From assembly GCA_964370855.1 (NCBI GenBank), contig CAYJMF010000001.1:5905-69904 (forward strand): a stretch of 64,000 bases of DNA. Reading direction: 5' to 3'. The notes beneath the pieces were generated by a model that saw nothing but the letters and a program-made list of their open reading frames with translations, had not been told where the DNA came from and made no database searches. Shown piece after piece: positions 1 through 64,000 of this stretch. The translations under genes were made by a program, and so were the position numbers. Within the stretch, counting starts at the first letter, position 1. The number at the start of each line of letters is the position of its first letter. Source of the stretch: an uncultured Planctomycetota bacterium. GTDB lineage: Bacteria; Planctomycetota; JAJSAM01; JAKLKS01.

Positions 1-90
1 CTCGACGCCCGGCGGGCCGCCGCGGCCCGCGTCGAGGGGGCCAGGCGCCGGCAGCACGAAGAGGAACCGGCGCTCGAGGCGGCGATTGCG

Positions 91-531
91 ATGGCCGATG
101 AGGCGCTGAAGGAGGCCAGGAGGTGCCTCGACGAGGCCCACCGTGCCAGGTACGAGACCGGCATGGCCCTTCGGCGCCACCGGGACCGCGTCCTCGACGA
201 CATTCGCCGCGGCGAGGGGGAACTGCGGAGAACGGCCGACCCGCGGATCCTCGCCGCCTACGCCCGGGTCCACGAAGCCTGCGCCGAGTGGCACCACACC
301 GCGCGCCGGCTCCTGCGGATCGTGGTGCATGGGGAGTTCATGAACTCCTACCGCGTGGCGGAGAACGAGGCGGAGGTGAATGCGCTGGAACGGCGCCTGG
401 AGGACTGCCACGCGGCCCTGGAGAGGCTGACTCTCGTTGCGGCTCCCGCGGAGGAGGAGATCACGGCAGCGGTCCGGGAGGCCGACGCCGCGGTCGGGGC
501 GGTGACGCTGCCCGACGGCGGCGGCCGGTAG
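91..531 (+). CDS. hypothetical protein (mobile-element cargo, upstream of xis-int)
   Basis: 146-aa ORF co-directional with the downstream xis-int genes; no recognisable motif. High-GC context makes spurious ORFs common. Confidence 0.4.
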   Translation: MADEALKEARRCLDEAHRARYETGMALRRHRDRVLDDIRRGEGELRRTADPRILAAYARVHEACAEWHHTARRLLRIVVHGEFMNSYRVAENEAEVNALERRLEDCHAALERLTLVAAPAEEEITAAVREADAAVGAVTLPDGGGR

Positions 532-556
532 GGGTCCCCCCGGAAAGGAGGTCGTG

Positions 557-979
557 ATGACGAACCGGACACCGAAGTCGCGGGAGGCGAGGATGCGGGT
601 CGTGGAGGTCCTCAAGCTCGAGGCCGGCATGGTGGAGTTCATCCGCACCCCCAGCCGGGACCAGCGGCTGCGGCTCCTCGCCCTTTGGAGGCTTCAGGCC
701 GGCCTGCCCGCGTACGACCCGGCCCCCCGCCGCCCCGCCGGAAAGGGCACGCCCATCGACGTGTCCTTCCTCGTCCGGGAACAGGCCCGCGTGGAGGCGA
801 GGCGGAAGGCCCGCCGGAGGACCCTCAACGCCCTCGGTCTCCACGAGGACGCCCAGGGCCGCACCGTCTGCGTCCTCTGCGGCGAGGCGGTCTCCACGGC
901 GTTCACCGGCCTCCGGGGTGCCTCGCCCTGGGCCGAGGGGCTGTGGCACCGGACCCTGTGCGCCGCGAGGGCGACGTAG
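557..979 (+). CDS. hypothetical Cys/His-containing protein
   Basis: ATG at 557 preceded by AAGGAGG 7 nt upstream (the track starts 3 nt earlier at a GTG). Contains CVLCGE...HRTLC, a possible zinc-binding pair. 23-nt gap after the previous ORF suggests an operon. Confidence 0.5.
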   Translation: MTNRTPKSREARMRVVEVLKLEAGMVEFIRTPSRDQRLRLLALWRLQAGLPAYDPAPRRPAGKGTPIDVSFLVREQARVEARRKARRRTLNALGLHEDAQGRTVCVLCGEAVSTAFTGLRGASPWAEGLWHRTLCAARAT

Positions 980-1057
980 GACCGCCGATGACCGACGCCC
1001 CGCCCCCTCCTACCCGGCGCCCTCCTCACGGTCCCGGAAGCCCTCCGCCTCCTGCCC

Positions 1058-1315
1058 GTGGGGCGGGCCACCATGTACCGGCTCCTGGACCAGGGGACCG
1101 TCCCCTCCGTCCGAGTCGCCTCCCTGGGGTCCCGACGGGGCCGGATCCTCGTCGTCCGCGCTGGCCTGGAGTCCTTTGTTGCCGGCCTCACCCCCGCTCC
1201 CGAACCTCATCCCCTCCCCCGTCCCGAGTCCCGGAGGCGGCCCTCGCGCCGCGTGGACGTGGACGCCCTCCGGGCCCGGATCATCGGGATCACCTCCGCC
1301 CGGGAGGCCTCCTGA
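1058..1315 (+). CDS. xis: excisionase / HTH_17-family DNA-binding protein (Xis-like)
   Basis: 85 aa; N-terminus MYRLLDQGTVPSVRV...RILVVRAGLESFV is a typical winged-helix excisionase/MerR-like HTH. Its TGA stop overlaps the integrase ATG (TGATG at 1313-1317), consistent with translational coupling. Confidence 0.6.
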   Translation: MGRATMYRLLDQGTVPSVRVASLGSRRGRILVVRAGLESFVAGLTPAPEPHPLPRPESRRRPSRRVDVDALRARIIGITSAREAS

Positions 1316-2811
1316 TGGGGCAGGAATTCCTCCAGAACTCCCTTGAGGCGCCCCCCGCCACGAGCCCTCATGTGGCCATGATCAACCACCAGACGACCGA
1401 CGCCCCCGGGCCCGAGTCCCGGGACCGACGCTCTGCGTCCTCTCCCCAGGAGGAGGGGGGCCGCCGCCGGCGCCGCCTCTTCGGCCGGATCTACCGCAAG
1501 CCGACGTCCCAGTCGACTTGGTACATCCGGTACCCCGACCCCGAGAGGCAGCGGGCGCCCAACGGTCGGGTCCGAGAGATCGTCCGGTCCGTCCCCACCC
1601 GCCGGGCCGCCGAGGCCCTCCTGGCCGAGGTCCGGCGGGCCCTCTACTCCGGCGCCTACGAATCCCCGCTTCCCGCACTGCCGGCGCCGAGCGCCCCCGG
1701 GACGGCCCCCGCTGTTCCCGGGGACCGCCCACGCACCTTCACCGTCCTCGACGCCCTCGACGAGTTCATCGACACCCGCGAGGCCGCTGGCCGGTCCCCG
1801 ACGACCATCGTCAGCTACCGCGGCCACCGGGATGCCGTCGCGCAGAGTCCCCTGGGGGTCCTCCCCGCCGCCGAGGTCACCCCCGCCGACATCGAGGCCT
1901 TCCGGGCATGGCGGCGGGAGCGGTCCTGGAGGGCCGTGCGCCGCCCCGGGCGCGTGGACGATCCCGATGTGAAGGTGATCCCCCGGGCGGCGTCGGACTC
2001 GACCGTGAACCGGGCCCTCACCGTCCTCGGGGCCGCCTTCAACAGGCTGGTGAAGCTCGGTCGCCTCCGCGAGAACCCCGTCGCCCGGGTCTCCAAGGCC
2101 CGCGAGCCCCGCCACGCCCGGGCCGCCCTCTCCAAGGACGAGGCCCGACGCCTCATCGATGCCGCGGGCCCCCACCTGCGCCCCCTCATCGTGGCCGGCC
2201 TCTACACCGGGGCCCGCCGCGGGGAACTTCTCCGTCTCACCTGGGCCGACGTGAACTTCGAGTCCGGGACCATCGCTCTCTTCCGCCCCAAGGTCGGGAA
2301 CTCCTCCCGGCTCCCTCTCCACCCCCGCCTCGCCGAGGAACTCCTCGAGGTCCGGGAGGCGCGGGCGCGGAAGCGGGGCCGCCCCGTCCCCGACGACGAG
2401 CACATCTTCCTCGCGAGGTCCGGCCGCCCCTGGGTGACCATCCAGCGCGCCTTCCTGAAGGCGCTGAGGACCGCCGGCCTCGAGGGGCGCAAGGGCCTCT
2501 GCTACCACTCGCTACGCCACACCTTCGCCGTCCACTTCCTCGAGGGCGGCGCGGCGGTCCCGGACCTCCAGGGCCTCCTCGGCCACGCGGACCTGACGAC
2601 CACCCAAGTCTACGCCCGCATGGTGGACAGCCGGACCCGAGAGAGCCTCCTGGCGCTGGACTACGGCGGCCCGCGTAGGCCCCCCCGGCCCCCCCGATCA
2701 AGATGTGGATCCCCCCCGCCCCCGCTACAATGCCGCCGTCGCGCCGGGGCACCGCCACAGCGCCCCGTCGCGGCGGACGCGAGCATGCGTGGACACCTCT
2801 TGCGAACCTGA
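1315..2811 (+). CDS. int: tyrosine recombinase / phage-type integrase
   Basis: C-terminal catalytic domain with LYTGARRGELLRL (Arg I), HSLRHTFAV (His-x-x-Arg) and LLGHADLTTTQVYARMV (catalytic Tyr). N-terminal SAM-like core-binding region (TFTVLDALDEFID...). The track ORF 685-2811 is an upstream read-through extension. An alternative start lies at ~1375. Confidence 0.8.
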   Translation: MGQEFLQNSLEAPPATSPHVAMINHQTTDAPGPESRDRRSASSPQEEGGRRRRRLFGRIYRKPTSQSTWYIRYPDPERQRAPNGRVREIVRSVPTRRAAEALLAEVRRALYSGAYESPLPALPAPSAPGTAPAVPGDRPRTFTVLDALDEFIDTREAAGRSPTTIVSYRGHRDAVAQSPLGVLPAAEVTPADIEAFRAWRRERSWRAVRRPGRVDDPDVKVIPRAASDSTVNRALTVLGAAFNRLVKLGRLRENPVARVSKAREPRHARAALSKDEARRLIDAAGPHLRPLIVAGLYTGARRGELLRLTWADVNFESGTIALFRPKVGNSSRLPLHPRLAEELLEVREARARKRGRPVPDDEHIFLARSGRPWVTIQRAFLKALRTAGLEGRKGLCYHSLRHTFAVHFLEGGAAVPDLQGLLGHADLTTTQVYARMVDSRTRESLLALDYGGPRRPPRPPRSRCGSPPPPLQCRRRAGAPPQRPVAADASMRGHLLRT

Positions 2812-2881
2812 GGTCCGCAGCGGAAACCGATGCTCGCGGGCCGTCGCCGCAAGTCGCGCACGGACGCGCAGATGCAACGGG

Positions 2882-2957
2882 GCGGGCGTAGCTCAGTGGT
2901 AGAGCATCGGCTTCCCAAGCCGAATGTCGAGGGTTCGATCCCCTTCGCCCGCTCCAA
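2882..2957 (+). tRNA. tRNA-Gly (anticodon CCC)
   Basis: GCGGGCG acceptor stem pairing with CGCCCGC (7/7). D-arm GCTC-AGTGGTA-GAGC. Anticodon arm TCGGC-TTCCCAA-GCCGA gives anticodon CCC. T-arm GAGGG-TTCGATC-CCCTT, discriminator T, encoded CCA. Folded by eye, not by software. Confidence 0.8.
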
Positions 2958-3057
2958 ATCCCCCCGAGGCTAACAGCCTCATAAGCATGGGGTTACGACG
3001 CTTTCCCTTCCTCCGAACGGTCGGTTTGGCACAACCCGTTTGTGCCCCGAAATGCCC

Positions 3058-3100
3058 CACTTTGCCGTTTCACGGCAAAGTGGACGGCAAAGTGGCGGCG
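3058..3100. repeat. perfect 11-bp inverted repeat (CCACTTTGCCG-tttca-CGGCAAAGTGG) followed by a direct repeat of CGGCAAAGTGG
   Basis: Seen directly. Lies between the tRNA 3' end and the stop of the minus-strand integrase. Candidate integrase arm-type site, att-region element or terminator. Confidence 0.4.
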
Positions 3101-3148
3101 GACCCCGGGATAGGGGGTGCGGCGGTGCTGGAAGGCCCTCGGCGAGGG

Positions 3149-4394
3149 TCAGCTCGCCGGGGCGGTCTCCACGGTCCCGGCCCCGGCCCGCCGGCCCCGC
3201 CGGCGGCGCGGAACGCCCGCCGCGGGAAGCAGGGAGGGGAGACCCTCGACGGCGCCCTTCACGTCGAAGAGGGCGAGGTCGGTGTAGGCCTTCATCGTCA
3301 GCTCCATGGAGGAGTGGCGGGCGAGGGCCTGCACGACGCGGGGATGGAGGCCGAGCGCCGCGAGCGAGGTGATGAAGGTCCCGCGGAGGGCGTGGAAGTC
3401 CACGGAGCGCCCCCCCTCGTCCACCCTCGCGATGCCCGCCGCCTCGAGGTCGCTGTGGAAGGTGCGGATCTGCGGGAAGCGGGCCGACGGGAAAACGGGA
3501 TCCTGCGGCTCTCCCTTCACCGACTTCCAGCGGTACTCCTTGAGCCACCCCGCGAGTTCCTTCCGGAGAGGGACGGACTGGTCCCTCTTCGACTTGGCCA
3601 CCGCCGCCGGAATCAAGACGGTCCCCTTCTCCAGGTCGAGATCCTTCCAGGAGAGGGCCAGCATCTCCCCCTTGCGGAGCCCCGTCCCCGCGGCGAAGGC
3701 GTAGATGAGCGCGCGGGTCTCGCCGAGGAGAAGCAGCCGCGCCTCCTCGGGAGGGGTGACGCCCCTGTGCTTCCTCTCCGCCCGGGCCTGCTCCAGCGGG
3801 CGGCGGCGAGCGGCATCGAGGAGCCGGCGTAGCTCCCCGTCGGTGAGGGCGCGCCGCACGAGGCGGCGATCGGTCTCCTCGTTGAGGGAGCGGATGTTGA
3901 TGAAGGGGTCGTAGGCGAGACGGCGGTTCCGGACGAGCCATCGGCTGAACTGGAGGAGGGCAGCGCGCATGCGGTTCACGGTCCGCGCACTCAGGCCCCG
4001 GTCGGAGCGGCCCTTGAGCCACGCGGAGGCGCGGGGGCCGTCGAGCTCCTGGAGGCCGGTGAGCCCGTTCTCCTCGACGAAGAGCTGGAGGGTCCGCTCG
4101 CGATCCTCCAGGTGGACGGGGGAGAGGCGGCGGGAGGCCAGTTCGGTGAGGAAGTCCTGGACATGGTCGCCGAGGTGGCGTTCGAGCTGGTCGTCGAAGG
4201 GAGTGACGAGGCCGGCGGCCCGGTGCTCTTCCTTCTTCGAGAGGGCGAGGGCCTTGGAGTAGGCGGCCTGCCGGTCCCGGGTTTCGAGGGAACGGCGGAT
4301 CCGCTTCCCGTCCACGGTGAGGTCCACCCAGTAGACCCGGGCCTCCCGGAGCTTCCCCTTCCCCGTGCGGAATCGCGGCTTGTACACGCGCATG
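3149..4394 (-). CDS. int: tyrosine integrase (phage integrase family), transcribed toward the tRNA
   Basis: Start MRVYKPRFRTGKGKLREARVYWVDLTVDGKRIRRSL is the AP2-like N-terminal domain typical of P4/CP4-57-type integrases. The catalytic region has GTGLRKGEMLALSWKDL (Arg), HALRGTF (H-x-x-R) and MKAYTDL (Tyr). The track ORF extends to 4717 as an upstream extension; ATG at 4394 chosen. Confidence 0.85.
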
Positions 4395-4715
4395 GCGGCC
4401 TCCCGACCCGGGGCGCGCCCTGCCGGCGCCCCCGCTCCGAGGAGCCTAACGTGGAGGGGGCCCATCGACTGCTTCTTGGTTGCCGGGGCGGTCCGGGAGT
4501 CCTCCACCGGGGCGGGGCAGGTGCGGGGCCCCCGGGGTAGAGTCCCGGGGTCACCACCGGGAGGTCCCTTGGCTGGTCCCAGATCCGTCGAACCGGGCTT
4601 CGGGCGCCGGATGCCGCGTCTCCCGGCGGTGGAGACGCTCGCCCGGATCCCCCCGCTGGCCATCCTGGTGTTCCGGGCCACGGCGCCGGTGGCGGTGCCC
4701 CGGAAGGCGACCACC

Positions 4716-5375
4716 ATGATGCCGGAGAAGGAGTGGGAGGCGAATCGGAGGATCGAGGCGGCACGGCCGGGGGCCCACGCGGCGTCGATTCGGGCTCTGG
4801 CGCGTTGGTTCCGGCACCGGGAGATCCCCGTCTACCAGGTGACGGCCCGGGCGGCCATGGTCGAGGGGGTGCTCCGGGGGCCCTGGAGGGATACCGACCC
4901 GGGGCTCGTGGGGCGACTGCTCGAGTACCCGGCGAAGCCGCGGGCGTGGGTCGAACTGCTCCCCTACCTCGAACTGTTGCGGCTCCTTCGGGTCGAAGGA
5001 CATCCGAAGGCAGTACTGGCCGCGGCCCGCGAGGCGGTCGTCGGCGCCGAGAAGTCAGGGGATCCCTTGGGGATGCTGCACGGCGTGCGGGAGGTTGCGG
5101 CGATGCTGCAGGAAGATATCGCGATCCTGCACTGGGCGTCGGTCGATGAAGCCCGCGCCGCGGCGGCTCCTTCCGCGAAGGGTGGCACCGACGGGGGGGA
5201 CCCCAAGGACCCTCTGCGAACGATTCCAGAAGCGGCGAAGAGGCTGACGCTGGGGGTCCGAACGGTATGGAGGGCCATCAGCGTCGGACAGTACCGGGTC
5301 GTCCGCCTCTCGAAGAGGGTGGTCCGCATGAAGGAGTCGGAGATCCAGAGGATTCTCCGCAATAGAGAACCGTAG
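4716..5375 (+). CDS. DNA-binding protein with C-terminal HTH_17 (excisionase/MerR-like) domain
   Basis: C-terminus IPEAAKRLTLGVRTVWRAISVGQYRVVRLSKRVVRMKESEIQRIL is an HTH_17-type helix-turn-helix. Divergent from the integrase. Start uncertain (ATG 4716 or 4611; track ORF from 4365). Confidence 0.5.
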   Translation: MMPEKEWEANRRIEAARPGAHAASIRALARWFRHREIPVYQVTARAAMVEGVLRGPWRDTDPGLVGRLLEYPAKPRAWVELLPYLELLRLLRVEGHPKAVLAAAREAVVGAEKSGDPLGMLHGVREVAAMLQEDIAILHWASVDEARAAAAPSAKGGTDGGDPKDPLRTIPEAAKRLTLGVRTVWRAISVGQYRVVRLSKRVVRMKESEIQRILRNREP

Positions 5376-6054
5376 GCTCCCATGGCAGGCCCAGCCTGGC
5401 ATTTGGGGGAGGCTGGGCGATTAGCACCAGTGGTGCGCCATTTCGTCGAAGATATTGGGTTCGGACACGGCGGTGAGGGAAGCGTCGAAGGACCGTTGTC
5501 CACCAAAGCGAGGCGAGTCCAACTATCAGGACGCTCCCGCTACACCTGAGGCGGCTCGATTGGCTCCCTCGACCACTTGCGAGCTGACGATGCATGAGGG
5601 GGATTCGGCACAGCATTTCCCCACTTCCCGATCGGACAGCTTTCTGATGCGACCCGGATCTTGGCCGCTGCCAGACACCCACACTCCAAGCAGACGACAC
5701 CCAACCCTAGCCGACTACAAGGTCCGCTCCGGCCTGGCTCCCCAAAGCAATGTTGGGATCGAACGGACTCCACTTCAGGACTAGCGCGATCGAAGGAAAG
5801 CGCCGCCCTTGACAAGCCGCGGACACCATCCCCGAGACTCCTAGCAAGGGCCCCAACCGTCGGGCGAACTCCTCTACAGCACCTCAAGAACCCCTCCCCA
5901 TCGCGGTTACCAACCCCACTTCCCCACTTCCTCCGCCACTAGTGCCTCGCAAGGTAGTTCTGGTACACCCCCGCCCGAGGGAATCCTGTACCGGAACTTT
6001 CCGCGTGTCGCCCTCGCACTACCTCGCTCCAGCCACGTCCCATGCGCGCGCACG

Positions 6055-6354
6055 CTATTCACACACCAGCGTGACAAACAGCACTGCGAACGAGAACCCC
6101 GCCACCGTCGCCACAACCACCCGAAGCGGCCGCGCAACAATAGAGAGGCGGGCTAGCACGATGCAGGCCACCATACACACGAGAGTAGCGGTCCACACAA
6201 TGCCGGCCACCATGGGCACACCCATGCGATATTCGGTGCTCTGGTTCATGAACGCCGCAAACCACGTTAGGACGCTTGCCCCTGCCGCAACAACAGCCAT
6301 CACCACCGCTCCAAGATTTGCCGCCAGCACCAGTACTCTCTTACCTCGCGGCAT
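6055..6354 (-). CDS. small membrane protein (about 3 TM helices); candidate immunity protein
   Basis: 99 aa, strongly hydrophobic (LVLAANLGAVVMAVVAAGASVLTWFAAF ... VAGIVWTATLVCMVACIVLARL ... VVVATVAGFSFAVLFVTLV). Its start overlaps the stop of the upstream lipase-domain giant protein by 14 nt. A gene immediately downstream of a toxin domain is the classic immunity position. Confidence 0.6.
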   Translation of the reverse strand: MPRGKRVLVLAANLGAVVMAVVAAGASVLTWFAAFMNQSTEYRMGVPMVAGIVWTATLVCMVACIVLARLSIVARPLRVVVATVAGFSFAVLFVTLVCE

Positions 6355-9300
6355 TGCGGAATGCCTCGCCCAGATCCGTTCCTACGCCACCGTCCGTGCC
6401 AACCCATCCAGAGTCTTCGTGCTTTGCATCATAGGTCTTTCCACCGCCCAAATCCCGCGTACTCGGAGCCAGGATCACACTATCAGCTCTAAACACAAGC
6501 TGCCCCAACTTGCTGTACTTTGACATGTATCCGACAAATGCATTCTGAATATTTCCCGGCAAACCGTAGGGCCTCGAATCAATGTTACTCGAGAAGGCCG
6601 GGGGGAACGACACATGAGTATGACCGCGCATTTGCGCCATGTCAGAGTGGTCCATCAAGCCGCTATCCACCGGATCAATAAGCCCGATAAATCGCACCTT
6701 GAGGCCGGCTCCCAAGATCTTGTTGCCCTTGCACCTACAGCCGGCCTTGCTAATGAACCCCGCAATATACATAGCCATGATTGCTCCGCGCGACCACCCC
6801 ATGATATCGATTTTTATTCTATCCTTATCACACCCCGCCTCCAAGTAGGCGCATACCTTCGAGCAGTACCATGCCATAGCCTTGTGCCACACGGCCATGA
6901 ATTCATTCGTATCCTTCAGCAGCCCCTTCCCCAGGGTGTCTGGAACGGTTGCGCTAACTTCAAAGGTATCGTAAAATGTCTCGCCGGTTGCTCCCTTGCC
7001 CTCGGCCGTCTTCTTGTAGGAGTCGCGCTGTCCCTGAATTGTGGTGTTCGTATATGGAGCATTCCCACGATTCCTGCCCCCCTCAAAGAAGAAGCCGAGC
7101 CACAGGTCCTTCTTGCAGGGGTCCTTTACCCCCTCCTTAGAGTCTCTGGTGGCACTTCGAACACCCTCAGTCGTCGCTTGGTCGGGAGGCTGCTTCGGCT
7201 TCTCCGGGACCTTCGGCTCCTCGGAGACAGGCGCTTCCTCCACCTTCTTCTGCGGTGGAACAGGCTTATCGTCCTGCGCCGGTACGGGAGGGCCCTGCTG
7301 CGCGACAGCCGTAACGGAATCTGCTGCACCAGGGAGCCCGATACCAGCAACGGAATCTCCCGTGAGTTTTCTCTGACCATCCATTAGAGGTGTGTCACCG
7401 CCGGATGGAGGAGGTCCCATGGATCCGGGTTGGCCGATATCAGGCGGCGATTCCCCCGCCCCCCCCTTTCCCTTCTCGGCCGGATCACTCGGCTCCCATT
7501 GGCAGGTGGCATTGTTGCACACAGTAGTTGGGGGACAGGGTGGGTCCATATCCTTGCACTTTGGTGGAGGTCCACAATTCGGCCACGTCCCGAGCGGTAC
7601 CACAGCGTCGTCCTGGGGGGCCTTCTTCTTTCTCTCTTCCTCCTTTCGCTTCTTCCACTCCTCCTCGGTCTCGTCGGCTCTCTTCTTCTTGTCTTCTCCC
7701 TCTTGTTCCTCCTCGTCCGCCTTTCTGTCATAGTCGTCCGCGGCCTTATCGGCCCTTGCTGCCTTTTCTTGGTAGAATGCCACAGCAGCCCAGCGACCCT
7801 CCTTCGCCGCTTGGTCCGCCTTCTTCCTGTAGTAGTCGCCCTGCTTCCTTGCCTCGCCAGCCCTTTTCCGGTTCTTCTCAGCCTCAGCGCGGTGTGCCAT
7901 TGCCTCGCGGAACATTGGATCCCGCTTTGCCCGTTCCTCGTCCGCCTTCTTCTGAAGCCTATCAAGTTCCTTCTTGTTGGCAAGTGCCTTCAACTCCAGT
8001 TCCTTCTTTTTCGCTGTATTGGCCTGTTCCTTTGCCTTATTCGACTTCTCCGTCTCCTCCTTGGCCTTCTTCGAATAGTAATCCTGCGCTGCCTTCGTAC
8101 TGGCTTTCTCAGCTTTCGCCGCGAACTCCTTAGCGCGAGCCTCATGCTTGTCCGCGGCGCGGTTGAATTTTTGAGCAGTATCACCGTGCTTCACTCCCTC
8201 CCTGAATAGGGGATCCTCCGCGGCCCTCTCTAAATCTGCGCGTCGCTGGCGCTTGGCTGCCGCCAAGGCCTCGGCAGCCTGTGTGGCACCTTCCGCCCCT
8301 CCTGCGCCTCCCTCCTTCTCAGTGATTTCCTTATATTCCTTCTCATAGTCATCAATCCTCTTCTGGGCACGTTCCGCAGCCAGAGTATCTCCACGCTTTT
8401 CAGCGTCCGCCTTCTCTTGCTTCGCGCGTTCGACGGCCAGCCTAGCCTGTCTCTCTCTGTCGGATTCAGCCAGGAGGTCCGCCGCCTCCTGCTGTAGTCG
8501 ATCAGCTCGCTCCTTTGCTCGTCTGTAGGCTTCCGCATCTCCGCGCTTCGCGGCTCTCTCCGCATCACGGGCCGCACGATCCGCCACGATAGCAGCTTCT
8601 TTGGCCCGGTCTGACGCAGCCCGCGCCCGGGCAACGACGGCGGGGTCGGCATCGTTCTCAGCATCGCGGAGCCGACTTTCCCGCTCGGCAGCGGCACTCC
8701 GAAGGCCCTGTGCTTGGTAGCGAACCTCACGAGCCTTGCGCAGCCCCTCAGGATCTCTGTACTGTTCGTCGTGTTCTCGCTCGCGCTCCCTCTGCTGCGC
8801 CCTTCGTTGAGCCGCCTGCTCTATGAGCCGCAGGATGTCTGAGGAAGGGGCTGTCGACTGCTGCGATGCCTCGAACCCTGACTTCAAGGCGTCGAGGGTC
8901 CAATAATCCAAGTCTGCCTTTGCCTGTGCGTACTCTTCCTTGGCCCTCTCCAGCTTCGTGGCCAGCTCCACTTCCTTCTTCAATGCACCCTTGAACACCG
9001 CGCCGTAGAAGGCCACGCTCTGTTCAATGCGAGCCAACCACGCAGTGTCTTCTGATTGCTCGTCCTCTCGTTTGACCTCACCCAGGATCACTCTCTTGCG
9101 AATTGAGTCTTCTTCTTCCTGAATTGCGCGGTTGTATTGCTCAGTCAAATCCTTGACCACTTCCTCAGCCTTGACCATCCGCTCGAACGCTTCATCCGCA
9201 TTGTTCTCGGCTTCCCCAGCACGCTGTACTGCGCCGACTCCTCCACCACCAGGCCCTCTTGAAGCGACCCCGGCGATTCCTGCAAGGAGATTGGCTCCAT

Positions 9301-11002
9301 GGCTGGATAGACTCGCTCCGATGCCCGGGGAGAACGGGCTAGGCGTCAAGACCCCACCTGAGACCTGAAGTTGTTTCGGAAGCAGAGAGAGCGAGTTCCC
9401 AAGCGGTTCGATGTTCAATTCACCTCTGCCAGCTGCCAACCACGATGGCCGGCTTGGCATTCCAGGCTCCGAGCCCATCAGGCCCATTTTCGTTCCCGCC
9501 GGTTCGCCACCGAACGACACTTGGATGACTTCCCCTCCTGTGACGCGCTGCAGGACTCCCCCTCCTTCATCGGGCCTAGCATAAATCAAATCGTTGACTT
9601 GGCGGACTCCGTCGACATCCTCATCACCAACGACGCCGAAGTCATGCACGCCAGCGTCCTCTTGCCAGTCCACACTCCACGGCTCGCTGTGAGGTGAATG
9701 GAATTCGGTTAACCACTTTGCGCCCCTGTGTCCATCATCCAGGCTTGGTCCGGGTGTTGCGAGGACACCTCCGCCTGGACCAAGGTCAGAGCCTCCGAGG
9801 TCAAAGTCTCCTGAAGTCGGAGGAGCCAGAACCGGAGGAAACCAGGGTCTCTCGAACCTGCTCGGGTCCACTGCGGCTATTACCGAGTCCTGTGGAGAAA
9901 GATAGGGTTCTGCTCTGAACTCCCGGAGTGGGCTGGAGTGAACCGGTGTAATCGTCGAGAGGATTGGTACTGAGGGAGGCTGCGTACTCGAATCGGCTAC
10001 CCCAGCTCCCGTGGTTCCTCCCGGCGGCCTATGGCCCTCTTCCTCTCTCCTTCGGGGCGGAGGCTCATCCGGAAGCGAAGGCAGCGGTCCACCGGACATC
10101 TGCCCTGCAGGAGACGCAAGGGGCTGGCCGCCGGCCACTTCAGAATCTGGCTCCTCATCCGTACGACGCCCGGCGACTGTTACGCCTCCGGAACCAGTAC
10201 CCTTCATCCTCTCTGGTTCCTGGGCCTCCTTTGGCGCTGCCTTTGATGCCAGAGGCGCATGGGAATCACCGGGGAGTTCCACTTCCTTCCCAACCACGGA
10301 GTGTCCCCCAGCCACTCTCAGCCCTGCCACCGACTCCTGCGGTCGCCCTCCGCCCATTGATTGGCCGGAGATACCTTCACCTGCAGGGTCCGCTCCTCCG
10401 GGTCCAGGTGCCATTCGAAAGCCCTGCTCACCGTAGCCCCTCGTAAGTTGCCCAGAGAACATTGAACCTGGGAAAGCACAGGCACCCGTAGGATGGCCCG
10501 AGCATGTACCAGGAGAATTCGGAACTGTGAAGGTGAGCGCCCACAGGGGCGCCACCTCCGGAGGAGGCGACGCGCCCTCGGCAACCTGTCCTTTAGGAGG
10601 AGTGCCCAGGTCAGGAGTGACACGGTCCATCCCTGCCGGCTCTTGGGGGGGGGTGAAAGGCGCATGCGTAGGCAGGCAGTCGCACTTCGCCACACACTTC
10701 TGTCCGCCCCCTTTCCCCACGACATCCTGCTTCGGTACGTCGAATTGCGCGTCCTTGATAGGGAGCGGGGCGCCCTTGGGCGATAAGGCCCCGGCTCCAT
10801 CGCCACCCCCGGCTTGGGAATCTGCCGGAGCCTCGCTCTGGTTCCCCTTGGCGCTTGGTGGGCTAGCCTGCTGCGGTTTCTGGTCCTTCCTGGTGTCCGG
10901 AGGCGTGACTACAGGCTCAGGGCTCCCCTCGCGGGGGGGGGATTCGCATCCCTCGCACCCGCAGTCACCCGAACTTCCTCCGGCACCGGTATTGCAGGCC
11001 AT
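6341..11002 (-). CDS. giant (1553 aa) protein: Gly/Pro/Ser-rich N-terminus, ~600-aa Ala/Lys/Glu/Arg coiled-coil stalk, Cys-rich linker, C-terminal DUF2235 (Tle1-like alpha/beta-hydrolase, predicted lipase/phospholipase) domain
   Basis: AGAGGAG SD upstream of the ATG at 11002. C-terminal region has LWLGFFFEGGRNRGN, the nucleophile elbow IDIMGWSRGAIMAMYIAGFI (GxSRGA) and VRFIGLIDPVDS, which match the DUF2235 triad of signature motifs (FDGTxN / GFSRGA / FLGVWDTV). The central region is a heptad-like Ala/Lys/Glu/Arg repeat (AKEEYAQAKADLDY..., DRAKEAAIVADRAARDAERAAKRGDAEAYRRAKERADRLQ...). The lipase-domain DNA (about 6341-7400) is visibly lower GC (~52-55%) than the flanks. Confidence 0.8.
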   Translation of the reverse strand: MACNTGAGGSSGDCGCEGCESPPREGSPEPVVTPPDTRKDQKPQQASPPSAKGNQSEAPADSQAGGGDGAGALSPKGAPLPIKDAQFDVPKQDVVGKGGGQKCVAKCDCLPTHAPFTPPQEPAGMDRVTPDLGTPPKGQVAEGASPPPEVAPLWALTFTVPNSPGTCSGHPTGACAFPGSMFSGQLTRGYGEQGFRMAPGPGGADPAGEGISGQSMGGGRPQESVAGLRVAGGHSVVGKEVELPGDSHAPLASKAAPKEAQEPERMKGTGSGGVTVAGRRTDEEPDSEVAGGQPLASPAGQMSGGPLPSLPDEPPPRRREEEGHRPPGGTTGAGVADSSTQPPSVPILSTITPVHSSPLREFRAEPYLSPQDSVIAAVDPSRFERPWFPPVLAPPTSGDFDLGGSDLGPGGGVLATPGPSLDDGHRGAKWLTEFHSPHSEPWSVDWQEDAGVHDFGVVGDEDVDGVRQVNDLIYARPDEGGGVLQRVTGGEVIQVSFGGEPAGTKMGLMGSEPGMPSRPSWLAAGRGELNIEPLGNSLSLLPKQLQVSGGVLTPSPFSPGIGASLSSHGANLLAGIAGVASRGPGGGGVGAVQRAGEAENNADEAFERMVKAEEVVKDLTEQYNRAIQEEEDSIRKRVILGEVKREDEQSEDTAWLARIEQSVAFYGAVFKGALKKEVELATKLERAKEEYAQAKADLDYWTLDALKSGFEASQQSTAPSSDILRLIEQAAQRRAQQREREREHDEQYRDPEGLRKAREVRYQAQGLRSAAAERESRLRDAENDADPAVVARARAASDRAKEAAIVADRAARDAERAAKRGDAEAYRRAKERADRLQQEAADLLAESDRERQARLAVERAKQEKADAEKRGDTLAAERAQKRIDDYEKEYKEITEKEGGAGGAEGATQAAEALAAAKRQRRADLERAAEDPLFREGVKHGDTAQKFNRAADKHEARAKEFAAKAEKASTKAAQDYYSKKAKEETEKSNKAKEQANTAKKKELELKALANKKELDRLQKKADEERAKRDPMFREAMAHRAEAEKNRKRAGEARKQGDYYRKKADQAAKEGRWAAVAFYQEKAARADKAADDYDRKADEEEQEGEDKKKRADETEEEWKKRKEEERKKKAPQDDAVVPLGTWPNCGPPPKCKDMDPPCPPTTVCNNATCQWEPSDPAEKGKGGAGESPPDIGQPGSMGPPPSGGDTPLMDGQRKLTGDSVAGIGLPGAADSVTAVAQQGPPVPAQDDKPVPPQKKVEEAPVSEEPKVPEKPKQPPDQATTEGVRSATRDSKEGVKDPCKKDLWLGFFFEGGRNRGNAPYTNTTIQGQRDSYKKTAEGKGATGETFYDTFEVSATVPDTLGKGLLKDTNEFMAVWHKAMAWYCSKVCAYLEAGCDKDRIKIDIMGWSRGAIMAMYIAGFISKAGCRCKGNKILGAGLKVRFIGLIDPVDSGLMDHSDMAQMRGHTHVSFPPAFSSNIDSRPYGLPGNIQNAFVGYMSKYSKLGQLVFRADSVILAPSTRDLGGGKTYDAKHEDSGWVGTDGGVGTDLGEAFRNAAR

Positions 11003-11014
11003 CGCTCCTCTATG

Positions 11015-11374
11015 CTAGCTCAGCCGCTGCTCGAGGAACCCCACCGCCCACCCGGTCAGGACGGGATCAGACCCCGCGATCGTGATCTTGAGCCGGAACC
11101 AGCGCCTCGTCAGGGTCGCGGACATCTGGACCTCGGTGCTGGCCCCGACCGCGGTGGGACCGCCTCCCGTGCAGGTCGACCAGCTGTTCTGATCCGTCGA
11201 CTCCTGCGCGGTCACGCTCCAGGTCGCTCCCGCCGGGACGTCGGGTCCGCGCCAGAGGCTCAGGAGGGCAGTCTGGTACTCCGTCACGTCCATGGCGATC
11301 GTGTAGAAGTCCGTCGCCCCTGCGAACGTGGTGAACCGCGGCACCATCACGACCGGCACGAGCTCGCCCGCCAT
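11015..11374 (-). CDS. small beta-rich protein, paralog family member 1 (PRFT...WRGP...GGG...WFRLKITI...WAVGFLEQRL)
   Basis: 119 aa from ATG 11374 with AGGAGG SD. Shares conserved blocks with the ORFs at 11480, 12363, 12762, 13444 and 13740. Its stop is 13 nt upstream of the giant gene's start. Confidence 0.7.
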   Translation of the reverse strand: MAGELVPVVMVPRFTTFAGATDFYTIAMDVTEYQTALLSLWRGPDVPAGATWSVTAQESTDQNSWSTCTGGGPTAVGASTEVQMSATLTRRWFRLKITIAGSDPVLTGWAVGFLEQRLS

Positions 11375-11479
11375 CTCTTCCTCCTGGGCTCTTGGCCCTG
11401 TCCTGCATCTCACCAGAAACCGTCGTTACCAGGGCCGGCCTCGTTCAGCGCATGCCACGAGCCGTTACCCTACCATCTC

Positions 11480-11848
11480 CTAGACCAGTCGCTGCTCCAA
11501 GTACCCCGTTGCCCACACCGTCACCGCGGCATCCGAGCTTGTGCCCAACGGCAGGTCGATCTTCATCCGCAGCCACCGGCGCCTGAGGTTCTGAGCGATG
11601 ATAGTTGTCAGGTCCTCCCCCGGATCAACCGGGGACCCGAGATCCTGCCATGTTTCCGCATCGTGCGAGTGCTGAAGGACCACGCTGAAAGTCCCTCCAC
11701 CCTGTACGGGACCGCGCCACACTGTCAGGACACAACGGGAGTATCTGTCGACCTGGAGCGCTACCGTCACGAAAGAACTGTTCCCGAAGTACGATGTAAA
11801 GCGCGGAGCCATGACGAGTGGGACCTGAACACCCTTGGGCTGTGCCAC
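11480..11848 (-). CDS. small beta-rich protein, paralog family member 2
   Basis: 122 aa; GTG start with GGGAGG SD. Motifs LVMAPRFTSYFG, VWRGPVQGGGTFSV, RRWLRMKIDL, VWATGYLEQRLV align to paralog 1. Confidence 0.7.
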   Translation of the reverse strand: MAQPKGVQVPLVMAPRFTSYFGNSSFVTVALQVDRYSRCVLTVWRGPVQGGGTFSVVLQHSHDAETWQDLGSPVDPGEDLTTIIAQNLRRRWLRMKIDLPLGTSSDAAVTVWATGYLEQRLV

Positions 11849-11937
11849 TTCAACCTCCCGTTTGGTCTGCCGACCGGTCGCGGCTCTTCACTTCCGTTGG
11901 AACCCGGCGTCGCACGTCAAGCACTCTAGACATCGTC

Positions 11938-12300
11938 CTAGGTGAACTCGATAACAACGACCTGAACGGGAGCGACAAGACCTACGCCGTCGATTTCCCC
12001 CTCGTAGGTTACTCCCGCGGGGAAGGTGAACAGCCCTCCCGGAGGCACGAGGAGGTCCGTAACCAGGACGGGGCCGACACCCAGTCGGATATTCAGGGGA
12101 TTCACGGGGTCCAAGTTCTGGATCAAGACCTGGAACCTCCCTTGAAGCGGCGCAGCAATCGCCATGCTCGCTCCGACGAGGTAGTAGTTCGTCGTTACCC
12201 CGGAGATGGCACCGCGCACGGTGAGCTCGCCCTTCGTACCAACGAGCATCCCCGTCCCGAGTCCTTTCAGGCCGTCTTGGATCATATTGAATTCCGGCAT
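11938..12300 (-). CDS. small Gly-rich beta protein, not a member of the paralog family
   Basis: 120 aa; ATG with GGGAGG SD. Gly/Val-rich (GLKGLGTGMLVGTKGELTVRG...FTFPAGVTYEGEIDGVGLVAPVQVVVIEF). Embedded within the paralog array and co-oriented with it. Confidence 0.65.
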   Translation of the reverse strand: MPEFNMIQDGLKGLGTGMLVGTKGELTVRGAISGVTTNYYLVGASMAIAAPLQGRFQVLIQNLDPVNPLNIRLGVGPVLVTDLLVPPGGLFTFPAGVTYEGEIDGVGLVAPVQVVVIEFT

Positions 12301-12362
12301 CTCGCCTCCCTATGACCGCTTCTTCGTCGGAACTTCCAGCTCCGAACTCCCGTGGCCTGGTT

Positions 12363-12731
12363 CTAAGCCCCAGACCTCTTGTCGAAGTCGCCCACGGCCC
12401 AGCATGTGTACCCGGGATCAGGAGCCCCCCCGGTGATCGTGATCTTCAAGCGCAGCCACTCCGTCTCGAGCGCCGCGAACGCCTGTGCCACCTCCTGCTC
12501 ATCAGCAGGCGTGAAGGGAGTCCCTTCCGAGGTCCAAATCACCAGATCGGGAGATTTCTCGACCTGGACGGAAAACGTCGGAGTACCACCACCGATGGTC
12601 ATCCCCTTCCACACACTCATGTTTGCAGAGGAGTACTGCCGCACGTTCACGGGAGCAGTGGCGTACTCCATCGCTCCGGATAGGCTCGTGAACCTGGGCA
12701 GAAGCACGATCTTGTCCACATCGGCAGCCAT
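12363..12731 (-). CDS. small beta-rich protein, paralog family member 3
   Basis: 122 aa; AAGGAGG SD. IVLLPRFTSLSG, VWKGMTIGGGTPTFSV, EWLRLKITITGG, YTCWAVGDF. Confidence 0.7.
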   Translation of the reverse strand: MAADVDKIVLLPRFTSLSGAMEYATAPVNVRQYSSANMSVWKGMTIGGGTPTFSVQVEKSPDLVIWTSEGTPFTPADEQEVAQAFAALETEWLRLKITITGGAPDPGYTCWAVGDFDKRSGA

Positions 12732-12761
12732 CGTAAGACCTCCTTCATACTGACCTGTGCC

Positions 12762-13133
12762 CTACCGCAGAAGGCCCTCGGCCCAGCACGTTACGCGAGT
12801 GTTCGAACCGTAAATGACGATTCGCAATCTGAACCACCGAAGCCGGAACCCATAGCTGAAGAACCTGCCGTCCGTACCGGGGTCAATCCCGTATGCTGAC
12901 GTGCCCGCTCCCGTAATCCAGTCCTGGCCGTTTAGCGATTCCTCGATGTACATCGTGAATGTCGGAGTAGCCCCACCTCCGAGAGGCCCGCGTCGGAATT
13001 CGAATTCGGCCGACGCGTATTCTGAGATATCCAGTGGCTGGGTCGTGAAGACGAACGAACCGGGCGTCGTTCCCTTGCCGACAAGCGTCGTGAACCTCGG
13101 GAGCAGCGTCAGAGCCGACTTCGCATACCCCAT
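12762..13133 (-). CDS. small beta-rich protein, paralog family member 4
   Basis: ATG 13133 (MGYAKS...) with AGGAGGAG SD; the track ORF extends to 13169. LTLLPRFTTLVG, FRRGPLGGGATPTFTM, RWFRLRIVIYG, VTCWAEGLL. Confidence 0.7.
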   Translation of the reverse strand: MGYAKSALTLLPRFTTLVGKGTTPGSFVFTTQPLDISEYASAEFEFRRGPLGGGATPTFTMYIEESLNGQDWITGAGTSAYGIDPGTDGRFFSYGFRLRWFRLRIVIYGSNTRVTCWAEGLLR

Positions 13134-13443
13134 TCGCCTGCTCCTCCTATGGGCGACAAGTGTGAGCATTGACGCAAACGGTTGACGGATTCAAGACGAA
13201 GTCATTGCTGCCTTGCCTTTCGCGGCGACTCGAGTCCTCGCTGTCCAGACCGATGGTCTCCGCATATTCGGGCCTCCGCCTGGAATGGCCTTGGGCGTCG
13301 CCGAGCTGGGGCATGTCCAGAGGAGGCGCGGGGAACTCGGACCAGGACCGCCTTGCGGGAGCAGATGCGCGCGACAAGTCTCTGGTTCTGCCATCGACAG
13401 CTTGTGCCGGCATGGGTGTTATCCCTACGGGTCTCGAAGGCAC

Positions 13444-13743
13444 CTACCTGTCCCCTTCTCTGAACCAGCGCACTCTCATGCGCGCATCTCCGCCGAATTG
13501 CCGCAGCCGCAACCGTCCCCAAGAAGTCCCCTGCGGTCGGCAGGGAACCGATTGCCGCTGGCCAGGGGACACGACTCCGGAGAGTATCCCGGTCCAGAAC
13601 GACTTGTCCTCGCTACCCTCCAGGACGAAATCGACTGCCCCGGTGTACTGTGGGACGGATTCGACCGCTTCGATGTAGACGACGCCTCCCGCCCTGCAGT
13701 CGAACGGCTCGGTGACGAACTCGTTCGCTTGTTCCACGTTCAC
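13444..13743 (-). CDS. divergent paralog family member 5 (lacks the N-terminal PRFT block)
   Basis: 99 aa; GTG start with GGGGAGGA SD. Its start overlaps the upstream gene's stop (GTGA). VDFVLEGSEDKSFWT and WGRLRLRQFGG...RVRWFREG align with the TFSV...W and WLRLKITITGG...CWAVG blocks of members 1-4. Confidence 0.55.
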   Translation of the reverse strand: MNVEQANEFVTEPFDCRAGGVVYIEAVESVPQYTGAVDFVLEGSEDKSFWTGILSGVVSPGQRQSVPCRPQGTSWGRLRLRQFGGDARMRVRWFREGDR

Positions 13744-14150
13744 TCCTCCCCACCATCCTTGGTGCGCTCCCCTGTCCTGCGTCGGCGCACGGAGGACTGC
13801 CTTCGACTGGCCCTCCCCATCACGGACGGACGGTGGGGCCCGGACCGCGCGGACACGCGCTTCTGGCTCATTGTCGGGAGCTCGTCGGAACCTCGTTCGG
13901 TGTCGTCCGTCTGGATGATCCGGATTGTGAGCTTGCGCCCTATGGGGATGGAGATGGCGCGGAAGGCCGAGACATCGATGAACGCCTGTACTTCATTGCT
14001 TCCGACGATCGTCGAGTATCGCGGGTAGAACTCGAGGGGTACGACCTTCGCATGGGAGGGCTCGGGGGAACGCTTGCGGAAGTCACGCCTCCCTCTCGCC
14101 TTGGCGGCACGCCTCTCCTTGTTTGACTCCTGCCGTGGTCGCGCGCTCAT
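13740..14150 (-). CDS. divergent paralog family member 6 with basic N- and C-terminal tails
   Basis: ATG 14150 (MSARPRQ...) with GGGAGG SD 5 nt upstream; the track ORF extends to 14216. VVPLEFYPRYSTIVG resembles the LLPRFTxxxG block. Highly basic termini (RRAAKARGRRDFRKR; RRQSSVRRRRTGERTK). First gene of the operon. Confidence 0.55.
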   Translation of the reverse strand: MSARPRQESNKERRAAKARGRRDFRKRSPEPSHAKVVPLEFYPRYSTIVGSNEVQAFIDVSAFRAISIPIGRKLTIRIIQTDDTERGSDELPTMSQKRVSARSGPHRPSVMGRASRRQSSVRRRRTGERTKDGGEE

Positions 14151-14291
14151 TCGACCTCCCTTGCGTCCATTGTCGTTCCTGAGTTCCTGTGTAGGCCATG
14201 GCCCCGCTGTCGTCAACTCACCTTTGGAGCGGGGCCTTCACCGTTGGAGCGGACCCCGCTCGAGAGGTTCCACCCGCCCGCATCAATGGCC

Positions 14292-15107
14292 TCACTCGAT
14301 TGGGAAGGGGATGTTTCGCCTAGTGTAGGCTCGATTCAGGGAATAGGCATTCGCGAGGCCAACGGATGCGGCGATCTGACTCTCGCCACGTTGGAGGCGG
14401 ACCCCACTCTGCACCCTTGCGTGAAAGAACTCCCAAGCGACTTCTTCGGGGGGTAGACCTACGGTCGATATGCAGAGACGCTTGAGGACATGGCGATTCA
14501 CTCCGAGTGCTCTGGCCCAGGACTTCACCTGGAAGTCCGACCCCACTTTTAGGGTGAGGAGCGCCTTTCGCATCTTCTCCCTCTTGGAAAGGAGACTGAA
14601 GGGCTTCTCGTCGGAGAGATCCGCGCCTCCGTTCCGGCAGGCCGCCGCAATCCTCTGCGAGATCTCTCCTTCGGGAACGAATTCGATGGGGCATCTGCGC
14701 GCCCAGTCGGCGACCACATGGGCGGGGCAGTCGGGTGCGTCGGCGAAGGAGGTGCAACCGGGCCGTTTCAGGAGTGAAGCGACTACCGAGGGTCTGAGCC
14801 GCATGAGCGCCTCGACCCCGAGGACCACCACATGAGGGCCGGACTGGAACTCCAGCACATGAAGGAGCCTTCGGGCTTCTACCCTGATTGCCGAAAGGTG
14901 GTGACCGTCGAGATTCAAGTCGACGACGCCTGCCAGGATGAGCGGCACGGAAACGGCCGCAACCGATGCCATAGCTTCCAACAATGCAGCCATGGATTCG
15001 CTGGCTGGAGCGACATCGAGGGCATTGGCCTTGCCCCTTCGGGGCTGGAGGCTGGCCGCTGCGGGAGAACCACCTCTTGTGGGGCGATCGCCGCCTTTCA
15101 GTGCCAT
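14292..15107 (-). CDS. AraC/XylS-family transcriptional regulator
   Basis: C-terminal double HTH (VKSWARALGVNRHVLKRL ... IAASVGLANAYSLNRAYTRR) typical of the AraC family. Start ambiguous (15107 or 14993; track ORF to 15218). Confidence 0.6.
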   Translation of the reverse strand: MALKGGDRPTRGGSPAAASLQPRRGKANALDVAPASESMAALLEAMASVAAVSVPLILAGVVDLNLDGHHLSAIRVEARRLLHVLEFQSGPHVVVLGVEALMRLRPSVVASLLKRPGCTSFADAPDCPAHVVADWARRCPIEFVPEGEISQRIAAACRNGGADLSDEKPFSLLSKREKMRKALLTLKVGSDFQVKSWARALGVNRHVLKRLCISTVGLPPEEVAWEFFHARVQSGVRLQRGESQIAASVGLANAYSLNRAYTRRNIPFPIE

Positions 15108-15597
15108 CCCATCCTCGGACTTCATGCACTTGTTCCCTGTCTGCGAGGAACTCCCCGGACCGGCATCCTCGAACTCTCCATCAGTTCCTCTCTCCCCGGC
15201 GCCGGTGGAACCCGGCACTTTCGATTCGTCCTTTTGTCCGCAGTTGCCTCCGCGGCGGCGCGCCCAATGCGCCCCACTGGAGATAGAACGCCCGAGACCC
15301 GCAAATCTGTCGCGGGATCCCGAGAATCTTCCGCAAACCTCCTATCCTCCGGGCCGGCCCCGCCCACCCCCGGGGCCCTACACCCCCCCAGAGGCATTGA
15401 ACCCGCCCCGGAATCGAAAAGGGCCGCTGACCACAGACCGTCCCCCTGCCGGGATGCACTGCCCCCCCGACGAGGGGGACCGCTGCCTGTGTCAGCGGCC
15501 CTTCGAGAGGGACCTTAACGAGAGGCCGGTCCGGAAGTCAAGCGCCTGTTTCGATGCCGGGAGTGCCCCCAGCGTGCGCTGGTCGCCCCGGGCCGGA

Positions 15598-24799: not shown

Positions 24800-26188
24800 T
24801 CACTCCCCGAGGGGCACGACAACCACGCGGAGGCTCAAGAAACCGCTGTTGTCCGTGAGGTTCTTGTCATTGACACGGACCGTGAGTTCGCCGCCCTCGT
24901 TCTCGATGCGCACGAGACCTGAAACGACTCCCGCCACGATCACAGCCTTGCCGGCCCGGAGGAGCAGAGACCCGTGGGTGTACTGCCCGTCGATGGAAAG
25001 GCGGTCGAGTTCATCACCGGCGAAACCCCCGGGGCCGCACTTCCCGACGAAGGTCCCGAGGGTCCACTCTCCGCTGGCGCTGATCCCGATGAGATCCCCT
25101 TTGCGAGCGGTCGCACCTATCTCCTTCCAATCAGAACGGGAATCCACCTTGACCTTAAGGTCCTTGATGCCACCAACGGCCCTCTCCAGCTTCTCAACCG
25201 ACGCGGCCCCATCCTTCCGAGTCTTCTCCATCCACGCTCTCGTCTCAGCGAACCCCAACTTGGTTTCGTAGGCCCCGTTCTGATCGAGGAACCCCGTCAG
25301 GTCGTCCATCATCGTCCCGATCCGCCCGATGTTCGCTTTCGAGTCGGAGCGCACGCGTTCAAGAGCGCTGATCAGGGACTGCGGTTCCGGGGTCTTCAGG
25401 CTGGCGACGAACCTCTCTTGCAGGTCAGCCTTGAAGCGCTCGATCTCCGACTTGATGAGTTGAACCTTGGCGTCCACCTGCTTGCGGACCGCCGCCGGAT
25501 TGAGAAGCCGAAGCGCGACGGGGACGACCGTTGGGGATCCCTTCCAAGTGGCATCCGCCTGGAACGTCAGCCGCCCGGACAGGTTGTCGGCAGCCTTCGT
25601 CAGGTCGGCGCTGATCGTCACCTGCGCGGGCGTCACACCCCCTGAGGGGGTCACCTTGAGCCACGGGTCGTCCGTCGCCACGGTCCATCGCAGCCCCGCC
25701 TTCCCCGGGGAGTCGACCGTCAATGCAACGGTCGCGGAGGAGGGCTCGCCCGCATCGCCCTCCAGCGTCACGGCCTGGGTCGGGCCGATGCGCAGGCACC
25801 CAAGGGCGGTGAATCGGACCGGAACGTCCACAGATCCCTGCTTCGACTCGAAGCGCAGGGACACCTCGTTCTCTCCGTACTTCAGCTTCTCGTGGTCGAT
25901 GGTGAGGTTCAGGTCCGCCGGAGTGCCACCCGTCGCGCTCGACAGCGTGACCCACTCCGCCGGAGACGAGGCCGTCCAGCCGACGCTCTGGTCGGGTTGG
26001 TCGCTGGCCAACTTCAGGGCCATGGCCTTCGGTGGCTCGGTGTCGCTCCCGAACTTCCCGGTCACGATGGCAGACGTGGGGGACACGGTGAGCCTGGGAG
26101 GAGGACCGCACGCAGCGAGGCCTGCGCACCCAGCAACGAGCACAAGCGCTTCCGAGAGAAGGACCGACGGCGTCTTCATCTTGCCCAT
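24800..26188 (-). CDS. secreted lipoprotein of unknown function
   Basis: ATG 26188 gives MGKMKTPSVLLSEALVLVAGCAGLAAC, a signal peptide with a LVAGC lipobox. C-terminal beta-rich region (GEWTLGTFVGKCGPGGFAGDELDRL...). The track starts at an upstream GTG (26221). Confidence 0.7.
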   Translation of the reverse strand: MGKMKTPSVLLSEALVLVAGCAGLAACGPPPRLTVSPTSAIVTGKFGSDTEPPKAMALKLASDQPDQSVGWTASSPAEWVTLSSATGGTPADLNLTIDHEKLKYGENEVSLRFESKQGSVDVPVRFTALGCLRIGPTQAVTLEGDAGEPSSATVALTVDSPGKAGLRWTVATDDPWLKVTPSGGVTPAQVTISADLTKAADNLSGRLTFQADATWKGSPTVVPVALRLLNPAAVRKQVDAKVQLIKSEIERFKADLQERFVASLKTPEPQSLISALERVRSDSKANIGRIGTMMDDLTGFLDQNGAYETKLGFAETRAWMEKTRKDGAASVEKLERAVGGIKDLKVKVDSRSDWKEIGATARKGDLIGISASGEWTLGTFVGKCGPGGFAGDELDRLSIDGQYTHGSLLLRAGKAVIVAGVVSGLVRIENEGGELTVRVNDKNLTDNSGFLSLRVVVVPLGE

Positions 26189-26237
26189 GGCGTCCTCCAC
26201 GACCGTGTCCAGCCCATTCACTGGTAGCCTCTCCCTG

Positions 26238-26299
26238 CATTGCAGCGCATGCCATCATCGACGTGTCAGTTGCTCACGGGAAGGACAATCGTGGTCCCC
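26238..26299 (-). promoter_or_regulatory. conserved ~62-bp cis-element, copy 1 (upstream of the lipoprotein gene)
   Basis: cattgcagcgcatgccatcatcgacgtgtcagttgctcacgggaaggacaatcgtggtcccc; about 54/62 identical to copy 2 at 33672-33733. In gene sense it contains CACG-N11-CGTG. Confidence 0.5.
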
Positions 26300-26420
26300 T
26301 CCCGTTACGGCTGGTCTGCACCGCCAACACCGACCGGATGGCCAGCGTCACGTGGATCCACTGGCGACACTCGGCGGAGTTCCCGACCTACGGACTGCGC
26401 GACCTCGAACCCGTGAGTGC

Positions 26421-28670
26421 TCATGACACACTCTCGGCAAGGAGCCTGCCCATCGCCCTTCGAGCCCCTTTGGGATCGAGGTGACCGGAAGCGTAAGTAG
26501 CCGCGAGCAGGTCCGCGGGGAGGAGAGAGTCGTACTTCTCGCGAAGCCTGTTCTTGACGCCCTCGGCCATCACGATTCCTGACGGAGGGTCCGATGCCTC
26601 CAATGGCTCGAGGATCTCGCGCATTTCCCGGGGGGACTTTCCCATGACCTGGAGCGCGATGCCATCGTGGCTGACCTCGAGCCCCCTGCCCTCAAGGAGG
26701 ATCCGGATGGTGTGCATCGCGAGATCGCCCATCCACGGGAAGAGGAGTGTGTCGGAGCCGCTTGACACGATGCGGGACTTGTCGAGTCCCAGAGCCGCGA
26801 AGTTGCCTCGGGCCTCGATGAGGAGACGCCGTGCCGTCGTGTCGAGGTAGGGCGGGACCTCCGAAGAACCGTAGACCCTCACCATCTCCTCCCGCACCCG
26901 ATCATGAACGAGGGCACGGCCCCCGCCGAAGAGCGGCGCCCTCCCTCCGGGGGCGGGCACCAGGTCGATGACCAGGCTCTCCGCGTCCACCGAGACGACC
27001 TTCCAGCGCCGCCCCGCGAAGATGAGGAAGGCCCCGACCGTGAGGGGGTAGTCGATCGGGAGCGACCCGAGCGTCCTCCCCCCGTGAACGAGTCGGTACT
27101 CGTCGGGCGTCATGAAGACCGCGTAGAACGAGTAGTGTCCGACGATGCGCTCCCCGGTCAACCCCAGGGTGAGGGAACCGTCAGATGTCTGGACGAGGAC
27201 GTCATGCTCGCCAAGGGCACGAAGCAGCTCGGCGAAAGCCCCCTGGTTGACTCCCTTGAACGGGCCTGACACGCAGAGGGCCCGCCATGCCTCCAGGGCC
27301 TGGACGCCTCCATACTGGGAGATGAGCGACAGGAGCTGCTGGACCAGGGTGGAGAGGTGCAGGGCGCCCACCCGCGGCGGCTCGTTCCACCGAGCCAGCA
27401 GCAGCTGGACCATGGCGATGGTCTGGACGAGCTCGGCGCGCAGGCGGTCCTGGGGCGGCGTGCGGGGCGTGATCTCCCGCTCCCGCACGTAGCCCCGCAG
27501 GATCCCCGGCTCTCCTCGGCGCCCGGAGCGCCCGAGACGCTGCCGGAGGCTCGCCACCGAGGGCGGGGTGCCAACCTGGGCGATGCTCGTCACGCGACCA
27601 ATGTCGATGCCGAGCTCCAGGGTGCTCGTGCAGACTGCGGTCGCCGGACGGCCCCCTTCCTTGAGGATGCGCTCCACGTCCTCGCGGAGCTCCTTCGAGA
27701 GGTTCCCGTGATGGGGGTAGAACTCGTTCGGGACGCGCTCCCGCTCGCACAGTCGCGCCAGGAGATCGGCGTACCGCTCGACGCGGTTCCGGCTGTTGGC
27801 GAAGACGAGATTGCTCGTCCCGCGGAGAGTCTTGAAGAGGTGTTCGACGATGGCGATCTCGTCGCCCGTGGGCTCCTCGGACTCCGATGGCTCCTCTCCC
27901 ACCACCTTGGGCATCGGATCTGCGGCGACGTAGCCACGGACCTGGAGCTTGAGCTCCTGGGCCTCTCCGGCGGCCTCGATGACCCGAACCGCTTCTCCCC
28001 GGCCCGGCCGGAGGAACTCCGACGCCATGGCCATGTCGCCCAAAGTGGCGCTGAGCCCGATCCTGGGGACCCGACGGCGGAGGACGAGTTCAACCCTGTG
28101 GAGCAAGGACTGGAGCTGTCGGCCGCGCTCGGACCCGATGAAGGAGTGCAGCTCGTCGATGACCACGTGCCCGAGCCCCGAGAAGACCTTCCCCACCTTG
28201 AGGCCGTGGATGACGAAGAGGGCCTCCAACGACTCGGGGGTGATGAGGAGGATCCCCGAGGGCTCCGCGAGGAGCTTCTTCTTGCGACCACCGTCCACGT
28301 CTCCGTGCCAGCGGTGCACCGGGATCTCGAGGTTCTCGCACAGCCGATCGAGCCGCTCGAACTGATCGTTGATGAGAGCCTTGAGCGGGCTCACGTAGAG
28401 GACCCGGACGCTTCCCTCGGACTTCCCGACGAGCATGGAGACGATGGGCAGGAAGGCGGCCTCGGTCTTCCCGCTCGCCGTCTGCGCCGCGAGGATGACG
28501 TCCTCGCTCCCCCCGAGGATGGGATCGACGGCCGCCTCCTGGACGTCGCGCAGATCCGTCCAGCGCTGCTCCCAGATCCAGCGGCGGACCTTCTCGTGGA
28601 GCTTCCCGAAGGCCGCGGAGGGGGAACTCGCCGCCCCGGGGCTAGAGCCGGAAGGAGGAGAGGTCATCAT
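26421..28670 (-). CDS. sngC: DEAD/DEAH-box (SF2) helicase; third gene of a TerB/ATPase/helicase (Shango-like) operon
   Basis: Start MMTSPP at 28670 (the track ORF extends to 28976). Motifs AQTASGKTEAAFLPIV (motif I), VIDELHSF (DExH), LSATLGD (motif III), helicase C-terminal domain (ICTSTLELGIDIG...QRLGRSGRRG), plus a long C-terminal extension. Overlaps the preceding gene by 29 nt. Confidence 0.8.
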   Translation of the reverse strand: MMTSPPSGSSPGAASSPSAAFGKLHEKVRRWIWEQRWTDLRDVQEAAVDPILGGSEDVILAAQTASGKTEAAFLPIVSMLVGKSEGSVRVLYVSPLKALINDQFERLDRLCENLEIPVHRWHGDVDGGRKKKLLAEPSGILLITPESLEALFVIHGLKVGKVFSGLGHVVIDELHSFIGSERGRQLQSLLHRVELVLRRRVPRIGLSATLGDMAMASEFLRPGRGEAVRVIEAAGEAQELKLQVRGYVAADPMPKVVGEEPSESEEPTGDEIAIVEHLFKTLRGTSNLVFANSRNRVERYADLLARLCERERVPNEFYPHHGNLSKELREDVERILKEGGRPATAVCTSTLELGIDIGRVTSIAQVGTPPSVASLRQRLGRSGRRGEPGILRGYVREREITPRTPPQDRLRAELVQTIAMVQLLLARWNEPPRVGALHLSTLVQQLLSLISQYGGVQALEAWRALCVSGPFKGVNQGAFAELLRALGEHDVLVQTSDGSLTLGLTGERIVGHYSFYAVFMTPDEYRLVHGGRTLGSLPIDYPLTVGAFLIFAGRRWKVVSVDAESLVIDLVPAPGGRAPLFGGGRALVHDRVREEMVRVYGSSEVPPYLDTTARRLLIEARGNFAALGLDKSRIVSSGSDTLLFPWMGDLAMHTIRILLEGRGLEVSHDGIALQVMGKSPREMREILEPLEASDPPSGIVMAEGVKNRLREKYDSLLPADLLAATYASGHLDPKGARRAMGRLLAESVS

Positions 28671-30012
28671 CGCCGCGTCCCGGTAGCGGGGGAATCTGGG
28701 GCGAAGCAACCGCCCCGCCGGGGCCTCCGATCTCCTCCTCGCCGGGGAGGGGCTCGAGATCGGGGTTGCTCTCGGTCGGGACCTGGACGCCGCCGAGCAG
28801 GTCCTTCCAGTTGGCGCCGGGGTTCTGCTCCAGGACGGAGAGGAAGTCGGCGAAGGCCTTGATCGAGTTCCGGGGAGTCCGGAAGTAGGAGTCCCCGATC
28901 CTCTTGGAGCAGTGCTCCAGGAAGCCGTGGAGCGCTTCGTCCGGGACGAGGTAGGCCTTCTCGTCGCCGCTGGCATAGACGTGGCGGATCTTCCCGAGGA
29001 GGACGTAGAGGTCCTCCGGGGTGAGGTTGGGAAGGCGCAGAACGGGCCCGCTCATGTCCACGAGGCCGTCCCGGGCGAAGGTGTTCTCGGCGAGGCGCGA
29101 CTGGAGCGCCTGGTAGCTGTAGAGGCCCTTCCGGGTGTCCATCAGGAACTCCGGAGTCCCTCCCTTCACGAAACCCAGCGACTCGGCGGAACCCTGGAAG
29201 CAGTCATTCACGATGCGCAGCACCTGCTCGTAGTTGGCGTTGCGGGCCTGGGTGTGGGCGAGCTTGTAGAGGTTCACCATCTCGTCGAGGCAGACGAGCA
29301 CGCCGCTGAACCCCGCCAGGCGGACGAACCGGGCAAAGAGCTTCAGGTGGTCGTAGAAGCTCGCGTCCTCGATGATGGTCCGTACCCCGAGCGCAGACCG
29401 GGCGTCGGTCCTGGTCGTGAACTCGGCCCGGAGCCACCGGAGCGCGTCGGACATGAGCTGCTCGTTGCCCGTGTCGTGGCCCTTCCAGTAGGCCGCGACG
29501 ACCGCGGCAAAGTCGTAGCCGCCCACCATCTCCGACAGGTCTCGAAGGCGCTCCTGGATGACCTTCTCCGGGCTGACGCCCCGCTCTCGGGCCTCCGTCA
29601 TGGCGGTGCTCACAAACCTCTCCACGACGCTCGGAAGCGCCCCTCCGTCGGGTTTCGCACGGGTGGACAGGTTCCGCATCAGCTCTGCGTAGAGCGAACG
29701 GGCCTGGCCGCCCGTCGCCTGGAGGCGGCGGTCCGGGGTCAGGTCCGCGTGGGCCGTGACGAGCTTCTTCTCCATGGCCACGGCGCGGACCAGGTGGAGG
29801 AAGAAGGTCTTCCCCGAGCCGTACTCCCCGATGACGAACCGGATGGCCGAGCCTCGGTCCGCGATTCGGTCGATGTCCTGCAGGAGGGCCTCGATCTCCC
29901 TGGCCCTGCCGACCTGGATAAGATGCTGTCCCACGCGGGGCACGACCCCGGCCCGAAGCGACTGCAGGACCGCATCCCGGTCCTTCGCGCGGATCTTTCT
30001 CGGCTCGGTCAT
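28642..30012 (-). CDS. sngB: P-loop ATPase (DUF2791-like); second gene of the Shango-like operon
   Basis: ATG 30012 (MTEPRKIRAKD) overlaps the TerB gene's stop (ATGA). Walker A GEYGSGKTF and Walker B VLVCLDEM. The long upstream part of the 823-aa track ORF is read-through noise. Confidence 0.8.
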   Translation of the reverse strand: MTEPRKIRAKDRDAVLQSLRAGVVPRVGQHLIQVGRAREIEALLQDIDRIADRGSAIRFVIGEYGSGKTFFLHLVRAVAMEKKLVTAHADLTPDRRLQATGGQARSLYAELMRNLSTRAKPDGGALPSVVERFVSTAMTEARERGVSPEKVIQERLRDLSEMVGGYDFAAVVAAYWKGHDTGNEQLMSDALRWLRAEFTTRTDARSALGVRTIIEDASFYDHLKLFARFVRLAGFSGVLVCLDEMVNLYKLAHTQARNANYEQVLRIVNDCFQGSAESLGFVKGGTPEFLMDTRKGLYSYQALQSRLAENTFARDGLVDMSGPVLRLPNLTPEDLYVLLGKIRHVYASGDEKAYLVPDEALHGFLEHCSKRIGDSYFRTPRNSIKAFADFLSVLEQNPGANWKDLLGGVQVPTESNPDLEPLPGEEEIGGPGGAVASPQIPPLPGRGDDDLSSFRL

Positions 30013-33000
30013 CGCAGGAACTCGCTCAGGGCCACGGCGTTCACATCGATCGGATCGTCCCCCTCGCAGAGGGGCTCCCCGCATCTCTCCAGAGCCGTCT
30101 CGTTCAGAACATCCAGCGCACCGTCGGGCAGCAAGCCCACCTCCGAGGCCACCCTCTCGAGGTCGGGGCGGCTCCACTGCGGTTTCGCGGCAAGGCCGCG
30201 GAGGAGTCGGCTGTGCGCGGCGTCGAAACCCTCGACGAGGTCCTCTTGGACCGACTCGGCGGGTTCCGGTGCTGCCGGCGCCTCGCACTCCTCCGAGGCG
30301 AAGATACCGCTCAGGAGGCTGGCCACGGCGGCCGTTTCCCGGAGTTTCACCTCGACGGCCTCCATATCGATGGTCACACGGCCGACGTCCGCGGGCTTCT
30401 CCGAAGCCGGCGGCTGAGGGACTGCGAAGGTCCGCGCCGGTGCCCCGGCCACGAAGACCGAGACCGGCCCGACGTCGGGAGCCGTTGGCCGGCTTGCGTG
30501 GGCGTGGGCCCGACTGAAGACTTCCTGCTCCGGGAGCCCCATCGCCTTGAAGAGCTGTCCGAGGACCTTCACCTCCGCCGGCTCGAACCGCCCGTCGGCC
30601 CCGGCGACGGACACGAGCAGGTTGGCGAGAAGGTCGCGCTGGCCCTCGGGGACCTCGATGAGCCGCTTCTTCACTCCGCCCATCCCCGGGGGAGACGCCG
30701 CGAGGTGGCGAAGGTGCGCCCGCAGACGGGTCCTCTCGGGCGGGGAGAAGTCCATGGACGACTCGAGGTGCTCCTCGAGGTGGTCCATCTCCTCGGGGCT
30801 GACGGCCCCGTCGGCGGCGGCCACGACCGAGGCCAACCGTAGAAGGAGCGAGCCGGCGAGGTAGGACGGCGTCGGGGCCTTGAGGGAGGGCTGCGTCTCC
30901 CGGAAGAGGACGACCTTCTCCCCTTTTCCCGGCGCGGCACCCCCGAACCTCACGTCGGGCTCCAGCCCGATGCCCTCCCGTTCCAGGACCTGCGCCAGGG
31001 CGACGGCGTCCGCCTTCCTGAGCTTGTTGCCCGCCACCCCGGGCCATCGCGCGAACAGGTCCTTCCCTTCGACCACGACGTGGTCCTTCCCGGCGAGGGA
31101 GGTGTCCACCCACTCGAGGAGCGCCTTTCCTCCCGCCGTCTCCCTAGGGGACACGAGCCCCTCCGGGAGAAGCGCCGCGGCGGCCAGGGTGCCCGCGGCC
31201 CTGGGACTGCGGTTCACGAACCGGCTGTAGGCATCAAGCTCGTCGGCACAACGGTCGGCGAGCTCGGCCAGGTCGTGGATGGGGCGGCTCAGCCGGTCGA
31301 TGTCGGGAAGGCCATCCACGACTACCTGCTGGGGCCGCGGGATCCCCGAGCAGGCCGGGTTGTACTCCACCCTCCACTTCACGGACCTGGCCGCGACACG
31401 GAGCCCCTCGGCGTAGGCCTGCGAGTAGCGAATGAGGAAGATCTTCCGGAACTCTTCGGGGCATCGTCGCGCCGGAGTCCGGAATCTCACCTCCGGGTGG
31501 TGCAGGAGCCACGCGAACGCCCACTCGCCGGGAAGCGGCTTCCCCTCGGAGATGAATGTTCCGATGGCCTTCTTCAATCTCGGAGGGATGCCCCACCCTC
31601 GCCCTTCCAGGGGCGTCGAGGGTGCGGCAGCCTCGGGTGCCGGCAGGATGAATTCCACGAAGTCGAGGAACTGCCCGGAGTAGGAGCGGAAGGAGCCGTT
31701 GCTCCCGTTGAGTTCGCGAAGCCGCCGCACCTCGTCCAGCAGGGCTCGTGTCTCGGCGACCAGCGTGGCGCTCCGGCTCCGGTCGCCGAGGATGCGCCTC
31801 TCGATGCCGTAGAAGTGCAGGAACACGTGTCCGATGCCGATGCCCGGGTCGTTCCTCCCCTGCTCCATCCATTCGATGTGGGCGGCACGGGCCGCAGGAG
31901 TGAGCGTGGAATAGGAAGGCCAGTAGCTCATCGTGGCCCCGGCCCGGTCGGGACTTGTGAAGTTGGCCGGCAGCTTCGGGTCAATGAGGGCCGGCTCCGC
32001 GTCCCACTCCGACGAGAGGCTGGGCAGTCCCTCGCCGAAGTAGTACCCGCCGCCGGGGAGTTCCCTCCCGCCGATTCGCACCGAACTCCCCGGAGGGACC
32101 CAACAGTCCTGCTCTCTTGCCTTCCCTTCCTTCTTGGACCGGGTCCCGAAGCCGACTCCATCGAACGTGACGGAGTCCTCCTCGGGTTCCCTCCCCCGCG
32201 TCAGGGAGCTGCCCCCGACCTTGACCTCAACCCTCAAGCCGTACCCGAGGTTGACCGCGAGGGGAACTGTCCCAGGAAGGGGCTCGACTCTGACGGGCTC
32301 TCGGCCTGGACCGGGTTCCGGGGGCGAGTAGCTCACGGGCCTCTCCGGGGCCGTCGCCGGCACGCTCTCCCCCCTTGGTGGCGGCCGGTCAGGCACCATC
32401 CTCGAAGGTTCGGTGCCAAGCCTGTCGAGGCACGCCTTTGCGTCCACGTGCTGGAGGTTCACCGCGAAGAACTGCTCCCTCGTCGCGTAAAGAGCGTGGA
32501 CACGGCGGGTCTCCTCCTGCCCCGTCGCCGGATCCAGGTCCCGGACCCACGCCCGCACCGAGATCGCCTTCGTGTGATTCGTGTAGAGCGAGTGGAACGC
32601 CTCGTAGGCGGTTCGGAGCGTGGCTTGCACGAGGGCCGCCTCGAAGAGCGCTCGATGGTCCGCCTTCTTCATCGCGGTCGGCCGCACCTCGTCCCCACGC
32701 GCCACGTACCTGTACTCGGCCACGGACGGGATCGCCCGCTGCGGCGGGAGCATCACGTCCACGACCAGCGTCCCCCTGGGCGCGTCATACACGGCGGTAT
32801 ACTCCCGCGGGAAGCAGTCCGGGTAGGTCGAGCGCTCGAAGACCCCGCGCACGTACTCCTCGATGGCAGAGGCCTCGCCCGCATCGAACCGCCGGCGAAA
32901 GTCCTCCACCTCCCGATTGCGCTCAGCCTGTCCTTCTTCGTACCGCGCCTTCTGACGCCAGTGGGACTCCCATGACTTCTTCCTGGCCTCCTCCCAGGCT

Positions 33001-33605
33001 CGCACCTGGCTCTGCCATCGCTCTTCGTGAGCGCGGGCCTTCTCCTGATCTCCCTGCAGGATCTCCGCTTCAAGGGCAAGTCGTCGCCTCTTGAGTGACG
33101 GCAAGAGCCACTCCCAGAAGCTCGGCTTGGGAATCGAAGAGGGTAGAGGTGAAGGTGGTTGGACGGGGTGGGGGGGCTCGAACGAGAACGGCGGGAACGG
33201 CGCCGTGTCCATGAGCTCCGCCCACTCGAGCCTGGGACTCGTCTTGAGGGCGGCCGGCAGGAGCGAACCCAGGGCCGTGAGCGTCTCCTGAAGACTCTGG
33301 TTCGCCCGCTCCGCATCGTCCTTCGCCCGATCGCGGGCGTCCGTCTTGGCGGCGGCGATCCGCTGCCGGATCTCCTGCTCGTCCCACTTGAGGAGGAGGT
33401 TCTTCGCCTTGCCTCGGACTTCCGCGTCGGACTTCCCCTGGACCGTCCGCACCTCGTTCAAGCAGGAGTTCCGGACGGTCGCGACGTAGACGGGGACGGA
33501 ACGCCGCCGTCCCGACGGAGTCATCCAATCGACCGTGACCCCAATGGTGTGGGACCTTCGCTCGATTTCAGCCCGGATCGCCCGCTCGTCCTCTTCCGAC
33601 CCCAT
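30009..33605 (-). CDS. sngA: large TerB-N/TerB-C domain protein; first gene of the Shango-like operon
   Basis: TerB-type motifs (LRLASVVAAADGAVSPEEMDHLEEHLESSMDFSPPERTRLRAHLRHL and LANLLVSVAGADGRFEPAEVKVLGQLFKAMG). Start chosen at 33605 (MGSEEDE), downstream of the conserved cis-element; 33674/33692 are alternatives. 1198 aa. Confidence 0.75.
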   Translation of the reverse strand: MGSEEDERAIRAEIERRSHTIGVTVDWMTPSGRRRSVPVYVATVRNSCLNEVRTVQGKSDAEVRGKAKNLLLKWDEQEIRQRIAAAKTDARDRAKDDAERANQSLQETLTALGSLLPAALKTSPRLEWAELMDTAPFPPFSFEPPHPVQPPSPLPSSIPKPSFWEWLLPSLKRRRLALEAEILQGDQEKARAHEERWQSQVRAWEEARKKSWESHWRQKARYEEGQAERNREVEDFRRRFDAGEASAIEEYVRGVFERSTYPDCFPREYTAVYDAPRGTLVVDVMLPPQRAIPSVAEYRYVARGDEVRPTAMKKADHRALFEAALVQATLRTAYEAFHSLYTNHTKAISVRAWVRDLDPATGQEETRRVHALYATREQFFAVNLQHVDAKACLDRLGTEPSRMVPDRPPPRGESVPATAPERPVSYSPPEPGPGREPVRVEPLPGTVPLAVNLGYGLRVEVKVGGSSLTRGREPEEDSVTFDGVGFGTRSKKEGKAREQDCWVPPGSSVRIGGRELPGGGYYFGEGLPSLSSEWDAEPALIDPKLPANFTSPDRAGATMSYWPSYSTLTPAARAAHIEWMEQGRNDPGIGIGHVFLHFYGIERRILGDRSRSATLVAETRALLDEVRRLRELNGSNGSFRSYSGQFLDFVEFILPAPEAAAPSTPLEGRGWGIPPRLKKAIGTFISEGKPLPGEWAFAWLLHHPEVRFRTPARRCPEEFRKIFLIRYSQAYAEGLRVAARSVKWRVEYNPACSGIPRPQQVVVDGLPDIDRLSRPIHDLAELADRCADELDAYSRFVNRSPRAAGTLAAAALLPEGLVSPRETAGGKALLEWVDTSLAGKDHVVVEGKDLFARWPGVAGNKLRKADAVALAQVLEREGIGLEPDVRFGGAAPGKGEKVVLFRETQPSLKAPTPSYLAGSLLLRLASVVAAADGAVSPEEMDHLEEHLESSMDFSPPERTRLRAHLRHLAASPPGMGGVKKRLIEVPEGQRDLLANLLVSVAGADGRFEPAEVKVLGQLFKAMGLPEQEVFSRAHAHASRPTAPDVGPVSVFVAGAPARTFAVPQPPASEKPADVGRVTIDMEAVEVKLRETAAVASLLSGIFASEECEAPAAPEPAESVQEDLVEGFDAAHSRLLRGLAAKPQWSRPDLERVASEVGLLPDGALDVLNETALERCGEPLCEGDDPIDVNAVALSEFLR

Positions 33606-33671
33606 CGGCACCCCACCGTTCAGCGCCCGTCTGCTCCGATTCTCTCCTTCAGCAGCCGGAGGAACTCCCTT

Positions 33672-33733
33672 CATTGCAGCACCCACCATCATCGACGTGA
33701 TGGTTGCTCACGGGAAGGACAATCGTGATTCCC
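33672..33733 (-). promoter_or_regulatory. conserved ~62-bp cis-element, copy 2 (upstream of the TerB gene)
   Basis: cattgcagcacccaccatcatcgacgtgatggttgctcacgggaaggacaatcgtgattccc; see copy 1. Confidence 0.5.
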
Positions 33734-34001
33734 TGCCACCCACACTCGTGGGTACATCGACTTCCTGGCGCTCATTGTCCATGGAGACTGCGAGCCGGCA
33801 TCTTCGTCATGAAAACTGTCAGTCGAAGCGTGGAGGTTCCCCGCCTGCGGCCGGAGGCACTGAGGGAGCAGTGTCCATTCCGACGCCAGATTCTGCCCCT
33901 CGTGAACAGGTCAGGCCATGCCGCAGGGGGGAAAGTGCCAGCAGACTCAAGTGAAGACGGTGGTTGACCTGGGTGGACTCGCGTCCTAGCATGGCCGTCG
34001 G

Positions 34002-37000
34002 ATGGGCCGGCAAGGTGAGGGCATTGTCATGATGAGATTCCGGGGCGCATCTCCTGATTCCTCTCGACCGAGGTGGCGGTGGGCGCTGCGTTCCATAGCC
34101 AACTGCGGACTCATGGTGCTCCTCGCCGCATCGCCGGGCAGTTCCGAGGGCGCGGAAGAGAGTGCTCCCTCCTGGGAGGTCTACACCAGCCCCTTGAACC
34201 GCACCCCGTATGAGATCCATGTGGACCGGAAGGCCCGGACCAAGACCTTCGTGGGGCCCACGGGGGAGACCTTTGGCTCCATCGAGGAGATCCTCGCCGC
34301 CGAATCGAGCGGGCTGAGTCCCTTGCAGCGGGTCGTCGCCCCCTCCCTCTGGGGCCACCTGCAGTCCCCCACGCCCTCGGGGGACCTGGTCCCGGTCACC
34401 ATCGTCCTTCGCAACCAGCCCGCCCACGACGCGAGCCAGGTCGCACGGGAGCGCCATGCGCCTCGGCTCGCCGAGGCCCTCGGCAGGGCGCGGCGGATCC
34501 TCGGGCGCCTGGAGCCCCTCCTTCCCTCGCCCGAGGTCCGGAAGCGGATGACCCTCCGTCAACTCATGGAGGCGGAGGGCGCGCTCCTCACGGTCGAGGA
34601 GAAGGCCGAGTTGAAGGCCGTTCGCGAGGAAGTCCGCGCCACGCTGGGGATCCTGCGGTCCGAGGTCCTGGCTCAGGCACGTTCCCAAGCCCAGGCGGAC
34701 AAGGCCCCCATCGTGGCGTGGCTCGCCGCCACGCCCGGGTGCAGGCTCGTCGGGGACTCCACCATCCTCAGCGCGGTCTTCGCCGAGGTCCCGGGCCACG
34801 TGATCGAAACCATGGTGGAGACCTTCCCGGAGATTGCCCGCGTCTCACCTATCGGCCGGGCCGAAGCGACCATGAACACCAGCACGGGGACCATCGGCGC
34901 CTCCGACTGGTGGAACGCCGGGTACAACGGGAGTTCCTCGACGAAAGTGGCGGTGGTGGACTCCGGGGTTGACTCGGGACACCCGGCCCTTTCGAGCGTG
35001 GTCTCCGACGCCGCAGTCCACCTCGCCTACGGGAAGCTATTGTCGGTCTTCAACGACAGTTCCACGAGTACCGACGACCTCCACGGGCATGGCACCCATG
35101 TGGCCGGAACGGTGGCAAGCACTGACTCCACCTACCGGGGAGTGGCCTACGGCGGTTTAGTGATGGGCGCGAAGTGCCTGTTCAGGACCACCACCGGAGG
35201 CGCCGGCGGGGTTGACCCCGACATCTTCAGCGCCATGGACTGGGCGACGGACAACGGCGCCGACGTCTTGAACCTGAGTCTCGGGGGCTCCTCATCGAAC
35301 GGCGGGGAGAGCGACATCGCACACTTCTGCGATGCCGTTGCGTACGGCCTTGTCATCCCCGTGGCGGTGGCCAGCGGGAACTCGGGCTCAAGTTCCGGAA
35401 CCGTGGGAACTCCCGGGGACGCCTACAACGTCATCACCGTCGGCAACTTCGATGACTGGGACACGACCGGCCACTCCGACAACATCTTGTCCTCCTCCAG
35501 CAGCAGGGGGCCCACTTCGGATGGAAGGCGGAAGCCCGACTTGAGCGCGCCGGGGGAGGACATCGCTTCCTGCAACAACACCTGGGAAGGTGCGGGCTCC
35601 GACTTCGTGAACAACTCCGGCACCAGCATGGCGTGCCCCCACGTCGCCGGCTCCTGCGGCATCCTCCTTGACTACGCCTCGTCCTGGTCCCCGGAGGCGC
35701 TGAAGGCCCTTCTCGTCACCACGCCAAGGAACACGTCACCGTACCCGACCTCCCCCGACAACAACTGGGGGTACGGCGGCTTGAACCTCGCCTCCGCCTA
35801 CGCGCACCGGGCCTCCATCTACGAGGGGACGCTGACGAAGACCGGACCGGAGTTCGTCTTCCTGAAGCTGGGCTCCATGACTGCGGGGGACAGGTCCACC
35901 CTCGTCTGGAACCGCCACGTGACCTCGAACAACGCCTCCGCACCGACGGTGTACTACTCGCTCCTCGACCTTGATCTCTACCTCTACGACGAAGCAACGG
36001 ACACCGAGCTCGACTACAGCCTCTCCGGGCTCGAGCCCGTCGAGCAGTGCTCCGTCTCCTCGACGGTCTCCTCTCCCGTCGCCAAGGTGTACCGATACGA
36101 CTCCTTCCCCTCGGCCTTCTCGACGGAGTACTTCGCCTTTGCGTCCGAGACGACGACCTCCCCGACCCTGGCGGATCCCCCCGAACTTGCCTGCACCTTC
36201 ACTTCGCTGCCCTCCTTCGTGGCCGCGTCCACGTCCTTCACCGTCACGGTCCAGGTCACCAACCAGGGGGACATCCGAGCCTTCTCGCCGGAAGTCACCC
36301 TGTCCATCCCGACCGGCTACACGGTGCTCTCGGGCGCCAATCCGAGGACGCTGTCCAACCTGTCGGCGGGCGCGTCGACCAGCGTCTCTTGGACCGTGCA
36401 GTCTCCCTCCTCGGGAGGCACCGCCACCTTCGACGCCGAGGCCTGGACCATCTCCTATGGCGAGCTCTTCTATGGGGACACGGTCTCCCAGGCCATGGCC
36501 ACCGATTCGGCGGCTCCAACCGGGTCGGTGGCCCTGGATGCCGGTGCCGCCGCCTCCCAGGATCTCGACGTGACCCTCTCCATTAACGCCACGGACGATC
36601 GCTCGGGGATCGCCGAGATGCGGATCCGCAACCAGGGCGATTCCTGGCCCGCCTGGACGGCCTTCAGCGCCACCGTGGCCAGGACCCTTCCGGAGGGCGA
36701 GGCGGAGAGGACCGTCGAGGTCCAGCTCCGGGACGCCGTGGGGAACGTCTCCGCCACCCTCTCGGACTCCATCTACCACGACCTGACTCCTCCCACGGGT
36801 TCGGTCGTCGTCGGAGGCGGAGCCGCCTACACCAATGCTAGGCCTACGCCGTTGACCCTGGACGCCTCCGACGGCGTGAGCGGGGTCCAGGACATGCGCT
36901 TCAGGACCGATGGCGTGAACTGGGGCAGCTGGATCCCCTACGCGGCATCGACCTCCCTGGACCTCGGGTCCGTTGACGGCGCCAAGACCGTCGATTGCCA

Positions 37001-38588
37001 GTTCCGGGACCGGGCACTGAACGTCTCCTCCACGGTCCAGGACGGCATCGTCTACGACGGCACCGCCCCCACGGGGACTCTTTCCGTGGAGGACGGCGCC
37101 TTCTTCACCGGCACCTCGACGGTGGATCTCACGATCTCCGGACTCGATTCCCTCTCCGGCCTGGAGGGGATGCGGTTCCGGGGATGGGCCGCTGACAGCG
37201 ACACGTGGTCGTCCTGGGTGCCCTTCTCGACCTCCCACACCATGGTGCTGAACGCCGCACAAGGGCTCCTGACCATCGGACTCCAGGTCCGGGACTATGC
37301 CGGGAACATGTCCACGGTCGCCTCCGACGGGATCTACTTCGACGCGACCCCGCCTACCGGGACCGTCCTCCTTCTCGACGACAGGGCCGCCATCAACACC
37401 ACCGCGATCCAGGTCCAGATGTCCTGGAGCGACGTCGGTTCCAGCGTGGAGGCCTACCGCCTGCGCAACGAGGGCGGTTCCTGGACCGACTGGGCTCCTC
37501 CCACCGCCGTCCTCCCCTGGGACCTTCCTGCGGCAGACGGAGTCAAACGCGTCGAGGTCGAGTTCCGGGACCTTTGCGGACTCGTGTCCAGCACCCTCTT
37601 CGACGAGATCCTCCTGGACACCGTTCCCCCTGTGGGGTCCTTCGCCCTGAACGGCGGGGCCGGGTACCTGCTTCCCTGGGAGGCCCTCGAGGCCGTCACC
37701 ACCTCCGAGGACACCCCCGATGGATCCGGTGTCGACGGTTACCGGTACTCCACGGACGGTGGGGAGACCTGGTCCGCCTGGTCGGACCTGGCATCGGACG
37801 GCGTCCATGAGGTGACGCGCCCGGGTGCGGTCCACCAGGTTGAGGTCCTGGGGCAGTTCCGCGACGCCGCCGGGAACGAATCCGTTGCCAGCGCCGAGTC
37901 CATCTACTTCCTGAAGGGAGACCCCCAGCGGCTGACCTTCACCCCGAACATCCGCGGGACGACCGAGCCGGGGGGCGACCATGACGCGTTCACGGTGGAC
38001 CTCGGCCCCGGGGATCTCCTCGACTTGAAGGTGTCCGCCAAGAGCAGCATCAAGAAGGGGGACTTCCAGCTCCTCGTGGACGTGTACGCTCCCGACGGGA
38101 CGAAGGTCGTGGACGGCCTCTACCCCTCCAGCTCCAAGAAGGTCGGCGTGAAGAAGTTCCCGGCTCCCGTGGCGGGCCAGTACTGGGTGGTCCTGCGCCC
38201 TCTGGGGGCGGACCTCGACGCGGGCGCGTACTACACCCTGAAGTCCAAAGCCCGGATGTCGAAGACCCGTCGCGTGATCGCGGGTTCGGTGACTCCTGCC
38301 GGGGTCCCGCCGTCCGCCGTTGTCCAGATTACCGCTGCGGATCGCGAACAGCTCAGCGGCACGATCCAGATGGCGGTCCTGGAGTCGATCGAACTCCACG
38401 GGCCCAACGACTGGACCGACCCGGTGTCGTTCACGTCCAAGGGCTACAAGCGGACCCTGCCCTCCCGCACGCTCGGCTCTGGGTCGGGGACCTACGACCT
38501 CGAGCTCTTCGGCAATGGGCTGGCCTCCTACAAGTTCCTGCTGAAGCCGCCGGTCCAGGACAAGGCCTTGACGGAGGAGGAGGAGTAA
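34002..38588 (+). CDS. secreted subtilisin-like serine protease (peptidase S8) with five tandem ~93-aa Ig-like repeats and a C-terminal PPC (pre-peptidase C-terminal) domain
   Basis: Catalytic triad contexts VAVVDSGVDSGHP (Asp), HGHGTHVAGT (His), GTSMACPHVAG (Ser). Five repeats each beginning D-x-T/A-P-P-T-G. C-terminal FTPNIRGTTEPGGDHDAFTVDLGPGDLLDL...YYTLKSK is PPC-like. Arg-rich n-region plus hydrophobic core indicates a signal peptide (start 34002 or 34029). Confidence 0.8.
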   Translation: MGRQGEGIVMMRFRGASPDSSRPRWRWALRSIANCGLMVLLAASPGSSEGAEESAPSWEVYTSPLNRTPYEIHVDRKARTKTFVGPTGETFGSIEEILAAESSGLSPLQRVVAPSLWGHLQSPTPSGDLVPVTIVLRNQPAHDASQVARERHAPRLAEALGRARRILGRLEPLLPSPEVRKRMTLRQLMEAEGALLTVEEKAELKAVREEVRATLGILRSEVLAQARSQAQADKAPIVAWLAATPGCRLVGDSTILSAVFAEVPGHVIETMVETFPEIARVSPIGRAEATMNTSTGTIGASDWWNAGYNGSSSTKVAVVDSGVDSGHPALSSVVSDAAVHLAYGKLLSVFNDSSTSTDDLHGHGTHVAGTVASTDSTYRGVAYGGLVMGAKCLFRTTTGGAGGVDPDIFSAMDWATDNGADVLNLSLGGSSSNGGESDIAHFCDAVAYGLVIPVAVASGNSGSSSGTVGTPGDAYNVITVGNFDDWDTTGHSDNILSSSSSRGPTSDGRRKPDLSAPGEDIASCNNTWEGAGSDFVNNSGTSMACPHVAGSCGILLDYASSWSPEALKALLVTTPRNTSPYPTSPDNNWGYGGLNLASAYAHRASIYEGTLTKTGPEFVFLKLGSMTAGDRSTLVWNRHVTSNNASAPTVYYSLLDLDLYLYDEATDTELDYSLSGLEPVEQCSVSSTVSSPVAKVYRYDSFPSAFSTEYFAFASETTTSPTLADPPELACTFTSLPSFVAASTSFTVTVQVTNQGDIRAFSPEVTLSIPTGYTVLSGANPRTLSNLSAGASTSVSWTVQSPSSGGTATFDAEAWTISYGELFYGDTVSQAMATDSAAPTGSVALDAGAAASQDLDVTLSINATDDRSGIAEMRIRNQGDSWPAWTAFSATVARTLPEGEAERTVEVQLRDAVGNVSATLSDSIYHDLTPPTGSVVVGGGAAYTNARPTPLTLDASDGVSGVQDMRFRTDGVNWGSWIPYAASTSLDLGSVDGAKTVDCQFRDRALNVSSTVQDGIVYDGTAPTGTLSVEDGAFFTGTSTVDLTISGLDSLSGLEGMRFRGWAADSDTWSSWVPFSTSHTMVLNAAQGLLTIGLQVRDYAGNMSTVASDGIYFDATPPTGTVLLLDDRAAINTTAIQVQMSWSDVGSSVEAYRLRNEGGSWTDWAPPTAVLPWDLPAADGVKRVEVEFRDLCGLVSSTLFDEILLDTVPPVGSFALNGGAGYLLPWEALEAVTTSEDTPDGSGVDGYRYSTDGGETWSAWSDLASDGVHEVTRPGAVHQVEVLGQFRDAAGNESVASAESIYFLKGDPQRLTFTPNIRGTTEPGGDHDAFTVDLGPGDLLDLKVSAKSSIKKGDFQLLVDVYAPDGTKVVDGLYPSSSKKVGVKKFPAPVAGQYWVVLRPLGADLDAGAYYTLKSKARMSKTRRVIAGSVTPAGVPPSAVVQITAADREQLSGTIQMAVLESIELHGPNDWTDPVSFTSKGYKRTLPSRTLGSGSGTYDLELFGNGLASYKFLLKPPVQDKALTEEEE

Positions 38589-38803
38589 TCCGGAGGCTGC
38601 ACCTCTCCAGCGGTTCATCCGAGGACACCAGTCAGGAGATGGGACTGCCGGCCATGGCGAAAACCTCGCGGCCCCCTCTCGTGACGGCTCGGAGGTTGGC
38701 CCGATGGGAGCCCGACTCGGAGATGGGGCCGTCTAGAGGTATGCTCTTTGGAGTAGACGGTCCGTCGTATCGATGCCCCTGTTCGTATACGACTGAGGAA
38801 CTG

Positions 38804-39793
38804 ATGGCCACAGCTGCCCAGGTGAAGGCTCTGATCCGCACGTACGCTGAACGCGACGACGACCGGTTCTTCACGGTCGCGCTGCAAGTCGCTGCCCATG
38901 CTGCGCGGACCGGGCACACGAAGTTCGCTCAGGAGCTGAAGCAGGTCATCGAGGAGGCTCAGTCCCGGGCAAGGTCCGCACCACCCGCACCCGGCGCAAA
39001 GATCGTCTCGATCATCCAGCCCAGGGGTGAGTTGGCTGGCCTACTTACCGTCGAGTACCCGAAGCAGCGACTCGCGAGCATGGCGCTGGACGACTCAGTC
39101 CGCCAGAGGCTGGACCGAGTTCTCCTTGAACAGAGGCACCAAGGTCGCATCCGGGAGCATGGGTTTGGTCCGATGCGCAAGCTGCTCCTGGTCGGGCCAC
39201 CCGGGACCGGGAAGACGATGACCGCGGGGGTGCTCGCGGCCGAACTGGGACTCCCACTTTTCACCATCCAACTGGATGGCCTGATCACGAAGTACATGGG
39301 GGAGACAGCAGCCAAGCTGAGGTTGATCTTCGATGCGATCCGGCAGACGCGGGCGATCTACCTCTTTGACGAGTTCGATGCCATCGGAGGCAAGCGCGTG
39401 GCATCGAACGATGTCGGCGAGATCCGCCGTGTGCTCAATTCGTTCCTTCAGTTCCTGGAGCAGGACACCTCCGAGAGTCTTATTCTCGGAGCAACGAACC
39501 ACCCTGAACTTCTAGATCGCGCCCTGTTCCGACGATTTGACTCAGTCATCGAGTACGACCTCCCTTCACCCATAGTTGCCCAATCGGTGATGAAGGCACG
39601 GCTCTCCCTGCTCGACACCTCGGAGATCGACTGGAGAGCGTCTGTTGGTGGCGCGAAGGGACTCAGTCACTCAGACGTGGCACGCGCCTGTGAGAGCGCC
39701 GCCAAGGACGCCATCCTTGCACACAAACTGAAGATCGAGACGGACGCGCTCCTTCGAGCGCTGAACGACCGAAGGGCTGTTCAAGGCAGGTAG
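38804..39793 (+). CDS. ietA: AAA+ ATPase (IetA-like)
   Basis: ATG 38804 with GAGGAA SD. Walker A GPPGTGKT, Walker B YLFDEFD, sensor-1 GATNHPELLD. 18-nt gap to the downstream S8 peptidase gene. Confidence 0.8.
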   Translation: MATAAQVKALIRTYAERDDDRFFTVALQVAAHAARTGHTKFAQELKQVIEEAQSRARSAPPAPGAKIVSIIQPRGELAGLLTVEYPKQRLASMALDDSVRQRLDRVLLEQRHQGRIREHGFGPMRKLLLVGPPGTGKTMTAGVLAAELGLPLFTIQLDGLITKYMGETAAKLRLIFDAIRQTRAIYLFDEFDAIGGKRVASNDVGEIRRVLNSFLQFLEQDTSESLILGATNHPELLDRALFRRFDSVIEYDLPSPIVAQSVMKARLSLLDTSEIDWRASVGGAKGLSHSDVARACESAAKDAILAHKLKIETDALLRALNDRRAVQGR

Positions 39794-39811
39794 TGCCCAG
39801 GAGGGGAGCGC

Positions 39812-42331
39812 GTGCCGGCTCCGCGGGATCGTCGCCACATCGTGCTTCCGGGGCAACCACAGACTGAGCCCTACAAGCCTTGGCCCAGGGGCGGCAGCAG
39901 CCCGCTCCCACCGCTGCCTCCCCACCTACGACGCAGGCATGCGACCCGGCTGAAGGCCGAAGTCGAGCAGGCCAAGGAAGACGCTGACCTTCGACGGAAG
40001 GCAGCGGTGCAAGCCGGCTTCGAGCGAACCGTCAACGCGATCACTCTGGCGTTCGTGAGCCCTCCGGGGTTCGACCTAGAACTTGGTTCACTTGAGAGTC
40101 AGCGGAAAGGCATCGAGCTCCTGTCCGTACAGGCAGAGCAGCGGGCGGACGGCGACCTCTCTCAGCGCGCGGTGGTGAGGGTTCCGGATGAAGAGGTGGG
40201 CTTCTTCCTCAAGCGATTTGAGGCATTCGCAACCGAGAAGACCAAGGAGAAGGGCAACCCGAAGCACCAGCAGATGGTGCAGCGTATCGCCGCGGTTCGG
40301 CTCGCCACACTCAGGGAACTATGGACTGACTCAGCCCCTTACCCCGCCGACGGAGCGGTCGTCTGGTGGGAGATCTGGCTTCGAAGGCGGGACGGCATGG
40401 AAGAAGGTCGACTTGCGTCCTTCGCGGAGACTGCAGGAGTCGCGCTTGGTGCGAGCAGGCTCGGTTTCGAAGATCGGACTGTAGTACTGGCGCGAGCCAC
40501 GCCTGAGCAACTCGCTGCCTCGGTTGATGTCTTGGGTGACATCGCGGAGGCCCGTCTGGCCAAGGAGTCACCGAGTTTCTTCGAAGAACTCCCCCCTACA
40601 GAGCAAGCCGAGTGGACAGCGGATCTCCTTCAGCGCATGTCCGCCCCCAGAGCGGACGCCCCTTCGGTGTGCGTGCTCGATACGGGCGTGCACCGCGGAC
40701 ATCCCCTCCTTCAGGGTGCGACCGCGGCCACCGACGTCCAATCATGTGATGTCGCTTGGGGCGTTGATGATCACCACGGTCACGGGACTGAGATGGCAGG
40801 GCTTGCACTTCTGGGTGACCTGGGCCCCCATCTTGCGGGTGGCGCCGCTGTCCCCGTGAACCACCGACTGGAGTCAGTGAAGATCCTGCCCCCGGTCGGA
40901 CTCGCCCCTACTCCCCCCGAACTCTATGGCGCTCGCACGGCTCAAGCGAGCAGTCTCGTGGAGATTCAGGCACCGGCTCGATCGCGCGCCTTTCTGATGG
41001 CAGTGTGCTGCCAAGACACTCGAGACCGAGGGTTACCGACGTCATGGTCGGCGGCAGTGGATGCATTGGCATCCGGCAGGACTTTTGATCCCTCAACTCA
41101 GGGCCTTGTGTACATAGATGCTCACGCTCCGGCAGACGGGCGGCTCTTCGTCCTTGCTGCAGGGAATGTTGATGACCTCGCACTCGAGCACCTGGACCGA
41201 AGCGACCTGGAGGTCGTACACGACCCCGGGCAAGCCTGGAATGCGCTGACGGTCGGAGCGTTCACGGAGCGCGGTGTAATTCAAGATCCGGGATACGAAG
41301 ACTGGCGCCCAGTCTCAGCACCGGGAGGCCTCTCTCCCTACAGCGCGACGTCAATCTCGTTTGGTAGCCAGTGGCCCTTGAAACCGGATGTTGTGTTTGA
41401 AGGCGGCAACGTCGGACATAACGGAGCCGGGCAGTTCCAGGCAGGTCTCCCGTCTCTGTCGCTCCTCACAACCTACCGGCGGCCAGCGGTCGGACACTTC
41501 GTCTCATCCTGGGCCACCAGTGCGGCGGCAGCCCAAGCTGCCAGAATGGCCGCACGCATTCGCCATCAGTATCAGGAACTCTGGCCAGAGACTGTCCGAG
41601 CGCTTATCGCGAATTCTGCACGCTGGACTCCGCAGATGAGGGCTCTATTGGGCAGTTCCGCAACTGCTCGTGCCAAGGAGAACCTCGTCCGGAGATTTGG
41701 TCTCGGGGTTCCAGACGAGAGCCGGGCTATGTACAGCGCTCGAGATGCGCTGACCCTGGTCTCGCAGTCAGTCATCAGGCCATTCGAGGATGGTGCCCTG
41801 CGCGAGCTTCACTTCCATGCCCTTCCGTGGCCCAGAGAGGAGCTCGCCCATCTCGGTGAGATGCCCGTCTCGCTGAGGGTCACCCTCTCCTACTTCGTTG
41901 AGCCGAACCCTGGAAGGCGAGGGTGGAAGTTGCGCCACAGTTACGCTTCGCATGGATTGAGATTTGAGGTGAAGGGAGCATTTGAAGAGGTCGACCACTT
42001 TCGTGCTCGCCTGAATCGGTTGGCTGTCGAAGAGGAGACTGAGCGCCCCACGACAGAGGACTCCGGAGACGGGTGGTTTCTAGGCCGGACCCTTCGCACC
42101 CGCGGATCGCTGCACTCCGATGTCTGGCAGGGGACAGCGGCGGATCTGGCCGAGCGGGGGCAAGTCGCGGTTTTTCCCGTGTCTGGTTGGTGGAAGGCGC
42201 AACAGAAGCGAGATCGCAGCGAGATCGGCGCCAGGTATGCGTTGATCGTGACGATCGAGTCTCCTAGTGTCGATGTCGACATCTGGACTCCGGTAGCCCA
42301 ACTCGTGGGCGTTCCTGTGACATCGCATTAG
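39812..42331 (+). CDS. ietS: intracellular subtilase-family S8 peptidase (IetS-like)
   Basis: SVCVLDTGVHRGHP (Asp), DDHHGHGTEMAGLA (His), SWATSAAAAQAARMAA (Ser). No signal peptide. Paired with the upstream AAA ATPase as in the described ietAS defence pair. Confidence 0.8.
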   Translation: MPAPRDRRHIVLPGQPQTEPYKPWPRGGSSPLPPLPPHLRRRHATRLKAEVEQAKEDADLRRKAAVQAGFERTVNAITLAFVSPPGFDLELGSLESQRKGIELLSVQAEQRADGDLSQRAVVRVPDEEVGFFLKRFEAFATEKTKEKGNPKHQQMVQRIAAVRLATLRELWTDSAPYPADGAVVWWEIWLRRRDGMEEGRLASFAETAGVALGASRLGFEDRTVVLARATPEQLAASVDVLGDIAEARLAKESPSFFEELPPTEQAEWTADLLQRMSAPRADAPSVCVLDTGVHRGHPLLQGATAATDVQSCDVAWGVDDHHGHGTEMAGLALLGDLGPHLAGGAAVPVNHRLESVKILPPVGLAPTPPELYGARTAQASSLVEIQAPARSRAFLMAVCCQDTRDRGLPTSWSAAVDALASGRTFDPSTQGLVYIDAHAPADGRLFVLAAGNVDDLALEHLDRSDLEVVHDPGQAWNALTVGAFTERGVIQDPGYEDWRPVSAPGGLSPYSATSISFGSQWPLKPDVVFEGGNVGHNGAGQFQAGLPSLSLLTTYRRPAVGHFVSSWATSAAAAQAARMAARIRHQYQELWPETVRALIANSARWTPQMRALLGSSATARAKENLVRRFGLGVPDESRAMYSARDALTLVSQSVIRPFEDGALRELHFHALPWPREELAHLGEMPVSLRVTLSYFVEPNPGRRGWKLRHSYASHGLRFEVKGAFEEVDHFRARLNRLAVEEETERPTTEDSGDGWFLGRTLRTRGSLHSDVWQGTAADLAERGQVAVFPVSGWWKAQQKRDRSEIGARYALIVTIESPSVDVDIWTPVAQLVGVPVTSH

Positions 42332-42508
42332 GAGAACCTGGTAGCGATTCCGGTTCCTCACGTTTCCCTGATCCGTCTGTTGATCCGCTAGGGGGCCGAG
42401 CCTGCCATCCGGGACCTGCCCCCCCATTTGGCGAGACCGAGCAAGGCAGGAGTGACGCCGGAGGGGCAGAACGAGCCGGTGGGGATGCGGGTGGGGTAGG
42501 GGAATCGA

Positions 42509-43144
42509 ATGGCACGAGTGGTCGGGCGACCTGGGAGCGTCACAGCCCTCGAGGCCGATGTTGACGCAAGGCGGCAAGAGGCGGTCGGTTGCCTTGGAGT
42601 GTTCGGCCGTGTCCTCAGCGCCGTCCTGGGTCAGAGTCGAATCGAGACCCGATCACGGGGCATGCTTCGGGCTGGCGCGTATGGGGAGACTCGTGTGGCC
42701 GAGGAGCTAGAGCTCCTCCCGGACTCCTACTGGGTCATCCACGATGTCCGCCTCCGGTCGACAAGCCCTATGAAGTTCGATGGCAAGGGGCTCTTCACAG
42801 CCCAGGTGGACCACCTCGTCGTGGGCCCCACGGGGGTGTTCGTGATCGAGGCGAAGTGCTGGTCCACGGACCTGGCGTCCGCCGACTTGCCCTTCAGCCC
42901 TTTCGACCAGGTTCGACGGGCCGGCTACCTGTGCTACAGGCTCCTGAAGGAGAATGTGGGAGAGACCAAGGTCCAGCAGATCATCGTCTCCGTCGGGGCG
43001 CCTCTCAGGAGGGTCAACGACCACCACGTCCAACTCGTTTGGCCTAACGGGTTGGTGCGCTGGATCGTGGGTGGCAGGGATAGGCTCCCTTCAGTTCGGG
43101 TAGACGCCATTGCGAACTATCTGGCGGGACTGGTCGGCACCTGA
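42509..43144 (+). CDS. NERD (nuclease-related domain) protein
   Basis: GETRVAEELELLPDSYWVIHDVRL...DHLVVGPTGVFVIEAKCWS matches the NERD core. Confidence 0.75.
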   Translation: MARVVGRPGSVTALEADVDARRQEAVGCLGVFGRVLSAVLGQSRIETRSRGMLRAGAYGETRVAEELELLPDSYWVIHDVRLRSTSPMKFDGKGLFTAQVDHLVVGPTGVFVIEAKCWSTDLASADLPFSPFDQVRRAGYLCYRLLKENVGETKVQQIIVSVGAPLRRVNDHHVQLVWPNGLVRWIVGGRDRLPSVRVDAIANYLAGLVGT

Positions 43145-43319
43145 GTCCTCGCCCGGAGTGGCGACCACCGAGATTACAGACTCTCTGGGAACGAGGACTA
43201 GCCAGGCCTCCTGCGACGGACGAGCACAGAGAAGCAGCCATCCCCCATTGAGGCGACTGGCCTCGGTGTGGCATGCTCAACGAACAGCGCACTCTCCCGT
43301 GCGCAACCGAGGGAATTCC

Positions 43320-44084
43320 ATGAGCGTACTCGTGATCCCGTCCTTCATCAGAAGCCGCTGGGATCGGAAGTGCCTTGATCGCCTGTTGCAGAGCGTCCGC
43401 GAGCAGTCCGTTCCCTTCGACCGTGTGTACGTCGTGGACGATGCGAGCCCCGCGGAGTGGGAGGTCGATCCCGGTCTCGCGGAGCGCATCCGCCTCGACA
43501 AGAACGGCGGGCCCGCCATGGCCCGGAACGTCGGGATCGACCGCGCACTCGCCGATGGCGCTGAGCATGTCCTCTTCACGGACCACGACTGTGTTCTCGA
43601 CCGGGCCTGGAACGAGCACATGGTCCGTTTCCTCGAGATGACGACGTTCGGAGCCGTCGGCGGGATGACCTACGCCCTCGGATCGACGCTGCTCGACCAC
43701 TACCACGACCTGAACGGAACCCTGAACGGCAAGTGGCTCCTCCCGGGCCGAAAGGAGCTCTGGTACATGCCGTCCCTCAACTTCGGCATGAAGGCCGAAG
43801 TGGCGAGGGACTTCACGTTCGACGAGCGGTTCCCCACGGCCGCGGGCGAGGACGTCGACATCTGCCTGCGCATCCGGAGCAAACACCGGATCGGGTTCTG
43901 CCCCGGCGCCAGGCTGTGGCACGACTTCGGCTACCGCTCCACCCTAACGGGACTCCCGCGGTTCGTCCGGCTGTTCATGAAGTACAAGAGCTCCAGCGCG
44001 ACGCTTTACGACGGGCACACGGTCCTGCTCTGGGACTCGTCGGAGTCCATCTATGAGGGGAATGCACATGAGCCTCATCTATAG
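43320..44084 (+). CDS. family-2 glycosyltransferase
   Basis: ATG 43320 with GAGGGA SD. GT-A motifs VYVVDDASP and TDHDCV (DxD). 255 aa. Confidence 0.75.
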   Translation: MSVLVIPSFIRSRWDRKCLDRLLQSVREQSVPFDRVYVVDDASPAEWEVDPGLAERIRLDKNGGPAMARNVGIDRALADGAEHVLFTDHDCVLDRAWNEHMVRFLEMTTFGAVGGMTYALGSTLLDHYHDLNGTLNGKWLLPGRKELWYMPSLNFGMKAEVARDFTFDERFPTAAGEDVDICLRIRSKHRIGFCPGARLWHDFGYRSTLTGLPRFVRLFMKYKSSSATLYDGHTVLLWDSSESIYEGNAHEPHL

Positions 44085-45087
44085 GAAGCGCGCGAATGCC
44101 CCGAGCCTCACGCACTGGATGTACGACTACTACGGGGAGTTGAAGCCGTTCGCCCGCCGCATCGACCGGAAGATGGCGGTGCTCCCGCTCGTGTTCCTGA
44201 AGTCGCTCGAGTGGGCGATCTACCGGTGGTACCGGACCCCGATCCGGCGTTTCTACGGCGTGAAGGGCAACGAGCTGATCTACATGATCACGCGCCGGTG
44301 CGGCGAGCGCTGCCCCAAGTGCAACATCCCGGCGAACCCCGAGTTGAACCCCGATCACCTCGCTTTGGACCACTTTCTCGAGTGCCTGCGCCGGCTCCAC
44401 GAGAACCTCTACCAGGTGACGCTCACGGGTGGCGAGCCGATGATCTTCCGCGAGGATCTCCTTCGCATCGCCGAGGAGGCCCGGATGCTCGGGGTCCCCA
44501 TGGTCGTAGTGACCGCCGGAGCCCTGCTGACGGAGCCGTTCCTCCGCCGGTACGGGGAGCTGCGCCATGTGCTCGTCATCTCGCTCGACACCGTCGATCC
44601 GGCGAAGTGGAAGGCCTTCCGGGGACGCGATCACTACGAGCGGGTCATGCACAACGTCGCCCTCGCCCGGGAGGTCCTGGGCGACCGCCTTCGGGTCCAG
44701 TCGGTCCTCGCCCGGGAGAGCGAGCACGATATCGCTGGCGTTGCCGCGTTCTGCCGGGAACGCGGGATCCGCCACTCGATCCAGCCCTACATGGACTTCG
44801 GCGGCACATGGCACGGCGTCGACGGGTTGAAGGTCGGCGACGAGCCGTGCGCGGCGCGGAAGAACATCTGCATCTACCCGAACGGGGACGTCGTCAAGTG
44901 CTTCGACCACCGGCGCATCCCGATTGCCCGGGATCCCCTCGGCAACATCGGGCGCGAGGACATCATCGAGATCCTGTGCCGTAGGCGCGCGACCGAGGTG
45001 TCACGCGTGATGAAGACATGCAACCTCCCCTGCAAGCAGATGTCCTGCAACAAGCCCGCCGTCCTCCTCGATGAGGTGCCGGCGTGA
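44062..45087 (+). CDS. radical SAM protein with N-terminal extension (possible RRE) and C-terminal Cys-rich SPASM/twitch-like region
   Basis: CxxxCxxC at CGERCPKC about 95 aa from the start. Seven C-terminal Cys (CAARKNICIYPNGDVVKC...LC...TCNLPCKQMSC). Overlaps the GT2 stop. Start 44062 or 44068. Confidence 0.7.
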   Translation: MHMSLIYRKRANAPSLTHWMYDYYGELKPFARRIDRKMAVLPLVFLKSLEWAIYRWYRTPIRRFYGVKGNELIYMITRRCGERCPKCNIPANPELNPDHLALDHFLECLRRLHENLYQVTLTGGEPMIFREDLLRIAEEARMLGVPMVVVTAGALLTEPFLRRYGELRHVLVISLDTVDPAKWKAFRGRDHYERVMHNVALAREVLGDRLRVQSVLARESEHDIAGVAAFCRERGIRHSIQPYMDFGGTWHGVDGLKVGDEPCAARKNICIYPNGDVVKCFDHRRIPIARDPLGNIGREDIIEILCRRRATEVSRVMKTCNLPCKQMSCNKPAVLLDEVPA

Positions 45088-45641
45088 CGCCTCCCGACCT
45101 CATCGTGATCCGAGGGGCGCCGGGCTCCGGAAAGAGCGAGGCCGCGAAGTGCCTGGCGGCGCGTCTCGGCCGTGGCGCACGGGTGGAAGTCGACACGCTG
45201 CGGGCGATGATCGTCTCCGTGGACTGGACAGACCAGCGGGAGCACATCGCCGTGCTTTCGCTTTCCGTGAGCATGGTCGCCGGCTTCCTTCGGCTGGGAC
45301 ACCGCCCCGTGATCGTGGTGGACACCTTCAGCGGGGACAAGTTGGGGAGGTTCCTGGATGACGTCGGAGCCGCACACCCTGGAGCATCGGTGCGCCCGTT
45401 CTCGCTTGCCCCGAGCAAGTCGGCGCTCCGAGCCCGGGTCGAGGCCAGACCGGAGGGTGGCTACAAGGACCTCCGCGTCTGCGAGAAGCTGAATGCAGAT
45501 GTCGCCCGCCGGCTCGTTCCTGGAGAAACGCTCATCGACAACTCCTCGCTCACGCCGGAGGAGTCCGTGGATGTGATCATGAGGGCTTGCCAGATTTCCA
45601 CTCACCTCACTCCCGCCGCAGCGCCCCCTCCGGGAGCTTGA
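45084..45641 (+). CDS. P-loop kinase-like NTPase (AAA_33-like)
   Basis: Walker A GAPGSGKSE near the N-terminus. 185 aa. Start overlaps the radical SAM stop (GTGA). Confidence 0.65.
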   Translation: MTPPDLIVIRGAPGSGKSEAAKCLAARLGRGARVEVDTLRAMIVSVDWTDQREHIAVLSLSVSMVAGFLRLGHRPVIVVDTFSGDKLGRFLDDVGAAHPGASVRPFSLAPSKSALRARVEARPEGGYKDLRVCEKLNADVARRLVPGETLIDNSSLTPEESVDVIMRACQISTHLTPAAAPPPGA

Positions 45642-45936
45642 GCTCCCGCCCGTCGGCGGGGGCGGTGTAGGTACCGAGGTCGGTGCGACCACGCCCGGCG
45701 TTCCAGAAGAGGACGACGGGGCCCGGTGGCAGGCCGCTGAGCCGGAAGGTGCCGTCCTCCGTCGAGGTCTCCACTCCCATGTAGTGCTCCCCTCCCACCT
45801 CGCCCCCGAACCAGGTGCTGAGTGCGGGTTTCCCCTCGGATGTCAGAAGACGGCCGGTGACCTCGAAGCCTTCCTTCACCGTGAGACGGACATTCGATCG
45901 GACGAGGTGGACCGTTCCATGGTCTCCACGGATGAG
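45607..45936 (-). pseudogene. orphan CarboxypepD_reg-like domain fragment (possible remnant)
   Basis: Translation ...GTVHLVRSNVRLTVKEGFEVTGRLL...GTFRLSGLPPGPVVLFWNAGRGRTDLGTY resembles the C-terminal repeat of the 1014-aa protein at 60931-63975 (GKFRLGGLAEGRVRISVFLEGGERDLGEF). No ATG; only an internal GTG. Confidence 0.3.
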
Positions 45937-46040
45937 TCACCGGCCGGGGCCCGGTCGTTTCAGGGTATCCGGGAGAGCATCCAGAGGCGGCCTGGGTGCG
46001 GGAAGGACCGGTGGCGTCGGGATCGGGGGCCGACGGCTCC

Positions 46041-49000
46041 TTACGGGCTGAGGTTCCCGGGGAACAGCTTCCCGTCCTTCTCCACCATGCGCCCGCTCCT
46101 CTGAAGCCTGTCGAGCGTCATGGAGAGACGCCCTCGGATCTCATCACCCGTGCGGGCGAAGCCGAACTCGCGTGAGGTGGCAACGATCGCGTCGCCGGGC
46201 GTTATTCCGTAGGACCTCGCTACGACTGCCTCCAGGCCCGCCGCCAGCTCGACGAAGGAGATCTCGTGGATTCGGGTCCTGCCCCCCGACGAGTCTGTCC
46301 CCCTCGGGCGAGCCGACTTGGCTCCGGGCAGGCAGAAGAACTCCCTCTCCCCGTGGTCCCCGCCGATGGAGTCGTCCAGGTAGACGAACAGCCCGTTCCG
46401 CACAGCCGTCTTCTGGATTTGGCGAAGGCGATCCTCGATCACCCGGCCGATTCGGCCGCATCGATAGAGAGCGCGGAGCCGCTTCCACACGACCTGTTCA
46501 TGTACGGGCTGCTCGACCTTGACCACCTCCGCGATCTTCGAGGCGATCTCATTGTCGCTGGCGGAACTGATGTCATGGCGGGGGATGTTTTTGAAGAGGA
46601 TCCGTTGATAGGGGTCGAAAGCCGAATCCGAAGCGGCCACCTGGACCGTCTCCCTGTACTTCTCGGACGCATCGTCGCCGGACTTCGGTTCGAAGGACGG
46701 CACCGTTGCGGACCGCACCTGTCGAGCCCTCTCAAGCGCCTCCTCCACCCTGGCCACTTCGCGGGCCGGATCCAGAATCCACGACCTCGACCAGATGCGG
46801 TGGATGGTCCATCCCAGCCCCTCCAGGACACTCTGACGCTGCCAGTCCCGGTCGCGGGCGCTGGGGGAGGAGTGGTAGGTCGCACCGTCGCATTCGATCC
46901 CGAGGTCGAACCCCGAACCGTCCTCCGCCTCCACGGCCAGGTCGATGAAGTACCCGTTGCACCCCACCTGGCAGAACACCTTGTGCCCCCGCGAGACGAG
47001 GGCCCTGTAGACGGCCTCCTCGAACTCGCTCTCGGGTGCGTCGGTCGTGGGCCGCACTTCCCCGGCCTCGAGCGCCCCCGCCGGTGATGCTACATACTCC
47101 AGGTACCGCCGGAGGAGCCGAGGGCCCTGCATCTCGGAGGTGATGTCCTGCGGACGGAGGGAGTGAACGACGGTGAGGCTCATCCGGGCGCGGCTCACGG
47201 CGACATTCAGGCGCCGGTGTCCGCCATCGTGGCTCAGGGGACCGAACCGGTTGGGGACCGCGTCGGAGCCCACGGTGGGTCCGTAGCCGATGTCGAGGAT
47301 GATGTGATCCCGCTCGTCCCCCTGGACATTCTCCAGGTTCTTGACGAAGAACCGCTCATGGCGGTCCTCCGCGAACCGGTCGTCGAGCGCGCGCTCCACG
47401 AGTCGTCGCTCGTTCACGAGGCGTTCGATGAGGTCGGCCTGGGCCCTCGACAAAGCGACCACGCCGATGCTCTCCTTGGGGGGGCGGTCTCTCATGAGTT
47501 CGAAGACCTTGTCGACCACGGCCTCCGCCTCACCTGGGTTGGTTCGAGTGCCCCCTGCGTCGTAGCGCGCGTCTGGCAGGTACACGTCCCGGAGTCCCAG
47601 GTCCGGACGCCCGGGGGAAGCCGTTGGGAATACGAGCAGCCGGCCATCGTAGAAGTAGCGGTTCGAGTACCGGATCAGGTCCTCGTGTCGGCTCCGGTAG
47701 TGGACCATGAGGGAGTGCTCCTCGACGGCAAGCCCCTTCAGACCCACCATTGCATCGAGGATGCTCTCGCGTCCCACGGTCAGGCTCTCCGGGGTCACAT
47801 CGGCTTCCTCGAGCGGAGCATCGTCCTCATCGGCACCCTCACTCCTGAAGAAGTGGGTCGGGGGCAGTTGATGTTCGTCCCCCACGACGACGGCCTGATC
47901 GGCCCGAGATAGCGCGGGAATGGCATCCCAGGGAAAGACCTGCGAAGCCTCGTCGAAGATCACCGTATCGAAGGCGGGCCCCGTTTCCGTCACGGCACAG
48001 CGCGGGAGGAACTGGCTCACGGCCAGCGGGCTCATGAGGAAGCAGGGCTTGAGGGACTGGATGACATTGGGGATCTCCTCCATGAGCCACCGGACCGGGC
48101 GCTGCCTTCGCTTCTTCGTGAGCTCGGTCTGGAGCTGTCCCAGTTCCCCGAGGCCGCGCGTGGGAAGCCCCTGGTCGGGGTACTTGCCGAAGCACCGCTC
48201 CCGAACCCGCTCCCGGTTCGCAAGAACGAAGGCGCGGTCCAGGTCCTTGAAACTGCGGCGGCGCGCGTCAAGGTCCGGCGCCGTCGTGCGCAACTCCGTC
48301 GTCGTGGCGTAGGCGTGATCGAGCCAGGCCTCGTACACCCTTCGAAGAACGACTCCAGGAACTTCGTCCGCGTTGTCGGTGGCCTGCCACACTCCATCCA
48401 CCACCCCGTCCTCCAGGAAGGCGTGAACCTCCTCCACGGCCTGCAGGTAGTCCAGCCAGGCATGGGCGGACTCGGGGGCTTCCAGGATCTCCTCAGACCA
48501 GGCCTTGCCCGTCTCGAATCGGAATGTCTCCGCATCAGGGCAGGGAGTCTCCTGGAGGCTGAAAATCAGACCGGCCGCTGCATGCGCCTCGGCCAGCTTC
48601 GCGACAAGGCCCTTCAACCGGGCGGCAGGCTTCCGGTAGTCCTCCCCCTGTTGGGGGTGTTCCAGGTGGCACTTCAAGACATCGCTGGTGATGTCGGGGA
48701 GCGCCTCCCCATGACCGCCCATCCACTGTGCGGCAGGTCCCAGCGAGGCCCAGTCACCGGTCTCCGGGAGGAACTCCTCCGGAACTTCGGCAAACAGGGT
48801 CCTCCAGATGTCGTCCAGAGTCCTCCGGCACTCGTCCCGGTTCTGAACGGCTCTCAACGCCCCCCTCAGCGACTCCAACGATGGAACCGCGTCGGACAGG
48901 CATCCACTCAGCCGGGACCGCGCACCGGCCAGGATCTCTGCCACGGCCCTCACTGCCGTCAGGGCCTCCAGGATGTCGCTCACATGTGTGGCAGGATCGA

Positions 49001-51749
49001 TGGCGCCCCTGCTGACTCCCTCCAGGTAGGCGACTCCGGTCGGGAGAGCCCCCGGATCCTCCGAGGGGGCGCACTCCCTCCACAACATGTCCGTGGTTTG
49101 CCGCAGGGCCCTCATCCTCTCCAGGACCGTGGCTCTCGCCTCCCCAAGCTCCTTCTTCGCTTCCTTGGAACACAGGAGGGAGGGGAGCGTGTCTCCGGAC
49201 AGCCGCTCCTCCACGAGGAGAGAAGGCACCTGCCCGAGGAGCCCGGTCAGGACCTCCCAGTCTCCGACCGAAGCATCAAAGACGCCGGCCGTGGCCATTG
49301 ACAAGGCATGCATCTGCTCCTTCAGCTCGGCGCGCTTCTCCTTGACCTGCATGACCCGGTTCAGGACGGAGAGAATGTCCTCCCGCACCAGCTTTCCAGA
49401 CGAAGTCCTGTTGCCGGCCACGGTCCGCCAGTCGCGCCGGTACTGCATCGAGAACAGGCGGCGCCAGAAGGACTGGTAGTCCACCTTGAAGCGGAGGAGC
49501 ATGTCCTCGTCTACGGCATCCACGAGCCGTAGCGAGTAGTCGCTGGCCAGGTCCATCTCCGCGGCGGTGAGTTCCCTCCGGAGGACCCCGGCCCTCTCGG
49601 CTAGGACCTCGATCCTGCGGACACCCTCCACGGTGCTCCACACGGCAGGAAGCACGGGCAGTCTCCCCAGCGCGAGGCTGGTGTCGAGCGCCCATGGGAC
49701 ATCATCCAGTGAGTCCGGAGTCGGCCGCGCCATCAGGAGGGAGTGGAGGGCATTCGCCCCGGCGAGGAGCCCCCGAAACGAGGACTCGACGGCGGCGATG
49801 TGTCGCGCAACCAGTTCATTCCGTTCCAGGAGAAGGCGGTCCCAGTCGGCCCCCAGAAGTACTCGGCACGCCCTGCCCTTGGACTCGTCGATGTTGAGCA
49901 GGGTGAGGATGTCGGGAATGGACTCCAGTGCGGGGGAGTGGGTGAACACGACGGCAATCTCCCCGTCAAGTCTCCGAACCTCCTCCACCTTCGGCAGGGC
50001 CCTTCCGTACAGGTCCCGGAACTTCCTCCGGCGCGATGGAGAGCACCAGGCGGAGGGGACGCCGGGACATGTGGCCATGGCATCGAGAATCGGGACCAGC
50101 CGCGAAGCCTCTCCGGCGCACCGGGGCCGTTCCGTCCCCAGCCACCGCCCTGTCGCCTCCGACTCCCGGTCGAGTTCCTCGATGGCCCCGCCGAGGGCAT
50201 TCGCAACGTCACGGATGTCCGTGGTCAGGCGAAGCGTGCTCGACCGGGCCTTAAGGGCCCTCCACCGGCTGGTGCCGTGTTCCGAGTACTCGCGCTGACG
50301 ACGCTGGATCCTCGCGAGGGCGCCGTCAATCTGCGAGAGACGCTCTCCTGTGAGGCCCCCGACACCGGTCACAGAGAAGTCCACCACGGGATAGTCATGG
50401 ACCAGGCTGAACCTGCCCTGAACCTGGAACACGGTGAGCCCCAGTGGCTCCCGAACCCGATGAAGTTCCCTGGTCAGGGTGTTGAGCTGGGTCCGTATCT
50501 TCTCCAGCTTCTCGAAGGGCACCCCCTTTGCCCGGGTCCGGGATTCATCGAGCGCATCCCGGAGTTGTCCGTAAACGGACGCCTTGCGTCCTCTCTCGCT
50601 GTGAAGGTCCAGGCAGAAGACTCCCAGGTCGCACTCCTCTAGTCGCCGCTTCACCACATCCAGGGCGGCGGTCTTCTCGCTTACGAAGAGGACCCTCTTC
50701 CCGTCGGCGAGCAACCCCGCGATGATGTTGGCGATGGTCTGGGACTTTCCCGTTCCCGGAGGCCCGTGAATCACCATGTGGGAGCCGGCCCTTGCACGCT
50801 CGATGGAGATCAACTGGCTGAAGTCGGCCTCCATCACCGTGTGTTCGTTCTTCACGCCGATCAGGTCATCCAGCCTCCCCCCCGTGAGCTCCGCGACGGG
50901 GGGGAACGGGGAGGCGTGCTTCTCACTCTCGTCCCTGAGGCTTCCGATGTCTCCGGCGAGGCACCGAACGAGGGGATGGTCCACCCCCTGCTTGCGCATC
51001 GCGTCCAGGTCCTCCCAGATGGCCATCTTCGAGAAGGCGAAAGTGGCGAGGTAGACATCCTCCCGGACCACCCAGTCCGGCTTCCCTCGGATGGCCTCCC
51101 GGACCCGATCGAGGTACTGGGATGGAGACTCCTGCCCAAGGTCGGGGATCTCCACTCCCAGCGCCCCGACCTTCTGGCGCAGGGTGGAGTTGTGGACGGG
51201 ATCGTCCCCCTCCTTCAGGAGGAGGAAGGGATCCCGGGGAGACTCCCGCAGAAGGTCGCAGGGGCAGAGGAACAACGGCGCGATGGCCCGGGTCCCCTCG
51301 TCGTCGATCCACTGGAGGGTCCCGACCGCCAGGAACAGGACGTTGAGGCCCTGCTCCTCCATCCACTCGCGCTCCCTCTTCCGGAGAGCGGAGAGCCGCT
51401 TCTGGAGCTCACGGGGGTCGCCATCGGTGTCGAGATCCCCTTCGATGACGAAGTAGTCAGGCTCGGACTCGTCATCAGCACTGCTCTCGGGTGCGAAGAG
51501 GTTCCTCTCGTCCCGCCTCCCCCGGGGCTGAACATGGTCGAAGGACAGCCCCTTCTCGGAGTCCTCCAGGTTCTGGTAGAGGTCGTCCACGTCCTCGGTA
51601 AGGATGCGGACGGAGGAGCGGCTAGCCTTGAAGTAGAGGAGGCCGTTGCGGCGATCGAGCTGGAGGACGCGCGCCTGCCACTCCGCGATCCGCGTCTTCA
51701 GGTCGGACCTGGAGGATGCCCTGTCGCCGTTGGGTCCCATCGCCTTCAC
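46041..51749 (-). CDS. 1902-aa DUF4011 / Upf1-DNA2-like SF1 helicase with C-terminal REase-like (DUF559) and DUF3320-like domains
   Basis: Walker A HGPPGTGKSQT and Walker B VIFDEASQ. SF1 C-terminal motifs (VVGDEHQLPP, YRSRHEDLI, LNVAVSRAR). A Vsr/DUF559-like endonuclease fold (FCQVGCNGYFIDLAVEAEDGSGFDLGIECDGATYHSSPSARDRDWQRQSVLEGLGWTIHRIWS) and a long C-terminal tail. Confidence 0.85.
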   Translation of the reverse strand: MKAMGPNGDRASSRSDLKTRIAEWQARVLQLDRRNGLLYFKASRSSVRILTEDVDDLYQNLEDSEKGLSFDHVQPRGRRDERNLFAPESSADDESEPDYFVIEGDLDTDGDPRELQKRLSALRKREREWMEEQGLNVLFLAVGTLQWIDDEGTRAIAPLFLCPCDLLRESPRDPFLLLKEGDDPVHNSTLRQKVGALGVEIPDLGQESPSQYLDRVREAIRGKPDWVVREDVYLATFAFSKMAIWEDLDAMRKQGVDHPLVRCLAGDIGSLRDESEKHASPFPPVAELTGGRLDDLIGVKNEHTVMEADFSQLISIERARAGSHMVIHGPPGTGKSQTIANIIAGLLADGKRVLFVSEKTAALDVVKRRLEECDLGVFCLDLHSERGRKASVYGQLRDALDESRTRAKGVPFEKLEKIRTQLNTLTRELHRVREPLGLTVFQVQGRFSLVHDYPVVDFSVTGVGGLTGERLSQIDGALARIQRRQREYSEHGTSRWRALKARSSTLRLTTDIRDVANALGGAIEELDRESEATGRWLGTERPRCAGEASRLVPILDAMATCPGVPSAWCSPSRRRKFRDLYGRALPKVEEVRRLDGEIAVVFTHSPALESIPDILTLLNIDESKGRACRVLLGADWDRLLLERNELVARHIAAVESSFRGLLAGANALHSLLMARPTPDSLDDVPWALDTSLALGRLPVLPAVWSTVEGVRRIEVLAERAGVLRRELTAAEMDLASDYSLRLVDAVDEDMLLRFKVDYQSFWRRLFSMQYRRDWRTVAGNRTSSGKLVREDILSVLNRVMQVKEKRAELKEQMHALSMATAGVFDASVGDWEVLTGLLGQVPSLLVEERLSGDTLPSLLCSKEAKKELGEARATVLERMRALRQTTDMLWRECAPSEDPGALPTGVAYLEGVSRGAIDPATHVSDILEALTAVRAVAEILAGARSRLSGCLSDAVPSLESLRGALRAVQNRDECRRTLDDIWRTLFAEVPEEFLPETGDWASLGPAAQWMGGHGEALPDITSDVLKCHLEHPQQGEDYRKPAARLKGLVAKLAEAHAAAGLIFSLQETPCPDAETFRFETGKAWSEEILEAPESAHAWLDYLQAVEEVHAFLEDGVVDGVWQATDNADEVPGVVLRRVYEAWLDHAYATTTELRTTAPDLDARRRSFKDLDRAFVLANRERVRERCFGKYPDQGLPTRGLGELGQLQTELTKKRRQRPVRWLMEEIPNVIQSLKPCFLMSPLAVSQFLPRCAVTETGPAFDTVIFDEASQVFPWDAIPALSRADQAVVVGDEHQLPPTHFFRSEGADEDDAPLEEADVTPESLTVGRESILDAMVGLKGLAVEEHSLMVHYRSRHEDLIRYSNRYFYDGRLLVFPTASPGRPDLGLRDVYLPDARYDAGGTRTNPGEAEAVVDKVFELMRDRPPKESIGVVALSRAQADLIERLVNERRLVERALDDRFAEDRHERFFVKNLENVQGDERDHIILDIGYGPTVGSDAVPNRFGPLSHDGGHRRLNVAVSRARMSLTVVHSLRPQDITSEMQGPRLLRRYLEYVASPAGALEAGEVRPTTDAPESEFEEAVYRALVSRGHKVFCQVGCNGYFIDLAVEAEDGSGFDLGIECDGATYHSSPSARDRDWQRQSVLEGLGWTIHRIWSRSWILDPAREVARVEEALERARQVRSATVPSFEPKSGDDASEKYRETVQVAASDSAFDPYQRILFKNIPRHDISSASDNEIASKIAEVVKVEQPVHEQVVWKRLRALYRCGRIGRVIEDRLRQIQKTAVRNGLFVYLDDSIGGDHGEREFFCLPGAKSARPRGTDSSGGRTRIHEISFVELAAGLEAVVARSYGITPGDAIVATSREFGFARTGDEIRGRLSMTLDRLQRSGRMVEKDGKLFPGNLSP

Positions 51750-52391
51750 CTGCCTGATCCCGCCGAGGGCACCTCGGCTTCCCGATCGAAGAGGTTACCG
51801 TCCGATGCTGCGAGAACGGCATCGCATCCACGACTCCCGGGAGTCCGGCTCCTCCGAATCGAAGGGGTGACGCCGGCCCAGGGGGAGGGTCTTCCCGAGA
51901 TCGTCGTGTGGCTGGAACCGGCCGGCACTTGACAGTGTCGGGAGCGGCGACGTCCGTTGTCGCCGCCATCCACTCCGGCGAACACGGGCGGGTCCCTTCG
52001 CGGAGCCTCGGGTTCCTCGGCCGAGGAGTACCTCAAGGCGCCCGCCGGGTGGGAGGACCTTGCCGCCGCCTTGGCGGACGCCTTGACGGCCGGCCCCGGG
52101 GAGTCCGTCGAGGTGCGGATCAGGGTGATGCGGAACTAGGAGGTCCAGAGAACGACTGTGGCTGTTAACGGCAGGGTTGTAGGTTTGAGTCCTATTCGGG
52201 GAGCCACACAACCGTCGTCGGCTCCGTCCCTTGCGGCGACCGGGGCTGTCCCGTCCTGTGCGTCCGACCGGCCGTGGCACCCAACATGGCACCCTGAATG
52301 CGGCCAACGGCACGACTCATACCCCATGGGACCGGGGGAGTCAACGGAGGTCGGACCGGGCGTCGGGGGTCGGTAGTACTCTCCCTTCGCC

Positions 52392-53021
52392 ATGAGTTGG
52401 GCCCAGACCGTCACCAGGAACCTGCTGCCGCTTTCGGTCGCCGACACCTTTGAGGCGGCGATGCAGGAGTGGGCTGCGACCGGAGACTGCGAGATCCGTG
52501 AGGAGGCCGACGGGACCTGCGAACTCTGCGAGCATGAAGACATCCGCTACGAGTTCGAGATCACCAACGACCTGAATGGGAATCGGATGGAGGCAGTCGG
52601 GTCGAAGTGCATCACGAAGTTCATCCGCCTCTTCGACGGCGAGGTGGAGATCCTGGGGGAGTCGAACAAGGACGCCTATCTCGCTCGGCGGGCAAGGCAG
52701 GCCCTCGATGCGATGCGGAGGGACAAGGCCTGGGGCGTGCTTCTGGCCATCTCCCGGAAGAACACCGACTTCCCCGCCGCGCACCTCTTCGAGTCGTGGG
52801 AGAAGGGGCACACGATCAAGCAGTTGTGGTGGATCCTGTCCGCGGGCAAGCACGCGAGCATCCAAGTGGATATCGGCCTCTTCAACGCGGCCTTCAGGCG
52901 GGAGAGGTACAGGGACCAGGTACGCGAGACCCCGCCATGGAAGTACGCGAAGATCCGTCCTGCTCTTTCATCCGCGCAGCGGGCGAAGTACGACCCCGAG
53001 TTCGGCTGGAAGGGGAAGTAG
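52392..53021 (+). CDS. hypothetical protein with Cys/His cluster
   Basis: 209 aa. GDCEIREEADGTCELCEHEDIRYEF ... GSKCITKF is a possible metal-binding motif. No family recognised. Confidence 0.5.
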   Translation: MSWAQTVTRNLLPLSVADTFEAAMQEWAATGDCEIREEADGTCELCEHEDIRYEFEITNDLNGNRMEAVGSKCITKFIRLFDGEVEILGESNKDAYLARRARQALDAMRRDKAWGVLLAISRKNTDFPAAHLFESWEKGHTIKQLWWILSAGKHASIQVDIGLFNAAFRRERYRDQVRETPPWKYAKIRPALSSAQRAKYDPEFGWKGK

Positions 53022-53178
53022 CCGGTCAGGCCCGCAGCGGGCGCTCGGGCCACAACCCCACCGCCGCCCGTTACCGCGTCGTGCCCGACCACCCGGACTC
53101 CCCCTACAAGAAACGTGGCGTTCGCGCCGTGGCGTAGGGGCAACGAGTCCGAGCGGCCGGGCAGTTCGACGGTGCTAC

Positions 53179-53394
53179 CTACTTGCTCGGCGCCGACGGC
53201 GGAGCGTTCGTCCGGCCGCCACCGGAGGGGTTGCCAGTCGTGGACGGCCAGCCGCCGCCCCCGCCGCCACCCTTCCCGCCGCCGCCACCTCCGCTCCCGC
53301 CCTTGCCGCCGCCCCCATCTCCTCCGCCGCCGCCCTTGCCACCACCTCCGCCTCCGCCGCCTCCACCCTTGCCGCCACCGCCGCCCTTGCTCAT
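53179..53394 (-). CDS. Gly/Lys-rich low-complexity peptide (71 aa)
   Basis: ATG 53394 with GGAGA SD 8 nt upstream. MSKGGGGGKGGGGGGGGGGKGGGGGDGGGGKGGSGGGGGGKGGGGGGGWPSTTGNPSGGGRTNAPPSAPSK. Encoded by a GGC/GGT/GGA/AAG microsatellite-like tract. The opposite-strand Pro-rich frame 53183-53449 is the alternative reading. Confidence 0.4.
   Translation of the reverse strand: MSKGGGGGKGGGGGGGGGGKGGGGGDGGGGKGGSGGGGGGKGGGGGGGWPSTTGNPSGGGRTNAPPSAPSK
53230..53390. repeat. GGN/AAG codon-level simple-sequence tract
   Basis: Near-periodic (GGC)n/(GGT)/(GGA) with interspersed AAG, seen directly. Potentially length-variable. Confidence 0.6.
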
Positions 53395-53543
53395 GGCGAG
53401 TCTCCTATCCCGGGTAGGGACCATTCCCTGGCCGGGAGCCCGAGCATGACGAGGGGCTTGAGCGCCCCCCAAAGAACTGGCGCTCGGGTTGCCCCGTGTC
53501 GTCCCGACGGCCGGGTAGGCTCTCCGTCTCGGAGGAGTCGGCT

Positions 53544-53945
53544 ATGCCCAAGCACAAGAAGTCGTTCCCCTGCGGCCATGTCGGGTTCGGGCAGTTCTGT
53601 CACCCCTGCCGGGACGCGGAACGGGCGGAGGCCAAGCGGACGGCGGCGGTCGAAGCCCGGCGGCAGGAGAAGGCGGCAAAGGCCGAGGTCCTTGACGCCT
53701 CCCCCGTCCCTCTCGACGGGCTCCCCGACGCCGTCCAGAGGAAGGCGCTCGAAGTAATGGCCGCCGTCGCCGCGGGCCGCCCGTGGCAGGAGTTCCGGGG
53801 GAAGAAAGTCGATTCCCGGCGCGGCGTCCGCGTCGTTGTCCCCCACGGCTGGTCCTACCGGCTCCTGTTCAAGTGGACCGGGAGCGGCGGCCTCGTGCCC
53901 GAGAAGGCGCTGTCGCACGAGGCGTACAACGGGTTGTTCTCATAG
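53544..53945 (+). CDS. hypothetical zinc-ribbon protein
   Basis: ATG 53544 with GGAGGAG SD. N-terminal CGHVGFGQFCHPC. C-terminal VRVVVPHGWSYRLLFKWTGSGGLVPEKALSHEAY. Confidence 0.5.
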   Translation: MPKHKKSFPCGHVGFGQFCHPCRDAERAEAKRTAAVEARRQEKAAKAEVLDASPVPLDGLPDAVQRKALEVMAAVAAGRPWQEFRGKKVDSRRGVRVVVPHGWSYRLLFKWTGSGGLVPEKALSHEAYNGLFS

Positions 53946-53955
53946 GAGGTGTTCG

Positions 53956-54750
53956 ATGGCAGGGCGCAAGTCAGCCGAGCCGGGGCCTCCTGTGATCAAG
54001 CAGTTCACCGCCGCAGAGATTGACCGCGCAATCCCTCGCCTCCGCAGGAGGATAGATGAGACCCGAAGACTCCTAGCGGATCGGGTTCAGCGCAACGACG
54101 CGAGAGTCGAGGAGGTTGTAGACCGGATCCGCGAGGACATCCTCGCCATCTTCGGTCCCGACTCCCCTCAGTACCGCGCCCACCGTTACCTGAGCATCTA
54201 TCAGGGAACCAGGTACATGGGCATGTCTGACTACGAGTCTCAGGCCAACTTCGAGGCCGGGATCCCACAGGCCGTAGGCACGCTTGAGGGGTTGATAAGG
54301 ACTCTGGAGGAACGGCGGGCTGAACTTGGCGAGGATCCGGGCGCTCCTGCTCGCGCTGCTCTAGAGGGCGCGGACCTTCACCCGAGCATCGCGGCGGCCA
54401 GCATGGACCTATTCCGGAGTCGCAACTACCGGAACGCCGTCCTCGACGCCTGCATCGCGTTGGTCAACCTCGTGAAGGAGCGGTCCGGGAGGAACGACCT
54501 CGACGGGGCTCCGCTCATGCGGACGGTCTTCTCCCGACGGGGACCGATACTCGCTTTCAACGACCTCGCGGACCAGACCGACGAGGACGAACAGGAAGGG
54601 ATGATGCACCTGTTCGAGGGAGTCTGCCTTGCCCTCCGAAACCCACGGGGGCACGCGCTGGAGCAGGACACCCCCCAGGAAGCGATGGAGGCTCTCACCA
54701 TCCTGAGCATCCTCGCCAAGCGGCTGGAGGGGACGAAGAAACGGCCGTAG
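53956..54750 (+). CDS. HEPN-domain (Rx4H) Abi-like protein
   Basis: ATG with AGGAGG SD. C-terminal LFEGVCLALRNPRGHALEQD contains the HEPN Rx4-6H motif. Confidence 0.7.
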   Translation: MAGRKSAEPGPPVIKQFTAAEIDRAIPRLRRRIDETRRLLADRVQRNDARVEEVVDRIREDILAIFGPDSPQYRAHRYLSIYQGTRYMGMSDYESQANFEAGIPQAVGTLEGLIRTLEERRAELGEDPGAPARAALEGADLHPSIAAASMDLFRSRNYRNAVLDACIALVNLVKERSGRNDLDGAPLMRTVFSRRGPILAFNDLADQTDEDEQEGMMHLFEGVCLALRNPRGHALEQDTPQEAMEALTILSILAKRLEGTKKRP

Positions 54751-54869
54751 GGCGTCGGGACCCACTCCTCAGGGGCCAGTCAGGTGACGGGGATCGTGGC
54801 ACCCGCAGACCATCCAGCGGATTGCCTCGTTGTTTGGTCGTCTCCACCCAGGTGCCTAGGATCGCGGGG

Positions 54870-55112
54870 ATGAACTACATCTACCGTCGCGACTACACCC
54901 CGGGAACGGGCCACGCGGCCGGGGGAGCCGTCGTAACCGGACTCACGGGACTCGGGCTCCGAGTTGCCCTCGGCCGCGTCGGAGTCGCGGCCCTCGGCAC
55001 CGCCATCGGCGTCGGATTCTGGCCCATGGTCCTCGGCGGTACGGTCCTGGGCGCTGGGATCGGATGGGCCTCGCACCGCTTCTACGAGGCCACGCGCCCT
55101 ACTCTCGGCTAG
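54870..55112 (+). CDS. small Gly-zipper membrane protein
   Basis: VTGLTGLGLRVALGRVGVAALGTAIGVGFWPMVLGGTVLGAGIGW; two TM helices with GxxxG repeats. Confidence 0.45.
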   Translation: MNYIYRRDYTPGTGHAAGGAVVTGLTGLGLRVALGRVGVAALGTAIGVGFWPMVLGGTVLGAGIGWASHRFYEATRPTLG

Positions 55113-55551
55113 TAGCCCTCGCCACCTTCACGCCGCCCGTTCCGATATCGGTAGCCTCCGGTCTCGGAAGGGCCACTCGATTCCGATGTCTGCGGCTGGG
55201 GAAGTCCCGAGAGCGGGCAGACAGACGCGATTCCTGCCGAACCGCGCCCGCGGGAACTGGTTAGAATGCGGTGTCGCCTTCCAGGTCGCCGTGTAGAGGG
55301 GCCGGGCGACGGAGTCGCCATTCTTGCAGAGTTTCTCTAGCAGGGCGGCCTGACCCGTCCCCGCACCCGAGGTGCGGCGGCGGGACCGGCCGAGTCGGGA
55401 GGTAGCCCCCCTCTCGGGCCGCCCAGCATACGACCACCAACGCCGGGTGATAGTCCGGCGTGGTTCTAAGCAGGGGCCTTGTCGCAACCTGAGCAGACGA
55501 ACTGGGGGAGGGGCCACGCGCCTCTCCCCCATCTCCTTCCGACGGCAACTG

Positions 55552-56208
55552 CTACTCGGACCTTGTCACCGCAGCGTAAAGGACTTGGGCAAGCGGCGTC
55601 ACTCCGACCTCTAGGTGATCGAAGTCCCGAGTCGGCGGCGGCGGCAAGACGCGGGTATTTCTCCCGACCCGGGTGTGCCTCGACAGGGTCTTCAGCAACC
55701 CGTTCGCCTCTAGGAGCAGGACGGAGTGTGCTTCCGCCGTCCTGCGATCCGCGGCGACTCCGATTGCGTGGCTCGGCCCCTGAGCGCAGTACTCGACGGC
55801 GGTCTTGAACACCCGGGCGTCGAGCGGGGAGAAGTCCCGAAGCAACCGGATGAACATTGGCTGCTGCGCTGCGTCGCGCTGGACGCCGGACACCAAGAGG
55901 TGGGCCCACATATCCTGAAGCGTCGCGTCGTCCATGTAGCCCGCCGCCTCGATGACCGGGAGCAGGAAGGACGGGGGAACGATCCGCGCCGCGACCTTCA
56001 TCTCCTCCATGATCTCCTTGGCGCGGGCCGCCATCCGCACGCGGTTCTGCCACTTCCACATCTCCACCTGATCCGCGATGGCGCTCCCGGCGACCTTCAG
56101 GGGTTCCCCTAGTAGGCTCTCCACGAAGCCGACGGCCGACTTCACCACTGGCTCGGGGACACCGGCCAGCGACTTTAGGATGGAGACGGCGGTGGACGGC
56201 TCGGGCAT
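55552..56208 (-). CDS. Abi_alpha (DUF4393) family abortive-infection protein
   Basis: LLPVIEAAGYMDDATLQDMWAHLLVSGV...MFIRLLRDFSPLDARVF matches Abi_alpha signature blocks. Confidence 0.75.
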   Translation of the reverse strand: MPEPSTAVSILKSLAGVPEPVVKSAVGFVESLLGEPLKVAGSAIADQVEMWKWQNRVRMAARAKEIMEEMKVAARIVPPSFLLPVIEAAGYMDDATLQDMWAHLLVSGVQRDAAQQPMFIRLLRDFSPLDARVFKTAVEYCAQGPSHAIGVAADRRTAEAHSVLLLEANGLLKTLSRHTRVGRNTRVLPPPPTRDFDHLEVGVTPLAQVLYAAVTRSE

Positions 56209-56227
56209 AGTCCCTCCTTGGATGCGA

Positions 56228-57142
56228 TCAGGGGGTCATTCCCCAACACGGGCCGAGCGTCACAAGGGTCGGATCGGACACGACGGCCGGGGCCGCGAAG
56301 TCCGGGGATTCCACGATTGCGGCCATTTCCCTCGCCAGGTGCAGCAAGATCGGAAGGGCAAAGTCCCACGCGCTCCTGAAGCCCCACGCCCTGAAGTCCA
56401 CCACCTGCATGTGGCGGAAGTCGAAGGCCCGGTTGTCGAACCGCACGCTCTCGTTCTTCCCCTTCGGGCTGACGAAGGCCCCGTTGTTGTGGACCGTGTT
56501 CCTCACGAGGCGCATGAGATTGAACATCGGCTTGGCCCTCTTTCGTTTCGACCGAGCGACCACCCACGAGTAGATGCTCTCGAAGTTTGCCGCCCCGCCC
56601 TCGCATGCAGCCGGGTCCCCCTCTCGTACCATGGATCGAAGGCTCGTCTCCATCACCGAGAAGATGGCGTGGAATAGCCCGACCCCGACGAACCGCATCA
56701 CCTCGTCCGAGACGACGGCCCTGTCCTCCGCGGATGGCACACGGTCGAACTTCCCCTTCCACCATTCGGGCGAGTGCAAGTCGTTCGTCTGGAAGGCGGT
56801 CAGGACCAGGGCGGTCTGGGCAATGCCGTGTACCCGCCAGAAGAAGGCCAGTCGCGCATCGCGGTCCCTGTCCCATCCGGGATGTCGAGCCTCCAGGTCG
56901 CGCCCGGCAGCGGCGTAGGTGTCCCGAAGGAGTTGGATGCCCTGAGTGAGTTCTATCGTTGGCACGGCTTCTCCCTCCTCGGTCTCTCTGGCTTCACCCG
57001 ACATGGATACCATCACTTCGCGCGGAACTGGTCCCGAGCGGCGAGAGGTTGTCCCATCGCTGGGGCTAGGGTCGATCTGCAAATGAGAGCGGGCCGCACT
57101 CTTCCTCCCGAAGAGGGCCACCCAGTTGACGAACCTCAACAA
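56228..57142 (-). CDS. hypothetical protein (possible HEPN-like)
   Basis: Co-operonic with Abi_alpha. LMRLVRNTVHNNG is a weak Rx6H candidate. Start uncertain (57013 MVSMSGE is an alternative). Confidence 0.45.
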   Translation of the reverse strand: MLRFVNWVALFGRKSAARSHLQIDPSPSDGTTSRRSGPVPREVMVSMSGEARETEEGEAVPTIELTQGIQLLRDTYAAAGRDLEARHPGWDRDRDARLAFFWRVHGIAQTALVLTAFQTNDLHSPEWWKGKFDRVPSAEDRAVVSDEVMRFVGVGLFHAIFSVMETSLRSMVREGDPAACEGGAANFESIYSWVVARSKRKRAKPMFNLMRLVRNTVHNNGAFVSPKGKNESVRFDNRAFDFRHMQVVDFRAWGFRSAWDFALPILLHLAREMAAIVESPDFAAPAVVSDPTLVTLGPCWGMTP

Positions 57143-57887
57143 CGGTGATCTCCGGGGCGATCTTGCCCCGCTCGTTCGTGAGTTCCGCGCACACGCAGAG
57201 ATCGCCGTACATCCTGAGGATCACTCTCCGAGGAGCGGACCCTACGACGAAAAACTTCCTCTGCCGAACCGCTGCGCCATCTCCGGCCGCATTGGCAATG
57301 AGGATCGACCACAGGAAGACAAGGGACCCGACGAACACTTCTGGTCCGAAGCGGCGCATGACCGGCGTGGCTGGTCCCTCAACCGTCTGCTCGAACTGGT
57401 CCTGTGCCTCGATCTTCGCTGCGAGTCCCGGGACCCTCCCGTACCGAATGACAGCCAGCAGGATGTGAAGTATCGCTGGTAGGAGAACGAAACCGAGCAT
57501 CCACAAGTGCTTCGACGGTTGTCCTCCGTAGGCGAAGAGGACTCCAATCCAGAGGAGGATCCCCACCCCTGTTCCGGATAGGGGTCCGCGGAAAGGCGCG
57601 GGGAGGTTCTGGAACGCCTTTCGGAATGAGATCCAACAGAGGAAAACGACCGAGGCCACCGCTACCACCGCCATGCAGGCGTCCAGTACATGAGAGCCAC
57701 CCAAGGATATCAGCCCCTTCGGGATCCGGAAGGCCGCGCAATACCCCTCTTCGTAGGAGAACGCTACGCCGAAGCTGATGAGTGGCAGCACCGCCGCAAT
57801 GAGAGTGTCCGTAACCCACGACCGCTTGGGAGGTGGAACTCCGGCCTGAACAGGCACTTCGTGTTCGGGCGTGCTGTCGCCAGTCAT
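57066..57887 (-). CDS. membrane protein with about 4 TM helices
   Basis: ATG 57887. Hydrophobic stretches LIAAVLPLISFGVAF, MAVVAVASVVFLCWI, GVGILLWIGVLFAY, LGFVLLPAILHILLAVI. Confidence 0.6.
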   Translation of the reverse strand: MTGDSTPEHEVPVQAGVPPPKRSWVTDTLIAAVLPLISFGVAFSYEEGYCAAFRIPKGLISLGGSHVLDACMAVVAVASVVFLCWISFRKAFQNLPAPFRGPLSGTGVGILLWIGVLFAYGGQPSKHLWMLGFVLLPAILHILLAVIRYGRVPGLAAKIEAQDQFEQTVEGPATPVMRRFGPEVFVGSLVFLWSILIANAAGDGAAVRQRKFFVVGSAPRRVILRMYGDLCVCAELTNERGKIAPEITVVEVRQLGGPLREEECGPLSFADRP

Positions 57888-58182
57888 CCGGGAATCGTAA
57901 CCGCCCGAACGCCCCGCTTCGCAGTCGGTTCCACGAGGGACATTGCCTATCAGAATGGGCCTTCTCGATGGCATTCGGAGGTACGGATGCCTGATGGAGA
58001 TGGGCAGGAGTACCGCGTTACCAACATCCATTGAACGCCGGAGGGGTTCTCCCCGCACTTCCAGAGCACCGGGACGCCTCGTCCCGCCCACGAAATCGAC
58101 GGTCACCAGACACGGCCCGCCACACCCGGGCTTTCGGACGAGCACCGGCGCGTCCTTCTCCGGTAGCCTCAAGCGGAACAAC

Positions 58183-59397
58183 ATGCGCCCAACGACCCTC
58201 GCCGTTCTGGCCGCCGTCGCCTTTCTCCTCCCTTCTTCCGCGAGCTCCGCCATTGCGGAGAGCGACCGGGCGACGGCCCTCCCCCCCCTCCCACTGCGCA
58301 CCCAGGGCCGCTGGATCGTGGATGCCGAGAGCCGCCGCTTCAAGCTCGCCGGCGTGAACTGGTACGGTGCGGAGCAGAAGGACCATGTCGTCGGCGGGCT
58401 GGACCGAGCCCCGCTGGCGGACATCGCCCGGTCCATCCGGACCATGGGCTTCAACTCCGTGCGGATCCCATGGTCGAACGAGATGCTCGAGAAGAACCCG
58501 AAGGTCGCGGACGCGTGCCTCGCGGCCAACCCGTCCCTGAAGGGGAAGAAGGCGCTCGAGATTCTGGACGCCGTCGTAGACGCCCTGGCAGCCGAGGGGA
58601 TCGTCGTCATCCTCGACAACCACATGAGCGATGCCGACTGGCCCAACGGAGAGGGGGACGGGAACGGCTTGTGGTGGAACGACCGCTACCCGGAGAAGAG
58701 CTGGCTCGCCGACTGGCGGACCATTGCCCGCCGCTACAAGTCGAAGCCGGCGGTCATCGGCGCCGACCTCCGCAACGAACCGCGGCCCGCCATCCTGAAG
58801 GACGGGAAACGCCGGGTCCCCATCTGGGGAGGTTCGGACCCGGAGATCGACTGGGGCGCGGCCGCGGAGCGGGGAGGCAACGCTGTTCTCGATGAGTGCC
58901 CCCACTGGCTCGTCTTCGTGGAGGGCGTGAACTTCGCCATGGACTTCTCCGGAGCGCAACCGAAGCCAATCCGGTTCAAGGTGCCGAACCGCCTGGTCTG
59001 GTCCCCCCACGACTACTCGTGGTTCCACAATGGCCTCCGGTCCCTCGAGGAACTGCGCGAGGACCTCGGGCGGCAATGGGGCTTCCTCCTCGTTCAGGAC
59101 GAGGCATGGACCGCACCCGTGTGGGTGGGCGAGTTCGGGACGCCACACGGCGCAAACGGGGACGTCTACGCTTCCTCCGGCGCCGGGCTCTGGTATGCGG
59201 CCTTCCGCGACTACCTTTACCGCGCAGACATCGACTGGTGCTACTGGGCCCTGAACGGGACACAGTCCCGCGGTGCGACCCGCACCGCCGGGGCGGAGGA
59301 GACCTTCGGCGTCATGGACCGGGAGTGGAAGGGCCCGGCCCTGCAGCGCCATCTCGATGCGCTCAGGACGCTACAGCCGGCAACGCAGGGGCCCTGA
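58183..59397 (+). CDS. secreted glycoside hydrolase family 5 (cellulase-like)
   Basis: Signal peptide MRPTTLAVLAAVAFLLPSSASSAIA. GH5 acid/base IGADLRNEPR (NEP) and nucleophile VWVGEFGTP. Confidence 0.8.
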   Translation: MRPTTLAVLAAVAFLLPSSASSAIAESDRATALPPLPLRTQGRWIVDAESRRFKLAGVNWYGAEQKDHVVGGLDRAPLADIARSIRTMGFNSVRIPWSNEMLEKNPKVADACLAANPSLKGKKALEILDAVVDALAAEGIVVILDNHMSDADWPNGEGDGNGLWWNDRYPEKSWLADWRTIARRYKSKPAVIGADLRNEPRPAILKDGKRRVPIWGGSDPEIDWGAAAERGGNAVLDECPHWLVFVEGVNFAMDFSGAQPKPIRFKVPNRLVWSPHDYSWFHNGLRSLEELREDLGRQWGFLLVQDEAWTAPVWVGEFGTPHGANGDVYASSGAGLWYAAFRDYLYRADIDWCYWALNGTQSRGATRTAGAEETFGVMDREWKGPALQRHLDALRTLQPATQGP

Positions 59398-59580
59398 ATC
59401 CGCGCAGGCGGTCCTACTCCCGTCGTCCTCCCGCCTCGGCCCTCGGTGGGCATGGCGGAGGTTCCGGGCCGGGATCCCTGGGGCCCTTCAGACTTCTGTG
59501 CCGCCGTCGGAGCCGCCATGTTGTTGGAACCGGGATGCCCCTGAAGCGGCATCTGGGCGCGCCCGTCCTCGGCTTCCTTC

Positions 59581-60786
59581 CTATTGGGAAAGGACCTCCT
59601 TCAGCAGGGTGCCCAGCCGCTCCTCGACGAGCCGGGCGATCCGCTCGCGGGTATGGAGGATCTCCCCTTCGCGCTCCAGTATGGCGAGGAAGTCAATGCG
59701 GGCCTGATCCCTGGCGGAATAGGTGCGCTCCCAGTGGATCCGAAGGGCCCTCCTCTGCGGCGGTTCGAGGAGCCTCACGGCCGCGTCCCACTCCGACTCG
59801 AAGTCGCGGCGCGCCGCCGCCAGGGCCGCCTTCCGCTGCTTCCTCCTGCGGGAGGCGGCGTGGAGCGAAGTGAGGATCTCCTCGGCGACCTGTTCCGCCG
59901 TGGCCTCGGGACGCCCCGCCAGAAGGGCCTCGATGGCCTCGTTCGTGGATGTGAGGTCCTCCCTCGGCATGTCCGTGGGCAGTTTCTCGTTGACCAGCCG
60001 GTACACCGCCGCCCTCCGCGCCTCCTCCTGGGCCCGCCGGCGCCGCTCTAGGTACGGGCCCATGGACCGGCCCAGCGCCTCCTGGATCTGCGACTTCCCG
60101 GGGAGAACTCCCGGACTGCAGCGGGCAAGGAGGACCTCCAACTCGCGAACAGCCTCGGACCGTTCTTCGGGCTGCAGGTCGCCGGGCAAGTACTTCCTGC
60201 TCAGGGTCTCGAGTGCCCGCCGCCTCCAGGCGGCCAGGGCAGCCGGATCCATGGGAATCGGTGCAACGGGGCGCACCTTGGAGACCCGTGGCGACGGCAG
60301 AGACGCCCCATCGAAGGCCTCGGGAGGGCCCAACTGAGTACCAGACTCCCCCATTCCGAGCACTCCCAGTCCATCCGTGGTGCAAGAAGCCCGGAAGTTC
60401 CCCGCCCCCGGGGGGGGCTGTGGGAGCAGGTAATTTTGGTCACCTGCGAGGCGCAAATTAGGGGGGCAGAACCCGGGGGCGGAAGGGGAATTTACAGGGG
60501 GGGCGGAACCTGGGGTCGGGCTCGCAGAGGCAAGGGGACCCTCGGATCCAGATGACCTCCGCGAGGGGCCTTTCCGGAGGTCGTCCGGAAGCCCACCAAG
60601 GACTCTCCGGACCGACCGTGGCGAGATGTTCAACTCGCGGGCGATGGCCTTTCCGGATAGGCCCTGCAGGTGGAGGCGCACGACCTCCTCGCGGTCAATC
60701 TCCCGTGGCCGCCCTCCGGAGGCCGGTGCGGGCTCCTTTCCGGCGCCCTTCGTCTGGGCCCGCTTCGGGGCCTTCTTCCTGGCCAT
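59581..60786 (-). CDS. DNA-binding protein with N-terminal resolvase/sigma-70 region-4-like HTH
   Basis: EVVRLHLQGLSGKAIARELNISPRSVRRVL is a HTH_23/LuxR-like motif. Remainder low-complexity and helical. Confidence 0.55.
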   Translation of the reverse strand: MARKKAPKRAQTKGAGKEPAPASGGRPREIDREEVVRLHLQGLSGKAIARELNISPRSVRRVLGGLPDDLRKGPSRRSSGSEGPLASASPTPGSAPPVNSPSAPGFCPPNLRLAGDQNYLLPQPPPGAGNFRASCTTDGLGVLGMGESGTQLGPPEAFDGASLPSPRVSKVRPVAPIPMDPAALAAWRRRALETLSRKYLPGDLQPEERSEAVRELEVLLARCSPGVLPGKSQIQEALGRSMGPYLERRRRAQEEARRAAVYRLVNEKLPTDMPREDLTSTNEAIEALLAGRPEATAEQVAEEILTSLHAASRRRKQRKAALAAARRDFESEWDAAVRLLEPPQRRALRIHWERTYSARDQARIDFLAILEREGEILHTRERIARLVEERLGTLLKEVLSQ

Positions 60787-60930
60787 GGTCGGAGTCCTGC
60801 GTGGGAGGAGCGAAGAGGACAACCCGGGGCCTCACTCCCGGGACCGCCAGTCTACCGCCTCGCCCATGGCGGGTGGGGCATGGCGCTAGGCGGAAACTCG
60901 ACCGCCGTACGGAAGTGCCCCGTGCCGAAC

Positions 60931-63900
60931 CTATCGGACGACGACTTCGACTCCGGCCGCCGGAGCACCGAACTCCCCAAGATCCCGTTCGCCCCCCTCG
61001 AGGAAAACGGAGATCCGCACCCTCCCCTCGGCGAGCCCGCCAAGGCGGAACTTCCCGTCGTCCCCCGGCCAGGCCTGCACCAGCGTGGGCACGGGCACGG
61101 ACTGCCGTGCCATGAGGAGCTGCACCTTCACCGGCTTCCCGTCGCCGTCGAGGAGGCGCCCCTCCAGCACGACCCCGGGCGCCACGCGCACTCCCGCTTC
61201 CCCCTGGTCCGGCCGGACCGGAGACTCGGCCGCGCCGGCCGCGAACTCCCCGCCCTCTCCTCCGGCAGCCACGATGTACTCCCGGTCTTCGAGTCCCCCG
61301 AGGGTGAACCGCCCGTCGGACCCGGTCACCGCCCTCGCGGCCATGCTGACCGCATTCGGGTCCTCGCCCGTGCGCCAGGCGCGTACCACCACCCCGGCCG
61401 GTGCGGCGCTCCCGTCGGCCAGGAGCACGCGCCCCGCGATGGAACGCCCCACCGTCAGGACGACCTTCACCCCCGTCGCGCCCGGTGCCACGCCCTCGAC
61501 CCTGGCCCCCGCCGTCCCGGAGAAGTCCCCCCTCTCCGCCACGATGTCGTAGGTGCGCCCCGTCCTCAGGGCCGGGGTGTTGAACTCCCCCCACATCCCC
61601 ACAGGCACGGTCGTGGCCTTGTCCCCGCCTTCCCCCCGGGGAACGATGGTCAGGGTCCCCTTCCCCTTCCACCGGCCGCCCGCTTCGTCCACGAGGAAGC
61701 CCGCGATGGGGAGTCCGCGGTGAAGACGGACCTCCAGGTTCTCCGTCCCCGCGGCCACGCCCTCCAGGCGCGTCGGGGCATAGAGCCCGGCCTGGTTGCT
61801 GTCCCCCTGGTAGGGGTCGGGGTCCACGAGGATGTCGTAGGTCCCGGGCTCGAGCCCTCCGAGTCGGAAGGTCCCGTCGGGGAGGGAGCGGCCCTGCCGC
61901 CCCTGGCCGGGAGGAACCGGCCGGGCGAAGAGGCGCATGGCCAGTGCGGCGGGGCGCCCCTCCTCGTCCACGAGCCGCCCTGCGAGGGCGAGCCCGCGGC
62001 GGAGGGACAGCCGAAGGTCCCGGGTCCCCGTCGCGACGCCGCTCCGCTGGACAGGAACGAAGATCCCGTCCCCCTCCTGGTCCCCCGCCGTGACCTCGTG
62101 GGGACCGTCAAGGAGACCGGTCACCGTGAAGGTGCCGTCGGAGCGGGTCAGCGCCCTTCCACTGCTCCAGCGGTCGCCGAACTGGCCCGCGGCCCTGACC
62201 GGGACGCCCGCGACCGACTCCCCCGTGGCCCCGTCGAGGGCGACCCCGCCGATGGAGCCGAGGGACTCGAGGACCAGGGCAAGCGGCTGCCCGCCGGGAC
62301 GGGCCCGGAGCCGGGCCGGCAGGAGGCCGGGCGCGGAGACGATGACCTGGTACTCGATGTCCGCGAGCCCCCCGACCGCGAACTTGCCGTCGGCGCCGCT
62401 CACGCCGCGGATGGCCATGAGGTAGGTGGGCCCCCACGTCTCCTCCGCGACGACGACCTCCGCTCCCTCCACCGGCACCCCCTCGCCGTCGAGGATGCGA
62501 CCCTCGAGGCGGGATTCGGGCGCGAGGCGAACGGAGACCTCCTCCCGTTGCTCCCCGGGCTCGAGCTGCAGGGTGGGGCCGCGGGAGGGGCCGAAGCCGG
62601 GAGCCTCGGCGAGAAGGGTCACCGTCCCGCTCCGCACCTCCTCGAACCGGAAGGAGCCGTCGGCGGCGACGGGAGTCATCCCCCCGTGCCACTTCCCGCT
62701 CTCCCAGAAGTTCATCCCCGGGCGGCCCTCCGGGCTCCCCTGCAGAAGCCACAGGCGGGCACCGCCGACCGCGGAGCCGTCGGGCGCCGTCACCCGCCCG
62801 GCGAGGGAGGAGCCGGGATGGTCCACGACGACCACGGTGATGCCCGTCGCCTTCCCGCCCTCAGGCAGGTCGAAGGGGTCCGACTTCCCCCACCGGCCCC
62901 CGGGGCCGGGGACGAAGGCGGTGACCGTGACCCCGGTGCCTGTGCGGACTCCCTCCAGTCGGTAGTCCCCGTCCAACCCCGTCGGCTCGGCGACACCTCC
63001 GCTCTGGAACCCCGTGGGCCCCGCATGGAGCATCGCCCCGGCCAGGGGGTTCCCGTCGCGGTCCACGACTCTCCCTTCGACCACCGCCCCCGCGGGAAGG
63101 GCGAAGTCGCGGATCACCTCGCCGGACTCCGGCAGCTCCACGACGAGGGACTCCGGAGCCAGACCCTTCTGGAGCGCCTGGGCGGACCAGGGCGGCTGGT
63201 CGGGGTGGTGGTGGAGGTCGTCCCCCACGAAGAAGAGCGCCCGCTTCCCGCCGCGGGTGCGCAGGAGGTAGCGCCCCTCCGTGTCGGCCTCGGTCCGCGG
63301 ACTCGTGTCCCCGTCCTGCCCTTCGAGGAGGATCGTCACACTGGACCCGGGTAGCGGGGTTCCCGCGGTGTCGGTGATGCGGCCACGCACGACCACGCCC
63401 CTCTCCAGGGGAAGGTCCAGGCGGTAGGGAACACCGTCCTCGAGGGGAGGCCTCTCGGACGGAGGGGGGCTGAAGGCGTTGGCGAGGAACCCCTCCTTCT
63501 CCGCGGACACGGTGCAGAGGCTGCCGGCGGGAAGGTCGCGAAGGACGAAGGTCCCGTCGGGGTTGGAGAGCGCGGTGGGGTAGGTGCTTCGGAAGGGGGA
63601 GCCGCCCGCGGTGACCCAGGCGACCACGGACGCTCCTTCCAGGGGTGCCCCCGTCGCGGCGTCGAGGACCCGGCCCTCCATCCGGGCTCCGTCCTCGAGG
63701 ACGAGGTCGAGGCGCTCCGGCCCGGGGAGGAGAACCGACCCCATCTCCTGCACGGTGCCCGAGGGGAGACGCAGGCGGATCTCGAGGAGCCCCGGGGTGA
63801 GGCCCTCCATCCGCCAGAGGCCCCGGGAGTCGGTCATGCAGCTGAGGTGGCTGAACCCGGCCGTCCGGGCGTCCCAGGGTGGGGATAGCAGGACCTCCAC

Positions 63901-63975
63901 CCCGGGGACGGGGGCATTGTCCCTGGTGCGGAGGCTCCCGGCCAACCCGCAGGACCGCTGGAGGAGGACGACCAT
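60931..63975 (-). CDS. large protein composed of about 10 tandem CarboxypepD_reg-like beta-sandwich domains
   Basis: Repeated GxVxDxxGxPxxGAxV...DGxFRLxGLxxGxY modules throughout 1014 aa. Confidence 0.7.
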   Translation of the reverse strand: MVVLLQRSCGLAGSLRTRDNAPVPGVEVLLSPPWDARTAGFSHLSCMTDSRGLWRMEGLTPGLLEIRLRLPSGTVQEMGSVLLPGPERLDLVLEDGARMEGRVLDAATGAPLEGASVVAWVTAGGSPFRSTYPTALSNPDGTFVLRDLPAGSLCTVSAEKEGFLANAFSPPPSERPPLEDGVPYRLDLPLERGVVVRGRITDTAGTPLPGSSVTILLEGQDGDTSPRTEADTEGRYLLRTRGGKRALFFVGDDLHHHPDQPPWSAQALQKGLAPESLVVELPESGEVIRDFALPAGAVVEGRVVDRDGNPLAGAMLHAGPTGFQSGGVAEPTGLDGDYRLEGVRTGTGVTVTAFVPGPGGRWGKSDPFDLPEGGKATGITVVVVDHPGSSLAGRVTAPDGSAVGGARLWLLQGSPEGRPGMNFWESGKWHGGMTPVAADGSFRFEEVRSGTVTLLAEAPGFGPSRGPTLQLEPGEQREEVSVRLAPESRLEGRILDGEGVPVEGAEVVVAEETWGPTYLMAIRGVSGADGKFAVGGLADIEYQVIVSAPGLLPARLRARPGGQPLALVLESLGSIGGVALDGATGESVAGVPVRAAGQFGDRWSSGRALTRSDGTFTVTGLLDGPHEVTAGDQEGDGIFVPVQRSGVATGTRDLRLSLRRGLALAGRLVDEEGRPAALAMRLFARPVPPGQGRQGRSLPDGTFRLGGLEPGTYDILVDPDPYQGDSNQAGLYAPTRLEGVAAGTENLEVRLHRGLPIAGFLVDEAGGRWKGKGTLTIVPRGEGGDKATTVPVGMWGEFNTPALRTGRTYDIVAERGDFSGTAGARVEGVAPGATGVKVVLTVGRSIAGRVLLADGSAAPAGVVVRAWRTGEDPNAVSMAARAVTGSDGRFTLGGLEDREYIVAAGGEGGEFAAGAAESPVRPDQGEAGVRVAPGVVLEGRLLDGDGKPVKVQLLMARQSVPVPTLVQAWPGDDGKFRLGGLAEGRVRISVFLEGGERDLGEFGAPAAGVEVVVR

Positions 63976-64000
63976 GGGGTCGGGGGACCGGCCCCTTTCG

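Follow-up and report, generated by a model that had tools for sequence, protein, structure and literature searches.

A run of seven small open reading frames, all on the minus strand, raises the question of what a set of paralogous beta-rich proteins does when its signature belongs to no familiar family. The earlier note on this DNA described six paralogues and an unrelated Gly-rich member, and proposed diversified specificity components, among them immunity-like modules, or hetero-oligomeric structural subunits. The analysis described here covers the window (the whole stretch of 64,000 nucleotides) together with other loci that carry the family, all of them metagenome assemblies and, where the source is named, all Planctomycetota metagenome-assembled genomes. 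On balance, and with modest confidence, the array would form the accessory part of a polymorphic toxin cassette that is complete in itself and lies on a tRNA-Gly/integrase island, and the small proteins may serve as a hetero-oligomeric carrier.

Table 1. Positions of the cassette features and their flanks within the window, in order of coordinate
Feature	Position	Strand	Remarks
99-aa protein, candidate immunity	6055..6354	-	3-4 hydrophobic segments; 14-nt overlap with the end of the giant gene
Giant 1553-aa polymorphic-toxin-like protein	6341..11002	-	no whole-protein Pfam match; architecture common to other giants
C-terminal putative toxin module, alpha/beta-hydrolase/lipase-like, residues 1290-1553	6344..7135	-	GWSRG at 6785-6799
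Third Cys cluster, residues 1143-1167	7502..7576	-	borders helical region and variable end
Charged Ala/Glu/Lys/Arg-rich region, residues ~601-1140	7583..9202	-	composition classes per 50 aa
Second Cys cluster CVAKCDC, residues 103-109	10676..10696	-	CxCxCxC-type motif
N-terminal Cys cap MACNTGAGGSSGDCGCEGC, residues 3-19	10946..10996	-	recurs in other giants
M1, type A jelly-roll subunit	11015..11374	-	adjoins giant gene
M2, type B jelly-roll subunit	11480..11848	-	orthologues in L003, L010, L014, L015, L008
G, Gly-rich ORF, fifth component, C-terminal cupin/jelly-roll domain	11938..12300	-	conserved elsewhere
M3, type C jelly-roll subunit	12363..12731	-	orthologues equally placed in L003, L010, L011, L015, L008
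M4, type D jelly-roll subunit	12762..13133	-	heads conserved order; clusters with D orthologues
Intergenic gap M5-M4	13134..13443		flat 98-aa ORF
M5	13444..13743	-	divergent small protein, PRFT strand missing; start overlaps M6 stop by 4 nt
M6	13740..14150	-	basic N-terminal tail, family-like N-terminal strands (VPLEFYPRYSTIVG), basic C-terminal tail
308-aa ORF, possible HTH regulator of the cassette	14292..15218	-	weak Pfam HTH_18 match, E 0.029

Members of the array

The coordinates of the seven ORFs match those first reported, and each ORF is preceded by a GGAGG-like ribosome-binding site at a spacing of 5-10 nt. M1-M4 are 31-43% identical to each other over their full length, and the motifs PRFT, W(R/K)G, W.R(L/M)(K/R)I and W(A).G are invariant among them. 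Pairwise phmmer comparison gave E values of 2e-27 (M1/M2), 3e-21 (M1/M3), 2e-15 (M1/M4) and 4e-12 (M2/M4). Judged by these alignments, M1-M4 are significant paralogues whose similarity is far above chance, in agreement with the earlier claim that they align end to end and share a signature.

The remaining two members are less clear. The similarity of M5 is confined to the central and C-terminal motifs of the family (E 1.4e-3 with the family HMM against ~70 proteins; hhalign P 3e-4, 39% probability, columns 51-104), and a two-sequence M5 profile scored worse, at 4% probability. M5 has a Shine-Dalgarno (SD) sequence, a GC3 of 0.76 and, in L034, an orthologue (48% identical, E 2e-27) that neighbours A and D genes; it is probably a degenerate jelly-roll relative. 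M6 matches family HMM positions 4-42, that is the N-terminal PRYST strands and nothing further, and hhalign likewise aligned columns 6-40 only (P 1.5e-4, 51% probability). It has an SD sequence (AAGGGAGG) ahead of the ATG at 14150 and a GC3 of 0.75, its reading frame stays open to 14216, and no orthologue was seen among the other loci; it appears to be a partial or divergent member of the family. Because the similarity of M5 and M6 is limited, the six paralogues first proposed become four certain, one probable on marginal similarity (M5) and one partial, with N-terminal strands only (M6).

The gap between M4 and M5 had been suspected of holding an internal promoter or a decayed copy. The decayed copy gained no support, no family signal being found in any of the three minus-strand frames. 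Its 98-aa ORF is flat in GC1, GC2 and GC3, with no codon-position bias, and the gap yielded no promoter in a sigma-70-type consensus scan, no terminator consensus and no Rfam match. On the other side of M6, the 308-aa ORF has a homologue in L019 (phmmer E 4e-10), where it precedes the D gene; none was found in the remaining loci.

Conserved types and gene order

Each of M1-M4 clusters with orthologues from other loci, not with its neighbours in the array; M4, for example, groups with D orthologues from L003, L009, L010, L011, L014 and L015. By this clustering they are ancient paralogue types, A, B, C and D, and not the outcome of recent expansion. Type A is the most conserved and the most numerous. 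Many D orthologues carry a GGGGG and low-complexity tail that brings them to 180-210 aa, a tail that the window's copy does not have.

In 11 loci the genes run D-C-G-B-(A')-A and then on to a gene for a giant protein: the window, L003, L008, L011, L014 and L015, and the metagenome loci L017, L019, L022, L026 and L027. In L010 G is shifted to the front, and the reduced arrays of L001, L009 and L013 always retain A. Small genes number from 2 to 6 per locus. The giant gene was present in 12 of the 12 loci examined first and in most metagenome loci with sufficient sequence, and the A gene adjoins it in all loci with enough sequence except L034, where D follows A.

The Gly-rich ORF is, as first stated, unrelated by sequence, no similarity to the other array proteins having been found (hhalign E 0.6), but it is not the odd one out: its recurrence in the arrays makes it a fifth conserved component. 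The existence of ancient paralogues, each with its own orthologues and in a fixed order, fits hetero-oligomeric subunits better than a recent expansion of specificities, and of the roles first suggested the former is preferred.

Fold and family

M1 is predicted to form an 8-stranded jelly roll (AlphaFold pLDDT 96.2), in line with the beta-sandwich that had been expected, and the modelled fold fits an assembling subunit. Among the fold matches of the small proteins are cement proteins of phages, jelly rolls of capsids and XepA of PBSX. For G the likeness is to cupins and to penton or spike proteins of viruses. Structural neighbours are frequent among small uncharacterised proteins of tailed phages (BFVD matches with TM ~0.7 and E as low as 1e-6), a likeness at the level of structure only.

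The view that the signature belongs to no known family has held. Searches of Pfam, NCBIfam and PADLOC gave no match, and those in PHROGs were all below threshold, the best being a partial match of M3 to phrog_9522, "major tail protein" (E 4.5e-5), with phrog_5707 at E 0.008-0.02. Nor is the family an annotated phage connector or tail family, a possibility that the earlier note had raised against itself: tblastn against 50,697 phage genomes gave nothing at E<=1 for M1 and only noise (E 6-10) for M3, and no relative was found among 2.9 million viral contigs of IMG/VR. With XepA and YomS, of the Bacillus prophages PBSX and SPbeta (PDB 6i56, 6i5o), the identity is 5-10%, and there is no sequence-level match. 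They are single genes of phage lysis cassettes, whereas the array is a fixed paralogue set beside a giant toxin-like gene; the assembly associated with XepA and YomS is a pentameric disc.

The giant protein and its variable end

The giant gene, the context that explains the array, falls outside the coordinates of the earlier note. An SD sequence, AGAGGAG, precedes its ATG at 11002, 13 nt past the M1 stop. Giants downstream of the A gene are 1000-2300 aa long across loci and have no alignable sequence in common beyond a shared architecture: an N-terminal Cys cap, a CxCxCxC motif, a disordered stretch, a charged helical region, a third Cys cluster and a variable C-terminus. Cys caps take the form MSCGCVQCG in L002, MACAPCTS..C..C in L003, MACGDECRCSGAC in L015, MAGCNGSCKCDGAC in L014 and L023, MGCGCNG.. 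in L013 and MGCSRGGGCCASCGG in L017; we know of no described toxin system with such caps. The giants of L002, L003, L006, L011, L013, L014, L015, L017, L019, L022 and L027 have a CxCxCxC-type motif at a distance of 100-260 residues from the N-terminus. The charged region, which by its composition is probably helical, has comparable blocks in other giants, and the third Cys cluster stands at the equivalent boundary in all six giants compared (the window, L002, L003, L009, L010 and L011) and also in L013 and L015.

The C-terminus of the window's giant weakly matches Pfam T6SS_Tle1-like_cat (PF09994/DUF2235; E 0.0044, 16.8 bits where the gathering cut-off is 27), the match being centred on GWSRG, a GxSxG motif at residue 1402. 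An exhaustive search with the last 264 aa found 27 relatives, in which the domain is C-terminal in proteins of 183-1287 aa; two of them, P0155 and P0160, score 26.0 and 25.6 bits against the same cut-off, and 6 of the 10 relatives scanned are proteins with RHS repeats. Elsewhere the C-termini differ: besides the lipase-like domain of the window there are PD-(D/E)xK-like, HExxH (with a weak DUF6782 match, E 1.4e-4), AHH and CdiA-tRNase-like domains, and the neighbour of the AHH protein is weakly Imm11-like, all toxin and immunity assignments being below curated cut-offs. The pairing of Tox-AHH with Imm11 is given in PMC3482391. The giants of L009 and L010 have only their last ~120 aa in common (E 8e-11), and their downstream genes are likewise mutually homologous (E 2e-9). 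Small proteins with multiple transmembrane segments occupy in L003 and L011 the position that the 99-aa protein has in the window. In these comparisons the giant behaves as a polymorphic toxin, with an interchangeable putative toxin domain at the C-terminus of a conserved N-terminal part, and the downstream gene co-varies with that C-terminus and is immunity-like. The suggestion that the array proteins themselves are immunity-like modules finds no support; the gene of that kind is the one that follows the giant.

In polymorphic toxin systems such as Rhs, CdiA and LXG a conserved N-terminal part is likewise followed by an interchangeable C-terminal toxin domain and then by a cognate immunity gene (Zhang et al. 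2012, PMC3482391). Of the trafficking domains and secretion signals looked for (Sec, T5SS, T6SS, T7SS, PVC, MuF and similar) the giant carries none: RHS, filamentous haemagglutinin, PAAR, LXG and MuF domains or repeats and a signal peptide are all absent from it. Neither a signal peptide nor an N-terminal hydrophobic segment is present in the window's small proteins or in nine giants scanned. Across the loci examined no secretion genes are conserved near the cassette, nor is any ATPase, channel or lysis gene conserved beside it, which, together with the missing export signals, counts against the carrier reading.

Genomic context

The window is an island rich in conflict systems, with tRNA-Gly and an integrase alongside. 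Its genes include DUF4041-T5orf172, a DEAD helicase with TerB_N/TerB_C, subtilase-AAA-subtilase, NERD, a DUF4011 helicase with an MTES_1575 nuclease, and Hypoth_Ymh. The L009 cassette lies among housekeeping genes, and that of L001 has terminase genes 6-10 kb away. The make-up of the cassette is the same in island and housekeeping surroundings.

Alternative explanations

The small proteins could instead form a lectin-like receptor-binding ring in the style of AB5 B subunits, in which discoidin-like jelly rolls bind a target glycan and present the giant as an A-type toxin, with no role in export; we consider this unlikely. It draws on the sole recurring sequence-level signal, that of F5/8 type C (discoidin) domains, which are also beta jelly rolls and align with the family at the S.D...W and R(W/Y)(F/V)R(L) motifs. 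The signal appears in 13 of 101 family members (best E 1.4e-4; M2, E 0.002), four of the 101 match a NedA-like galactose-binding domain, and a putative chitobiase has a discoidin-like domain to which the family profile is weakly similar (E 0.23). The B oligomer of pertussis toxin, a hetero-pentamer of paralogous subunits encoded in a single operon, would by analogy offer a precedent. Yet every discoidin score is below the Pfam cut-off (PF00754, at best 18.7 bits against a gathering cut-off of 28.2), discoidin modules are domains of enzymes whereas the array members stand alone, signal peptides are absent, and the best fold matches are non-lectins. The binary toxin PirA/PirB differs as well, PirA being a single subunit in place of a set of five, and the giant has no PirB-/Cry-like domain.

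Somewhat more doubtful is a surface fibre or pilus like the endospore appendages (Ena) of Bacillus, with the Cys-rich giant as a disulfide-linked anchor or tip fibril and its C-terminus as an adhesin or enzyme. Ena subunits are jelly rolls of ~115 aa that lack signal peptides, have their paralogous genes in tandem and are cross-linked through cysteines; a flexible N-terminal connector of ~15 residues carries a Cys-Cys motif that bonds to core Cys residues (10.1101/2020.08.21.260141). Type A retains two core cysteines, C67 (invariant) and C107 (nearly invariant), and the giants have three Cys clusters. However, at E<=0.1 DUF3992 (Ena1A/B/C) gave no match to the proteins of the window or to the 101 members of the family; in place of a connector with a Cys-Cys motif, residues 4-17 of the M1 model are the first beta strand and contain no Cys; and the TCW cysteine is missing from M1 and M2. 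Ena hosts are spore-forming Bacillota, whereas the array belongs to Planctomycetota and is toxin-linked. Moreover, C-termini held in common with RHS toxins, together with co-varying downstream genes, are typical of toxin and immunity genes, not of adhesins.

An intracellular anti-phage (abortive infection) system, in which the jelly rolls recognise or imitate structural proteins of phages and the giant is an effector with exchangeable killing domains, is improbable. The island is packed with defence-type genes, no component has an export signal, and tailed phages often encode the structurally similar small proteins described above, but PADLOC-DB 2.0 matched none of the 10 cassette proteins and some loci, such as L009, lie in housekeeping surroundings. 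A downstream gene that co-varies with a killing domain, and a domain common to RHS proteins, indicate inter-bacterial toxins instead. Finally, a prophage structural remnant (decoration or cement protein, tail-fibre accessory or penton-like protein, with the giant as a virion-borne ejected or tape-measure-like protein) is very improbable, since the weak PHROG matches, the phage-like folds, the terminase genes near the L001 cassette and the integrase and tRNA gene beside the window's island are outweighed by the lack of relatives in the phage genomes and viral contigs searched, by the absence of conserved capsid, portal, terminase or tail genes beside the cassette in other loci, and by a cassette that is unchanged from one context to another.

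A proposed carrier for a polymorphic toxin

The preferred reading remains a carrier for the giant. D, C, G, B and A would assemble into one hetero-oligomeric complex, a ring or short stack, with A as the principal subunit and a single copy each of the adaptors D, C, G and B, and M5 and M6 may be lineage-specific degenerate extra copies. GC3 does not consistently single out A as the most expressed gene, and the range of 2 to 6 small genes is a poor fit to a rigid five-membered complex. The complex may bind the conserved N-terminal part of the giant, acting as a carrier through stabilisation and either export or target-cell binding, after which the C-terminal domain would kill and the downstream protein would protect the producer. 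Small partner proteins encoded just upstream of a toxin are familiar from the LXG toxins of type VII secretion systems and from the Eag and adaptor chaperones of type VI systems. An accessory set of five beta jelly-roll proteins in fixed order was not found in the literature searched, and the jelly-roll genes would be an accessory component not previously described for a polymorphic toxin cassette.

Seven small genes and their paralogy

Seven open reading frames, all on the minus strand, occupy positions 11015-14216. A GGAGG-like ribosome-binding site precedes each start by 5-10 nt, and GC3 (0.72-0.92) is well above GC2 in each, so that all seven look like translated genes.

Features of the window, with the array proteins M1-M6, the Gly-rich ORF (G) and the large gene beside them (giant)
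Feature	Position	Strand	Remarks
Tyrosine-recombinase (integrase) gene	685-2811	+
tRNA-Gly(ccc)	2882-2956	+
Tyrosine-recombinase (integrase) gene	3149-4717	-
Candidate immunity gene	6055-6354	-	99 aa; 3-4 hydrophobic segments; 14-nt overlap with giant
Giant	6341-11002	-	1553 aa; own SD; ATG 13 nt after M1 stop
M1	11015-11374	-
M2	11480-11848	-
G	11938-12300	-
M3	12363-12731	-
M4	12762-13133	-
Gap M5/M4	13134-13443		310 nt
M5	13444-13743	-
M6	13740-14150	-	reading frame open up to 14216
308-aa ORF	14292-15218		weak HTH_18 match
DUF4041+T5orf172	19704-22217		defence/mobile
IS1595 transposase	22991-24025		defence/mobile
DEAD/DEAH helicase	26421-28976	-
TerB_N/TerB/TerB_C protein	30009-33692	-	1227 aa
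Subtilase, AAA ATPase, subtilase	34002-42331	+	1528 aa with CARDB/DUF11; 384 aa; 839 aa
NERD nuclease	42509-43144		defence/mobile
DUF4011/AAA_11/AAA_12 helicase with MTES_1575 nuclease	46041-51749		defence/mobile; 1902 aa
Hypoth_Ymh	53836-54750		defence/mobile

M1-M4 align from end to end at 31-43% identity, with pairwise phmmer E-values from 2e-27 (M1/M2) to 4e-12 (M2/M4). The motif signature described in the earlier note is borne out by columns invariant among these four proteins (PRFT, W(R/K)G, W.R(L/M)K and W(A).G). Its count of six paralogues is confirmed for M1-M4, whereas M5 is a plausible member and M6 a partial one, through its N-terminal strands alone. A family HMM of 100 homologues, run on a database of about 70 proteins, detected M6 at E 2.8e-4 and M5 at E 1.4e-3. 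By hhalign, M6 was matched over columns 6-40 (P 1.5e-4) and M5 over columns 51-104 alone (P 3e-4); a two-sequence M5 profile scored more poorly than the earlier M5 comparison. A true orthologue of M5 (E 2e-27) adjoins A- and D-type genes in L034, one of the loci compared with the window, and M5 is therefore a conserved but rare additional component rather than debris. L034 is the sole source of an M5 orthologue, and its gene order (M5-like, then A, then D, at 104-1428) differs from the usual arrangement. No M6 orthologue was found in other loci. A frame-shifted full-length copy was ruled out for M6, the other two frames being without the C-terminal family motifs.

The decayed copy suggested for the gap between M4 and M5 was also ruled out, as no family signal was found there; the codon-position GC of a 98-aa ORF within the gap is flat. 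The Gly-rich G, which has a cupin/jelly-roll fold, had been called unrelated, and there is indeed no profile-profile similarity between it and the A-D family, but arrays elsewhere contain homologues of it (phmmer E 1e-6 to 1e-19). A G profile search returned 15 proteins.

Fixed types in a fixed order

Window copies, 120 database matches and the members of other loci were clustered together. Each of M1-M4 fell into a separate group with orthologues from elsewhere: M1 into type A (90 of 141 clustered sequences), M2 into B, M3 into C and M4 into D (37 members). This grouping speaks against the local paralogue expansion that the earlier note had suggested. Eleven loci share the order D-C-G-B-(A')-A: the window, L003, L008, L011, L014 and L015, and the metagenome loci L017, L019, L022, L026 and L027. 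L010 is an order variant with G at the front, and A is retained in the reduced arrays of L001/L002, L009 and L013. Small-gene copy number does vary, from 2 to 6 between lineages; in light of the fixed types and order across loci, this variation reflects loss and gain of fixed types and not local duplication. By these comparisons the M1-M4 paralogues are ancient and ordered.

Many type D proteins (P0069-P0118 among the database proteins) are 180-210 aa long, with a jelly roll and, after it, GGGGG and a low-complexity tail that varies; the window copy has no tail and ends directly after the fold (…CWAEGLLR). M1 has a GC3 of 0.92, as against 0.72-0.76 in the six small genes beside it and 0.59-0.63 in the giant gene; its cause may be recent replacement through recombination or a special level of expression. 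As a general rule for type A such an excess was ruled out, since other loci show none consistently.

Distribution and fold of the family

A profile search of 5.8 billion proteins brought up 225 relatives. Among the 120 matches listed, most are 115-135 aa long, all are "hypothetical", none has a Pfam domain, and the organism names attached are those of Planctomycetota MAGs and no others. A scan of the GTDB species set yielded three loci, all in Planctomycetota MAGs, the window's own genome not being among them. There is no model for the A-D family in Pfam, NCBIfam or PADLOC, and searches of these and PHROGs with all cassette proteins (small-gene array, giant and the small gene downstream of it) gave nothing at curated thresholds. 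An annotated family of phage connector or tail proteins had been considered at the outset; no annotated model and no phage sequence was significantly matched. In tblastn against 50,697 phage genomes, M1 had no match at E<=1 and M3 nothing better than noise at E 6-10; tblastn against plasmids gave no significant match, and in IMG/VR (2.9 million contigs) no relative was confirmed.

The sole recurring weak signal in the family is F5/8 type C (discoidin), found in 13 of 101 members with a best E of 1.4e-4, all below cut-off, and the best PDB sequence match of the family profile is the discoidin-like domain of a putative chitobiase (E 0.23). This signal would fit small proteins that act as lectin-like B subunits, a reading we consider unlikely. 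At the level of fold, the matches comprise XepA (12.8) and YomS (10.9), both of which assemble into pentameric discs (PMC6834076), PirA (10.6), the pilus subunits Ena2A and Ena1B (10.5 and 10.0), GOLD domains (~10), capsid proteins of small size from viruses (~9.5) and carbohydrate-binding modules (8-9). In addition, Foldseek against viral models matched many uncharacterised tailed-phage proteins of 110-145 aa, with E down to 1e-6. The fold also agrees with an Ena-like fibre, but the window array has neither the defining connector peptide nor the DUF3992 match of Ena subunits; we consider such a fibre slightly less probable than the lectin-like reading.

The giant as a predicted polymorphic toxin

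The giant ORF adjoins the A gene in 12 of the 12 loci first examined, directly downstream of A in 11 and convergent in L009, and most metagenome loci of sufficient sequence length also have a long ORF after their last A gene. Public gene calls shorten the window giant to 1110 aa (record L016; segment 9674-11002) and the L014 giant likewise, and that of L013 is apparently split into calls of 435 and 1625 aa.

BLAST between giants of different loci gave no alignment beyond low-complexity or coiled-coil noise and the C-termini of L009 and L010. Despite this failure the giants have one common architecture: a Cys cap at the N-terminus, a CxCxCxC motif 100-260 residues from it, a long stretch rich in Pro, Gly and Ser, a charged Ala/Glu/Lys/Arg region of 300-550 residues, a third Cys cluster and a variable C-terminal domain. 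The full-length window giant starts with MACNTG..CGCEGC, and the caps recurring in other giants include MSCGCVQCG, MACGDECRCSGAC, MAGCNGSCKCDGAC and MGCSRGGGCCASCGG. Neither a Pfam domain nor a hydrophobic N-terminus was found in the giants.

The giants of L009 and L010 have only their last ~120 residues in common (31% identity, E 8e-11), and the genes just downstream of the two are mutual homologues (E 2e-9). In the window giant the last 264 residues include GWSRG, on which their sole Pfam match, the T6SS Tle1-like lipase catalytic domain, is centred (E 0.0044, below cut-off); a PDB sequence search with this domain gave no match. Searching 1.84 billion representatives exhaustively yielded 27 relatives, proteins of 183-1287 aa that carry the domain at their C-terminus; RHS repeats precede the domain in six of ten relatives scanned, and two of the ten come nearly to the Tle1 cut-off. 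Other C-termini carry an HExxH domain (L013 and L015; DUF6782, E 1.4e-4), a PD-(D/E)xK-like DIDIETK motif (L002), a CdiA-tRNase-like domain (L009, E 0.009) or, in L014, an AHH motif with a weak Imm11-like gene after it. Tox-AHH and Imm11 are a listed pair (PMC3482391). Downstream of the window giant, the 99-aa protein is a candidate immunity protein of a type to be expected where the toxin is a lipase that targets membranes, and similar small TM proteins are encoded downstream of the giants of L003 and L011. Exchangeable C-termini, RHS-borne relatives and co-varying downstream genes are the features by which polymorphic toxin systems are defined, and the giant is best read as a predicted polymorphic toxin. 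The array thus read would be the conserved accessory set of a previously undescribed cassette for such a toxin in Planctomycetota.

Genomic surroundings

Just beyond the region in which a tRNA-Gly gene lies between two recombinase genes, GC falls from ~0.74 to ~0.60 across the cassette. The segment 685-4717 resembles the border of an integrated island; a second att copy (tRNA-Gly 3' end) was not found within the window. Many conflict genes lie beyond the cassette. The adjoining helicase and TerB genes form what we take to be a known conflict-system pairing, and the subtilase-AAA-subtilase trio looks like a three-gene conflict module. The 308-aa ORF 5' of the array may be a cassette-linked regulator: a homologue lies 5' of the D gene in L019 (2-655, E 4e-10), and it is absent in other loci, L001 and L015 having sigma-70-like genes upstream of the cassette instead. 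The L001 cassette has, 3.5 kb downstream, a Toxin-deaminase gene with a SUKH/SMI1_KNR4 immunity gene after it (19851-20360); on its upstream side, at a distance of 5-10 kb, are two terminase genes and a DNA methylase, so that this copy is also in a conflict/mobile region.

The island context would agree with the cassette being an intracellular defence system, but there is no PADLOC match and the toxin/immunity logic speaks against it, making this improbable. A prophage remnant, for which sequence support is lacking, is more improbable still.

A possible toxin carrier

Polymorphic toxins are classed by trafficking, through T5SS, T6SS, T7SS, Rhs/Tc cages or phage-derived particles. The cassette is like these systems in its toxin/immunity logic, which is known already, but differs in having no known trafficking domain. 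Three features are new as judged by Pfam, NCBIfam, PADLOC, PHROGs and the literature searched: the set of jelly-roll proteins, the scaffold with its Cys caps and the lack of a known trafficking part. That literature yielded nothing relevant to this combination.

From the fixed order, the presence of one orthologue per type per locus and the ring- or fibre-forming nature of the closest folds, we infer that the five small proteins (D, C, G, B and A) would assemble into one hetero-oligomeric complex. This complex would bind the conserved N-terminal part of the predicted toxin and carry it, for export or for binding a target. Neither an export signal nor a gene for an ATPase, a channel or lysis was found to be conserved with the cassette. 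We tentatively suggest that the D-C-G-B-A set could be the core of a new, self-contained polymorphic-toxin carrier of Planctomycetota, in which a ring or short fibre of five jelly-roll types would hold a largely disordered giant by its metallothionein-like Cys caps and deliver the giant's exchangeable tip to the outside or the cell surface without known secretion-system domains.

Significance

The cassette has the hallmarks of toxin and immunity without known trafficking parts, and has five jelly-roll proteins and Cys caps in their place, a finding more interesting than local paralogue expansion. Ancient paralogues in fixed order are a good case for the evolution of a hetero-oligomer from a homo-oligomer. 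Because the pieces are small, soluble and confidently predicted, the carrier idea is directly testable. If it is true, more than 200 "hypothetical" proteins would gain a function, and a carrier formed by the small proteins would be a new principle of delivery, in a phylum about whose cell envelope and secretion little is understood.

What the first reader, a model, noticed from the sequence alone, without database searches (positions are those of the whole stretch)
26238..33733. A ~62-bp cis-element is conserved upstream of two unrelated minus-strand genes (the lipoprotein at 26188 and the Shango TerB gene at 33605)
Copies at 26238-26299 and 33672-33733 are ~87% identical (cattgcagc...ccatcatcgacgtg...gttgctcacgggaaggacaatcgtg...ccc). 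Both lie directly 5' of a gene start on the same strand. In gene sense the element contains CACGATTGTCCTTCCCGTG (CACG-N11-CGTG), a plausible dimeric operator. This implies co-regulation of the Shango operon and the lipoprotein, or a shared promoter cassette spread by recombination.
Basis: seen in the sequence. Interest (0 to 1): 0.65.

Follow-up and report, generated by a model that had tools for sequence, protein, structure and literature searches.

The report
Direct repeat bracketing a Shango operon
A 73-base non-coding sequence occurs twice, once in front of a Shango anti-phage operon and once right behind it in front of a neighbouring lipoprotein gene; it is most likely a locally duplicated upstream control region, a real but modest and so far strain-specific feature.

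Summary
The repeat is real: 73 nt (26231-26303 and 33665-33737), 85% identical, direct orientation, and the strongest repeat in the window. Copy B lies 59 nt upstream of sngA. Copy A lies 117 nt downstream of the sngC stop and 42 nt upstream of the lipoprotein ATG. The genes are not "unrelated": the closest Shango relative (a Planctomycetota MAG) also carries the lipoprotein homolog next to sngA, but divergently, and without the repeat. The copies therefore sit at the two junctions of a local rearrangement. No further copy turned up in the window, species-representative genomes, JGI metagenomes, viral contigs, plasmids or phages. All public instances come from one strain, so n=2. No sigma-70 or sigma-54 promoter, Rfam family, stable RNA fold or convincing palindrome was found, and CACG-N11-CGTG is weak. 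Mismatches cluster, leaving perfect blocks of 25, 14 and 9 nt (joint P about 0.01). Best reading: a duplicated upstream promoter/operator/leader module, created with the rearrangement, that gives both units the same input. This is unproven. A neutral recombination footprint is the main rival. Interest is low to moderate.

The parts
33665..33737 (-). Repeat copy B (E-B), 73 nt, in the sngA-subtilase intergenic region; its proximal edge is 59 nt upstream of the sngA ATG
26231..26303 (-). Repeat copy A (E-A), 73 nt, 117 nt downstream of the sngC stop and 42 nt upstream of the lipoprotein ATG
26269..26293 (-). Longest perfectly conserved block (25 nt; counterpart 33703-33727); contains CACG-N11-CGTG at 26275-26293
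26252..26265 (-). Second conserved block CCATCATCGACGTG (counterpart 33686-33699); holds the only -10-like hexamer shared by both copies (GATGAT in gene sense)
26276..26305 (-). Hairpin formed by the 5' edge of copy A and its upstream flank (-17.2 kcal/mol, z -1.8, no U tract); a possible sngC 3' hairpin, much weaker at copy B
30009..33605 (-). sngA: TerB_N/TerB/TerB_C with an N-terminal Mrr/type IV REase-like region
28642..30012 (-). sngB: BrxC/BrxD-type ATPase
26421..28670 (-). sngC: DEAD/Helicase_C helicase (749-aa gene call)
24800..26188 (-). Lipoprotein (LVAGC lipobox): two BACON/Ig-like domains, a helical hairpin and a C-terminal beta sandwich; its homolog is linked to Shango in L005
33964..33992 (+). 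Good sigma-70-like promoter (TTGACC-17-TAGCAT) for the divergent subtilase gene; shows that consensus-type promoters exist here while the repeat has none

Best explanation
The element is a roughly 73-nt non-coding upstream module (promoter, operator or 5' leader) that was duplicated locally when the Shango operon and its partner lipoprotein gene were rearranged into tandem order. One copy now heads sngABC. The other heads the lipoprotein gene, and with it the downstream ORF now broken by IS1595.

Proposed working: an unidentified factor (an alternative sigma factor, an activator or a repressor) recognises the three conserved blocks, so both transcription units receive the same input. sngABC transcripts probably end at or near the hairpin that overlaps the 5' edge of copy A, and transcription restarts from copy A.

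Shown: the repeat itself, its non-coding position, its same-sense placement 42-59 nt upstream of both start codons, its position at both junctions of the rearrangement, and the conserved Shango-lipoprotein linkage.

Inferred: that it acts as a promoter or operator, that both units are co-regulated, and how the duplication arose.
For: - It is the strongest repeat in the window and has only two copies.
- Both copies have the same orientation relative to the downstream gene, lie at similar short distances from the start codons, and are outside coding sequence.
- Similarity stops sharply at both ends.
- Mismatches fall in patches, leaving perfect runs of 25, 14 and 9 nt: longest run P=0.08, adjacent mismatch pairs P=0.04, joint P=0.009.
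- The two genes are evolutionary partners. In L005, SngA is 54-56% identical, SngB 82-83%, SngC 72%, and the lipoprotein homolog 49% over its full length and adjacent to sngA.
- The two arrangements differ exactly at the two places where the repeat sits.
- No integrase or transposase lies between the copies.
Against: - There is no sigma-70 promoter in either upstream region by the consensus scan. The best hexamer pair shared by both copies, TTCCCG-17-GATGAT, scores 6.0, no better than shuffled sequence.
- The sigma-54 GG-N10-GC spacing is not met (read directly from the sequence).
- The only inverted repeat common to both copies has 4-bp arms.
- There is no Rfam match and no significant fold.
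- With only two copies from a single strain, conservation cannot be separated from recent duplication or gene conversion.
- L005 has no such element, although synonymous sites are near saturation, so this says little.
- There are no expression data.
Confidence: 0.45

Rival explanations
1. Neutral recombination footprint. The two copies are the junction repeats left when a circular Shango-carrying segment integrated by a single crossover (homologous or site-specific) into a similar sequence upstream of the lipoprotein gene, or were left by a template-switch duplication. They have no regulatory role of their own. Their main consequence is that recombination between them could delete the Shango operon.
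For: The direct repeats bracket sngABC exactly, 7434 nt apart. They coincide with the two junctions at which this locus differs from the L005 arrangement. No promoter, operator or RNA signature was detected. Only two copies exist anywhere I searched. The 25-nt identical block is near the minimal length for RecA-dependent exchange (my own knowledge, not tested here).
Against: No recombinase gene lies inside or next to the 7.4-kb segment. The copies are 15% diverged with non-random mismatch clustering. The lipoprotein and Shango were already neighbours in a distant relative, so a simple insertion into an unrelated locus is not what happened. None of the 24 assemblies read lacks Shango. Equal sense orientation and short distance to both start codons are not required by this model.
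Confidence: 0.3
2. The element belongs to a genome-wide dispersed intergenic repeat family (REP/MITE-like) of the source organism, and two members happen to fall in this window.
For: It is short, non-coding, sharply bounded and about 85% identical between copies. The rest of the source genome could not be scanned.
Against: There are no terminal inverted repeats and no stable hairpin common to both copies. No third copy is present in 64 kb. The one partial 16-mer match at 22690-22705 is at chance level. The 22-mer has zero exact matches in the genome collection of 185,579 species, and the 19-mer has only 3 chance hits in JGI metagenomes. Both copies sit at equivalent positions in one gene cluster.
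Confidence: 0.1
3. The element is a structured RNA: a shared 5'-leader or riboregulator acting after transcription, or a small RNA gene.
For: It lies in the likely 5' UTR of both genes. Copy B can form a CCAUCA/UGAUGG hairpin and copy A an 11-bp hairpin at its 5' edge.
Against: Fold z-scores range from -0.8 to +1.4 in the gene sense. The two copies do not share a structure. The variable patches are not compensatory (and reading of the sequence). There is no Rfam hit even at E<=5.
Confidence: 0.08

Closest known systems
Duplicated promoter/operator regions shared by members of one regulon (for example operators of defence-system regulators such as BrxR/CapW-type WYL proteins upstream of BREX/CBASS; from my own knowledge)
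   Same: A short conserved non-coding block lies in the same sense and at a similar distance upstream of two functionally linked transcription units in a defence island.
   Different: No cognate regulator gene is adjacent. There is no clear palindrome and no recognisable core promoter. Only two sites exist, both in one cluster and in one strain. In addition, the sites bracket the operon as direct repeats.
attL/attR direct repeats flanking integrated elements (Campbell-type integration)
   Same: Two imperfect direct repeats of tens of bases lie exactly at the two ends of a gene cassette.
   Different: No integrase or recombinase lies within or next to the 7.4-kb segment. The island's tyrosine integrase sits 22 kb away beside tRNA-Gly. 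There is no similarity to that tRNA.
REP/MITE-type dispersed intergenic repeats
   Same: Short, intergenic and sharply bounded.
   Different: No terminal inverted repeats, no shared hairpin, and no additional copies found anywhere.
Shango defence system (SngA TerB, SngB ATPase, SngC helicase; Millman et al. 2022 bioRxiv 10.1101/2022.05.11.491447; Johnson et al. 2023 PMC10250203, found)
   Same: The bracketed operon is a complete three-gene Shango system.
   Different: SngA carries an extra N-terminal Mrr/type IV REase-like region. A BACON-domain lipoprotein is linked to the system in two distant genomes, and no such gene is among the three components (SngA, SngB, SngC) that define the system.

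Membership tests
Shango defence system (context, not the element) | Adjacent TerB-domain protein, BrxC/D-like ATPase and DEAD-type helicase | tested here: met
   PADLOC SngA 3.5e-84, SngB 3.8e-179, SngC 9.1e-281, with matching Pfam domains
Sigma-70 promoter | -35 and -10 hexamers at 16-18 nt spacing, scoring above background and conserved in both copies | tested here: not met
   The consensus scan finds none on the gene strand. The best shared pair, TTCCCG-17-GATGAT, scores 6.0, and shuffles reach the region's best score in 161/300 and 243/300 trials
Sigma-54 promoter | TGGCAC-N5-TTGCW with GG and GC separated by 10 nt | tested here: not met
   TGGCATGCGCTGCA / TGGTGGGTGCTGCA have GG-N8-GC (read from the sequence)
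Palindromic operator of a dimeric HTH regulator | Inverted half-sites of at least 5-6 bp, conserved in all copies and rare elsewhere | tested here: inconclusive
   CACG-N11-CGTG has 4-bp arms, and the frame occurs 4 more times in the window against 1.3 expected. The 6-bp CCATCA/TGATGG palindrome exists only in copy B
att sites of an integrative element | Recombinase gene inside or adjacent to the bracketed segment | tested here: not met
   Only sngA, sngB and sngC lie between the copies. The integrase at 3149-4717 belongs to the tRNA-Gly island end
att sites of an integrative element | Empty site or excised form seen in related genomes | not testable with these tools
   All public instances are the same strain with both copies. 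No closer relative was found
REP/MITE dispersed repeat | Many copies per genome; terminal inverted repeats or a palindromic hairpin | tested here: inconclusive
   There are two copies in 64 kb, none elsewhere in the collections searched, and no TIRs. The full source genome was not available
Known RNA family (Rfam 15) | Covariance-model match | tested here: not met
   No gathering-score hit. Nothing relevant at E<=5
DGR template/variable repeat pair | Mismatches confined to adenines of one copy; reverse transcriptase nearby | tested here: not met
   The 11 mismatches involve all base types. No RT domain was found among the ORFs scanned

The most novel reading that the evidence does not exclude
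The repeat is the operator/promoter of a dedicated circuit that co-induces Shango and an envelope lipoprotein acting as a fourth, accessory component of this Shango lineage. At the same time, the two copies make the Shango operon a repeat-flanked cassette that can be looped out or swapped by recombination, leaving the lipoprotein under one hybrid copy.
Probability: 0.12. Interest if true: 0.55.

Novelty: new member of a known kind. Interest (0 to 1): 0.3.

Why it matters
If the element is a working promoter or operator, it would give a handle on how a Shango system is regulated, which to my knowledge has not been described. It would also tie an envelope lipoprotein to Shango function. If it is only a rearrangement footprint, it records how defence operons are shuffled inside an island and marks a site where the system could be lost by recombination. 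In either case the feature is local and strain-specific, and nothing yet shows an unusual mechanism.

Tried and rejected
- **Further copies:** none found.
  - The exact 22-mer has no match in genome contigs.
  - The 19-mer in metagenome contigs gave 3 hits with unrelated flanks, all chance.
  - Three patterns in viral contigs gave nothing.
  - blastn against plasmids and phages gave nothing.
  - nhmmer on the window and all fetched loci found only the two copies.
- **Third partial site:** TTGTCCTTCCCGCGAG at 22690-22705 is rejected as chance. A 15/16 match was reached in 7 of 60 simulated windows.
- **Empty site or other arrangements:**
  - The lipoprotein profile found only the L005 MAG in genomes and nothing in metagenomes or viral contigs.
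  - SngA found nothing in viral contigs.
- **Variation among public assemblies:** L001/L002 are identical to the window. L003/L004 differ only by N-gap and poly-G scaffolding artefacts. L020 differs by 5 low-coverage mismatches, none in the element.
- **Lipoprotein as a general Shango partner:** rejected. More distant homologs sit beside a Peptidase_M48/TPR gene, kinase/FGE-sulfatase genes or other genes, without Shango. L006 (SngA 32% identical) has no lipoprotein upstream.
- **Coding explanations:** not supported.
  - The in-frame ATG at 33692 is not supported by the L005 alignment.
  - The short ORFs through the element are not conserved between copies (reading of the sequence).
  - There are no gene remnants in either intergenic region.
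- **Other element types:** sigma-54, ECF-type AAC-N16/17-CGT and DGR readings were checked by eye and rejected.
- **XRE regulator at 22422-22646:** its own upstream region carries direct repeats unlike the element.
- **Lipoprotein structure:** the model gave only generic tandem Ig-domain matches.
Full report
**1. Observation**

The repeat finder extends them to 73 nt, 26231-26303 and 33665-33737, with 62/73 identical and start-to-start spacing of 7434 nt. It is by far the best repeat in the 64-kb window.

Three blocks are identical: 9 nt at 26238-26246, 14 nt at 26252-26265 and 25 nt at 26269-26293. Patterns built on them match only these two sites at up to 3 mismatches, and no shuffle gives any match. 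A profile of the two copies finds nothing else in the window better than E=0.3.

**2. Context**

The window is a lower-GC island (about 65% against 73-75%) that begins at tRNA-Gly(ccc) 2882-2956 and a tyrosine integrase at 3149-4717. It is packed with defence-type genes: a DUF4041 (SNIPE)/T5orf172 protein, an XRE regulator, IS1595, subtilases plus an AAA ATPase, NERD, a radical SAM enzyme, a 1902-aa helicase-REase and Abi_alpha.

- **Genes between the copies.** A complete Shango operon lies on the minus strand between the two copies:
  - sngA 30009-33605 (TerB_N/TerB/TerB_C, PADLOC SngA 3.5e-84)
  - sngB 28642-30012 (SngB 3.8e-179)
  - sngC 26421-28670 (SngC 9.1e-281)
- **Copy B.** It lies 59 nt upstream of the sngA start.
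- **Copy A.** It lies 117 nt downstream of the sngC stop and 42 nt upstream of the ATG of a lipoprotein gene (24800-26188). That gene has an LVAGC lipobox, a GGAGGA ribosome-binding site and a BACON_2 domain.
The two copies are direct repeats that bracket the Shango operon.
- **The element is non-coding.** SngA homology to its nearest relative starts exactly at 33605. The lipoprotein signal peptide starts at 26188. The short ORFs that run through the element differ between the copies.

**3. Relatives**

Every public instance of the locus is the same strain. L001 and L002 are 100% identical to the window. L003, L004 and L020 differ only by scaffolding gaps and low-coverage errors, none in the element.

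The nearest other Shango is on a 12-kb contig of an uncultured Planctomycetota MAG (L005/L007). Identities to the window are SngA 54-56%, SngB 82-83% and SngC 72%.

That contig also carries the lipoprotein homolog, 49% identical over the full length, with an in-frame stop at W215. There it is divergent from sngA across a 260-nt spacer.

The two genomes differ by a rearrangement whose junctions, upstream of sngA and between sngC and the lipoprotein gene, are exactly where the two copies sit. L005 has neither the element nor any flanking repeat. Because four-fold degenerate sites are 52-71% different, near saturation, this says nothing about the ancestor.

More distant lipoprotein homologs (29-45% identity) occur in other island-like contexts without Shango: after a Peptidase_M48/TPR gene, or next to kinase/FGE-sulfatase genes, once beside an integrase and an XRE gene. 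The lipoprotein is therefore not a general Shango component.

**4. Search for more copies**

- The exact 22-mer is absent from one genome per 185,579 species.
- The 19-mer core gives 3 hits in JGI metagenomes, all with unrelated flanks, about the number I would expect by chance (rough estimate, not computed).
- Viral contigs, plasmids and phages give nothing.
- A 16-nt partial match at 22690-22705 is at chance level.

**5. What the sequence says about mechanism**

- **Sigma-70.** There is no sigma-70 consensus on the gene strand. In a position-weight scan the best pair shared by both copies is TTCCCG-17-GATGAT, score 6.0, no better than shuffled sequence. The divergent subtilase gene, by contrast, has a good TTGACC-17-TAGCAT, score 14.8.
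- **Sigma-54.** The sigma-54-like TGGCA...TGCA has the wrong spacing, GG-N8-GC (read from the sequence).
- **Proposed operator.** CACG-N11-CGTG has 4-bp arms, and the frame recurs 4 times elsewhere in the window against 1.3 expected.
- **RNA.**
  - There is no Rfam match, even at E<=5.
  - Folds are not more stable than shuffles, and the two copies fold differently.
  - Copy A with its upstream flank forms an 11-bp hairpin (-17.2 kcal/mol, z -1.8) that could end sngC transcripts. Copy B lacks it.
- **Mismatch pattern.** The 11 mismatches are clustered (positions 7; 17, 19-21; 36-38; 64, 66, 71). The joint probability of a perfect run of at least 25 and at least 4 adjacent mismatch pairs is 0.009. 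This is mild evidence for block-wise constraint or for multi-base events.

**6. Interpretation**

The facts that any explanation must fit are these:

- a sharply bounded non-coding 73-mer;
- the same sense and a similar short distance upstream of two start codons;
- two genes that are evolutionary partners;
- copies at both junctions of a rearrangement, in direct orientation;
- no recombinase between them;
- 15% divergence in patches.

The reading that fits most of these is a locally duplicated upstream module (promoter, operator or leader). It would have been copied when the operon and the lipoprotein gene were brought into tandem, and it now gives both units the same input. I give this 0.45.

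The main rival is that the copies are a neutral junction footprint of that rearrangement or insertion, whose only consequence is possible loss of Shango by recombination between them (0.3). The two readings differ in present function, not in origin. A dispersed repeat family (0.1) and an RNA element (0.08) are less likely.

**7. Comparison with known systems**

The element resembles regulon-type shared operators and att-type flanking repeats, but it meets the defining tests of neither. There is no cognate regulator, no clear palindrome, no recombinase and no empty site. It is not a known RNA family, REP/MITE or DGR repeat.

The bracketed genes are a bona fide Shango system (references located). 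Two local peculiarities stand out: an N-terminal Mrr-like region on SngA, and a linked lipoprotein.

**8. Verdict**

The repeat is real and was correctly spotted. The feature is a strain-specific local duplication of an upstream region in a defence island, with unproven function. Interest is 0.3, and I class it as a new member of a known kind.

Noticed in passing
window 30009-33605 (-); L005 1761-5279: SngA carries an extra N-terminal region of about 400 aa resembling Mrr/type IV methyl-directed restriction enzymes (PADLOC mREase_IV 1.3e-22, aa 97-397) ahead of TerB_N/TerB/TerB_C. The L005 homolog has a similar length (1172 aa) and aligns from residue 1.
   Followed up: partly
window 24800-26188 (-); L005 106-1500 (-): A BACON-domain lipoprotein is linked to this Shango lineage in two distant genomes, tandem here and divergent in L005. 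The L005 copy has an in-frame stop at W215. The AF2 model (pLDDT 86.8) shows two Ig-like domains, a long helical hairpin and a C-terminal beta sandwich. More distant homologs recur in island contexts without Shango.
   Followed up: partly
window 22949-24076, and 22749-24591 (-): An IS1595 element (40-nt terminal inverted repeats, 90% complementary; transposase 22991-24025) has inserted into the gene downstream of the lipoprotein. The 281-aa ORF 23746-24591 runs into the IS, and what looks like the original C-terminus continues at about 22948-22749.
   Followed up: partly
window 2882-4717, extending to about 61000: tRNA-Gly(ccc) followed by a tyrosine integrase marks one end of a defence island of about 55 kb with lower GC (65% against 74%). 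No second copy of the tRNA 3' end is present in the window, so the far boundary is undefined.
   Followed up: partly
window 34002-42331 (+): A cluster of a 1528-aa subtilase (S8 with CARDB/DUF11), an AAA ATPase (38639-39793) and a second subtilase (39812-42331) lies divergent from Shango. The first subtilase gives PADLOC subtilase and IetS-like hits, so this may be another defence module.
   Followed up: no
window 22340-22421: Upstream of the XRE gene (22422-22646) lies a tandem direct repeat, TACGAGTCGTCTCTG / TACGTATCGTCTCTG. It is a likely operator for that regulator and is unlike the 73-nt element.
   Followed up: no
L003 8653-8754; L004 8716-8751: Apparent sngC disruptions in two public assemblies are runs of N and poly-G/C scaffolding artefacts, not mutations.
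   Followed up: yes
window 46041-51749 (-): A 1902-aa protein combines DUF4011, AAA_11/AAA_12 helicase domains, an MTES_1575 REase domain and DUF3320. It is another large defence-type gene in the island.
   Followed up: no

What the first reader, a model, noticed from the sequence alone, without database searches (positions are those of the whole stretch)
26421..33605. TerB-N/TerB-C protein + DUF2791-like ATPase + DEAD/DEAH helicase operon: Shango-type anti-phage system with an unusually long TerB component
Gene order and domain content (TerB motif ADGxxxxEE repeated, Walker A/B ATPase, SF2 helicase) match the three-gene system described as Shango (SngA/B/C), an operon earlier predicted as a TerB-associated DNA-processing module. 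All three genes are coupled: the TerB stop overlaps the ATPase start (ATGA) and the ATPase and helicase overlap by 29 nt. The TerB protein here is ~1200 aa, with a large non-TerB N-terminal region.
Basis: partly seen in the sequence, partly recalled or inferred. Interest (0 to 1): 0.5.

Follow-up and report, generated by a model that had tools for sequence, protein, structure and literature searches.

The report
Shango defence operon with borrowed head
This is a genuine three-gene Shango anti-phage operon inside a defence island, and its only unusual feature is that the TerB protein carries an extra 410-residue head domain that is normally attached to a restriction-type nuclease.

Summary
Three translationally coupled minus-strand genes lie at 26421-33605. 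They match the PADLOC SngA, SngB and SngC models almost end to end (E 3.5e-84, 6.6e-180, 6.2e-281), and Pfam finds TerB_N+TerB+TerB_C, PF10923 and DEAD+Helicase_C.

New here: SngA residues 1-410 are a confidently folded module (pLDDT >90). It consists of a small beta-sheet, a long antiparallel coiled coil and an alpha/beta domain, with no Pfam family and no solved structural relative. It is homologous to the non-catalytic N-terminal two-thirds of a large family that PADLOC labels type IV restriction enzyme (PDLC03663, N-module + Mrr_cat). The SngA protein lacks the nuclease domain.

The same module heads other Shango SngA proteins, sometimes in place of TerB_N, and it also occurs as a separate gene beside SNIPE-type nucleases. 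About 60% of canonical SngA proteins instead have a hydrophobic N-terminal anchor, which this one lacks. The fusion is rare: 0 of 80 species-representative Shango loci and 2 of the 120 nearest SngA clusters carry it.

The operon sits in a tRNA-Gly/integrase-bounded defence island. Verdict: a known system and a new architectural variant. The mechanism remains inferred.

The parts
30009..33605 (-). sngA: 1198-aa TerB-family protein (N-module + linker + TerB_N + TerB + TerB_C)
   Evidence: ORF. PADLOC SngA 3.5e-84, aa 492-1195 against model positions 30-522/528. Pfam. The same 1198-aa gene call appears on identical metagenome contigs.
32376..33605 (-). N-module of SngA (aa 1-410): small beta-sheet 23-57, antiparallel coiled coil (helices 60-113 and 169-241) with a conserved Pro-rich tip, and an alpha/beta domain 245-395
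   Evidence: AF2 model with pLDDT >90 over aa 1-410. HMMER finds 1765 representative clusters at E<=1e-3. PADLOC PDLC03663 mREase_IV matches at 1.3e-22, model positions 70-367/544 only. No Pfam or NCBIfam hit. No significant PDB fold match.
32133..32375 (-). predicted disordered linker (about aa 411-491) between the N-module and TerB_N
   Evidence: pLDDT <50 for aa 413-490. This stretch is gapped and variable against P0002.
31470..32096 (-). TerB_N domain (aa 504-712), preceded by the conserved CWVP motif at aa 501-504
   Evidence: Pfam PF13208 1.8e-46. Motif position.
30519..30836 (-). TerB domain (aa 924-1029) with two ADGxxxxE motifs
   Evidence: Pfam PF05099 9.6e-12. Motifs.
30036..30395 (-). 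TerB_C domain (aa 1071-1190)
   Evidence: Pfam PF15615 2.2e-20.
28642..30012 (-). sngB: 456-aa BrxD-like (PF10923, former DUF2791) P-loop ATPase; its start overlaps the sngA stop as ATGA
   Evidence: Pfam 2.7e-154. PADLOC SngB 6.6e-180. Walker A and B are present, and their core residues (G62, G65-K68, D243-E244) are invariant across five operons.
26421..28670 (-). sngC: 749-aa Lhr/MrfA-like DExH superfamily-2 helicase; 29-nt overlap with sngB
   Evidence: Pfam DEAD + Helicase_C. PADLOC SngC 6.2e-281. Nearest solved relatives are Lhr 5v9x/7lhl and YprA 6znp. Motifs I, II, III and VI are intact.
33665..33732 (-). copy 1 of a ~68-nt direct repeat, just upstream of sngA (role uncertain)
   Evidence: The 25-nt core is identical in both copies, with 2 hits in the window against 0 expected. 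Alignment.
26231..26298 (-). copy 2 of the same repeat, between the sngC stop and the downstream BACON-lipoprotein gene; its 3' end holds that gene's ribosome-binding site (role uncertain)

Best explanation
The locus is a complete Shango (SngABC) anti-phage operon carried on a tRNA-Gly/integrase-bounded defence island of an uncultured high-GC bacterium. Its SngA is a chimera. The usual TerB_N-TerB-TerB_C scaffold is preceded by a soluble 410-residue head and a disordered linker of about 80 residues. The head occupies the position where about 60% of canonical SngA proteins have a hydrophobic membrane anchor. The same head precedes an Mrr_cat nuclease in a large family, heads other Shango SngA proteins (sometimes replacing TerB_N), and is also encoded as a stand-alone gene next to SNIPE-type nucleases.

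Proposed mechanism. These steps are inferred, not shown. The N-terminal head is an exchangeable recognition or targeting adaptor that decides where or on what the system acts. SngA is the sensor and scaffold. On activation it engages the SngB BrxD-like ATPase and the SngC Lhr-like 3'-to-5' DNA translocase/helicase. These process invading or replicating phage DNA, so interference would come from ATP-driven DNA remodelling, or from hand-off to host nucleases, because the operon encodes no recognisable nuclease.

The following points are shown: family membership of all three genes, gene order and coupling, intact catalytic motifs, the homology and fold confidence of the head, its recurrence with different partners, and the defence-island context.
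For: Identity: PADLOC SngA/B/C and Pfam hits, with overlapping reading frames.

Head: homology to the non-catalytic part of P0001 (BLASTP 8e-18 to aa 172-522, whereas its Mrr_cat is at 560-671). PDLC03663 covers N-module + Mrr_cat in P0005 (33-531/544) but only model positions 70-367 in the window SngA.

Distribution: 1765 representative clusters. Of the top 150, about 70 carry Mrr_cat and 9 carry TerB domains.

Context: all four TerB-fused members whose context was examined are followed by PF10923 ATPase and then a helicase gene; in L003 that gene runs off the contig end and is unannotated. Stand-alone heads lie next to SNIPE/T5orf172 genes.

Membrane anchor: 43 of 72 canonical SngA proteins have a hydrophobic 19-mer before TerB_N. 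This SngA, L001 and L003 have none.

Conservation: family-conserved residues are largely kept in the TerB-fused heads.

Acquisition: SngB similarity places window+L001 among canonical operons (70-72%) but far from L002-L004 (~50%), which implies at least two acquisitions.

Island: PD-Lambda-1, IetA/IetS, Hhe/PDC-S37, NERD, Abi_alpha, tRNA-Gly and integrases.

Analogy: SNIPE homologues use variable N-terminal regions as adaptors (PMC13190303).
Confidence: 0.75

Rival explanations
1. The N-module is itself a cryptic PD-(D/E)xK-type nuclease. It would supply the effector that Shango otherwise lacks, making this a nuclease-armed Shango.
For: The alpha/beta domain has an alpha-beta-beta-beta-alpha core. 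It also has a D283 ... E297-x-(K/R)299 pattern reminiscent of PD-(D/E)xK. Its usual partners are nucleases.
Confidence: 0.1
2. The operon is not an immune system. It would be a TerB-linked DNA-repair or stress-response module, as first proposed for TerB-N/TerB-C + DUF2791 + helicase operons, with an Lhr-like helicase acting on damaged host DNA.
For: SngC resembles the Lhr and MrfA repair helicases. TerB is historically a stress and tellurite-resistance protein.
Against: Homologous three-gene operons protect E. coli and P. aeruginosa against phages. This copy lies in a low-GC island next to at least five other defence systems and beside integrases and a tRNA. Its head is shared with nuclease-based defence proteins.
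Confidence: 0.05
3. SngB and SngC are the BrxD + BrxHI components of a degraded or partial BREX system, not of Shango.
For: PF10923 is named BrxC_BrxD. The PADLOC BrxD (1.6e-43) and BrxHI (1.3e-119) models also match.
Against: The Shango models score four-fold and more than two-fold higher in bits. NCBIfam BrxD scores 144 bits against a cut-off of 350. No PglX, PglZ or BrxC hit appeared among the 20 large ORFs scanned with Pfam or the 10 scanned with PADLOC. A TerB_N/TerB_C gene is translationally coupled directly upstream.
Confidence: 0.02
4. The long SngA is an artefact: two adjacent genes (a head gene and a normal sngA) read as one ORF.
For: Stand-alone head genes of about 400 aa do exist. 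The two parts are joined by a low-confidence linker.
Against: There is one uninterrupted frame with no stop. Identical 1198-aa calls occur on many independent assemblies (31 contigs). P0002, at 54% identity, is colinear over its full length. The same fusion recurs in distant lineages (P0140, P0151, P0045, P0052, P0066, P0079, P0135).
Confidence: 0.02

Closest known systems
Shango (SngA/SngB/SngC) of E. coli and P. aeruginosa PA14 (Millman et al. 2022, bioRxiv 10.1101/2022.05.11.491447; Johnson et al. 2023, PMC10250203)
   Same: Same three families in the same order: a TerB_N/TerB/TerB_C protein, a PF10923 ATPase and a DEAD/DExH helicase. All three PADLOC models match nearly end to end. The operon lies in a defence island.
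   Different: This SngA has 490 extra N-terminal residues (a 410-aa folded head plus linker). It has no hydrophobic N-terminal segment, which 43 of 72 sampled canonical SngA proteins possess. The host is an uncultured high-GC bacterium. Activity is untested.
TerB-N/TerB-C + DUF2791 ATPase + SF2 helicase 'DNA-processing' module (Anantharaman, Iyer & Aravind 2012, Mol Biosyst 8:3142; cited from the reference lists seen and from my own recollection, since the paper could not be opened)
   Same: It is the same operon type; that prediction was later named Shango.
   Different: I could not check whether that paper lists N-terminal fusions of this kind.
PADLOC mREase_IV model PDLC03663: 'restriction system protein' family, N-module + C-terminal Mrr_cat (PF04471)
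   Same: SngA aa 97-397 align to model positions 70-367. The coiled coil and alpha/beta domain are homologous.
   Different: The catalytic Mrr_cat domain (model positions ~400-531) is absent and TerB_N-TerB-TerB_C stands in its place. The 'type IV methyl-directed' label is the database's annotation, not a tested activity as far as I could find.
BREX accessory pair BrxD + BrxHI (type 6 BREX, Goldfarb et al. 2015; from my own knowledge)
   Same: SngB and SngC belong to the same ATPase and Lhr-like helicase families.
   Different: No other BREX genes were found, the BREX model scores are much weaker, and a TerB protein is the partner instead.
SNIPE / PD-Lambda-1 membrane-bound nuclease (PMC13190303)
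   Same: It shares the concept of a conserved effector core with a highly variable N-terminal adaptor, often a transmembrane anchor. Stand-alone N-module genes sit next to SNIPE-like genes.
   Different: The effector is different (a GIY-YIG nuclease). The window's own PD-Lambda-1 gene (19704-22217) has no N-module.
Lhr (M. smegmatis, 5v9x/7lhl) and MrfA/YprA (B. subtilis, 6znp) helicases
   Same: They are the best solved relatives of the SngC motor core (E 5.5e-31 and 1e-26).
   Different: They are repair helicases, and the matches cover the N-terminal motor domains only (about SngC aa 43-390), so the C-terminal half of SngC has no solved relative. They are not coupled to TerB or PF10923 partners.

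Membership tests
Shango (SngABC) | SngA: protein with TerB_N, TerB and TerB_C domains | tested here: met
   Pfam PF13208 1.8e-46, PF05099 9.6e-12, PF15615 2.2e-20. PADLOC SngA 3.5e-84 over model positions 30-522/528.
Shango (SngABC) | SngB: PF10923 (DUF2791/BrxD-like) P-loop ATPase with intact Walker motifs | tested here: met
   PF10923 2.7e-154. PADLOC SngB 6.6e-180 over 4-424/439. GEYGSGKT and LVCLDE.
Shango (SngABC) | SngC: DEAD/DExH superfamily-2 helicase | tested here: met
   PADLOC SngC 6.2e-281 over 3-715/720. Motifs I, II (DELH), III and VI.
Shango (SngABC) | Three genes adjacent, co-directional, in the order A-B-C | tested here: met
   Coordinates with 4-nt and 29-nt overlaps. The same order appears in L001-L004 and in most of L005-L084.
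Shango (SngABC) | Protects cells against phage infection | not testable with these tools
   Shown only for the E. coli and P. aeruginosa homologues.
Shango (SngABC) | Canonical SngA architecture (about 660-900 aa, nothing but a short or hydrophobic segment before TerB_N) | tested here: not met
   1198 aa, with TerB_N starting at aa 504. 0 of 80 species-representative loci and 2 of the 120 nearest clusters share this form. This is an architectural variation, not a failure of the core definition.
Mrr-type 'type IV restriction enzyme' family (PADLOC PDLC03663) | C-terminal Mrr_cat (PF04471) PD-(D/E)xK nuclease domain | tested here: not met
   No Mrr_cat hit in SngA. Only model positions 70-367/544 are matched, whereas a true member, P0005, matches 33-531.
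Mrr-type 'type IV restriction enzyme' family (PADLOC PDLC03663) | N-terminal coiled-coil + alpha/beta module | tested here: met
   PDLC03663 1.3e-22. HMMER hits to 994 clusters at E<=1e-10. BLASTP to P0001 at 8e-18.
BREX | PglX methyltransferase, PglZ phosphatase and BrxC alongside BrxD/BrxHI | tested here: not met
   No such hits among the 20 large window ORFs scanned with Pfam or the 10 scanned with PADLOC. NCBIfam BrxD scores 144 bits against a cut-off of 350. Small ORFs were not scanned exhaustively.

The most novel reading that the evidence does not exclude
The 410-residue head would be a previously undescribed, widespread (over 1700 clusters at 50% identity), portable infection-sensing or targeting module. 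Bacteria would plug it onto at least three unrelated defence effectors: the Mrr_cat nuclease in cis, the Shango TerB scaffold in cis, and SNIPE-type nucleases in trans. In Shango it can replace both the membrane anchor and TerB_N. If so, the N-terminal part of SngA is the input end of Shango. This soluble-head variant would then give a tractable handle on what Shango senses, which is currently unknown.
Probability: 0.35. Interest if true: 0.6.

Novelty: new variant of a known kind. Interest (0 to 1): 0.35.

Why it matters
Shango is a validated but mechanistically unexplained defence system. The only current idea is 'membrane surveillance', based on TerB. This locus, together with its relatives found here, shows that the N-terminal end of SngA is exchangeable. 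It can be a hydrophobic anchor, other long extensions, or this soluble head, and TerB_N itself can be replaced by the head. That pattern points to the N-terminus as the specificity or localisation input, and to TerB+TerB_C plus SngB and SngC as the invariant core. It also flags an uncharacterised module, with no Pfam family and no structural relative, that is shared between restriction-like nucleases and Shango. For annotation, PADLOC-type pipelines may report a spurious partial 'type IV restriction enzyme' hit on such SngA proteins.

Tried and rejected
1. Word-index homology search with the head alone gave only one hit. The exhaustive HMMER search was needed to find the family.

2. A single-protein scan of species-representative genomes with full-length SngA found nothing. 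An SngB alignment then retrieved 80 loci.

3. Pfam at E<=10 and NCBIfam gave no family for the head. PHROGs gave only a weak hit of unknown function (phrog_38135, 8e-5).

4. PDB sequence searches found nothing for SngA or SngB.

7. I tested whether the head is a remote TerB_N homologue, because it replaces TerB_N in some operons. hhalign probability was 0.1-0.2%, so I rejected this.

8. I tested whether the window's PD-Lambda-1 protein also carries the head. It does not.

9. An apparently split sngC in one metagenome contig (L086) is an assembly artefact of Ns and poly-G.

10. The flanking 68-nt repeat has no Rfam match, is absent from the 84 loci held at that point, and its core is absent from the metagenome collection.

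11. The Anantharaman 2012 paper could not be opened.

Full report
**What is at the coordinates**

The window is high-GC. Its flanks are at 0.72-0.75 and a lower-GC stretch (0.58-0.69) runs from about 5 kb to 60 kb. On the minus strand between 26421 and 33692 there are three long ORFs.

Start-codon inspection, an independent gene caller on metagenome contigs that are 100% identical to the window, and a colinear 54%-identical homologue agree on the gene boundaries:
- sngA: 30009..33605, 1198 aa
- sngB: 28642..30012, 456 aa
- sngC: 26421..28670, 749 aa

The sngA stop and the sngB start share ATGA, and sngB and sngC overlap by 29 nt.

**Identity**

Pfam finds the following:
- SngA: TerB_N (aa 504-712, 1.8e-46), TerB (924-1029) and TerB_C (1071-1190)
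- SngB: PF10923 (2.7e-154)
- SngC: DEAD + Helicase_C

PADLOC's SngA, SngB and SngC models match at 3.5e-84, 6.6e-180 and 6.2e-281 with near-complete model coverage. The related BREX models BrxD and BrxHI score much lower. NCBIfam's BrxD reaches 144 bits against a cut-off of 350. No other BREX genes appear among the large ORFs I scanned. SngC's nearest solved relatives are the Lhr and MrfA/YprA helicases, and SngB has none.

Homologous operons were shown to protect E. coli and P. aeruginosa against phages, with no mechanism established. I found no later mechanistic paper.

**The extra N-terminal region**

SngA aa 97-397 also hit the PADLOC model PDLC03663, labelled 'type IV methyl-directed restriction enzyme', but only at model positions 70-367 of 544.
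- In a true family member (P0005), the model is covered from 33 to 531, and Mrr_cat lies at the C-terminus.
- In P0001, homology to the window SngA lies at aa 172-522, whereas Mrr_cat is at 560-671.

So the SngA extension is the non-catalytic N-terminal module of that family. The nuclease domain is absent.

An exhaustive HMMER search with aa 1-490 found 1765 representative clusters at E<=1e-3 and 994 at E<=1e-10. Most are proteins of 400-600 aa with the module at the N-terminus.

AlphaFold2 with a 121-sequence alignment gave a confident model, with pLDDT >90 over aa 1-410. Its parts are:
- a three-stranded sheet (aa 23-57)
- two long helices (60-113 and 169-241) joined by a conserved proline-rich tip
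- an alpha/beta domain (245-395), which is the best-conserved part
- a disordered linker (413-490)

**The module is portable**

Among the 150 best representatives, about 70 carry Mrr_cat and 9 carry TerB domains. The rest are short; some of these are complete head-only genes.

The TerB fusions come in two forms:
- head + TerB_N + TerB + TerB_C, about 1120-1200 aa (this protein, P0002, P0140, P0151)
- head + TerB + TerB_C without TerB_N, about 760-800 aa (P0045, P0052, P0066, P0079, P0135)

Four of these had retrievable context. Each is followed directly by a PF10923 ATPase and then a helicase gene, although in L003 that gene runs off the contig end and is unannotated. They are therefore Shango operons. 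PADLOC confirms that P0045 matches only SngA model positions 310-519 behind the head. The head and TerB_N are unrelated (hhalign probability 0.1-0.2%).

Head-only genes P0008 and P0010 lie beside SNIPE/PD-Lambda-1-like nuclease genes. One pair has a 4-nt overlap and the other is divergent.

TerB-fused heads largely keep the family's conserved residues. This particular one deviates at N351R, G352A and C368R.

**How unusual it is**

An SngB-profile scan of species-representative genomes returned 80 Shango loci from many phyla. None has the head. Their SngA proteins are mostly 720-900 aa, and four have other long extensions.

Among the 120 nearest SngA-core clusters in the large protein collection, only the window's own protein (31 contigs) and P0002 are long.

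A crude hydropathy scan finds a strongly hydrophobic 19-mer before TerB_N in 43 of 72 canonical SngA proteins. There is none in this protein, L001 or L003. The head thus stands where a probable membrane anchor usually is.

By SngB similarity, the window and L001 (82%) nest among canonical operons (70-72%). They are far from L002-L004 (about 50%). This argues for at least two independent acquisitions. The sampling was biased toward the window's relatives, so this is suggestive only.

**Context**

tRNA-Gly (2882-2956) is flanked by two tyrosine-integrase genes. The lower-GC stretch carries these defence-related genes:
- PD-Lambda-1/SNIPE (19704-22217)
- an IS1595 transposase
- a BACON-domain lipoprotein
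- Shango
- a large S8 subtilase, followed by IetA and IetS
- a NERD protein
- a radical-SAM/SPASM protein
- Hhe/PDC-S37
- Hypoth_Ymh
- Abi_alpha

This is a defence island.

**Mechanism**

The following points are shown:
- three coupled genes of the Shango families with intact ATPase and helicase motifs
- a folded, conserved head that recurs with different defence effectors
- no nuclease domain in the operon

The following steps are inferred:
- SngA is the sensor and scaffold.
- Its N-terminal end is an exchangeable adaptor that sets location or trigger. A published parallel is the variable N-terminal adaptor of SNIPE (PMC13190303).
- SngB, a BrxD-like ATPase, and SngC, an Lhr-like 3'-to-5' translocase, act on phage DNA. 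They would do this either directly by remodelling or unwinding, or by exposing the DNA to host nucleases.

**Verdict**

The finding is real and correctly named. It is a known system and a new architectural variant. Its modest wider interest is that it exposes the N-terminus of SngA as a swappable input module, and it points to an uncharacterised head domain shared with restriction-like nucleases.

Noticed in passing
window 33665-33732 and 26231-26298 (minus strand): A ~68-nt direct repeat (~88% identical, with an identical 25-nt core CACGATTGTCCTTCCCGTGAGCAAC; 0 matches expected by chance) brackets the Shango cassette. One copy lies upstream of sngA. The other lies upstream of the BACON-lipoprotein gene, where its 3' end contains that gene's ribosome-binding site. 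It could be a duplicated leader or promoter, or an insertion or recombination scar. It has no Rfam match, is absent from the 84 related loci held at that point, and its core is absent from the metagenome collection.
   Followed up: partly
window 24800-26221 (-) and L001 109-1500: A lipoprotein with BACON_2 domains (signal peptide and lipobox) lies next to Shango both here and in the closest relative, L001 (51% identity). The Shango operon is inverted relative to this gene between the two genomes. In L001 the gene is called as two ORFs.
   Followed up: partly
L089 5001-7429, L090, L091 3-2541: Stand-alone N-module genes of about 400 aa (P0008, P0010) sit directly beside SNIPE/PD-Lambda-1-like (DUF4041 + T5orf172) nuclease genes. 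One pair has a 4-nt overlap. This suggests a two-gene head + nuclease system.
   Followed up: partly
window 2882-2956, 685-2811, 3149-4717, and about 5-60 kb: tRNA-Gly(ccc) is flanked by two tyrosine-integrase genes at the edge of a lower-GC (0.58-0.69 vs 0.72-0.75) island. The island is packed with defence genes: PD-Lambda-1/SNIPE 19704-22217, IetA 38639-39793, IetS 39812-42331 preceded by a 1528-aa S8 subtilase 34002-38588, NERD 42509-43144, radical SAM/SPASM 44053-45087, Hhe/PDC-S37 46041-51749, Hypoth_Ymh 53836-54750 and Abi_alpha 55552-56208. An IS1595 transposase lies at 22991-24025.
   Followed up: partly
window 6341-11002 (-): A 1553-aa ORF has no Pfam or PADLOC hit. It lies in the lowest-GC part of the island (0.58-0.60), which also has a very strong AT skew (down to -0.37 at 7-9 kb). 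Its nature is unknown.
   Followed up: no
L005-L084 (SngA genes upstream of the SngB match): About 60% (43 of 72) of canonical SngA proteins have a strongly hydrophobic segment before TerB_N, consistent with a membrane anchor. Four (L009, L034, L037, L056) have other N-terminal extensions of 360-510 aa that are unrelated to the head described here.
   Followed up: partly
L091 2744-3643: The gene downstream of a stand-alone N-module gene encodes a 299-aa protein with a weak BRCT match (E 9e-4). By eye it also has TerB-like DG...E repeats. This was not tested further.
   Followed up: no
L086 5542-5643: The apparent disruption of sngC in one metagenome assembly is a scaffolding artefact (a run of N followed by poly-G/C), not a natural pseudogene.
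   Followed up: yes
L001 9156-10882: In the closest related locus, a DarT + Macro (DarTG-like) pair follows the Shango operon. This is another sign that the cassette travels within defence islands.
   Followed up: no

Follow-up and report, generated by a model that had tools for sequence, protein, structure and literature searches.

Positions 43320–45641 of the 64,000-nucleotide stretch of uncultured Planctomycetota DNA that we analyzed (the window) hold one copy of a previously undescribed cassette of three genes, which encode a GT2 glycosyltransferase, a radical SAM enzyme, and a small P-loop kinase. The cassette is autonomous and has spread horizontally. The GT2 gene (43320–44084, 254 amino acids; PF00535, 49.8 bits against a cutoff of 23.3), the radical SAM gene (44068–45087, 339 amino acids; PF04055, 58.5 bits against 29.5), and the kinase gene (45084–45641, 185 amino acids, GTG start; AAA_33, 37.3 bits against 27) are all on the plus strand, as is the preceding gene for a NERD-domain protein (42509–43144, 211 amino acids; PF08378, 60.9 bits), and all four are genuine genes. 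A preliminary description of this DNA had named all four correctly, the three enzyme matches exceeding their Pfam cutoffs; only its SPASM sub-label for the radical SAM protein falls just short (PF13186, 20.9 bits against 21.5). It had also described GTGA stop-to-start overlaps among the enzyme genes. GTGA at 45084–45087 does contain both the stop codon of the radical SAM gene and the start codon of the kinase gene, whereas the junction between the GT2 and radical SAM genes is a 17-nt overlap running from ATG 44068 to TAG 44084. These overlaps translationally couple the three genes. An alternative GT2 start at TTG 43110 was rejected because the homologs all begin MS.LIIP, which places the start at ATG 43320; the radical SAM start was corrected to ATG 44068, and its N-terminus MSLIY is kept in 27 of 27 sequences. 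A search for hydrophobic segments in the three enzymes found none, and all three proteins are soluble.

In a set of 134 nonredundant loci, the three genes keep their order and their overlaps at each locus that could be tested, an arrangement far beyond chance and one that bears out the grouping of these three genes in the preliminary description. Wherever the flank was long enough, the same order and overlap were found, for the GT2 gene in 110 of 110 loci and for the kinase gene in 124 of 124. The kinase match falls more than 120 nt downstream in five of the 124; four of these carry an insert of roughly 600 nt, and the fifth (L018) is a scoring artifact, the kinase being directly adjacent there. 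Carriers include Bacteroidota, Planctomycetota, Verrucomicrobiota, Myxococcota, other bacteria, and Methanoperedens archaea, yet amount to about 60 of 185,579 species genomes. These hosts, which range from anaerobic archaea and freshwater Bacteroidota to Planctomycetota and Myxococcota, have no obvious common physiology. Relative to the window proteins, median identity is 67% for the glycosyltransferase, 60% for the radical SAM enzyme, and 46% for the kinase; between all pairs of radical SAM proteins, the median is 67% and the minimum 51%. The flanks of the cassette are not conserved across loci, and direct repeats bracket it in two of them (L010 and L036). None of 50,697 phage records contained the family, and only 1 of 2.9 million IMG/VR contigs did. 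Two cultured carriers were found: Magnetospirillum molischianum DSM 120, with an intact copy, and Anaeromyxobacter oryzae Red232, in which the glycosyltransferase gene is apparently disrupted.

The NERD gene, previously placed in the same operon, does not belong to this unit. By tblastn, no NERD gene adjoined the trio in the first 67 loci, and one recurs beside it only in a contig near-identical to the window (L079); it is an adjacent, lineage-specific neighbor outside the conserved cassette and is better kept apart from the trio in annotation. One unrelated NERD-like match lies ~3 kb downstream of the trio in L044. In the Bacteroidota loci, the 63 nt immediately 5′ of the GT2 start are conserved and promoter-like and contain a TAATTTG box, so that the unit begins at the GT2 gene there. 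In the window, the cassette probably begins a transcription unit of its own in the 175-nt spacer (43145–43319) between the NERD and GT2 genes; no sigma-70-like site turned up there or elsewhere in the window.

Based on its PF00535 match, DxD motif, and fold, the first enzyme belongs to the GT-A-fold inverting GT2 class. The DxD motif is FTDHDC (43575–43592), with D88-H-D90 invariant, and a second motif, AAGEDVD (43839–43871), contains the invariant pair E177-D178; homologs are 60 to 85% identical to the window protein. The predicted model adopts the GT-A fold (pTM 0.79), and in Foldseek searches it matched GT-A enzymes at E values of about 1e-11, the top match being AvpGT, a nucleoside 3′-O-glucosyltransferase (PMC11959488). 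Peptide GalNAc-transferases and TarP, TarS, and RmlT were also matched. The C-terminal 40 residues (43962–44081) are strongly conserved, 24 of the 34 positions of the tail at 215–248 being invariant, and this tail is modeled at low pLDDT (around 30). The closest curated family is MftF (TIGR03965), with 77.7 bits, the next family scoring 35.5. Assignment to MftF was rejected, as 280 bits are required and mft genes were found in no locus.

The second enzyme is a member of the radical SAM superfamily by motif, barrel, and PF04055 match. Its invariant CX3CX2C motif is formed by C78, C82, and C85 (44299–44322), 78 residues from the N-terminus rather than the ~95 given earlier, and the barrel was modeled by AlphaFold at a pLDDT of 85 to 97. 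The extension ahead of the first core strand had been taken as RRE-sized. An RRE is a PqqD-like winged helix of roughly 85 to 100 residues with a three-stranded sheet, fused or adjacent; the extension is ~67 residues long and is predicted by AlphaFold to form two helices (14–31 and 35–54; hairpin at 44107–44229) with neither winged helix nor β sheet, and no PqqD or RRE Pfam family matched the protein at E ≤ 0.01. This helical hairpin is private to the family.

A twitch/SPASM-like cysteine region follows at 44848–45048. When compared with the consensus CX9-15GX4C ... CX2CX5CX3C ... C, C261-x11-G-x4-C278 fits the first half, whereas the second half reads C318-x3-C322-x4-C327 (CX3CX4C). The seven cysteines noted earlier are indeed present between residues 261 and 327 of the window protein, but C304 is not conserved. 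The invariant cysteines of the family are those at 78, 82, 85, 229, 261, 268, 278, 318, 322, and 327, so that the other six of the seven are invariant, as is C229; when the sister clade is included in the alignment, only C261, C278, C318, and C322 remain invariant within the C-terminal region. From this pattern, a single, twitch-like cluster appears as likely as two.

No curated family claims the radical SAM protein. Its best family matches, to sactipeptide, streptide, and PQQ-type maturases, are, like every other NCBIfam match, far below the cutoffs, and the top curated or solved matches are the peptide maturases StsB, SuiB, CteB, and SkfB. Matches to solved structures are generic only (SuiB, MoaA, viperin, BlsE, and SkfB; for BlsE, 28 bits and a Foldseek E of 1.6e-9), and the fold matches equally well enzymes acting on peptides, sugars, and nucleotides. 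In a library of 1.84 billion proteins, scores fell from 650 bits for a full-length representative to 360 for a divergent member and about 180 to 196 for the sister clade, and then to generic radical SAM proteins; the family is isolated. The refuting condition that the earlier description had set for itself did not hold: no characterized housekeeping family was matched, and the three genes are strictly conserved together. The candidate identity of a prokaryotic viperin (pVip), which calls for an NF038283 match above cutoff and for a C-terminal extension that binds NTP and has no auxiliary cluster, was rejected: the match reaches 46.3 bits against a cutoff of 180 and covers residues 77–198 only, and a Cys-rich C-terminal domain is present. 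Likewise, PADLOC-DB v2.0 contains no model for the trio; the glycosyltransferase had no match there, the kinase had weak P-loop matches only, and the radical SAM protein matched pVip models only, partially and within the core (53 and 46 bits).

The third enzyme falls in the AAA_33/PNK/CPT/PSTK group of kinases, having a Walker A motif (GAPGSGKS, 45114–45137), the aspartate of a DxxR motif ~20 residues further on (EVDxxR, 45186–45203), and lid arginines (RxxxR, 45435–45449). Residues G11, K17, D37, R40, D80, R118, and R122 are invariant. Its best solved relatives are BH3686 (45 bits), followed by PSTK, a TmrB-like resistance protein, and Pnkp1. A Zeta toxin (UDP-GlcNAc kinase) assignment was rejected (PF06414, 21.3 bits against 22.3, P-loop residues 4–43 only). 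No homolog of known function was found for any of the three enzymes.

A possible sugar donor is suggested by additional genes at some loci. In 15 loci from several lineages, with radical SAM identities down to 60%, an SDR gene overlaps the GT2 start by 4 nt, and in 10 loci a UDP-glucose/GDP-mannose dehydrogenase-family gene lies upstream of it; one locus (L017) has a sugar-phosphate nucleotidyltransferase in addition. Two of these SDRs scored 310 and 195 bits against human UDP-glucuronate decarboxylase (UXS1), the next best matches reaching 100 and 109, and the SDR is a predicted UDP-xylose synthase. A sister clade, whose radical SAM and GT2 proteins are 31 to 35% and 36% identical to those of the window, is likewise associated with a UDP-xylose synthase, which scored 320 bits where the next match reached 121. 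This evidence points to cytoplasmic UDP-xylose chemistry, and we predict that UDP-xylose is the GT2 donor. Since most loci, the window included, lack UDP-xylose genes, the prediction draws on a minority of loci. A methyltransferase is an optional fourth gene; it separates the radical SAM gene from the kinase gene in some cases and forms a fusion with the glycosyltransferase in others.

In the window, the cassette is flanked by IetA/IetS upstream and Hhe/PDC-S37 downstream, and further conflict genes encode DUF4041-T5orf172, a TerB protein, and Ymh; the defence-island context proposed earlier is thus well founded. At all eight loci with Pfam-annotated genes, defence or mobile-element genes (restriction-modification, Abi, TIR, HEPN, HNH, integrase, or transposase) lie within 10 kb. 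Housekeeping genes, IlvD and arabinose isomerase among them, make up many of the 114 nearest neighbors. Across loci, the trio has no nuclease, reader, or DNA-binding domain as a conserved companion, and no sensor, effector, regulator, transporter, or exporter was found to accompany it. From its gene neighborhood, the cassette may have a defence role.

The reading that we tentatively favor is a cytoplasmic pathway to a radical-tailored, phosphorylated xyloside, probably serving chemical defence. The glycosyltransferase would move xylose from UDP-xylose, which some cassettes could supply through a UDP-sugar 6-dehydrogenase and a UDP-xylose synthase that they carry themselves, to an acceptor that we suspect to be a small cytoplasmic molecule, possibly base- or nucleoside-like. 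The radical SAM enzyme would then take a hydrogen from the xyloside, leading to a rearrangement, deoxygenation, or cross-link, and the kinase would phosphorylate a hydroxyl, either to provide the radical step with a leaving group or to yield a nucleotide-like phosphate ester. Where present, the methyltransferase may decorate the product, which could act against phages or mobile elements in the manner of viperin products, with no dedicated sensor or effector protein. Against this stands the lack of a sensor or regulator, which implies constitutive output of a possibly toxic compound. The best curated matches of the radical SAM protein are to peptide maturases and the nearest family to the glycosyltransferase, MftF, serves a RiPP-derived cofactor; both speak against the xyloside pathway. 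A bolder version, in which a chemical immune pathway of bacteria and archaea places xylose on a base-like acceptor and remodels and phosphorylates it into a nucleotide mimic that poisons phage polymerases, strikes us as unlikely. If true, enzymes unrelated to viperin would arrive at a similar outcome by making the mimic de novo, and the radical SAM step on the xyloside would be a new reaction.

Those same peptide-maturase matches, together with the resemblance of the GT2 fold to peptide GalNAc-transferases, would also suit modification of a protein or peptide without a classical leader, which we consider rather unlikely. The glycosyltransferase would O-xylosylate Ser, Thr, or Tyr, possibly in its own C-terminal tail (KYKSSSATLY...WDSSESIY), the radical SAM enzyme would cross-link or epimerize, and the kinase would phosphorylate xylose or Ser; the xylosyltransferase and xylose kinase of animal proteoglycans would be one analogy, and self-modifying borosin enzymes another. 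A tail so conserved and yet modeled with such low pLDDT would fit a substrate, and the equally conserved radical SAM hairpin could dock it. However, hydrophobic and aromatic residues abound in the tail, which runs on from a predicted helix without a linker; the alignment behind its low pLDDT is shallow (30 similar sequences), which may be all that the score reflects; and the extreme C-terminus varies in length. Moreover, the cassette contains no protease or exporter, and the sister clade keeps the GT2 and radical SAM genes although its tail aligns only weakly.

A niche metabolic role without a defence function, in which, for instance, a xylose-containing solute, cofactor, or signal is made by cargo of mobile elements that would lie in islands merely as the usual landing place of such cargo, is likewise unlikely. 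It would accommodate the set of only three enzymes with no sensor or effector, the accompanying sugar-nucleotide genes, and the housekeeping nearest neighbors; in addition, the nearest glycosyltransferase family belongs to a cofactor pathway, and MftM offers a parallel for the optional methyltransferase (PMC7491314, PMC9679996). It sits poorly with defence or mobile-element genes at eight of eight annotated loci, with the disparate physiology of the hosts, and with neither a transporter nor a regulator traveling with the cassette.

The motifs and spacing of the kinase resemble those of T4 Pnk, Pnkp1, and PSTK, and the glycosyltransferase and radical SAM enzyme contain many invariant basic residues. 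Combined with the defence island and the NERD gene alongside in this window, these features could suggest that the trio hypermodifies DNA or RNA bases or ends, marking self or repairing or altering tRNA, and that NERD supplies a nuclease partner at this locus. We regard this as quite improbable: no conserved nuclease, reader, or DNA-binding domain accompanies the trio, NERD is lineage-specific, the phage and IMG/VR counts given above are zero and one, and we know of no nucleic-acid precedent for the UDP-xylose link.

Tailoring of a cell-surface glycan, whereby, for example, a polysaccharide or glycolipid would receive xylose and phosphate and so mask phage receptors, is more doubtful still. 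A GT2 enzyme with a UDP-sugar dehydrogenase and UDP-xylose synthase is typical of polysaccharide loci, and TarP, TarS, and RmlT are among the fold matches, but the cassette encodes neither a transmembrane segment nor a flippase, polymerase, or lipid-carrier enzyme, its loci lie outside polysaccharide clusters, and near-identical enzymes are shared by organisms whose envelopes are unrelated, namely archaea and several bacterial phyla. Least probable is the earlier notion of a RiPP maturase whose N-terminal RRE acts on a precursor peptide nearby or elsewhere, since, despite the SPASM-like C-terminal domain and the maturase-like best families, the extension is a predicted pair of helices with no PqqD match, the cysteine spacing is CX3CX4C rather than CX2CX5CX3C, protease and transporter are lacking, a mobile cassette dependent on a precursor encoded elsewhere is implausible, and an all-frame search for ORFs of 12 to 90 amino acids within 500 nt on both sides of about 60 loci yielded, after clustering, only translated promoter-like or repeat DNA and no conserved peptide family or adjacent small protein. 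The preliminary description had itself seen no Cys-rich precursor nearby, and its alternative, that the trio does something other than RiPP maturation, is in this part upheld; "RiPP maturase" is the wrong label for the radical SAM gene.

Whatever its biology, the cassette presents a radical SAM family without a characterized member, equipped with a private hairpin and locked to a GT2 enzyme and a kinase. It is a putative compact three-enzyme route to a phosphorylated pentoside, small enough for reconstitution in vitro. Archaea and several bacterial phyla share it at an unusually high level of sequence conservation. Should the trio prove to serve defence or conflict, it would represent a third radical SAM chemical strategy after viperins and Ophion, and the first tied to UDP-xylose.

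The pVips are radical SAM enzymes of defence islands, in some cases paired with a P-loop kinase, that make a modified small molecule and have neither sensor nor effector, as would hold for the trio on the favored reading. Unlike pVips, the trio is always coupled to a GT2 enzyme and is tied to UDP-xylose instead of NTPs; to our knowledge, viperins also lack the C-terminal Cys-rich Fe-S domain and the N-terminal hairpin of its radical SAM enzyme. Ophion, a validated anti-jumbo-phage system composed of OpnA (radical SAM), OpnB (PHP), and OpnC (PRTase), is similarly a three-gene, purely enzymatic set that joins a non-viperin radical SAM enzyme to sugar- or nucleotide-handling enzymes (bioRxiv 10.1101/2025.09.30.679545). 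By component description, the partners differ, being PHP and PRTase in Ophion and GT2 and kinase in the trio. The mycofactocin enzymes MftC (radical SAM/SPASM), MftF (GT2), and MftM form a similar set that includes the optional SAM-dependent methyltransferase (PMC7491314, PMC9679996). However, the trio scores 26 bits against 265 for MftC and 77.7 against 280 for MftF, lacks MftA, MftB (RRE), MftD, and MftE, has a kinase, and is distributed sporadically across domains. The logic of the proposed pathway has a parallel in the radical SAM tailoring of nucleoside and aminoglycoside antibiotics: in the pathways of BlsE (cytosylglucuronate decarboxylase) and gentamicin, a sugar derived from UDP-uronate or UDP-xylose is attached by a glycosyltransferase, altered by a radical SAM enzyme, and phosphorylated in an activating step. 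The match of BlsE to the radical SAM enzyme of the trio is, however, no better than those of peptide- or nucleotide-acting enzymes, the gentamicin enzymes are of other families, and the trio consists of three genes outside any large biosynthetic cluster. Finally, animal proteoglycan initiation employs the xylosyltransferases XYLT1/2 and then the xylose kinase FAM20B. Although these are extracellular or Golgi proteins of unrelated families with no radical SAM step, they offer a functional analogy to the proposed pathway, in which a UDP-xylose-dependent transferase would likewise be followed by a kinase acting on its product.

The forward strand of the window carries a gene for a NERD-domain protein (42509-43144; PF08378, 60.9 bits) followed by a trio of genes encoding a GT2 glycosyltransferase of 254 residues (43320-44084; PF00535, 49.8 bits), a radical SAM enzyme of 339 residues (44068-45087; PF04055, 58.5 bits), and a P-loop kinase (45084-45641; AAA_33, 37.3 bits), Pfam matches that bear out the gene content given in the preliminary description. 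The start codons of the first two enzymes were set by alignment with homologs. The initial 70 codons of the long glycosyltransferase ORF have no counterpart in homologs, which places the start at ATG 43320, and the N terminus MSLIY of the radical SAM protein is kept in 27 of 27 aligned sequences, which places its start at ATG 44068. With these corrected starts, the GTGA overlap previously assigned to both junctions holds for the radical SAM and kinase genes only (45084-45087), the glycosyltransferase and radical SAM genes overlapping by 17 nt; the SAM-cluster motif CxxxCxxC lies at C78/C82/C85 (44299-44322) and not ~95 residues from the N terminus. Scanning the window for promoters and terminators gave nothing useful. 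Antisense ORFs of 90 to 112 aa (45602-45940, reverse strand) lie between the kinase stop codon and the downstream Hhe gene, and a near-identical metagenome contig has a 57-aa gene called at the matching site.

Using the radical SAM protein as query against 185,579 genomes, one per species, we found 67 loci, hosted by Bacteroidota, Planctomycetota (mostly Phycisphaerales), Verrucomicrobiota, Myxococcota (Anaeromyxobacter oryzae), Magnetospirillum, Desulfovibrionaceae, a cyanobacterial genome bin, and several Methanoperedens-type archaea. To these we added 80 loci kept of the 167 found in a metagenome scan, which left 134 after duplicate removal. The comparison of synteny that the preliminary description had proposed came out clearly: the glycosyltransferase gene is directly upstream of the radical SAM gene in all 110 loci with sufficient flank and the kinase gene is downstream of it in all 124, with overlaps of 4, 17, or 23 nt at the first junction and of 1 or 4 nt at the second. 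Our script flagged an insert before the kinase gene in five of the 124; four are genuine, at ~600 nt each, and the fifth (locus L018) is a scoring artifact in which a spurious radical SAM match was chosen, the kinase gene there being directly adjacent. The proteins share high sequence identity with those of the window, in bacteria and archaea alike (medians of 67% for the glycosyltransferase, 60% for the radical SAM enzyme, and 46% for the kinase). Flanking genes are otherwise unrelated between loci, and clustering of flanking ORFs from 60 and then 134 loci gave no universal fourth gene, recovering only genes for a UDP-xylose synthase, a UDP-sugar dehydrogenase, and a methyltransferase, all of them optional. 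The NERD gene is absent beside the trio at other loci, with the sole exception of a 23.5-kb metagenome contig nearly identical to the window; the conserved unit is the trio, and its earlier extension to NERD is unsupported. A literature search found no publication describing a GT2, radical SAM, and kinase trio. The trio forms a genuine enzyme cassette, strongly conserved and undescribed, whose translationally coupled genes encode soluble proteins and move as a unit.

Several copies deserve mention individually. The archaeal genome LFW-24 has two divergent cassettes (L009 and L031), one of them with a methyltransferase gene, and two contigs of one Bacteroidetes genome bin (L021 and L022) carry identical copies with identical flanks. 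The trio is intact in Magnetospirillum molischianum DSM 120 (L050). In the complete genome of Anaeromyxobacter oryzae Red232 the glycosyltransferase is split into pieces of 207 and 41 aa (L001/L006:7259-8004), and in L039 (5784-8001) it is truncated and ~1.8 kb away from the radical SAM gene; these two copies may be decaying cassettes.

The radical SAM enzyme had been read as a RiPP maturase with an N-terminal extension the size of an RRE, the PqqD-like peptide-recognition domain. About 67 residues precede the first strand of the radical SAM core; this extension is highly conserved, AlphaFold predicts it as two helices (residues 14-31 and 35-54), and a Pfam scan of the protein found no PqqD or RRE domain. 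Clustering of every small ORF up to 500 nt either side of the cassette in ~60 loci brought out no precursor peptide family, the only clusters being translations of conserved promoter-like or repeat DNA, and no protease or exporter accompanies the trio genes. Pfam, AlphaFold, and the ORF clusters all speak against an RRE-containing RiPP maturase, and the reading was rejected.

The invariant cysteines of the C-terminal domain (229, 261, 268, 278, 318, 322, and 327) are spaced C-x11-G-x4-C and then CX3CX4C, a pattern that resembles SPASM but departs from its canonical form; the Pfam SPASM model scores 20.9 bits, slightly below its 21.5 cut-off. With the sister clade, the nearest radical SAM proteins outside the family, in the alignment, the invariant cysteines narrow to C261, C278, C318, and C322, so one auxiliary cluster is as likely as two. 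The protein falls into no characterized family: its NCBIfam matches, which include StsB, TIGR04053, MoaA, PqqE, NirJ, and viperin, all score 22 to 56 bits against cut-offs of 131 to 650 bits. Profile searches of PDB sequences gave SuiB (43 bits), MoaA (41), viperin-like enzymes (34), BlsE (28), and PqqE (26), and Foldseek ranks these enzymes close to one another as matches of the model. A function by homology was rejected on these grounds, since the SPASM, twitch, MoaA, and viperin matches from NCBIfam, PDB profiles, and Foldseek are all generic and about equally strong. When 1.84 billion representative proteins were searched exhaustively with a profile, one full-length representative of the family came up (650 bits), along with a divergent member (360 bits) that likewise sits in a glycosyltransferase, radical SAM, and kinase trio; the sister clade comes next (160-196 bits), ahead of generic radical SAM proteins (at most 130 bits). 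By these scores, the family is isolated.

The genes that optionally accompany the trio bear on the sugar involved. At 15 loci, the 3' end of an SDR gene reaches the glycosyltransferase start, typically overlapping it by 4 nt; these loci span several lineages, because radical SAM identities among them reach down to 60%. A gene of the UDP-glucose/GDP-mannose dehydrogenase family precedes the SDR gene in 10 of the 15, and the archaeal locus L017 has a sugar-phosphate nucleotidyltransferase in addition. The best solved match of the SDRs is human UDP-glucuronate decarboxylase (310 and 195 bits, the next matches reaching 100 and 109 bits), and by sequence they are UDP-xylose synthases. The sister clade provides independent support for the UDP-xylose link. 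Its radical SAM proteins, at 31 to 35% identity to that of the window, have no N-terminal helical hairpin; they adjoin a second radical SAM/SPASM gene in every examined locus and are accompanied by a GT2 wherever the contig is long enough, one of these GT2s being 36% identical to that of the window. A UDP-xylose synthase gene follows in the longest sister-clade contigs (320 bits versus 121). From the SDR loci and the sister clade, we infer that the sugar donor of the glycosyltransferase is UDP-xylose or a near derivative of it and that a xyloside is the substrate of the GT2-radical SAM pair; that UDP-xylose itself is the donor seems reasonably likely from these gene associations. A Methyltransf_24 gene optionally joins the trio as a fourth member: in at least four complete loci it separates the radical SAM gene from the kinase gene, and in one case it is fused to the N terminus of the glycosyltransferase. 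A polysaccharide-cluster setting was considered for the five-gene variants and rejected, the genes upstream having no Pfam domains.

Among NCBIfam models, the glycosyltransferase is closest to MftF (77.7 bits against a cut-off of 280; next family 35.5 bits). Its predicted structure, built with database homologs, has AvpGT, a nucleoside 3'-O-glucosyltransferase (PMC11959488), as its top fold match and fits many GT-A enzymes equally well. A function by homology was rejected here too, AvpGT, GalNAc-T, TarP, and TarS tying at E ~1e-11 and a PDB sequence search giving matches of 20 to 23 bits only. The C-terminal tail (residues 215-254; 43962-44081) is among the most conserved parts of the protein, with 24 of the 34 positions from 215 to 248 invariant in 30 sequences, despite a pLDDT of 27 to 33 in the AlphaFold model. 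The radical SAM hairpin is about as conserved, and the two might contact each other. In some loci (L036, L053-L059, L061, L063, and L067, from Planctomycetota and one Deltaproteobacteria locus), the glycosyltransferase has lost its stop codon, which is usually supplied by the overlapping codons for Tyr and Arg at the start of the radical SAM gene, so that the frame extends 206 to 296 nt into the latter; this could be a genuine long overlap, or the high G+C of the DNA could merely leave an alternative frame open. The kinase has a Walker A motif, D37-x-x-R40, and lid arginines R118 and R122. Among proteins of solved structure, it best matches a structural-genomics protein of unknown function; PSTK, a TmrB-like resistance protein, and Pnkp1 come next. 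As the best match is itself without known function, homology was set aside as a guide to that of the kinase.

Among a set of loci assigned mostly to Bacteroidota, the 63 nt immediately upstream of the glycosyltransferase start are conserved and contain a TAATTTG box, which matches the Bacteroidota -7 promoter element. Direct repeats of about 150 to 290 nt, 84 to 97% identical, bracket the whole cassette in two loci (L010, 6832-6984 and 10199-10351; L036, 995-1280 and 3864-4148, where they span a duplicated ORF of ~122 aa), which suggests insertion or recombination at repeated sites. The promoter-like 63-mer and the bracketing repeats show the cassette to be a self-contained, mobile transcription unit, and we regard its autonomy as very likely. 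The 63-mer is 98% identical between a Bacteroidetes bin (L041:100-163) and a Dolichospermum bin (L043:5313-5375), reflecting either a very recent transfer or a binning error. No match was found among 72,556 PLSDB plasmid records or 50,697 INPHARED phage records, and the family is present on one of 2.9 million IMG/VR contigs. Seven loci were scanned with Rfam for an associated RNA, which gave unrelated tRNAs only.

The window copy sits in a large, probably acquired island, G+C being 0.57 to 0.69 across most of ~5-61 kb, with local peaks up to 0.76 at ~16-18 kb, versus 0.72 to 0.75 at the ends (1-5 and 61-64 kb). Directly upstream of the NERD gene are IetA (an AAA ATPase, 235 bits) and IetS (an S8 subtilase), a known two-gene defense system (38639-42331, forward strand). 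Downstream, convergent with the kinase gene, is a gene for a 1902-aa Hhe/PDC-S37 helicase-nuclease (46041-51749, reverse strand; PADLOC PDC-S37 1172 bits, Hhe 494 bits) with DUF4011, AAA_11, AAA_12, MTES_1575 nuclease, and DUF3320 domains. A DUF4041 protein with a T5orf172/MUG113 (GIY-YIG-like) domain (19704-22217, reverse strand) and an IS1595-family transposase (22991-24025, reverse strand) are further signs of a defense or mobile island. The island also holds a Ymh-family gene and a DEAD-box helicase gene (26421-28976, reverse strand) followed by a gene for a giant, 1227-aa TerB_N/TerB/TerB_C protein (30009-33692, reverse strand); defense systems containing TerB have recently been validated (Dionysus). 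By eye, a 1528-aa ORF (34002-38588, forward strand) has a signal-like N terminus, subtilase motifs (DSGVD, HGTHVAG, and SGTSMA), and, in its C-terminal half, several similar repeats of ~100 residues each.

We propose that the glycosyltransferase would xylosylate a cytoplasmic acceptor, that the radical SAM enzyme would remodel the xyloside, that the kinase would phosphorylate a hydroxyl, either activating it to leave in the radical step or yielding a phosphate ester, and that the product would act in conflict with phages or mobile elements. The complete chain is tentative. A role in conflict, taken by itself, comes somewhat closer to an even chance, and we would put a small molecule as the acceptor at just under even. 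Modification of a protein, or of the glycosyltransferase itself, is the rival that survives best, as the last 40 residues of that enzyme are almost invariant though poorly modeled. The cassette might instead be metabolic cargo unrelated to defense, and housekeeping genes are indeed present among the 114 nearest neighbors of the trio. Against this stand the eight distinct loci for which Pfam annotation was already available (those of the window lineage, Anaeromyxobacter, Lacibacter, and Methanoperedens, the metagenome contigs L080, L082, and L083, and the window-like L079), all of which have defense or mobile-element genes within 10 kb of the trio: type IIG restriction-modification with SNF2/PLD helicases, AbiEii, AbiJ, TIR, HEPN-NTase, ScoMcrA-type HNH, integrases, recombinases, and transposases. 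No PADLOC model describes the trio. Modification of nucleic acids and tailoring of surface glycans are further, less likely rivals; against the latter, none of the three proteins has a hydrophobic segment. The original RiPP reading is not supported.

What the preliminary description observed was largely right, its RRE/RiPP idea and inclusion of NERD apart, and its fallback, a modification role for the trio in a defense island, holds up and gains a sharper focus from the UDP-xylose link. Viperins and Ophion, a recently validated system (bioRxiv 10.1101/2025.09.30.679545), are precedents for radical SAM-based chemical defense, and the trio is probably a new variant among radical SAM-based chemical conflict systems.

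Follow-up and report, generated by a model that had tools for sequence, protein, structure and literature searches.

The question raised by this locus is whether a very large helicase-nuclease gene, lying in a 64,000-nucleotide stretch of DNA from an uncultured Planctomycetota bacterium (the window), encodes a defence system on its own, and what the orphan repeat that follows it represents. We consider it likely that the gene product, an intact helicase-nuclease of the DUF4011 superfamily, acts on its own in antiphage (anti-mobile-DNA) defence, that the gene entered a tRNA/integrase-associated defence island as a one-gene module, and that the fragment downstream is a stranded last repeat and not a partner.

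The coding sequence (46041..51749, reverse strand) is recognised by Pfam, PADLOC and NCBIfam models and gives an open reading frame of 1902 residues if read from the GTG at 51749. The more likely start is the ATG at 51740, which is closely preceded by a AGGTGAAGG stretch and yields an 1899-residue protein; this version is also the public gene-caller product, and P0001 is 100% identical to it. A Pfam scan agrees with the architecture given in the preliminary description, namely DUF4011, a split Upf1-like SF1B helicase, an MTES_1575 (Vsr/DUF559-type) nuclease and DUF3320, the last scoring slightly below its cut-off. All of these domains are encoded on the reverse strand. The N-terminal DUF4011 domain (51171..51668; residues 28-193, E 1.3e-28) is followed by the first part of RecA1 (50430..50852), which contains the Walker A motif G329-PPGTGKS-336. 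RecA1 is then interrupted by an all-helical insertion of ~790 residues (about residues 440-1230; 48060..50429), with internal repeats and conserved tryptophans. The rest of RecA1 together with RecA2 (47070..48059) was located by invariant columns and Foldseek, the RecA1 remainder containing DEASQ (1266-1270) and GD..QLPP (1290-1297), and RecA2 containing QGDER (1476-1480), RRLNV (1512-1516) and R1520. Among the Pfam helicase models, AAA_11 covers residues 311-372 and one further stretch (E 4.5e-17) and AAA_12 matches residues 1341-1528 (E 7.3e-16). The endonuclease domain (residues 1576-1672; 46734..47024) carries the motif IDLA...GIECDGATYH...ARDRD and was found through MTES_1575 (E 7.2e-34; 116.2 bits against a cut-off of 38.2). 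The expected nuclease fold is thus present, but by way of a sister model, since DUF559, the model originally named, is marginal on the same residues (20.5 versus 20.6 bits). The C-terminal DUF3320 region (46059..46574) is defined by the AF2 model and by a Pfam match to residues 1726-1772 just below the cut-off of 25 (22.8 bits, E 9.1e-5); DUF3320 is present in most full-length homologues.

The catalytic parts of the protein appear intact. Walker A, DEAS, motif III, QGDER and the arginine finger, as well as the D...ExD motif of the nuclease, are invariant in sets of 31 and of 69 homologues (~40% identity). Invariant positions in the nuclease are D1603, E1619, C1620, D1621, Y1625, R1632, D1633, R1634 and D1635, and those in DUF4011 include W24, Q30, R34, N35, W129, E132, Q133, G134 and D149. 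SF1B motifs I, II, III, V and VI are all present (GPPGTGKS, DEASQ, GD..QLPP, QGDER and RRLNV..R), as is the two-RecA fold. Sequence matches to IGHMBP2 and Upf1 (4b3g, 2xzl) fall in the first part of RecA1, and the predicted helicase core retrieves IGHMBP2 by Foldseek (E 3.5e-11) along with Upf1, Sen1, Aquarius, Dna2, SETX, ZNFX1 and nsp13. The first five of these are the best matches, which bears out the earlier description of the helicase as Upf1-like. DUF4011 is modelled as an alpha/beta domain (about residues 10-255, pLDDT about 85-93), for which two fold searches with the N-terminal 1200 residues gave no meaningful match to a solved structure. The nuclease-domain profile matches RAP-domain chains and 3hrl weakly (E about 0.01-0.02). 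The C-terminal tail is predicted, with pLDDT of about 90-97 in this region, to form two winged-helix-like modules of helix-helix-helix-strand-strand order, the first spanning residues 1732-1819 and the second residues 1832-1897.

In the mechanism that we propose, the Upf1-like SF1B motor would load and translocate on single-stranded nucleic acid, driven by ATP; judging from the family, its polarity would be 5'-3' and its substrate DNA. The fused Vsr/DUF559-type metal-dependent endonuclease would cut the nucleic acid being tracked, and DUF4011, the helical insertion and the tandem winged-helix-like modules may gate or target the activity. Such gating could limit cleavage to DNA replication or recombination intermediates specific to infection; this trigger, like the parts assigned to DUF4011 and to the insertion, is inferred.

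The surroundings of the gene speak to whether it works alone and to what end. First of all, the claim that it is a stand-alone gene holds up in 83 related loci, among which we find no conserved partner: of the neighbours in the window only the radical-SAM gene recurs, once, and the largest family of flanking open reading frames reaches at most 6 of the 83. Nucleotide homology to the relative at 69% identity covers 46052-51760 only, ending at the borders of the open reading frame. Judged from these comparisons, the helicase-nuclease would act without a conserved partner gene, like the single-gene system Hhe. Second, the proposed association with defence islands is confirmed for this gene, whose surroundings are a low-GC defence island bounded by a tRNA and an integrase. 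The island holds PD-Lambda-1, Shango SngA and SngC, a PD-Lambda-3_B-like HEPN protein, Abi_alpha and NERD, together with IS1595, a Tyr integrase and tRNA-Gly. Third, some 410 nt upstream of where the helicase gene starts, we read from the sequence the 3' portion of a tRNA-Asn(GTT)-like element ending in CCA (52156..52206, forward strand), unique in the window; neither ARAGORN nor Rfam calls it, and its last 11 nt and anticodon loop are identical to those of a bona fide tRNA-Asn. It may be the relic of an old attachment site. Finally, a cassette of GT2, radical-SAM-SPASM and AAA_33-kinase genes (43298..45590, forward strand) shares 84-85% nucleotide identity with two other loci, L086 and L087, in which the flanks are unrelated on both sides. 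This cassette is context, separately mobile and outside the helicase system.

Upf1-like helicase-nucleases such as Dna2, which the helicase core matches in structure, are repair enzymes, and one could suppose that the protein is a genome-maintenance enzyme, acting in repair, R-loop or replication-fork processing, whose location in the island is incidental. Some members of the family have housekeeping neighbours: a homologue, P0035, sits between thrS/biotin carboxylase and infC-rpmI-rplT-pheST, and every P. aeruginosa isolate carries a large DUF4011 gene as a core flank of the defence hotspot cDHS1 (PMC10250203). The gene studied here, however, has five or more defence-type genes around it in the island just described, and its nearest relatives, at 69% and 59% identity, are found in unrelated mobile or defence contexts. 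The family is, moreover, frequent on plasmids (490 PLSDB records), and phage protection is reported for Hhe (10.1101/2022.06.16.496414), which shares its architecture. We thus regard a housekeeping role as unlikely. The plasmid records, of which 213 are conjugative and 136 mobilizable, could also be taken to mean that the main role is competition between mobile elements, that is, exclusion of plasmids or ICEs or addiction to the island, in place of phage defence. The family is nearly absent from phage genomes (1 of 50,697 records), a bona fide ProA adjoins an IncFII replicon, and the 69% relative adjoins ArdA, RadC, a methyltransferase and a primase, typical cargo of ICEs and plasmids. A plasmid-borne defence gene would nevertheless be equally expected if the role were phage defence, no feature here separates plasmid from phage targets, and Hhe was scored on phages (10.1101/2022.06.16.496414; PMC11482910). 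Element competition as the main role seems to us slightly more doubtful still than genome maintenance, and an antiphage (anti-mobile-DNA) function is the reading that we retain.

We turn now to the sequence downstream. The preliminary description had noted a frame without ATG directly after the helicase stop, similar to the C-terminus of a 1014-residue repeat protein (60931-63975, reverse strand) and interpreted as a decayed copy of that gene. There is indeed no ATG ahead of the start of homology, but the frame begins 105 nt on; a 104-nt spacer (45937..46040), in which no terminator-like or promoter-like site was found, leads from the helicase stop to the in-frame stop that opens it. The open frame (45607..45936, reverse strand; 330 nt, 109 codons) encodes a single orphan CarboxypepD_reg-type repeat with a native-looking C-terminus, detected by repeat-HMM and BLASTP, and contains a GTG-started open reading frame of 90 residues (45607-45879). 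The homology to the 1014-residue protein is beyond chance: BLASTP gives 34.7 bits, whereas 489 pieces of the same length, taken from the window in all six frames, reach at most 27.3 and 500 shuffles at most 23.9; an HMM built from the 11 repeats of the longer protein scores the fragment at 30.4 bits (E 1.8e-11), against control maxima of 6.1 and 10.2 bits. The 1014-residue protein itself has seven Pfam CarboxypepD_reg stretches; on the fragment, this model (PF13620) reaches 15.4 bits against a gathering threshold of 32.3 (E 0.024). In pairwise alignment the fragment agrees best with an internal repeat (residues 653-711, 41%) and less well with the C-terminal repeat (34%). The reading as a decayed copy of the 1014-residue gene finds no support, with 33-41% protein identity, no similarity at the DNA level, a GC content of 0.685 versus 0.74, and 747 multi-repeat proteins, found in an exhaustive search at E<=1e-3, that are as distant from the fragment as the 1014-residue protein is. 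Among the 150 best hits of that search, 19 or more align with the fragment at their very C-terminus; the fragment is the counterpart of the last repeat in long repeat proteins.

Could the 90-residue product be a functional small beta-sandwich partner, for example a co-transcribed adaptor or regulator? It shares the strand of the helicase gene and follows the stop of that gene by 160 nt, without an intervening terminator-like site; its frame is coding-like, with a GC3 of 0.82, and public gene callers annotate it. The two closest homologues of the helicase gene lack it on their 3' side, however, and no copy was found by tblastn in the other loci compared. A word-index search of 5.8 billion proteins returned no close homologue, and its 90% cluster has two members. 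No Shine-Dalgarno sequence was found at its GTG, homology continues in the 19 codons 5' of that GTG (repeat boundary VRLTV/KEGFEVTGRLL), which fits a truncated gene, and 35 nt of the frame are shared with the convergent kinase gene. A partner role is accordingly very improbable, and we read the fragment as what is left of a multi-repeat gene that lost its 5' part: the 330-nt frame would be a last repeat and C-terminus left between the helicase module and the GT2-radical-SAM-kinase cassette. Insertion of the helicase gene is a plausible, though not provable, cause of the truncation. A breakpoint borders the fragment on its other side as well, where the cassette ends at 45590, 17 nt past the fragment's stop codon; the fragment lies between two independently mobile modules.

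How, then, does the protein relate to known systems? More remote comparisons are with Mokosh and Dna2, neither of which has DUF4011, the long insertion or a Vsr-type domain. Mokosh MkoA/MkoC share with the window protein an Upf1-like SF1B motor and a nuclease, and give weak PADLOC matches (90-100 bits) on the helicase core only; Mokosh, however, combines a PLD nuclease, separate or fused, with a COG1112 helicase, and the Pfam scan finds no PLD domain here. Dna2 likewise joins motor to nuclease, and is a structural match, but its N-terminal RecB-type nuclease has no counterpart in the window protein. Nhi, another Upf1-like helicase-nuclease among such defence or repair proteins, falls into the same class of comparison.

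Much closer are the members of the DUF4011 superfamily, of which the gene is an intact, stand-alone representative. The suggestion that proteins of this architecture belong to no named validated system has to be withdrawn, since Hhe, reported to be active against phages (10.1101/2022.06.16.496414), is a named single-gene system with the same Pfam order, NCBIfam also has an equivalog called 'anti-phage protein ProA', and PADLOC has this clade as the candidate PDC-S37. ProA (NF058533.1; reference Raoultella pNY1A WP_004118855.1, 1963 residues), whose naming paper our literature search did not recover, is also a stand-alone gene and has DUF4011, helicase, MTES_1575 and DUF3320 in the same order. 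Its profile is matched by the window protein to its last position, 1903, with 1076.7 bits against an equivalog cut-off of 1500, while the Raoultella reference scores 2223.8 bits and Hhe itself 1131 bits, the same level as the window protein. Identity to ProA is 29% over residues 20-555 and 36% over residues 1088-1674, with a weak BLAST match between the C-terminal tails (E 0.008). ProA differs in an N-terminal extension of ~350-370 residues, DUF4011 starting at 375 there and at 28 here (profile positions 1-349 are unmatched), and in a helical insertion about 250 residues shorter.

Hhe (Gao 2020; NF042953; reference Klebsiella/E. coli WP_009309938.1, 1911 residues), on the other hand, is also a single gene of about 1900 codons that adjoins other defence genes, and it shares DUF4011, an AAA_11 split by a very long insertion, AAA_12 and the MTES_1575/DUF559 nuclease. 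Identity to Hhe is 31% in residues 112-474 and rises to 36% in residues 1085-1706, where the nuclease motif IECDG..YH..ARDRD is shared, whereas the central insertion (~600 residues) is unalignable by BLAST; DUF3320 is missing from the Pfam list of Hhe, and the window protein has a tail of ~230 residues with its two winged-helix-like modules. On the NCBIfam model the window protein reaches 706.1 bits against an equivalog cut-off of 2000 (best stretch residues 1077-1694 only; Klebsiella Hhe, as positive control, 2731 bits), and on the PADLOC Hhe model 494 bits. Hhe reportedly protects against lambda, T3, T7 and PhiV-1, an activity abolished by a nuclease-domain point mutant (10.1101/2022.06.16.496414), and DNA-metabolism genes of T7 act as its triggers (PMC11482910). 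The mutation reported, E1731A, lies four residues from the motif glutamate (E1727) in RefSeq numbering, so that we infer its equivalence to E1619 of the window protein.

The top PADLOC match is PDC-S37, with 1172.5 bits in three stretches (best residues 943-1893, through to the C-terminus), a score for which the PADLOC search displays no curated cut-off. PDC-S37 is probably the label that a PADLOC run would give this gene; PDC entries are 'guilt-by-embedding' candidates, mostly untested (PMC12988326), and we found no mention of PDC-S37 in the literature searched. Because the helicase-nuclease falls below the cut-offs of both Hhe and ProA and matches this candidate, its sequence places it in a third clade beside them. 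Hhe is a system of enterobacteria, present in 309 of 5426 complete E. coli genomes, whereas this third clade is mostly environmental, with members in Planctomycetota, Chloroflexota, Acidobacteriota and others.

The helicase-nuclease gene is a single open reading frame of 1902 codons on the minus strand (46041-51749) that starts with GTG. An alternative ATG at 51740, preceded by AGGTGAAGG, lies three codons inside this frame and gives a product of 1899 residues, the version reported by public gene callers; this protein is present on 30 contigs of the public collection, 100% identical in all. Pfam places DUF4011 at residues 28-193 (E 1.3e-28), AAA_11 at residues 311-372 plus a second stretch, AAA_12 at residues 1341-1528, the MTES_1575 restriction-endonuclease-like domain at residues 1576-1672 (E 7.2e-34) and DUF3320 at residues 1726-1772 (22.8 bits, slightly below the 25-bit cut-off). 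The architecture given in the preliminary description, a DUF4011 and Upf1-like helicase joined to a Vsr-fold nuclease and DUF3320, is thus correct. The nuclease fold is seen through a sister model, since MTES_1575 is the significant match and DUF559, named in that description, is itself marginal on the same stretch (20.5 versus 20.6 bits). The claim of a nuclease fold rests on Pfam, because the structure search with the whole model returned matches dominated by the helicase part, and the nuclease-domain profile gave only weak matches, to RAP and 3hrl, among PDB sequences. Neither promoter-like nor terminator-like sites were found in 45000-52600.

The catalytic motifs are intact and under strong conservation. 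In both alignments used to judge them, of 31 and 69 sequences, the Walker A motif GPPGTGKS (329-336), DEASQ (1266-1270) with GD..QLPP (1290-1297), and QGDER (1476-1480) with RRLNV..R (1512-1520) are invariant, as are the nuclease residues D1603, E1619, C1620, D1621, Y1625 and R1632-D1635. No solved structure of any relative was found, and the sequence matches were to IGHMBP2 and Upf1 only. An AlphaFold model of residues 1131-1902 (pLDDT 78, exceeding 90 in RecA2, the nuclease and the tail) matches IGHMBP2, Upf1, Sen1, Aquarius, Dna2, SETX, ZNFX1 and nsp13; the motor is thereby confirmed as Upf1-like SF1B. The last ~170 residues are modelled as two helix-helix-helix-strand-strand modules, which we read as winged-helix-like. 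RecA1 is split by an insertion of internally repeated helical units (residues ~440-1230; 48060-50429), each unit with a conserved tryptophan (W496, W568, W704, W1009 and W1142 are invariant), and its length varies among the clade of this protein and the named antiphage helicase-nucleases Hhe and ProA.

The family exceeds 5,800 proteins at E<=1e-20, spread over many bacterial phyla and some archaea. Full-length relatives of ~1870-1900 residues and ~40% identity are found in Planctomycetota, Chloroflexota, Gemmatimonadota and Acidobacteriota, and further in Bacteroidota, Proteobacteria, Clostridia and Bathyarchaeia. On plasmids the family is frequent, with 490 PLSDB records, and phage genomes contain almost none of it. 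Two closer relatives, at 69% and 59% identity, lie in unrelated contexts, one with ArdA, RadC, a methyltransferase and a primase, the other with ParB and an integrase. A more distant relative is plainly placed in a defence island, together with GmrSD, an AAA_15/21 ATPase and a type I restriction-modification system. Competition between mobile elements as the main role of the protein seems to us quite unlikely.

DNA homology to the 69% relative covers 46052-51760, that is, the reading frame to within 11 nt at either end. Furthermore, across 83 loci from species-representative genomes, no neighbour of the window recurs beside a helicase homologue, apart from a radical-SAM gene at one locus, and no flanking gene family is present in more than six. 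The helicase is a single-gene module, as had been proposed. [quoted passage not shown] The 90-aa GTG ORF downstream of the helicase, which has no Shine-Dalgarno sequence, is thus most improbable as a functional partner. In a subset of the distant homologues from Clostridia (L010, L026, L067, L071), two co-oriented genes recur directly 3' of the helicase (at 5 and 4 loci), and these may represent a multi-gene variant of the family.

One full-length homologue, P0035 (L090 8001-13670; 42% identical), lies between thrS/biotin carboxylase and infC-rpmI-rplT-pheST. This setting echoes that of the core DUF4011 gene of P. aeruginosa, which adjoins the translation-gene flank at hotspot cDHS1 (PMC10250203), and could mean either that insertion at this site is recurrent or that some members have a role outside immunity. 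For the window's own protein, placed among defence genes, a role in genome maintenance is rather unlikely.

In the window, a tRNA-Gly(ccc) gene (2882-2956) and a tyrosine integrase (3149-4717) precede ~55 kb of lower-GC DNA (~5000-60000), with a GC content of 0.58-0.69, compared with 0.72-0.75 outside. This stretch carries a PD-Lambda-1 protein (19704-22217), Shango SngC and SngA (26421-33707), a Hypoth_Ymh/HEPN protein resembling PD-Lambda-3_B, a ParE-like/DUF7682 protein and an Abi_alpha protein, together with an IS1595 transposase, two subtilases, a NERD protein and the helicase. The defence-island setting is real, with PD-Lambda-1, Shango, HEPN and Abi_alpha genes beside the helicase and a tRNA-Gly/integrase edge. 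Within the window there is no second copy of the tRNA-Gly 3' end as an attachment repeat, and no direct repeat flanks the stretch around 45300-52500. Some 410 nt upstream of the helicase start, a 51-nt piece on the plus strand (52156-52206) resembles the 3' portion of tRNA-Asn(GTT). It has CTGTTAA as anticodon loop, a T-arm and TCGGGGAGCCA, identical to the 3' end of a bona fide tRNA-Asn, but lacks the 5' half, and neither ARAGORN nor Rfam calls it. Perhaps it is the relic of an attachment site, marking a module boundary. Two large minus-strand frames also stand out: that at 6341-11002 (1553 aa), in the lowest-GC stretch, matches nothing in Pfam or PADLOC, and that at 15598-18600 (1000 aa, GC 0.735) has no Pfam match.

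Downstream of the helicase, a minus-strand frame stays open for 109 codons (45607-45936; GC3 0.82) and contains the 90-aa GTG ORF; a fragment here had been described as homologous to the C-terminus of the 1014-aa CarboxypepD_reg repeat protein (60931-63975, minus strand). The similarity is significant against two empirical nulls, at 33-41% identity; the best match is to an internal repeat, however, no DNA-level counterpart was found in that gene, and the GC contents are 0.685 for the fragment versus 0.74 for the gene. In six-frame translation of 45300-46600 a single repeat is detectable, with no further decayed repeats upstream. A word-index search returned no homologue, those known coming only from an exhaustive phmmer search of 1.84 billion representatives, which gave 747 proteins at E<=1e-3, all of them long multi-repeat proteins of at most 42% identity. 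Because the matches are multi-repeat proteins, and for at least 19 of the top 150 the fragment aligns with the very end of the protein, it is best read as the terminal repeat and native C-terminus of some repeat-protein gene. Its 90% cluster has two members, and the nearest homologues of the helicase do not have it downstream.

On the other side lies a 2.3-kb plus-strand cassette of overlapping GT2, radical-SAM-SPASM and AAA_33 kinase genes (43298-45590), with 84-85% DNA identity to two other genomes (L086 9250-11523; L087 4868-7160) in which the flanks are unrelated. A second breakpoint can thus be placed 17 nt beyond the fragment's stop codon, where cassette homology ends, and with breakpoints on both sides the 450 nt at 45591-46040 are a stub between two independently mobile modules, helicase and cassette. 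The preliminary description had the helicase inserting into or next to a decayed gene copy; the fragment's 5' truncation does face the helicase, which agrees with that idea but is no proof of it, given the breakpoint at 45590. In L086 and L087 a tRNA-Arg(cct) lies ~1 kb downstream of the cassette, followed in one by an integrase and BREX pieces, and the radical-SAM protein has weak PADLOC pVip matches (E 6.5e-15); the cassette is perhaps a mobile module for modification or defence. The junction is an example of defence islands being built up from one-gene or few-gene modules, with gene stubs left between.

The intact conserved ATPase and nuclease motifs, the Upf1-like fold, the single-gene modularity and the island context support a defence helicase-nuclease of the Hhe/ProA type, which we consider probable. 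Upf1-like motors translocate 5'-3' on single strands, and Vsr/DUF559-type domains are metal-dependent endonucleases. The motor would follow infection-specific DNA intermediates, which the nuclease would cut; gating or targeting of this activity might fall to DUF4011, the helical insertion and the winged-helix tail. We found neither a mechanistic study nor a solved structure of a relative, and a soluble member of the clade could thus serve biochemistry.

The architecture had been thought to belong to no named validated system. This was wrong, since Hhe is a named single-gene system reported active against lambda, T3, T7 and PhiV-1 and inactivated by mutation of its nuclease domain (10.1101/2022.06.16.496414); T7 class II genes of DNA metabolism behave as triggers of the system (PMC11482910). 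The published mutation is E1731A; in RefSeq Hhe, position 1731 is an A and the motif Glu is found at 1727, to which the mutation presumably corresponds. Literature searches found no source paper for the name ProA and no mention of the PADLOC candidate PDC-S37, PDC-focused papers included.

The protein scores 1172 bits on PDC-S37 and 494 on Hhe in PADLOC; in NCBIfam it reaches 1077 bits on 'anti-phage protein ProA' (cut-off 1500) and 706 on 'DUF4011 domain-containing anti-phage protein Hhe' (cut-off 2000), below both cut-offs. Two genes served as positive controls: the Hhe model gave 2731 bits for one annotated hhe on a Klebsiella plasmid, and the ProA model 2224 bits for one on a Raoultella IncF plasmid. 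The Klebsiella gene is 99.8-99.9% identical in DNA to an E. coli gene present in 309/5426 complete genomes. Hhe cross-scores 1131 on the ProA model, and the window protein and its homologues P0002, P0004 and P0035 lie at that level; it is thus not an orthologue of Hhe or of ProA, and its scores assign it to a third clade within the DUF4011 helicase-nuclease superfamily. That this PDC-S37-like environmental clade is a mechanistically distinct branch, in which the helical insertion rather than the motor senses infection, is unlikely; were it true, substrate or trigger specificity would differ from that of Hhe, and the thrS-infC members would hint at a non-immune ancestral role. The clade lacks the N-extension of ProA and has the two C-terminal winged-helix-like modules; its RecA1 insertion, a helical bundle with internal repeats, is longer.

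The feature is real, its anatomy was correctly described, and its architecture is that of an already known defence type, so that the practical value lies in correct labelling. Hhe has an identical Pfam domain order, at 31% identity over residues 112-474 and 36% over residues 1085-1706; ProA has the same domains placed after an extra ~370-aa N-terminal region, at 29% and 36% identity over similar ranges. As the architecture is already named in Hhe and ProA and listed as a PADLOC candidate, the window contributes no new system but a divergent, high-GC representative from the environment.
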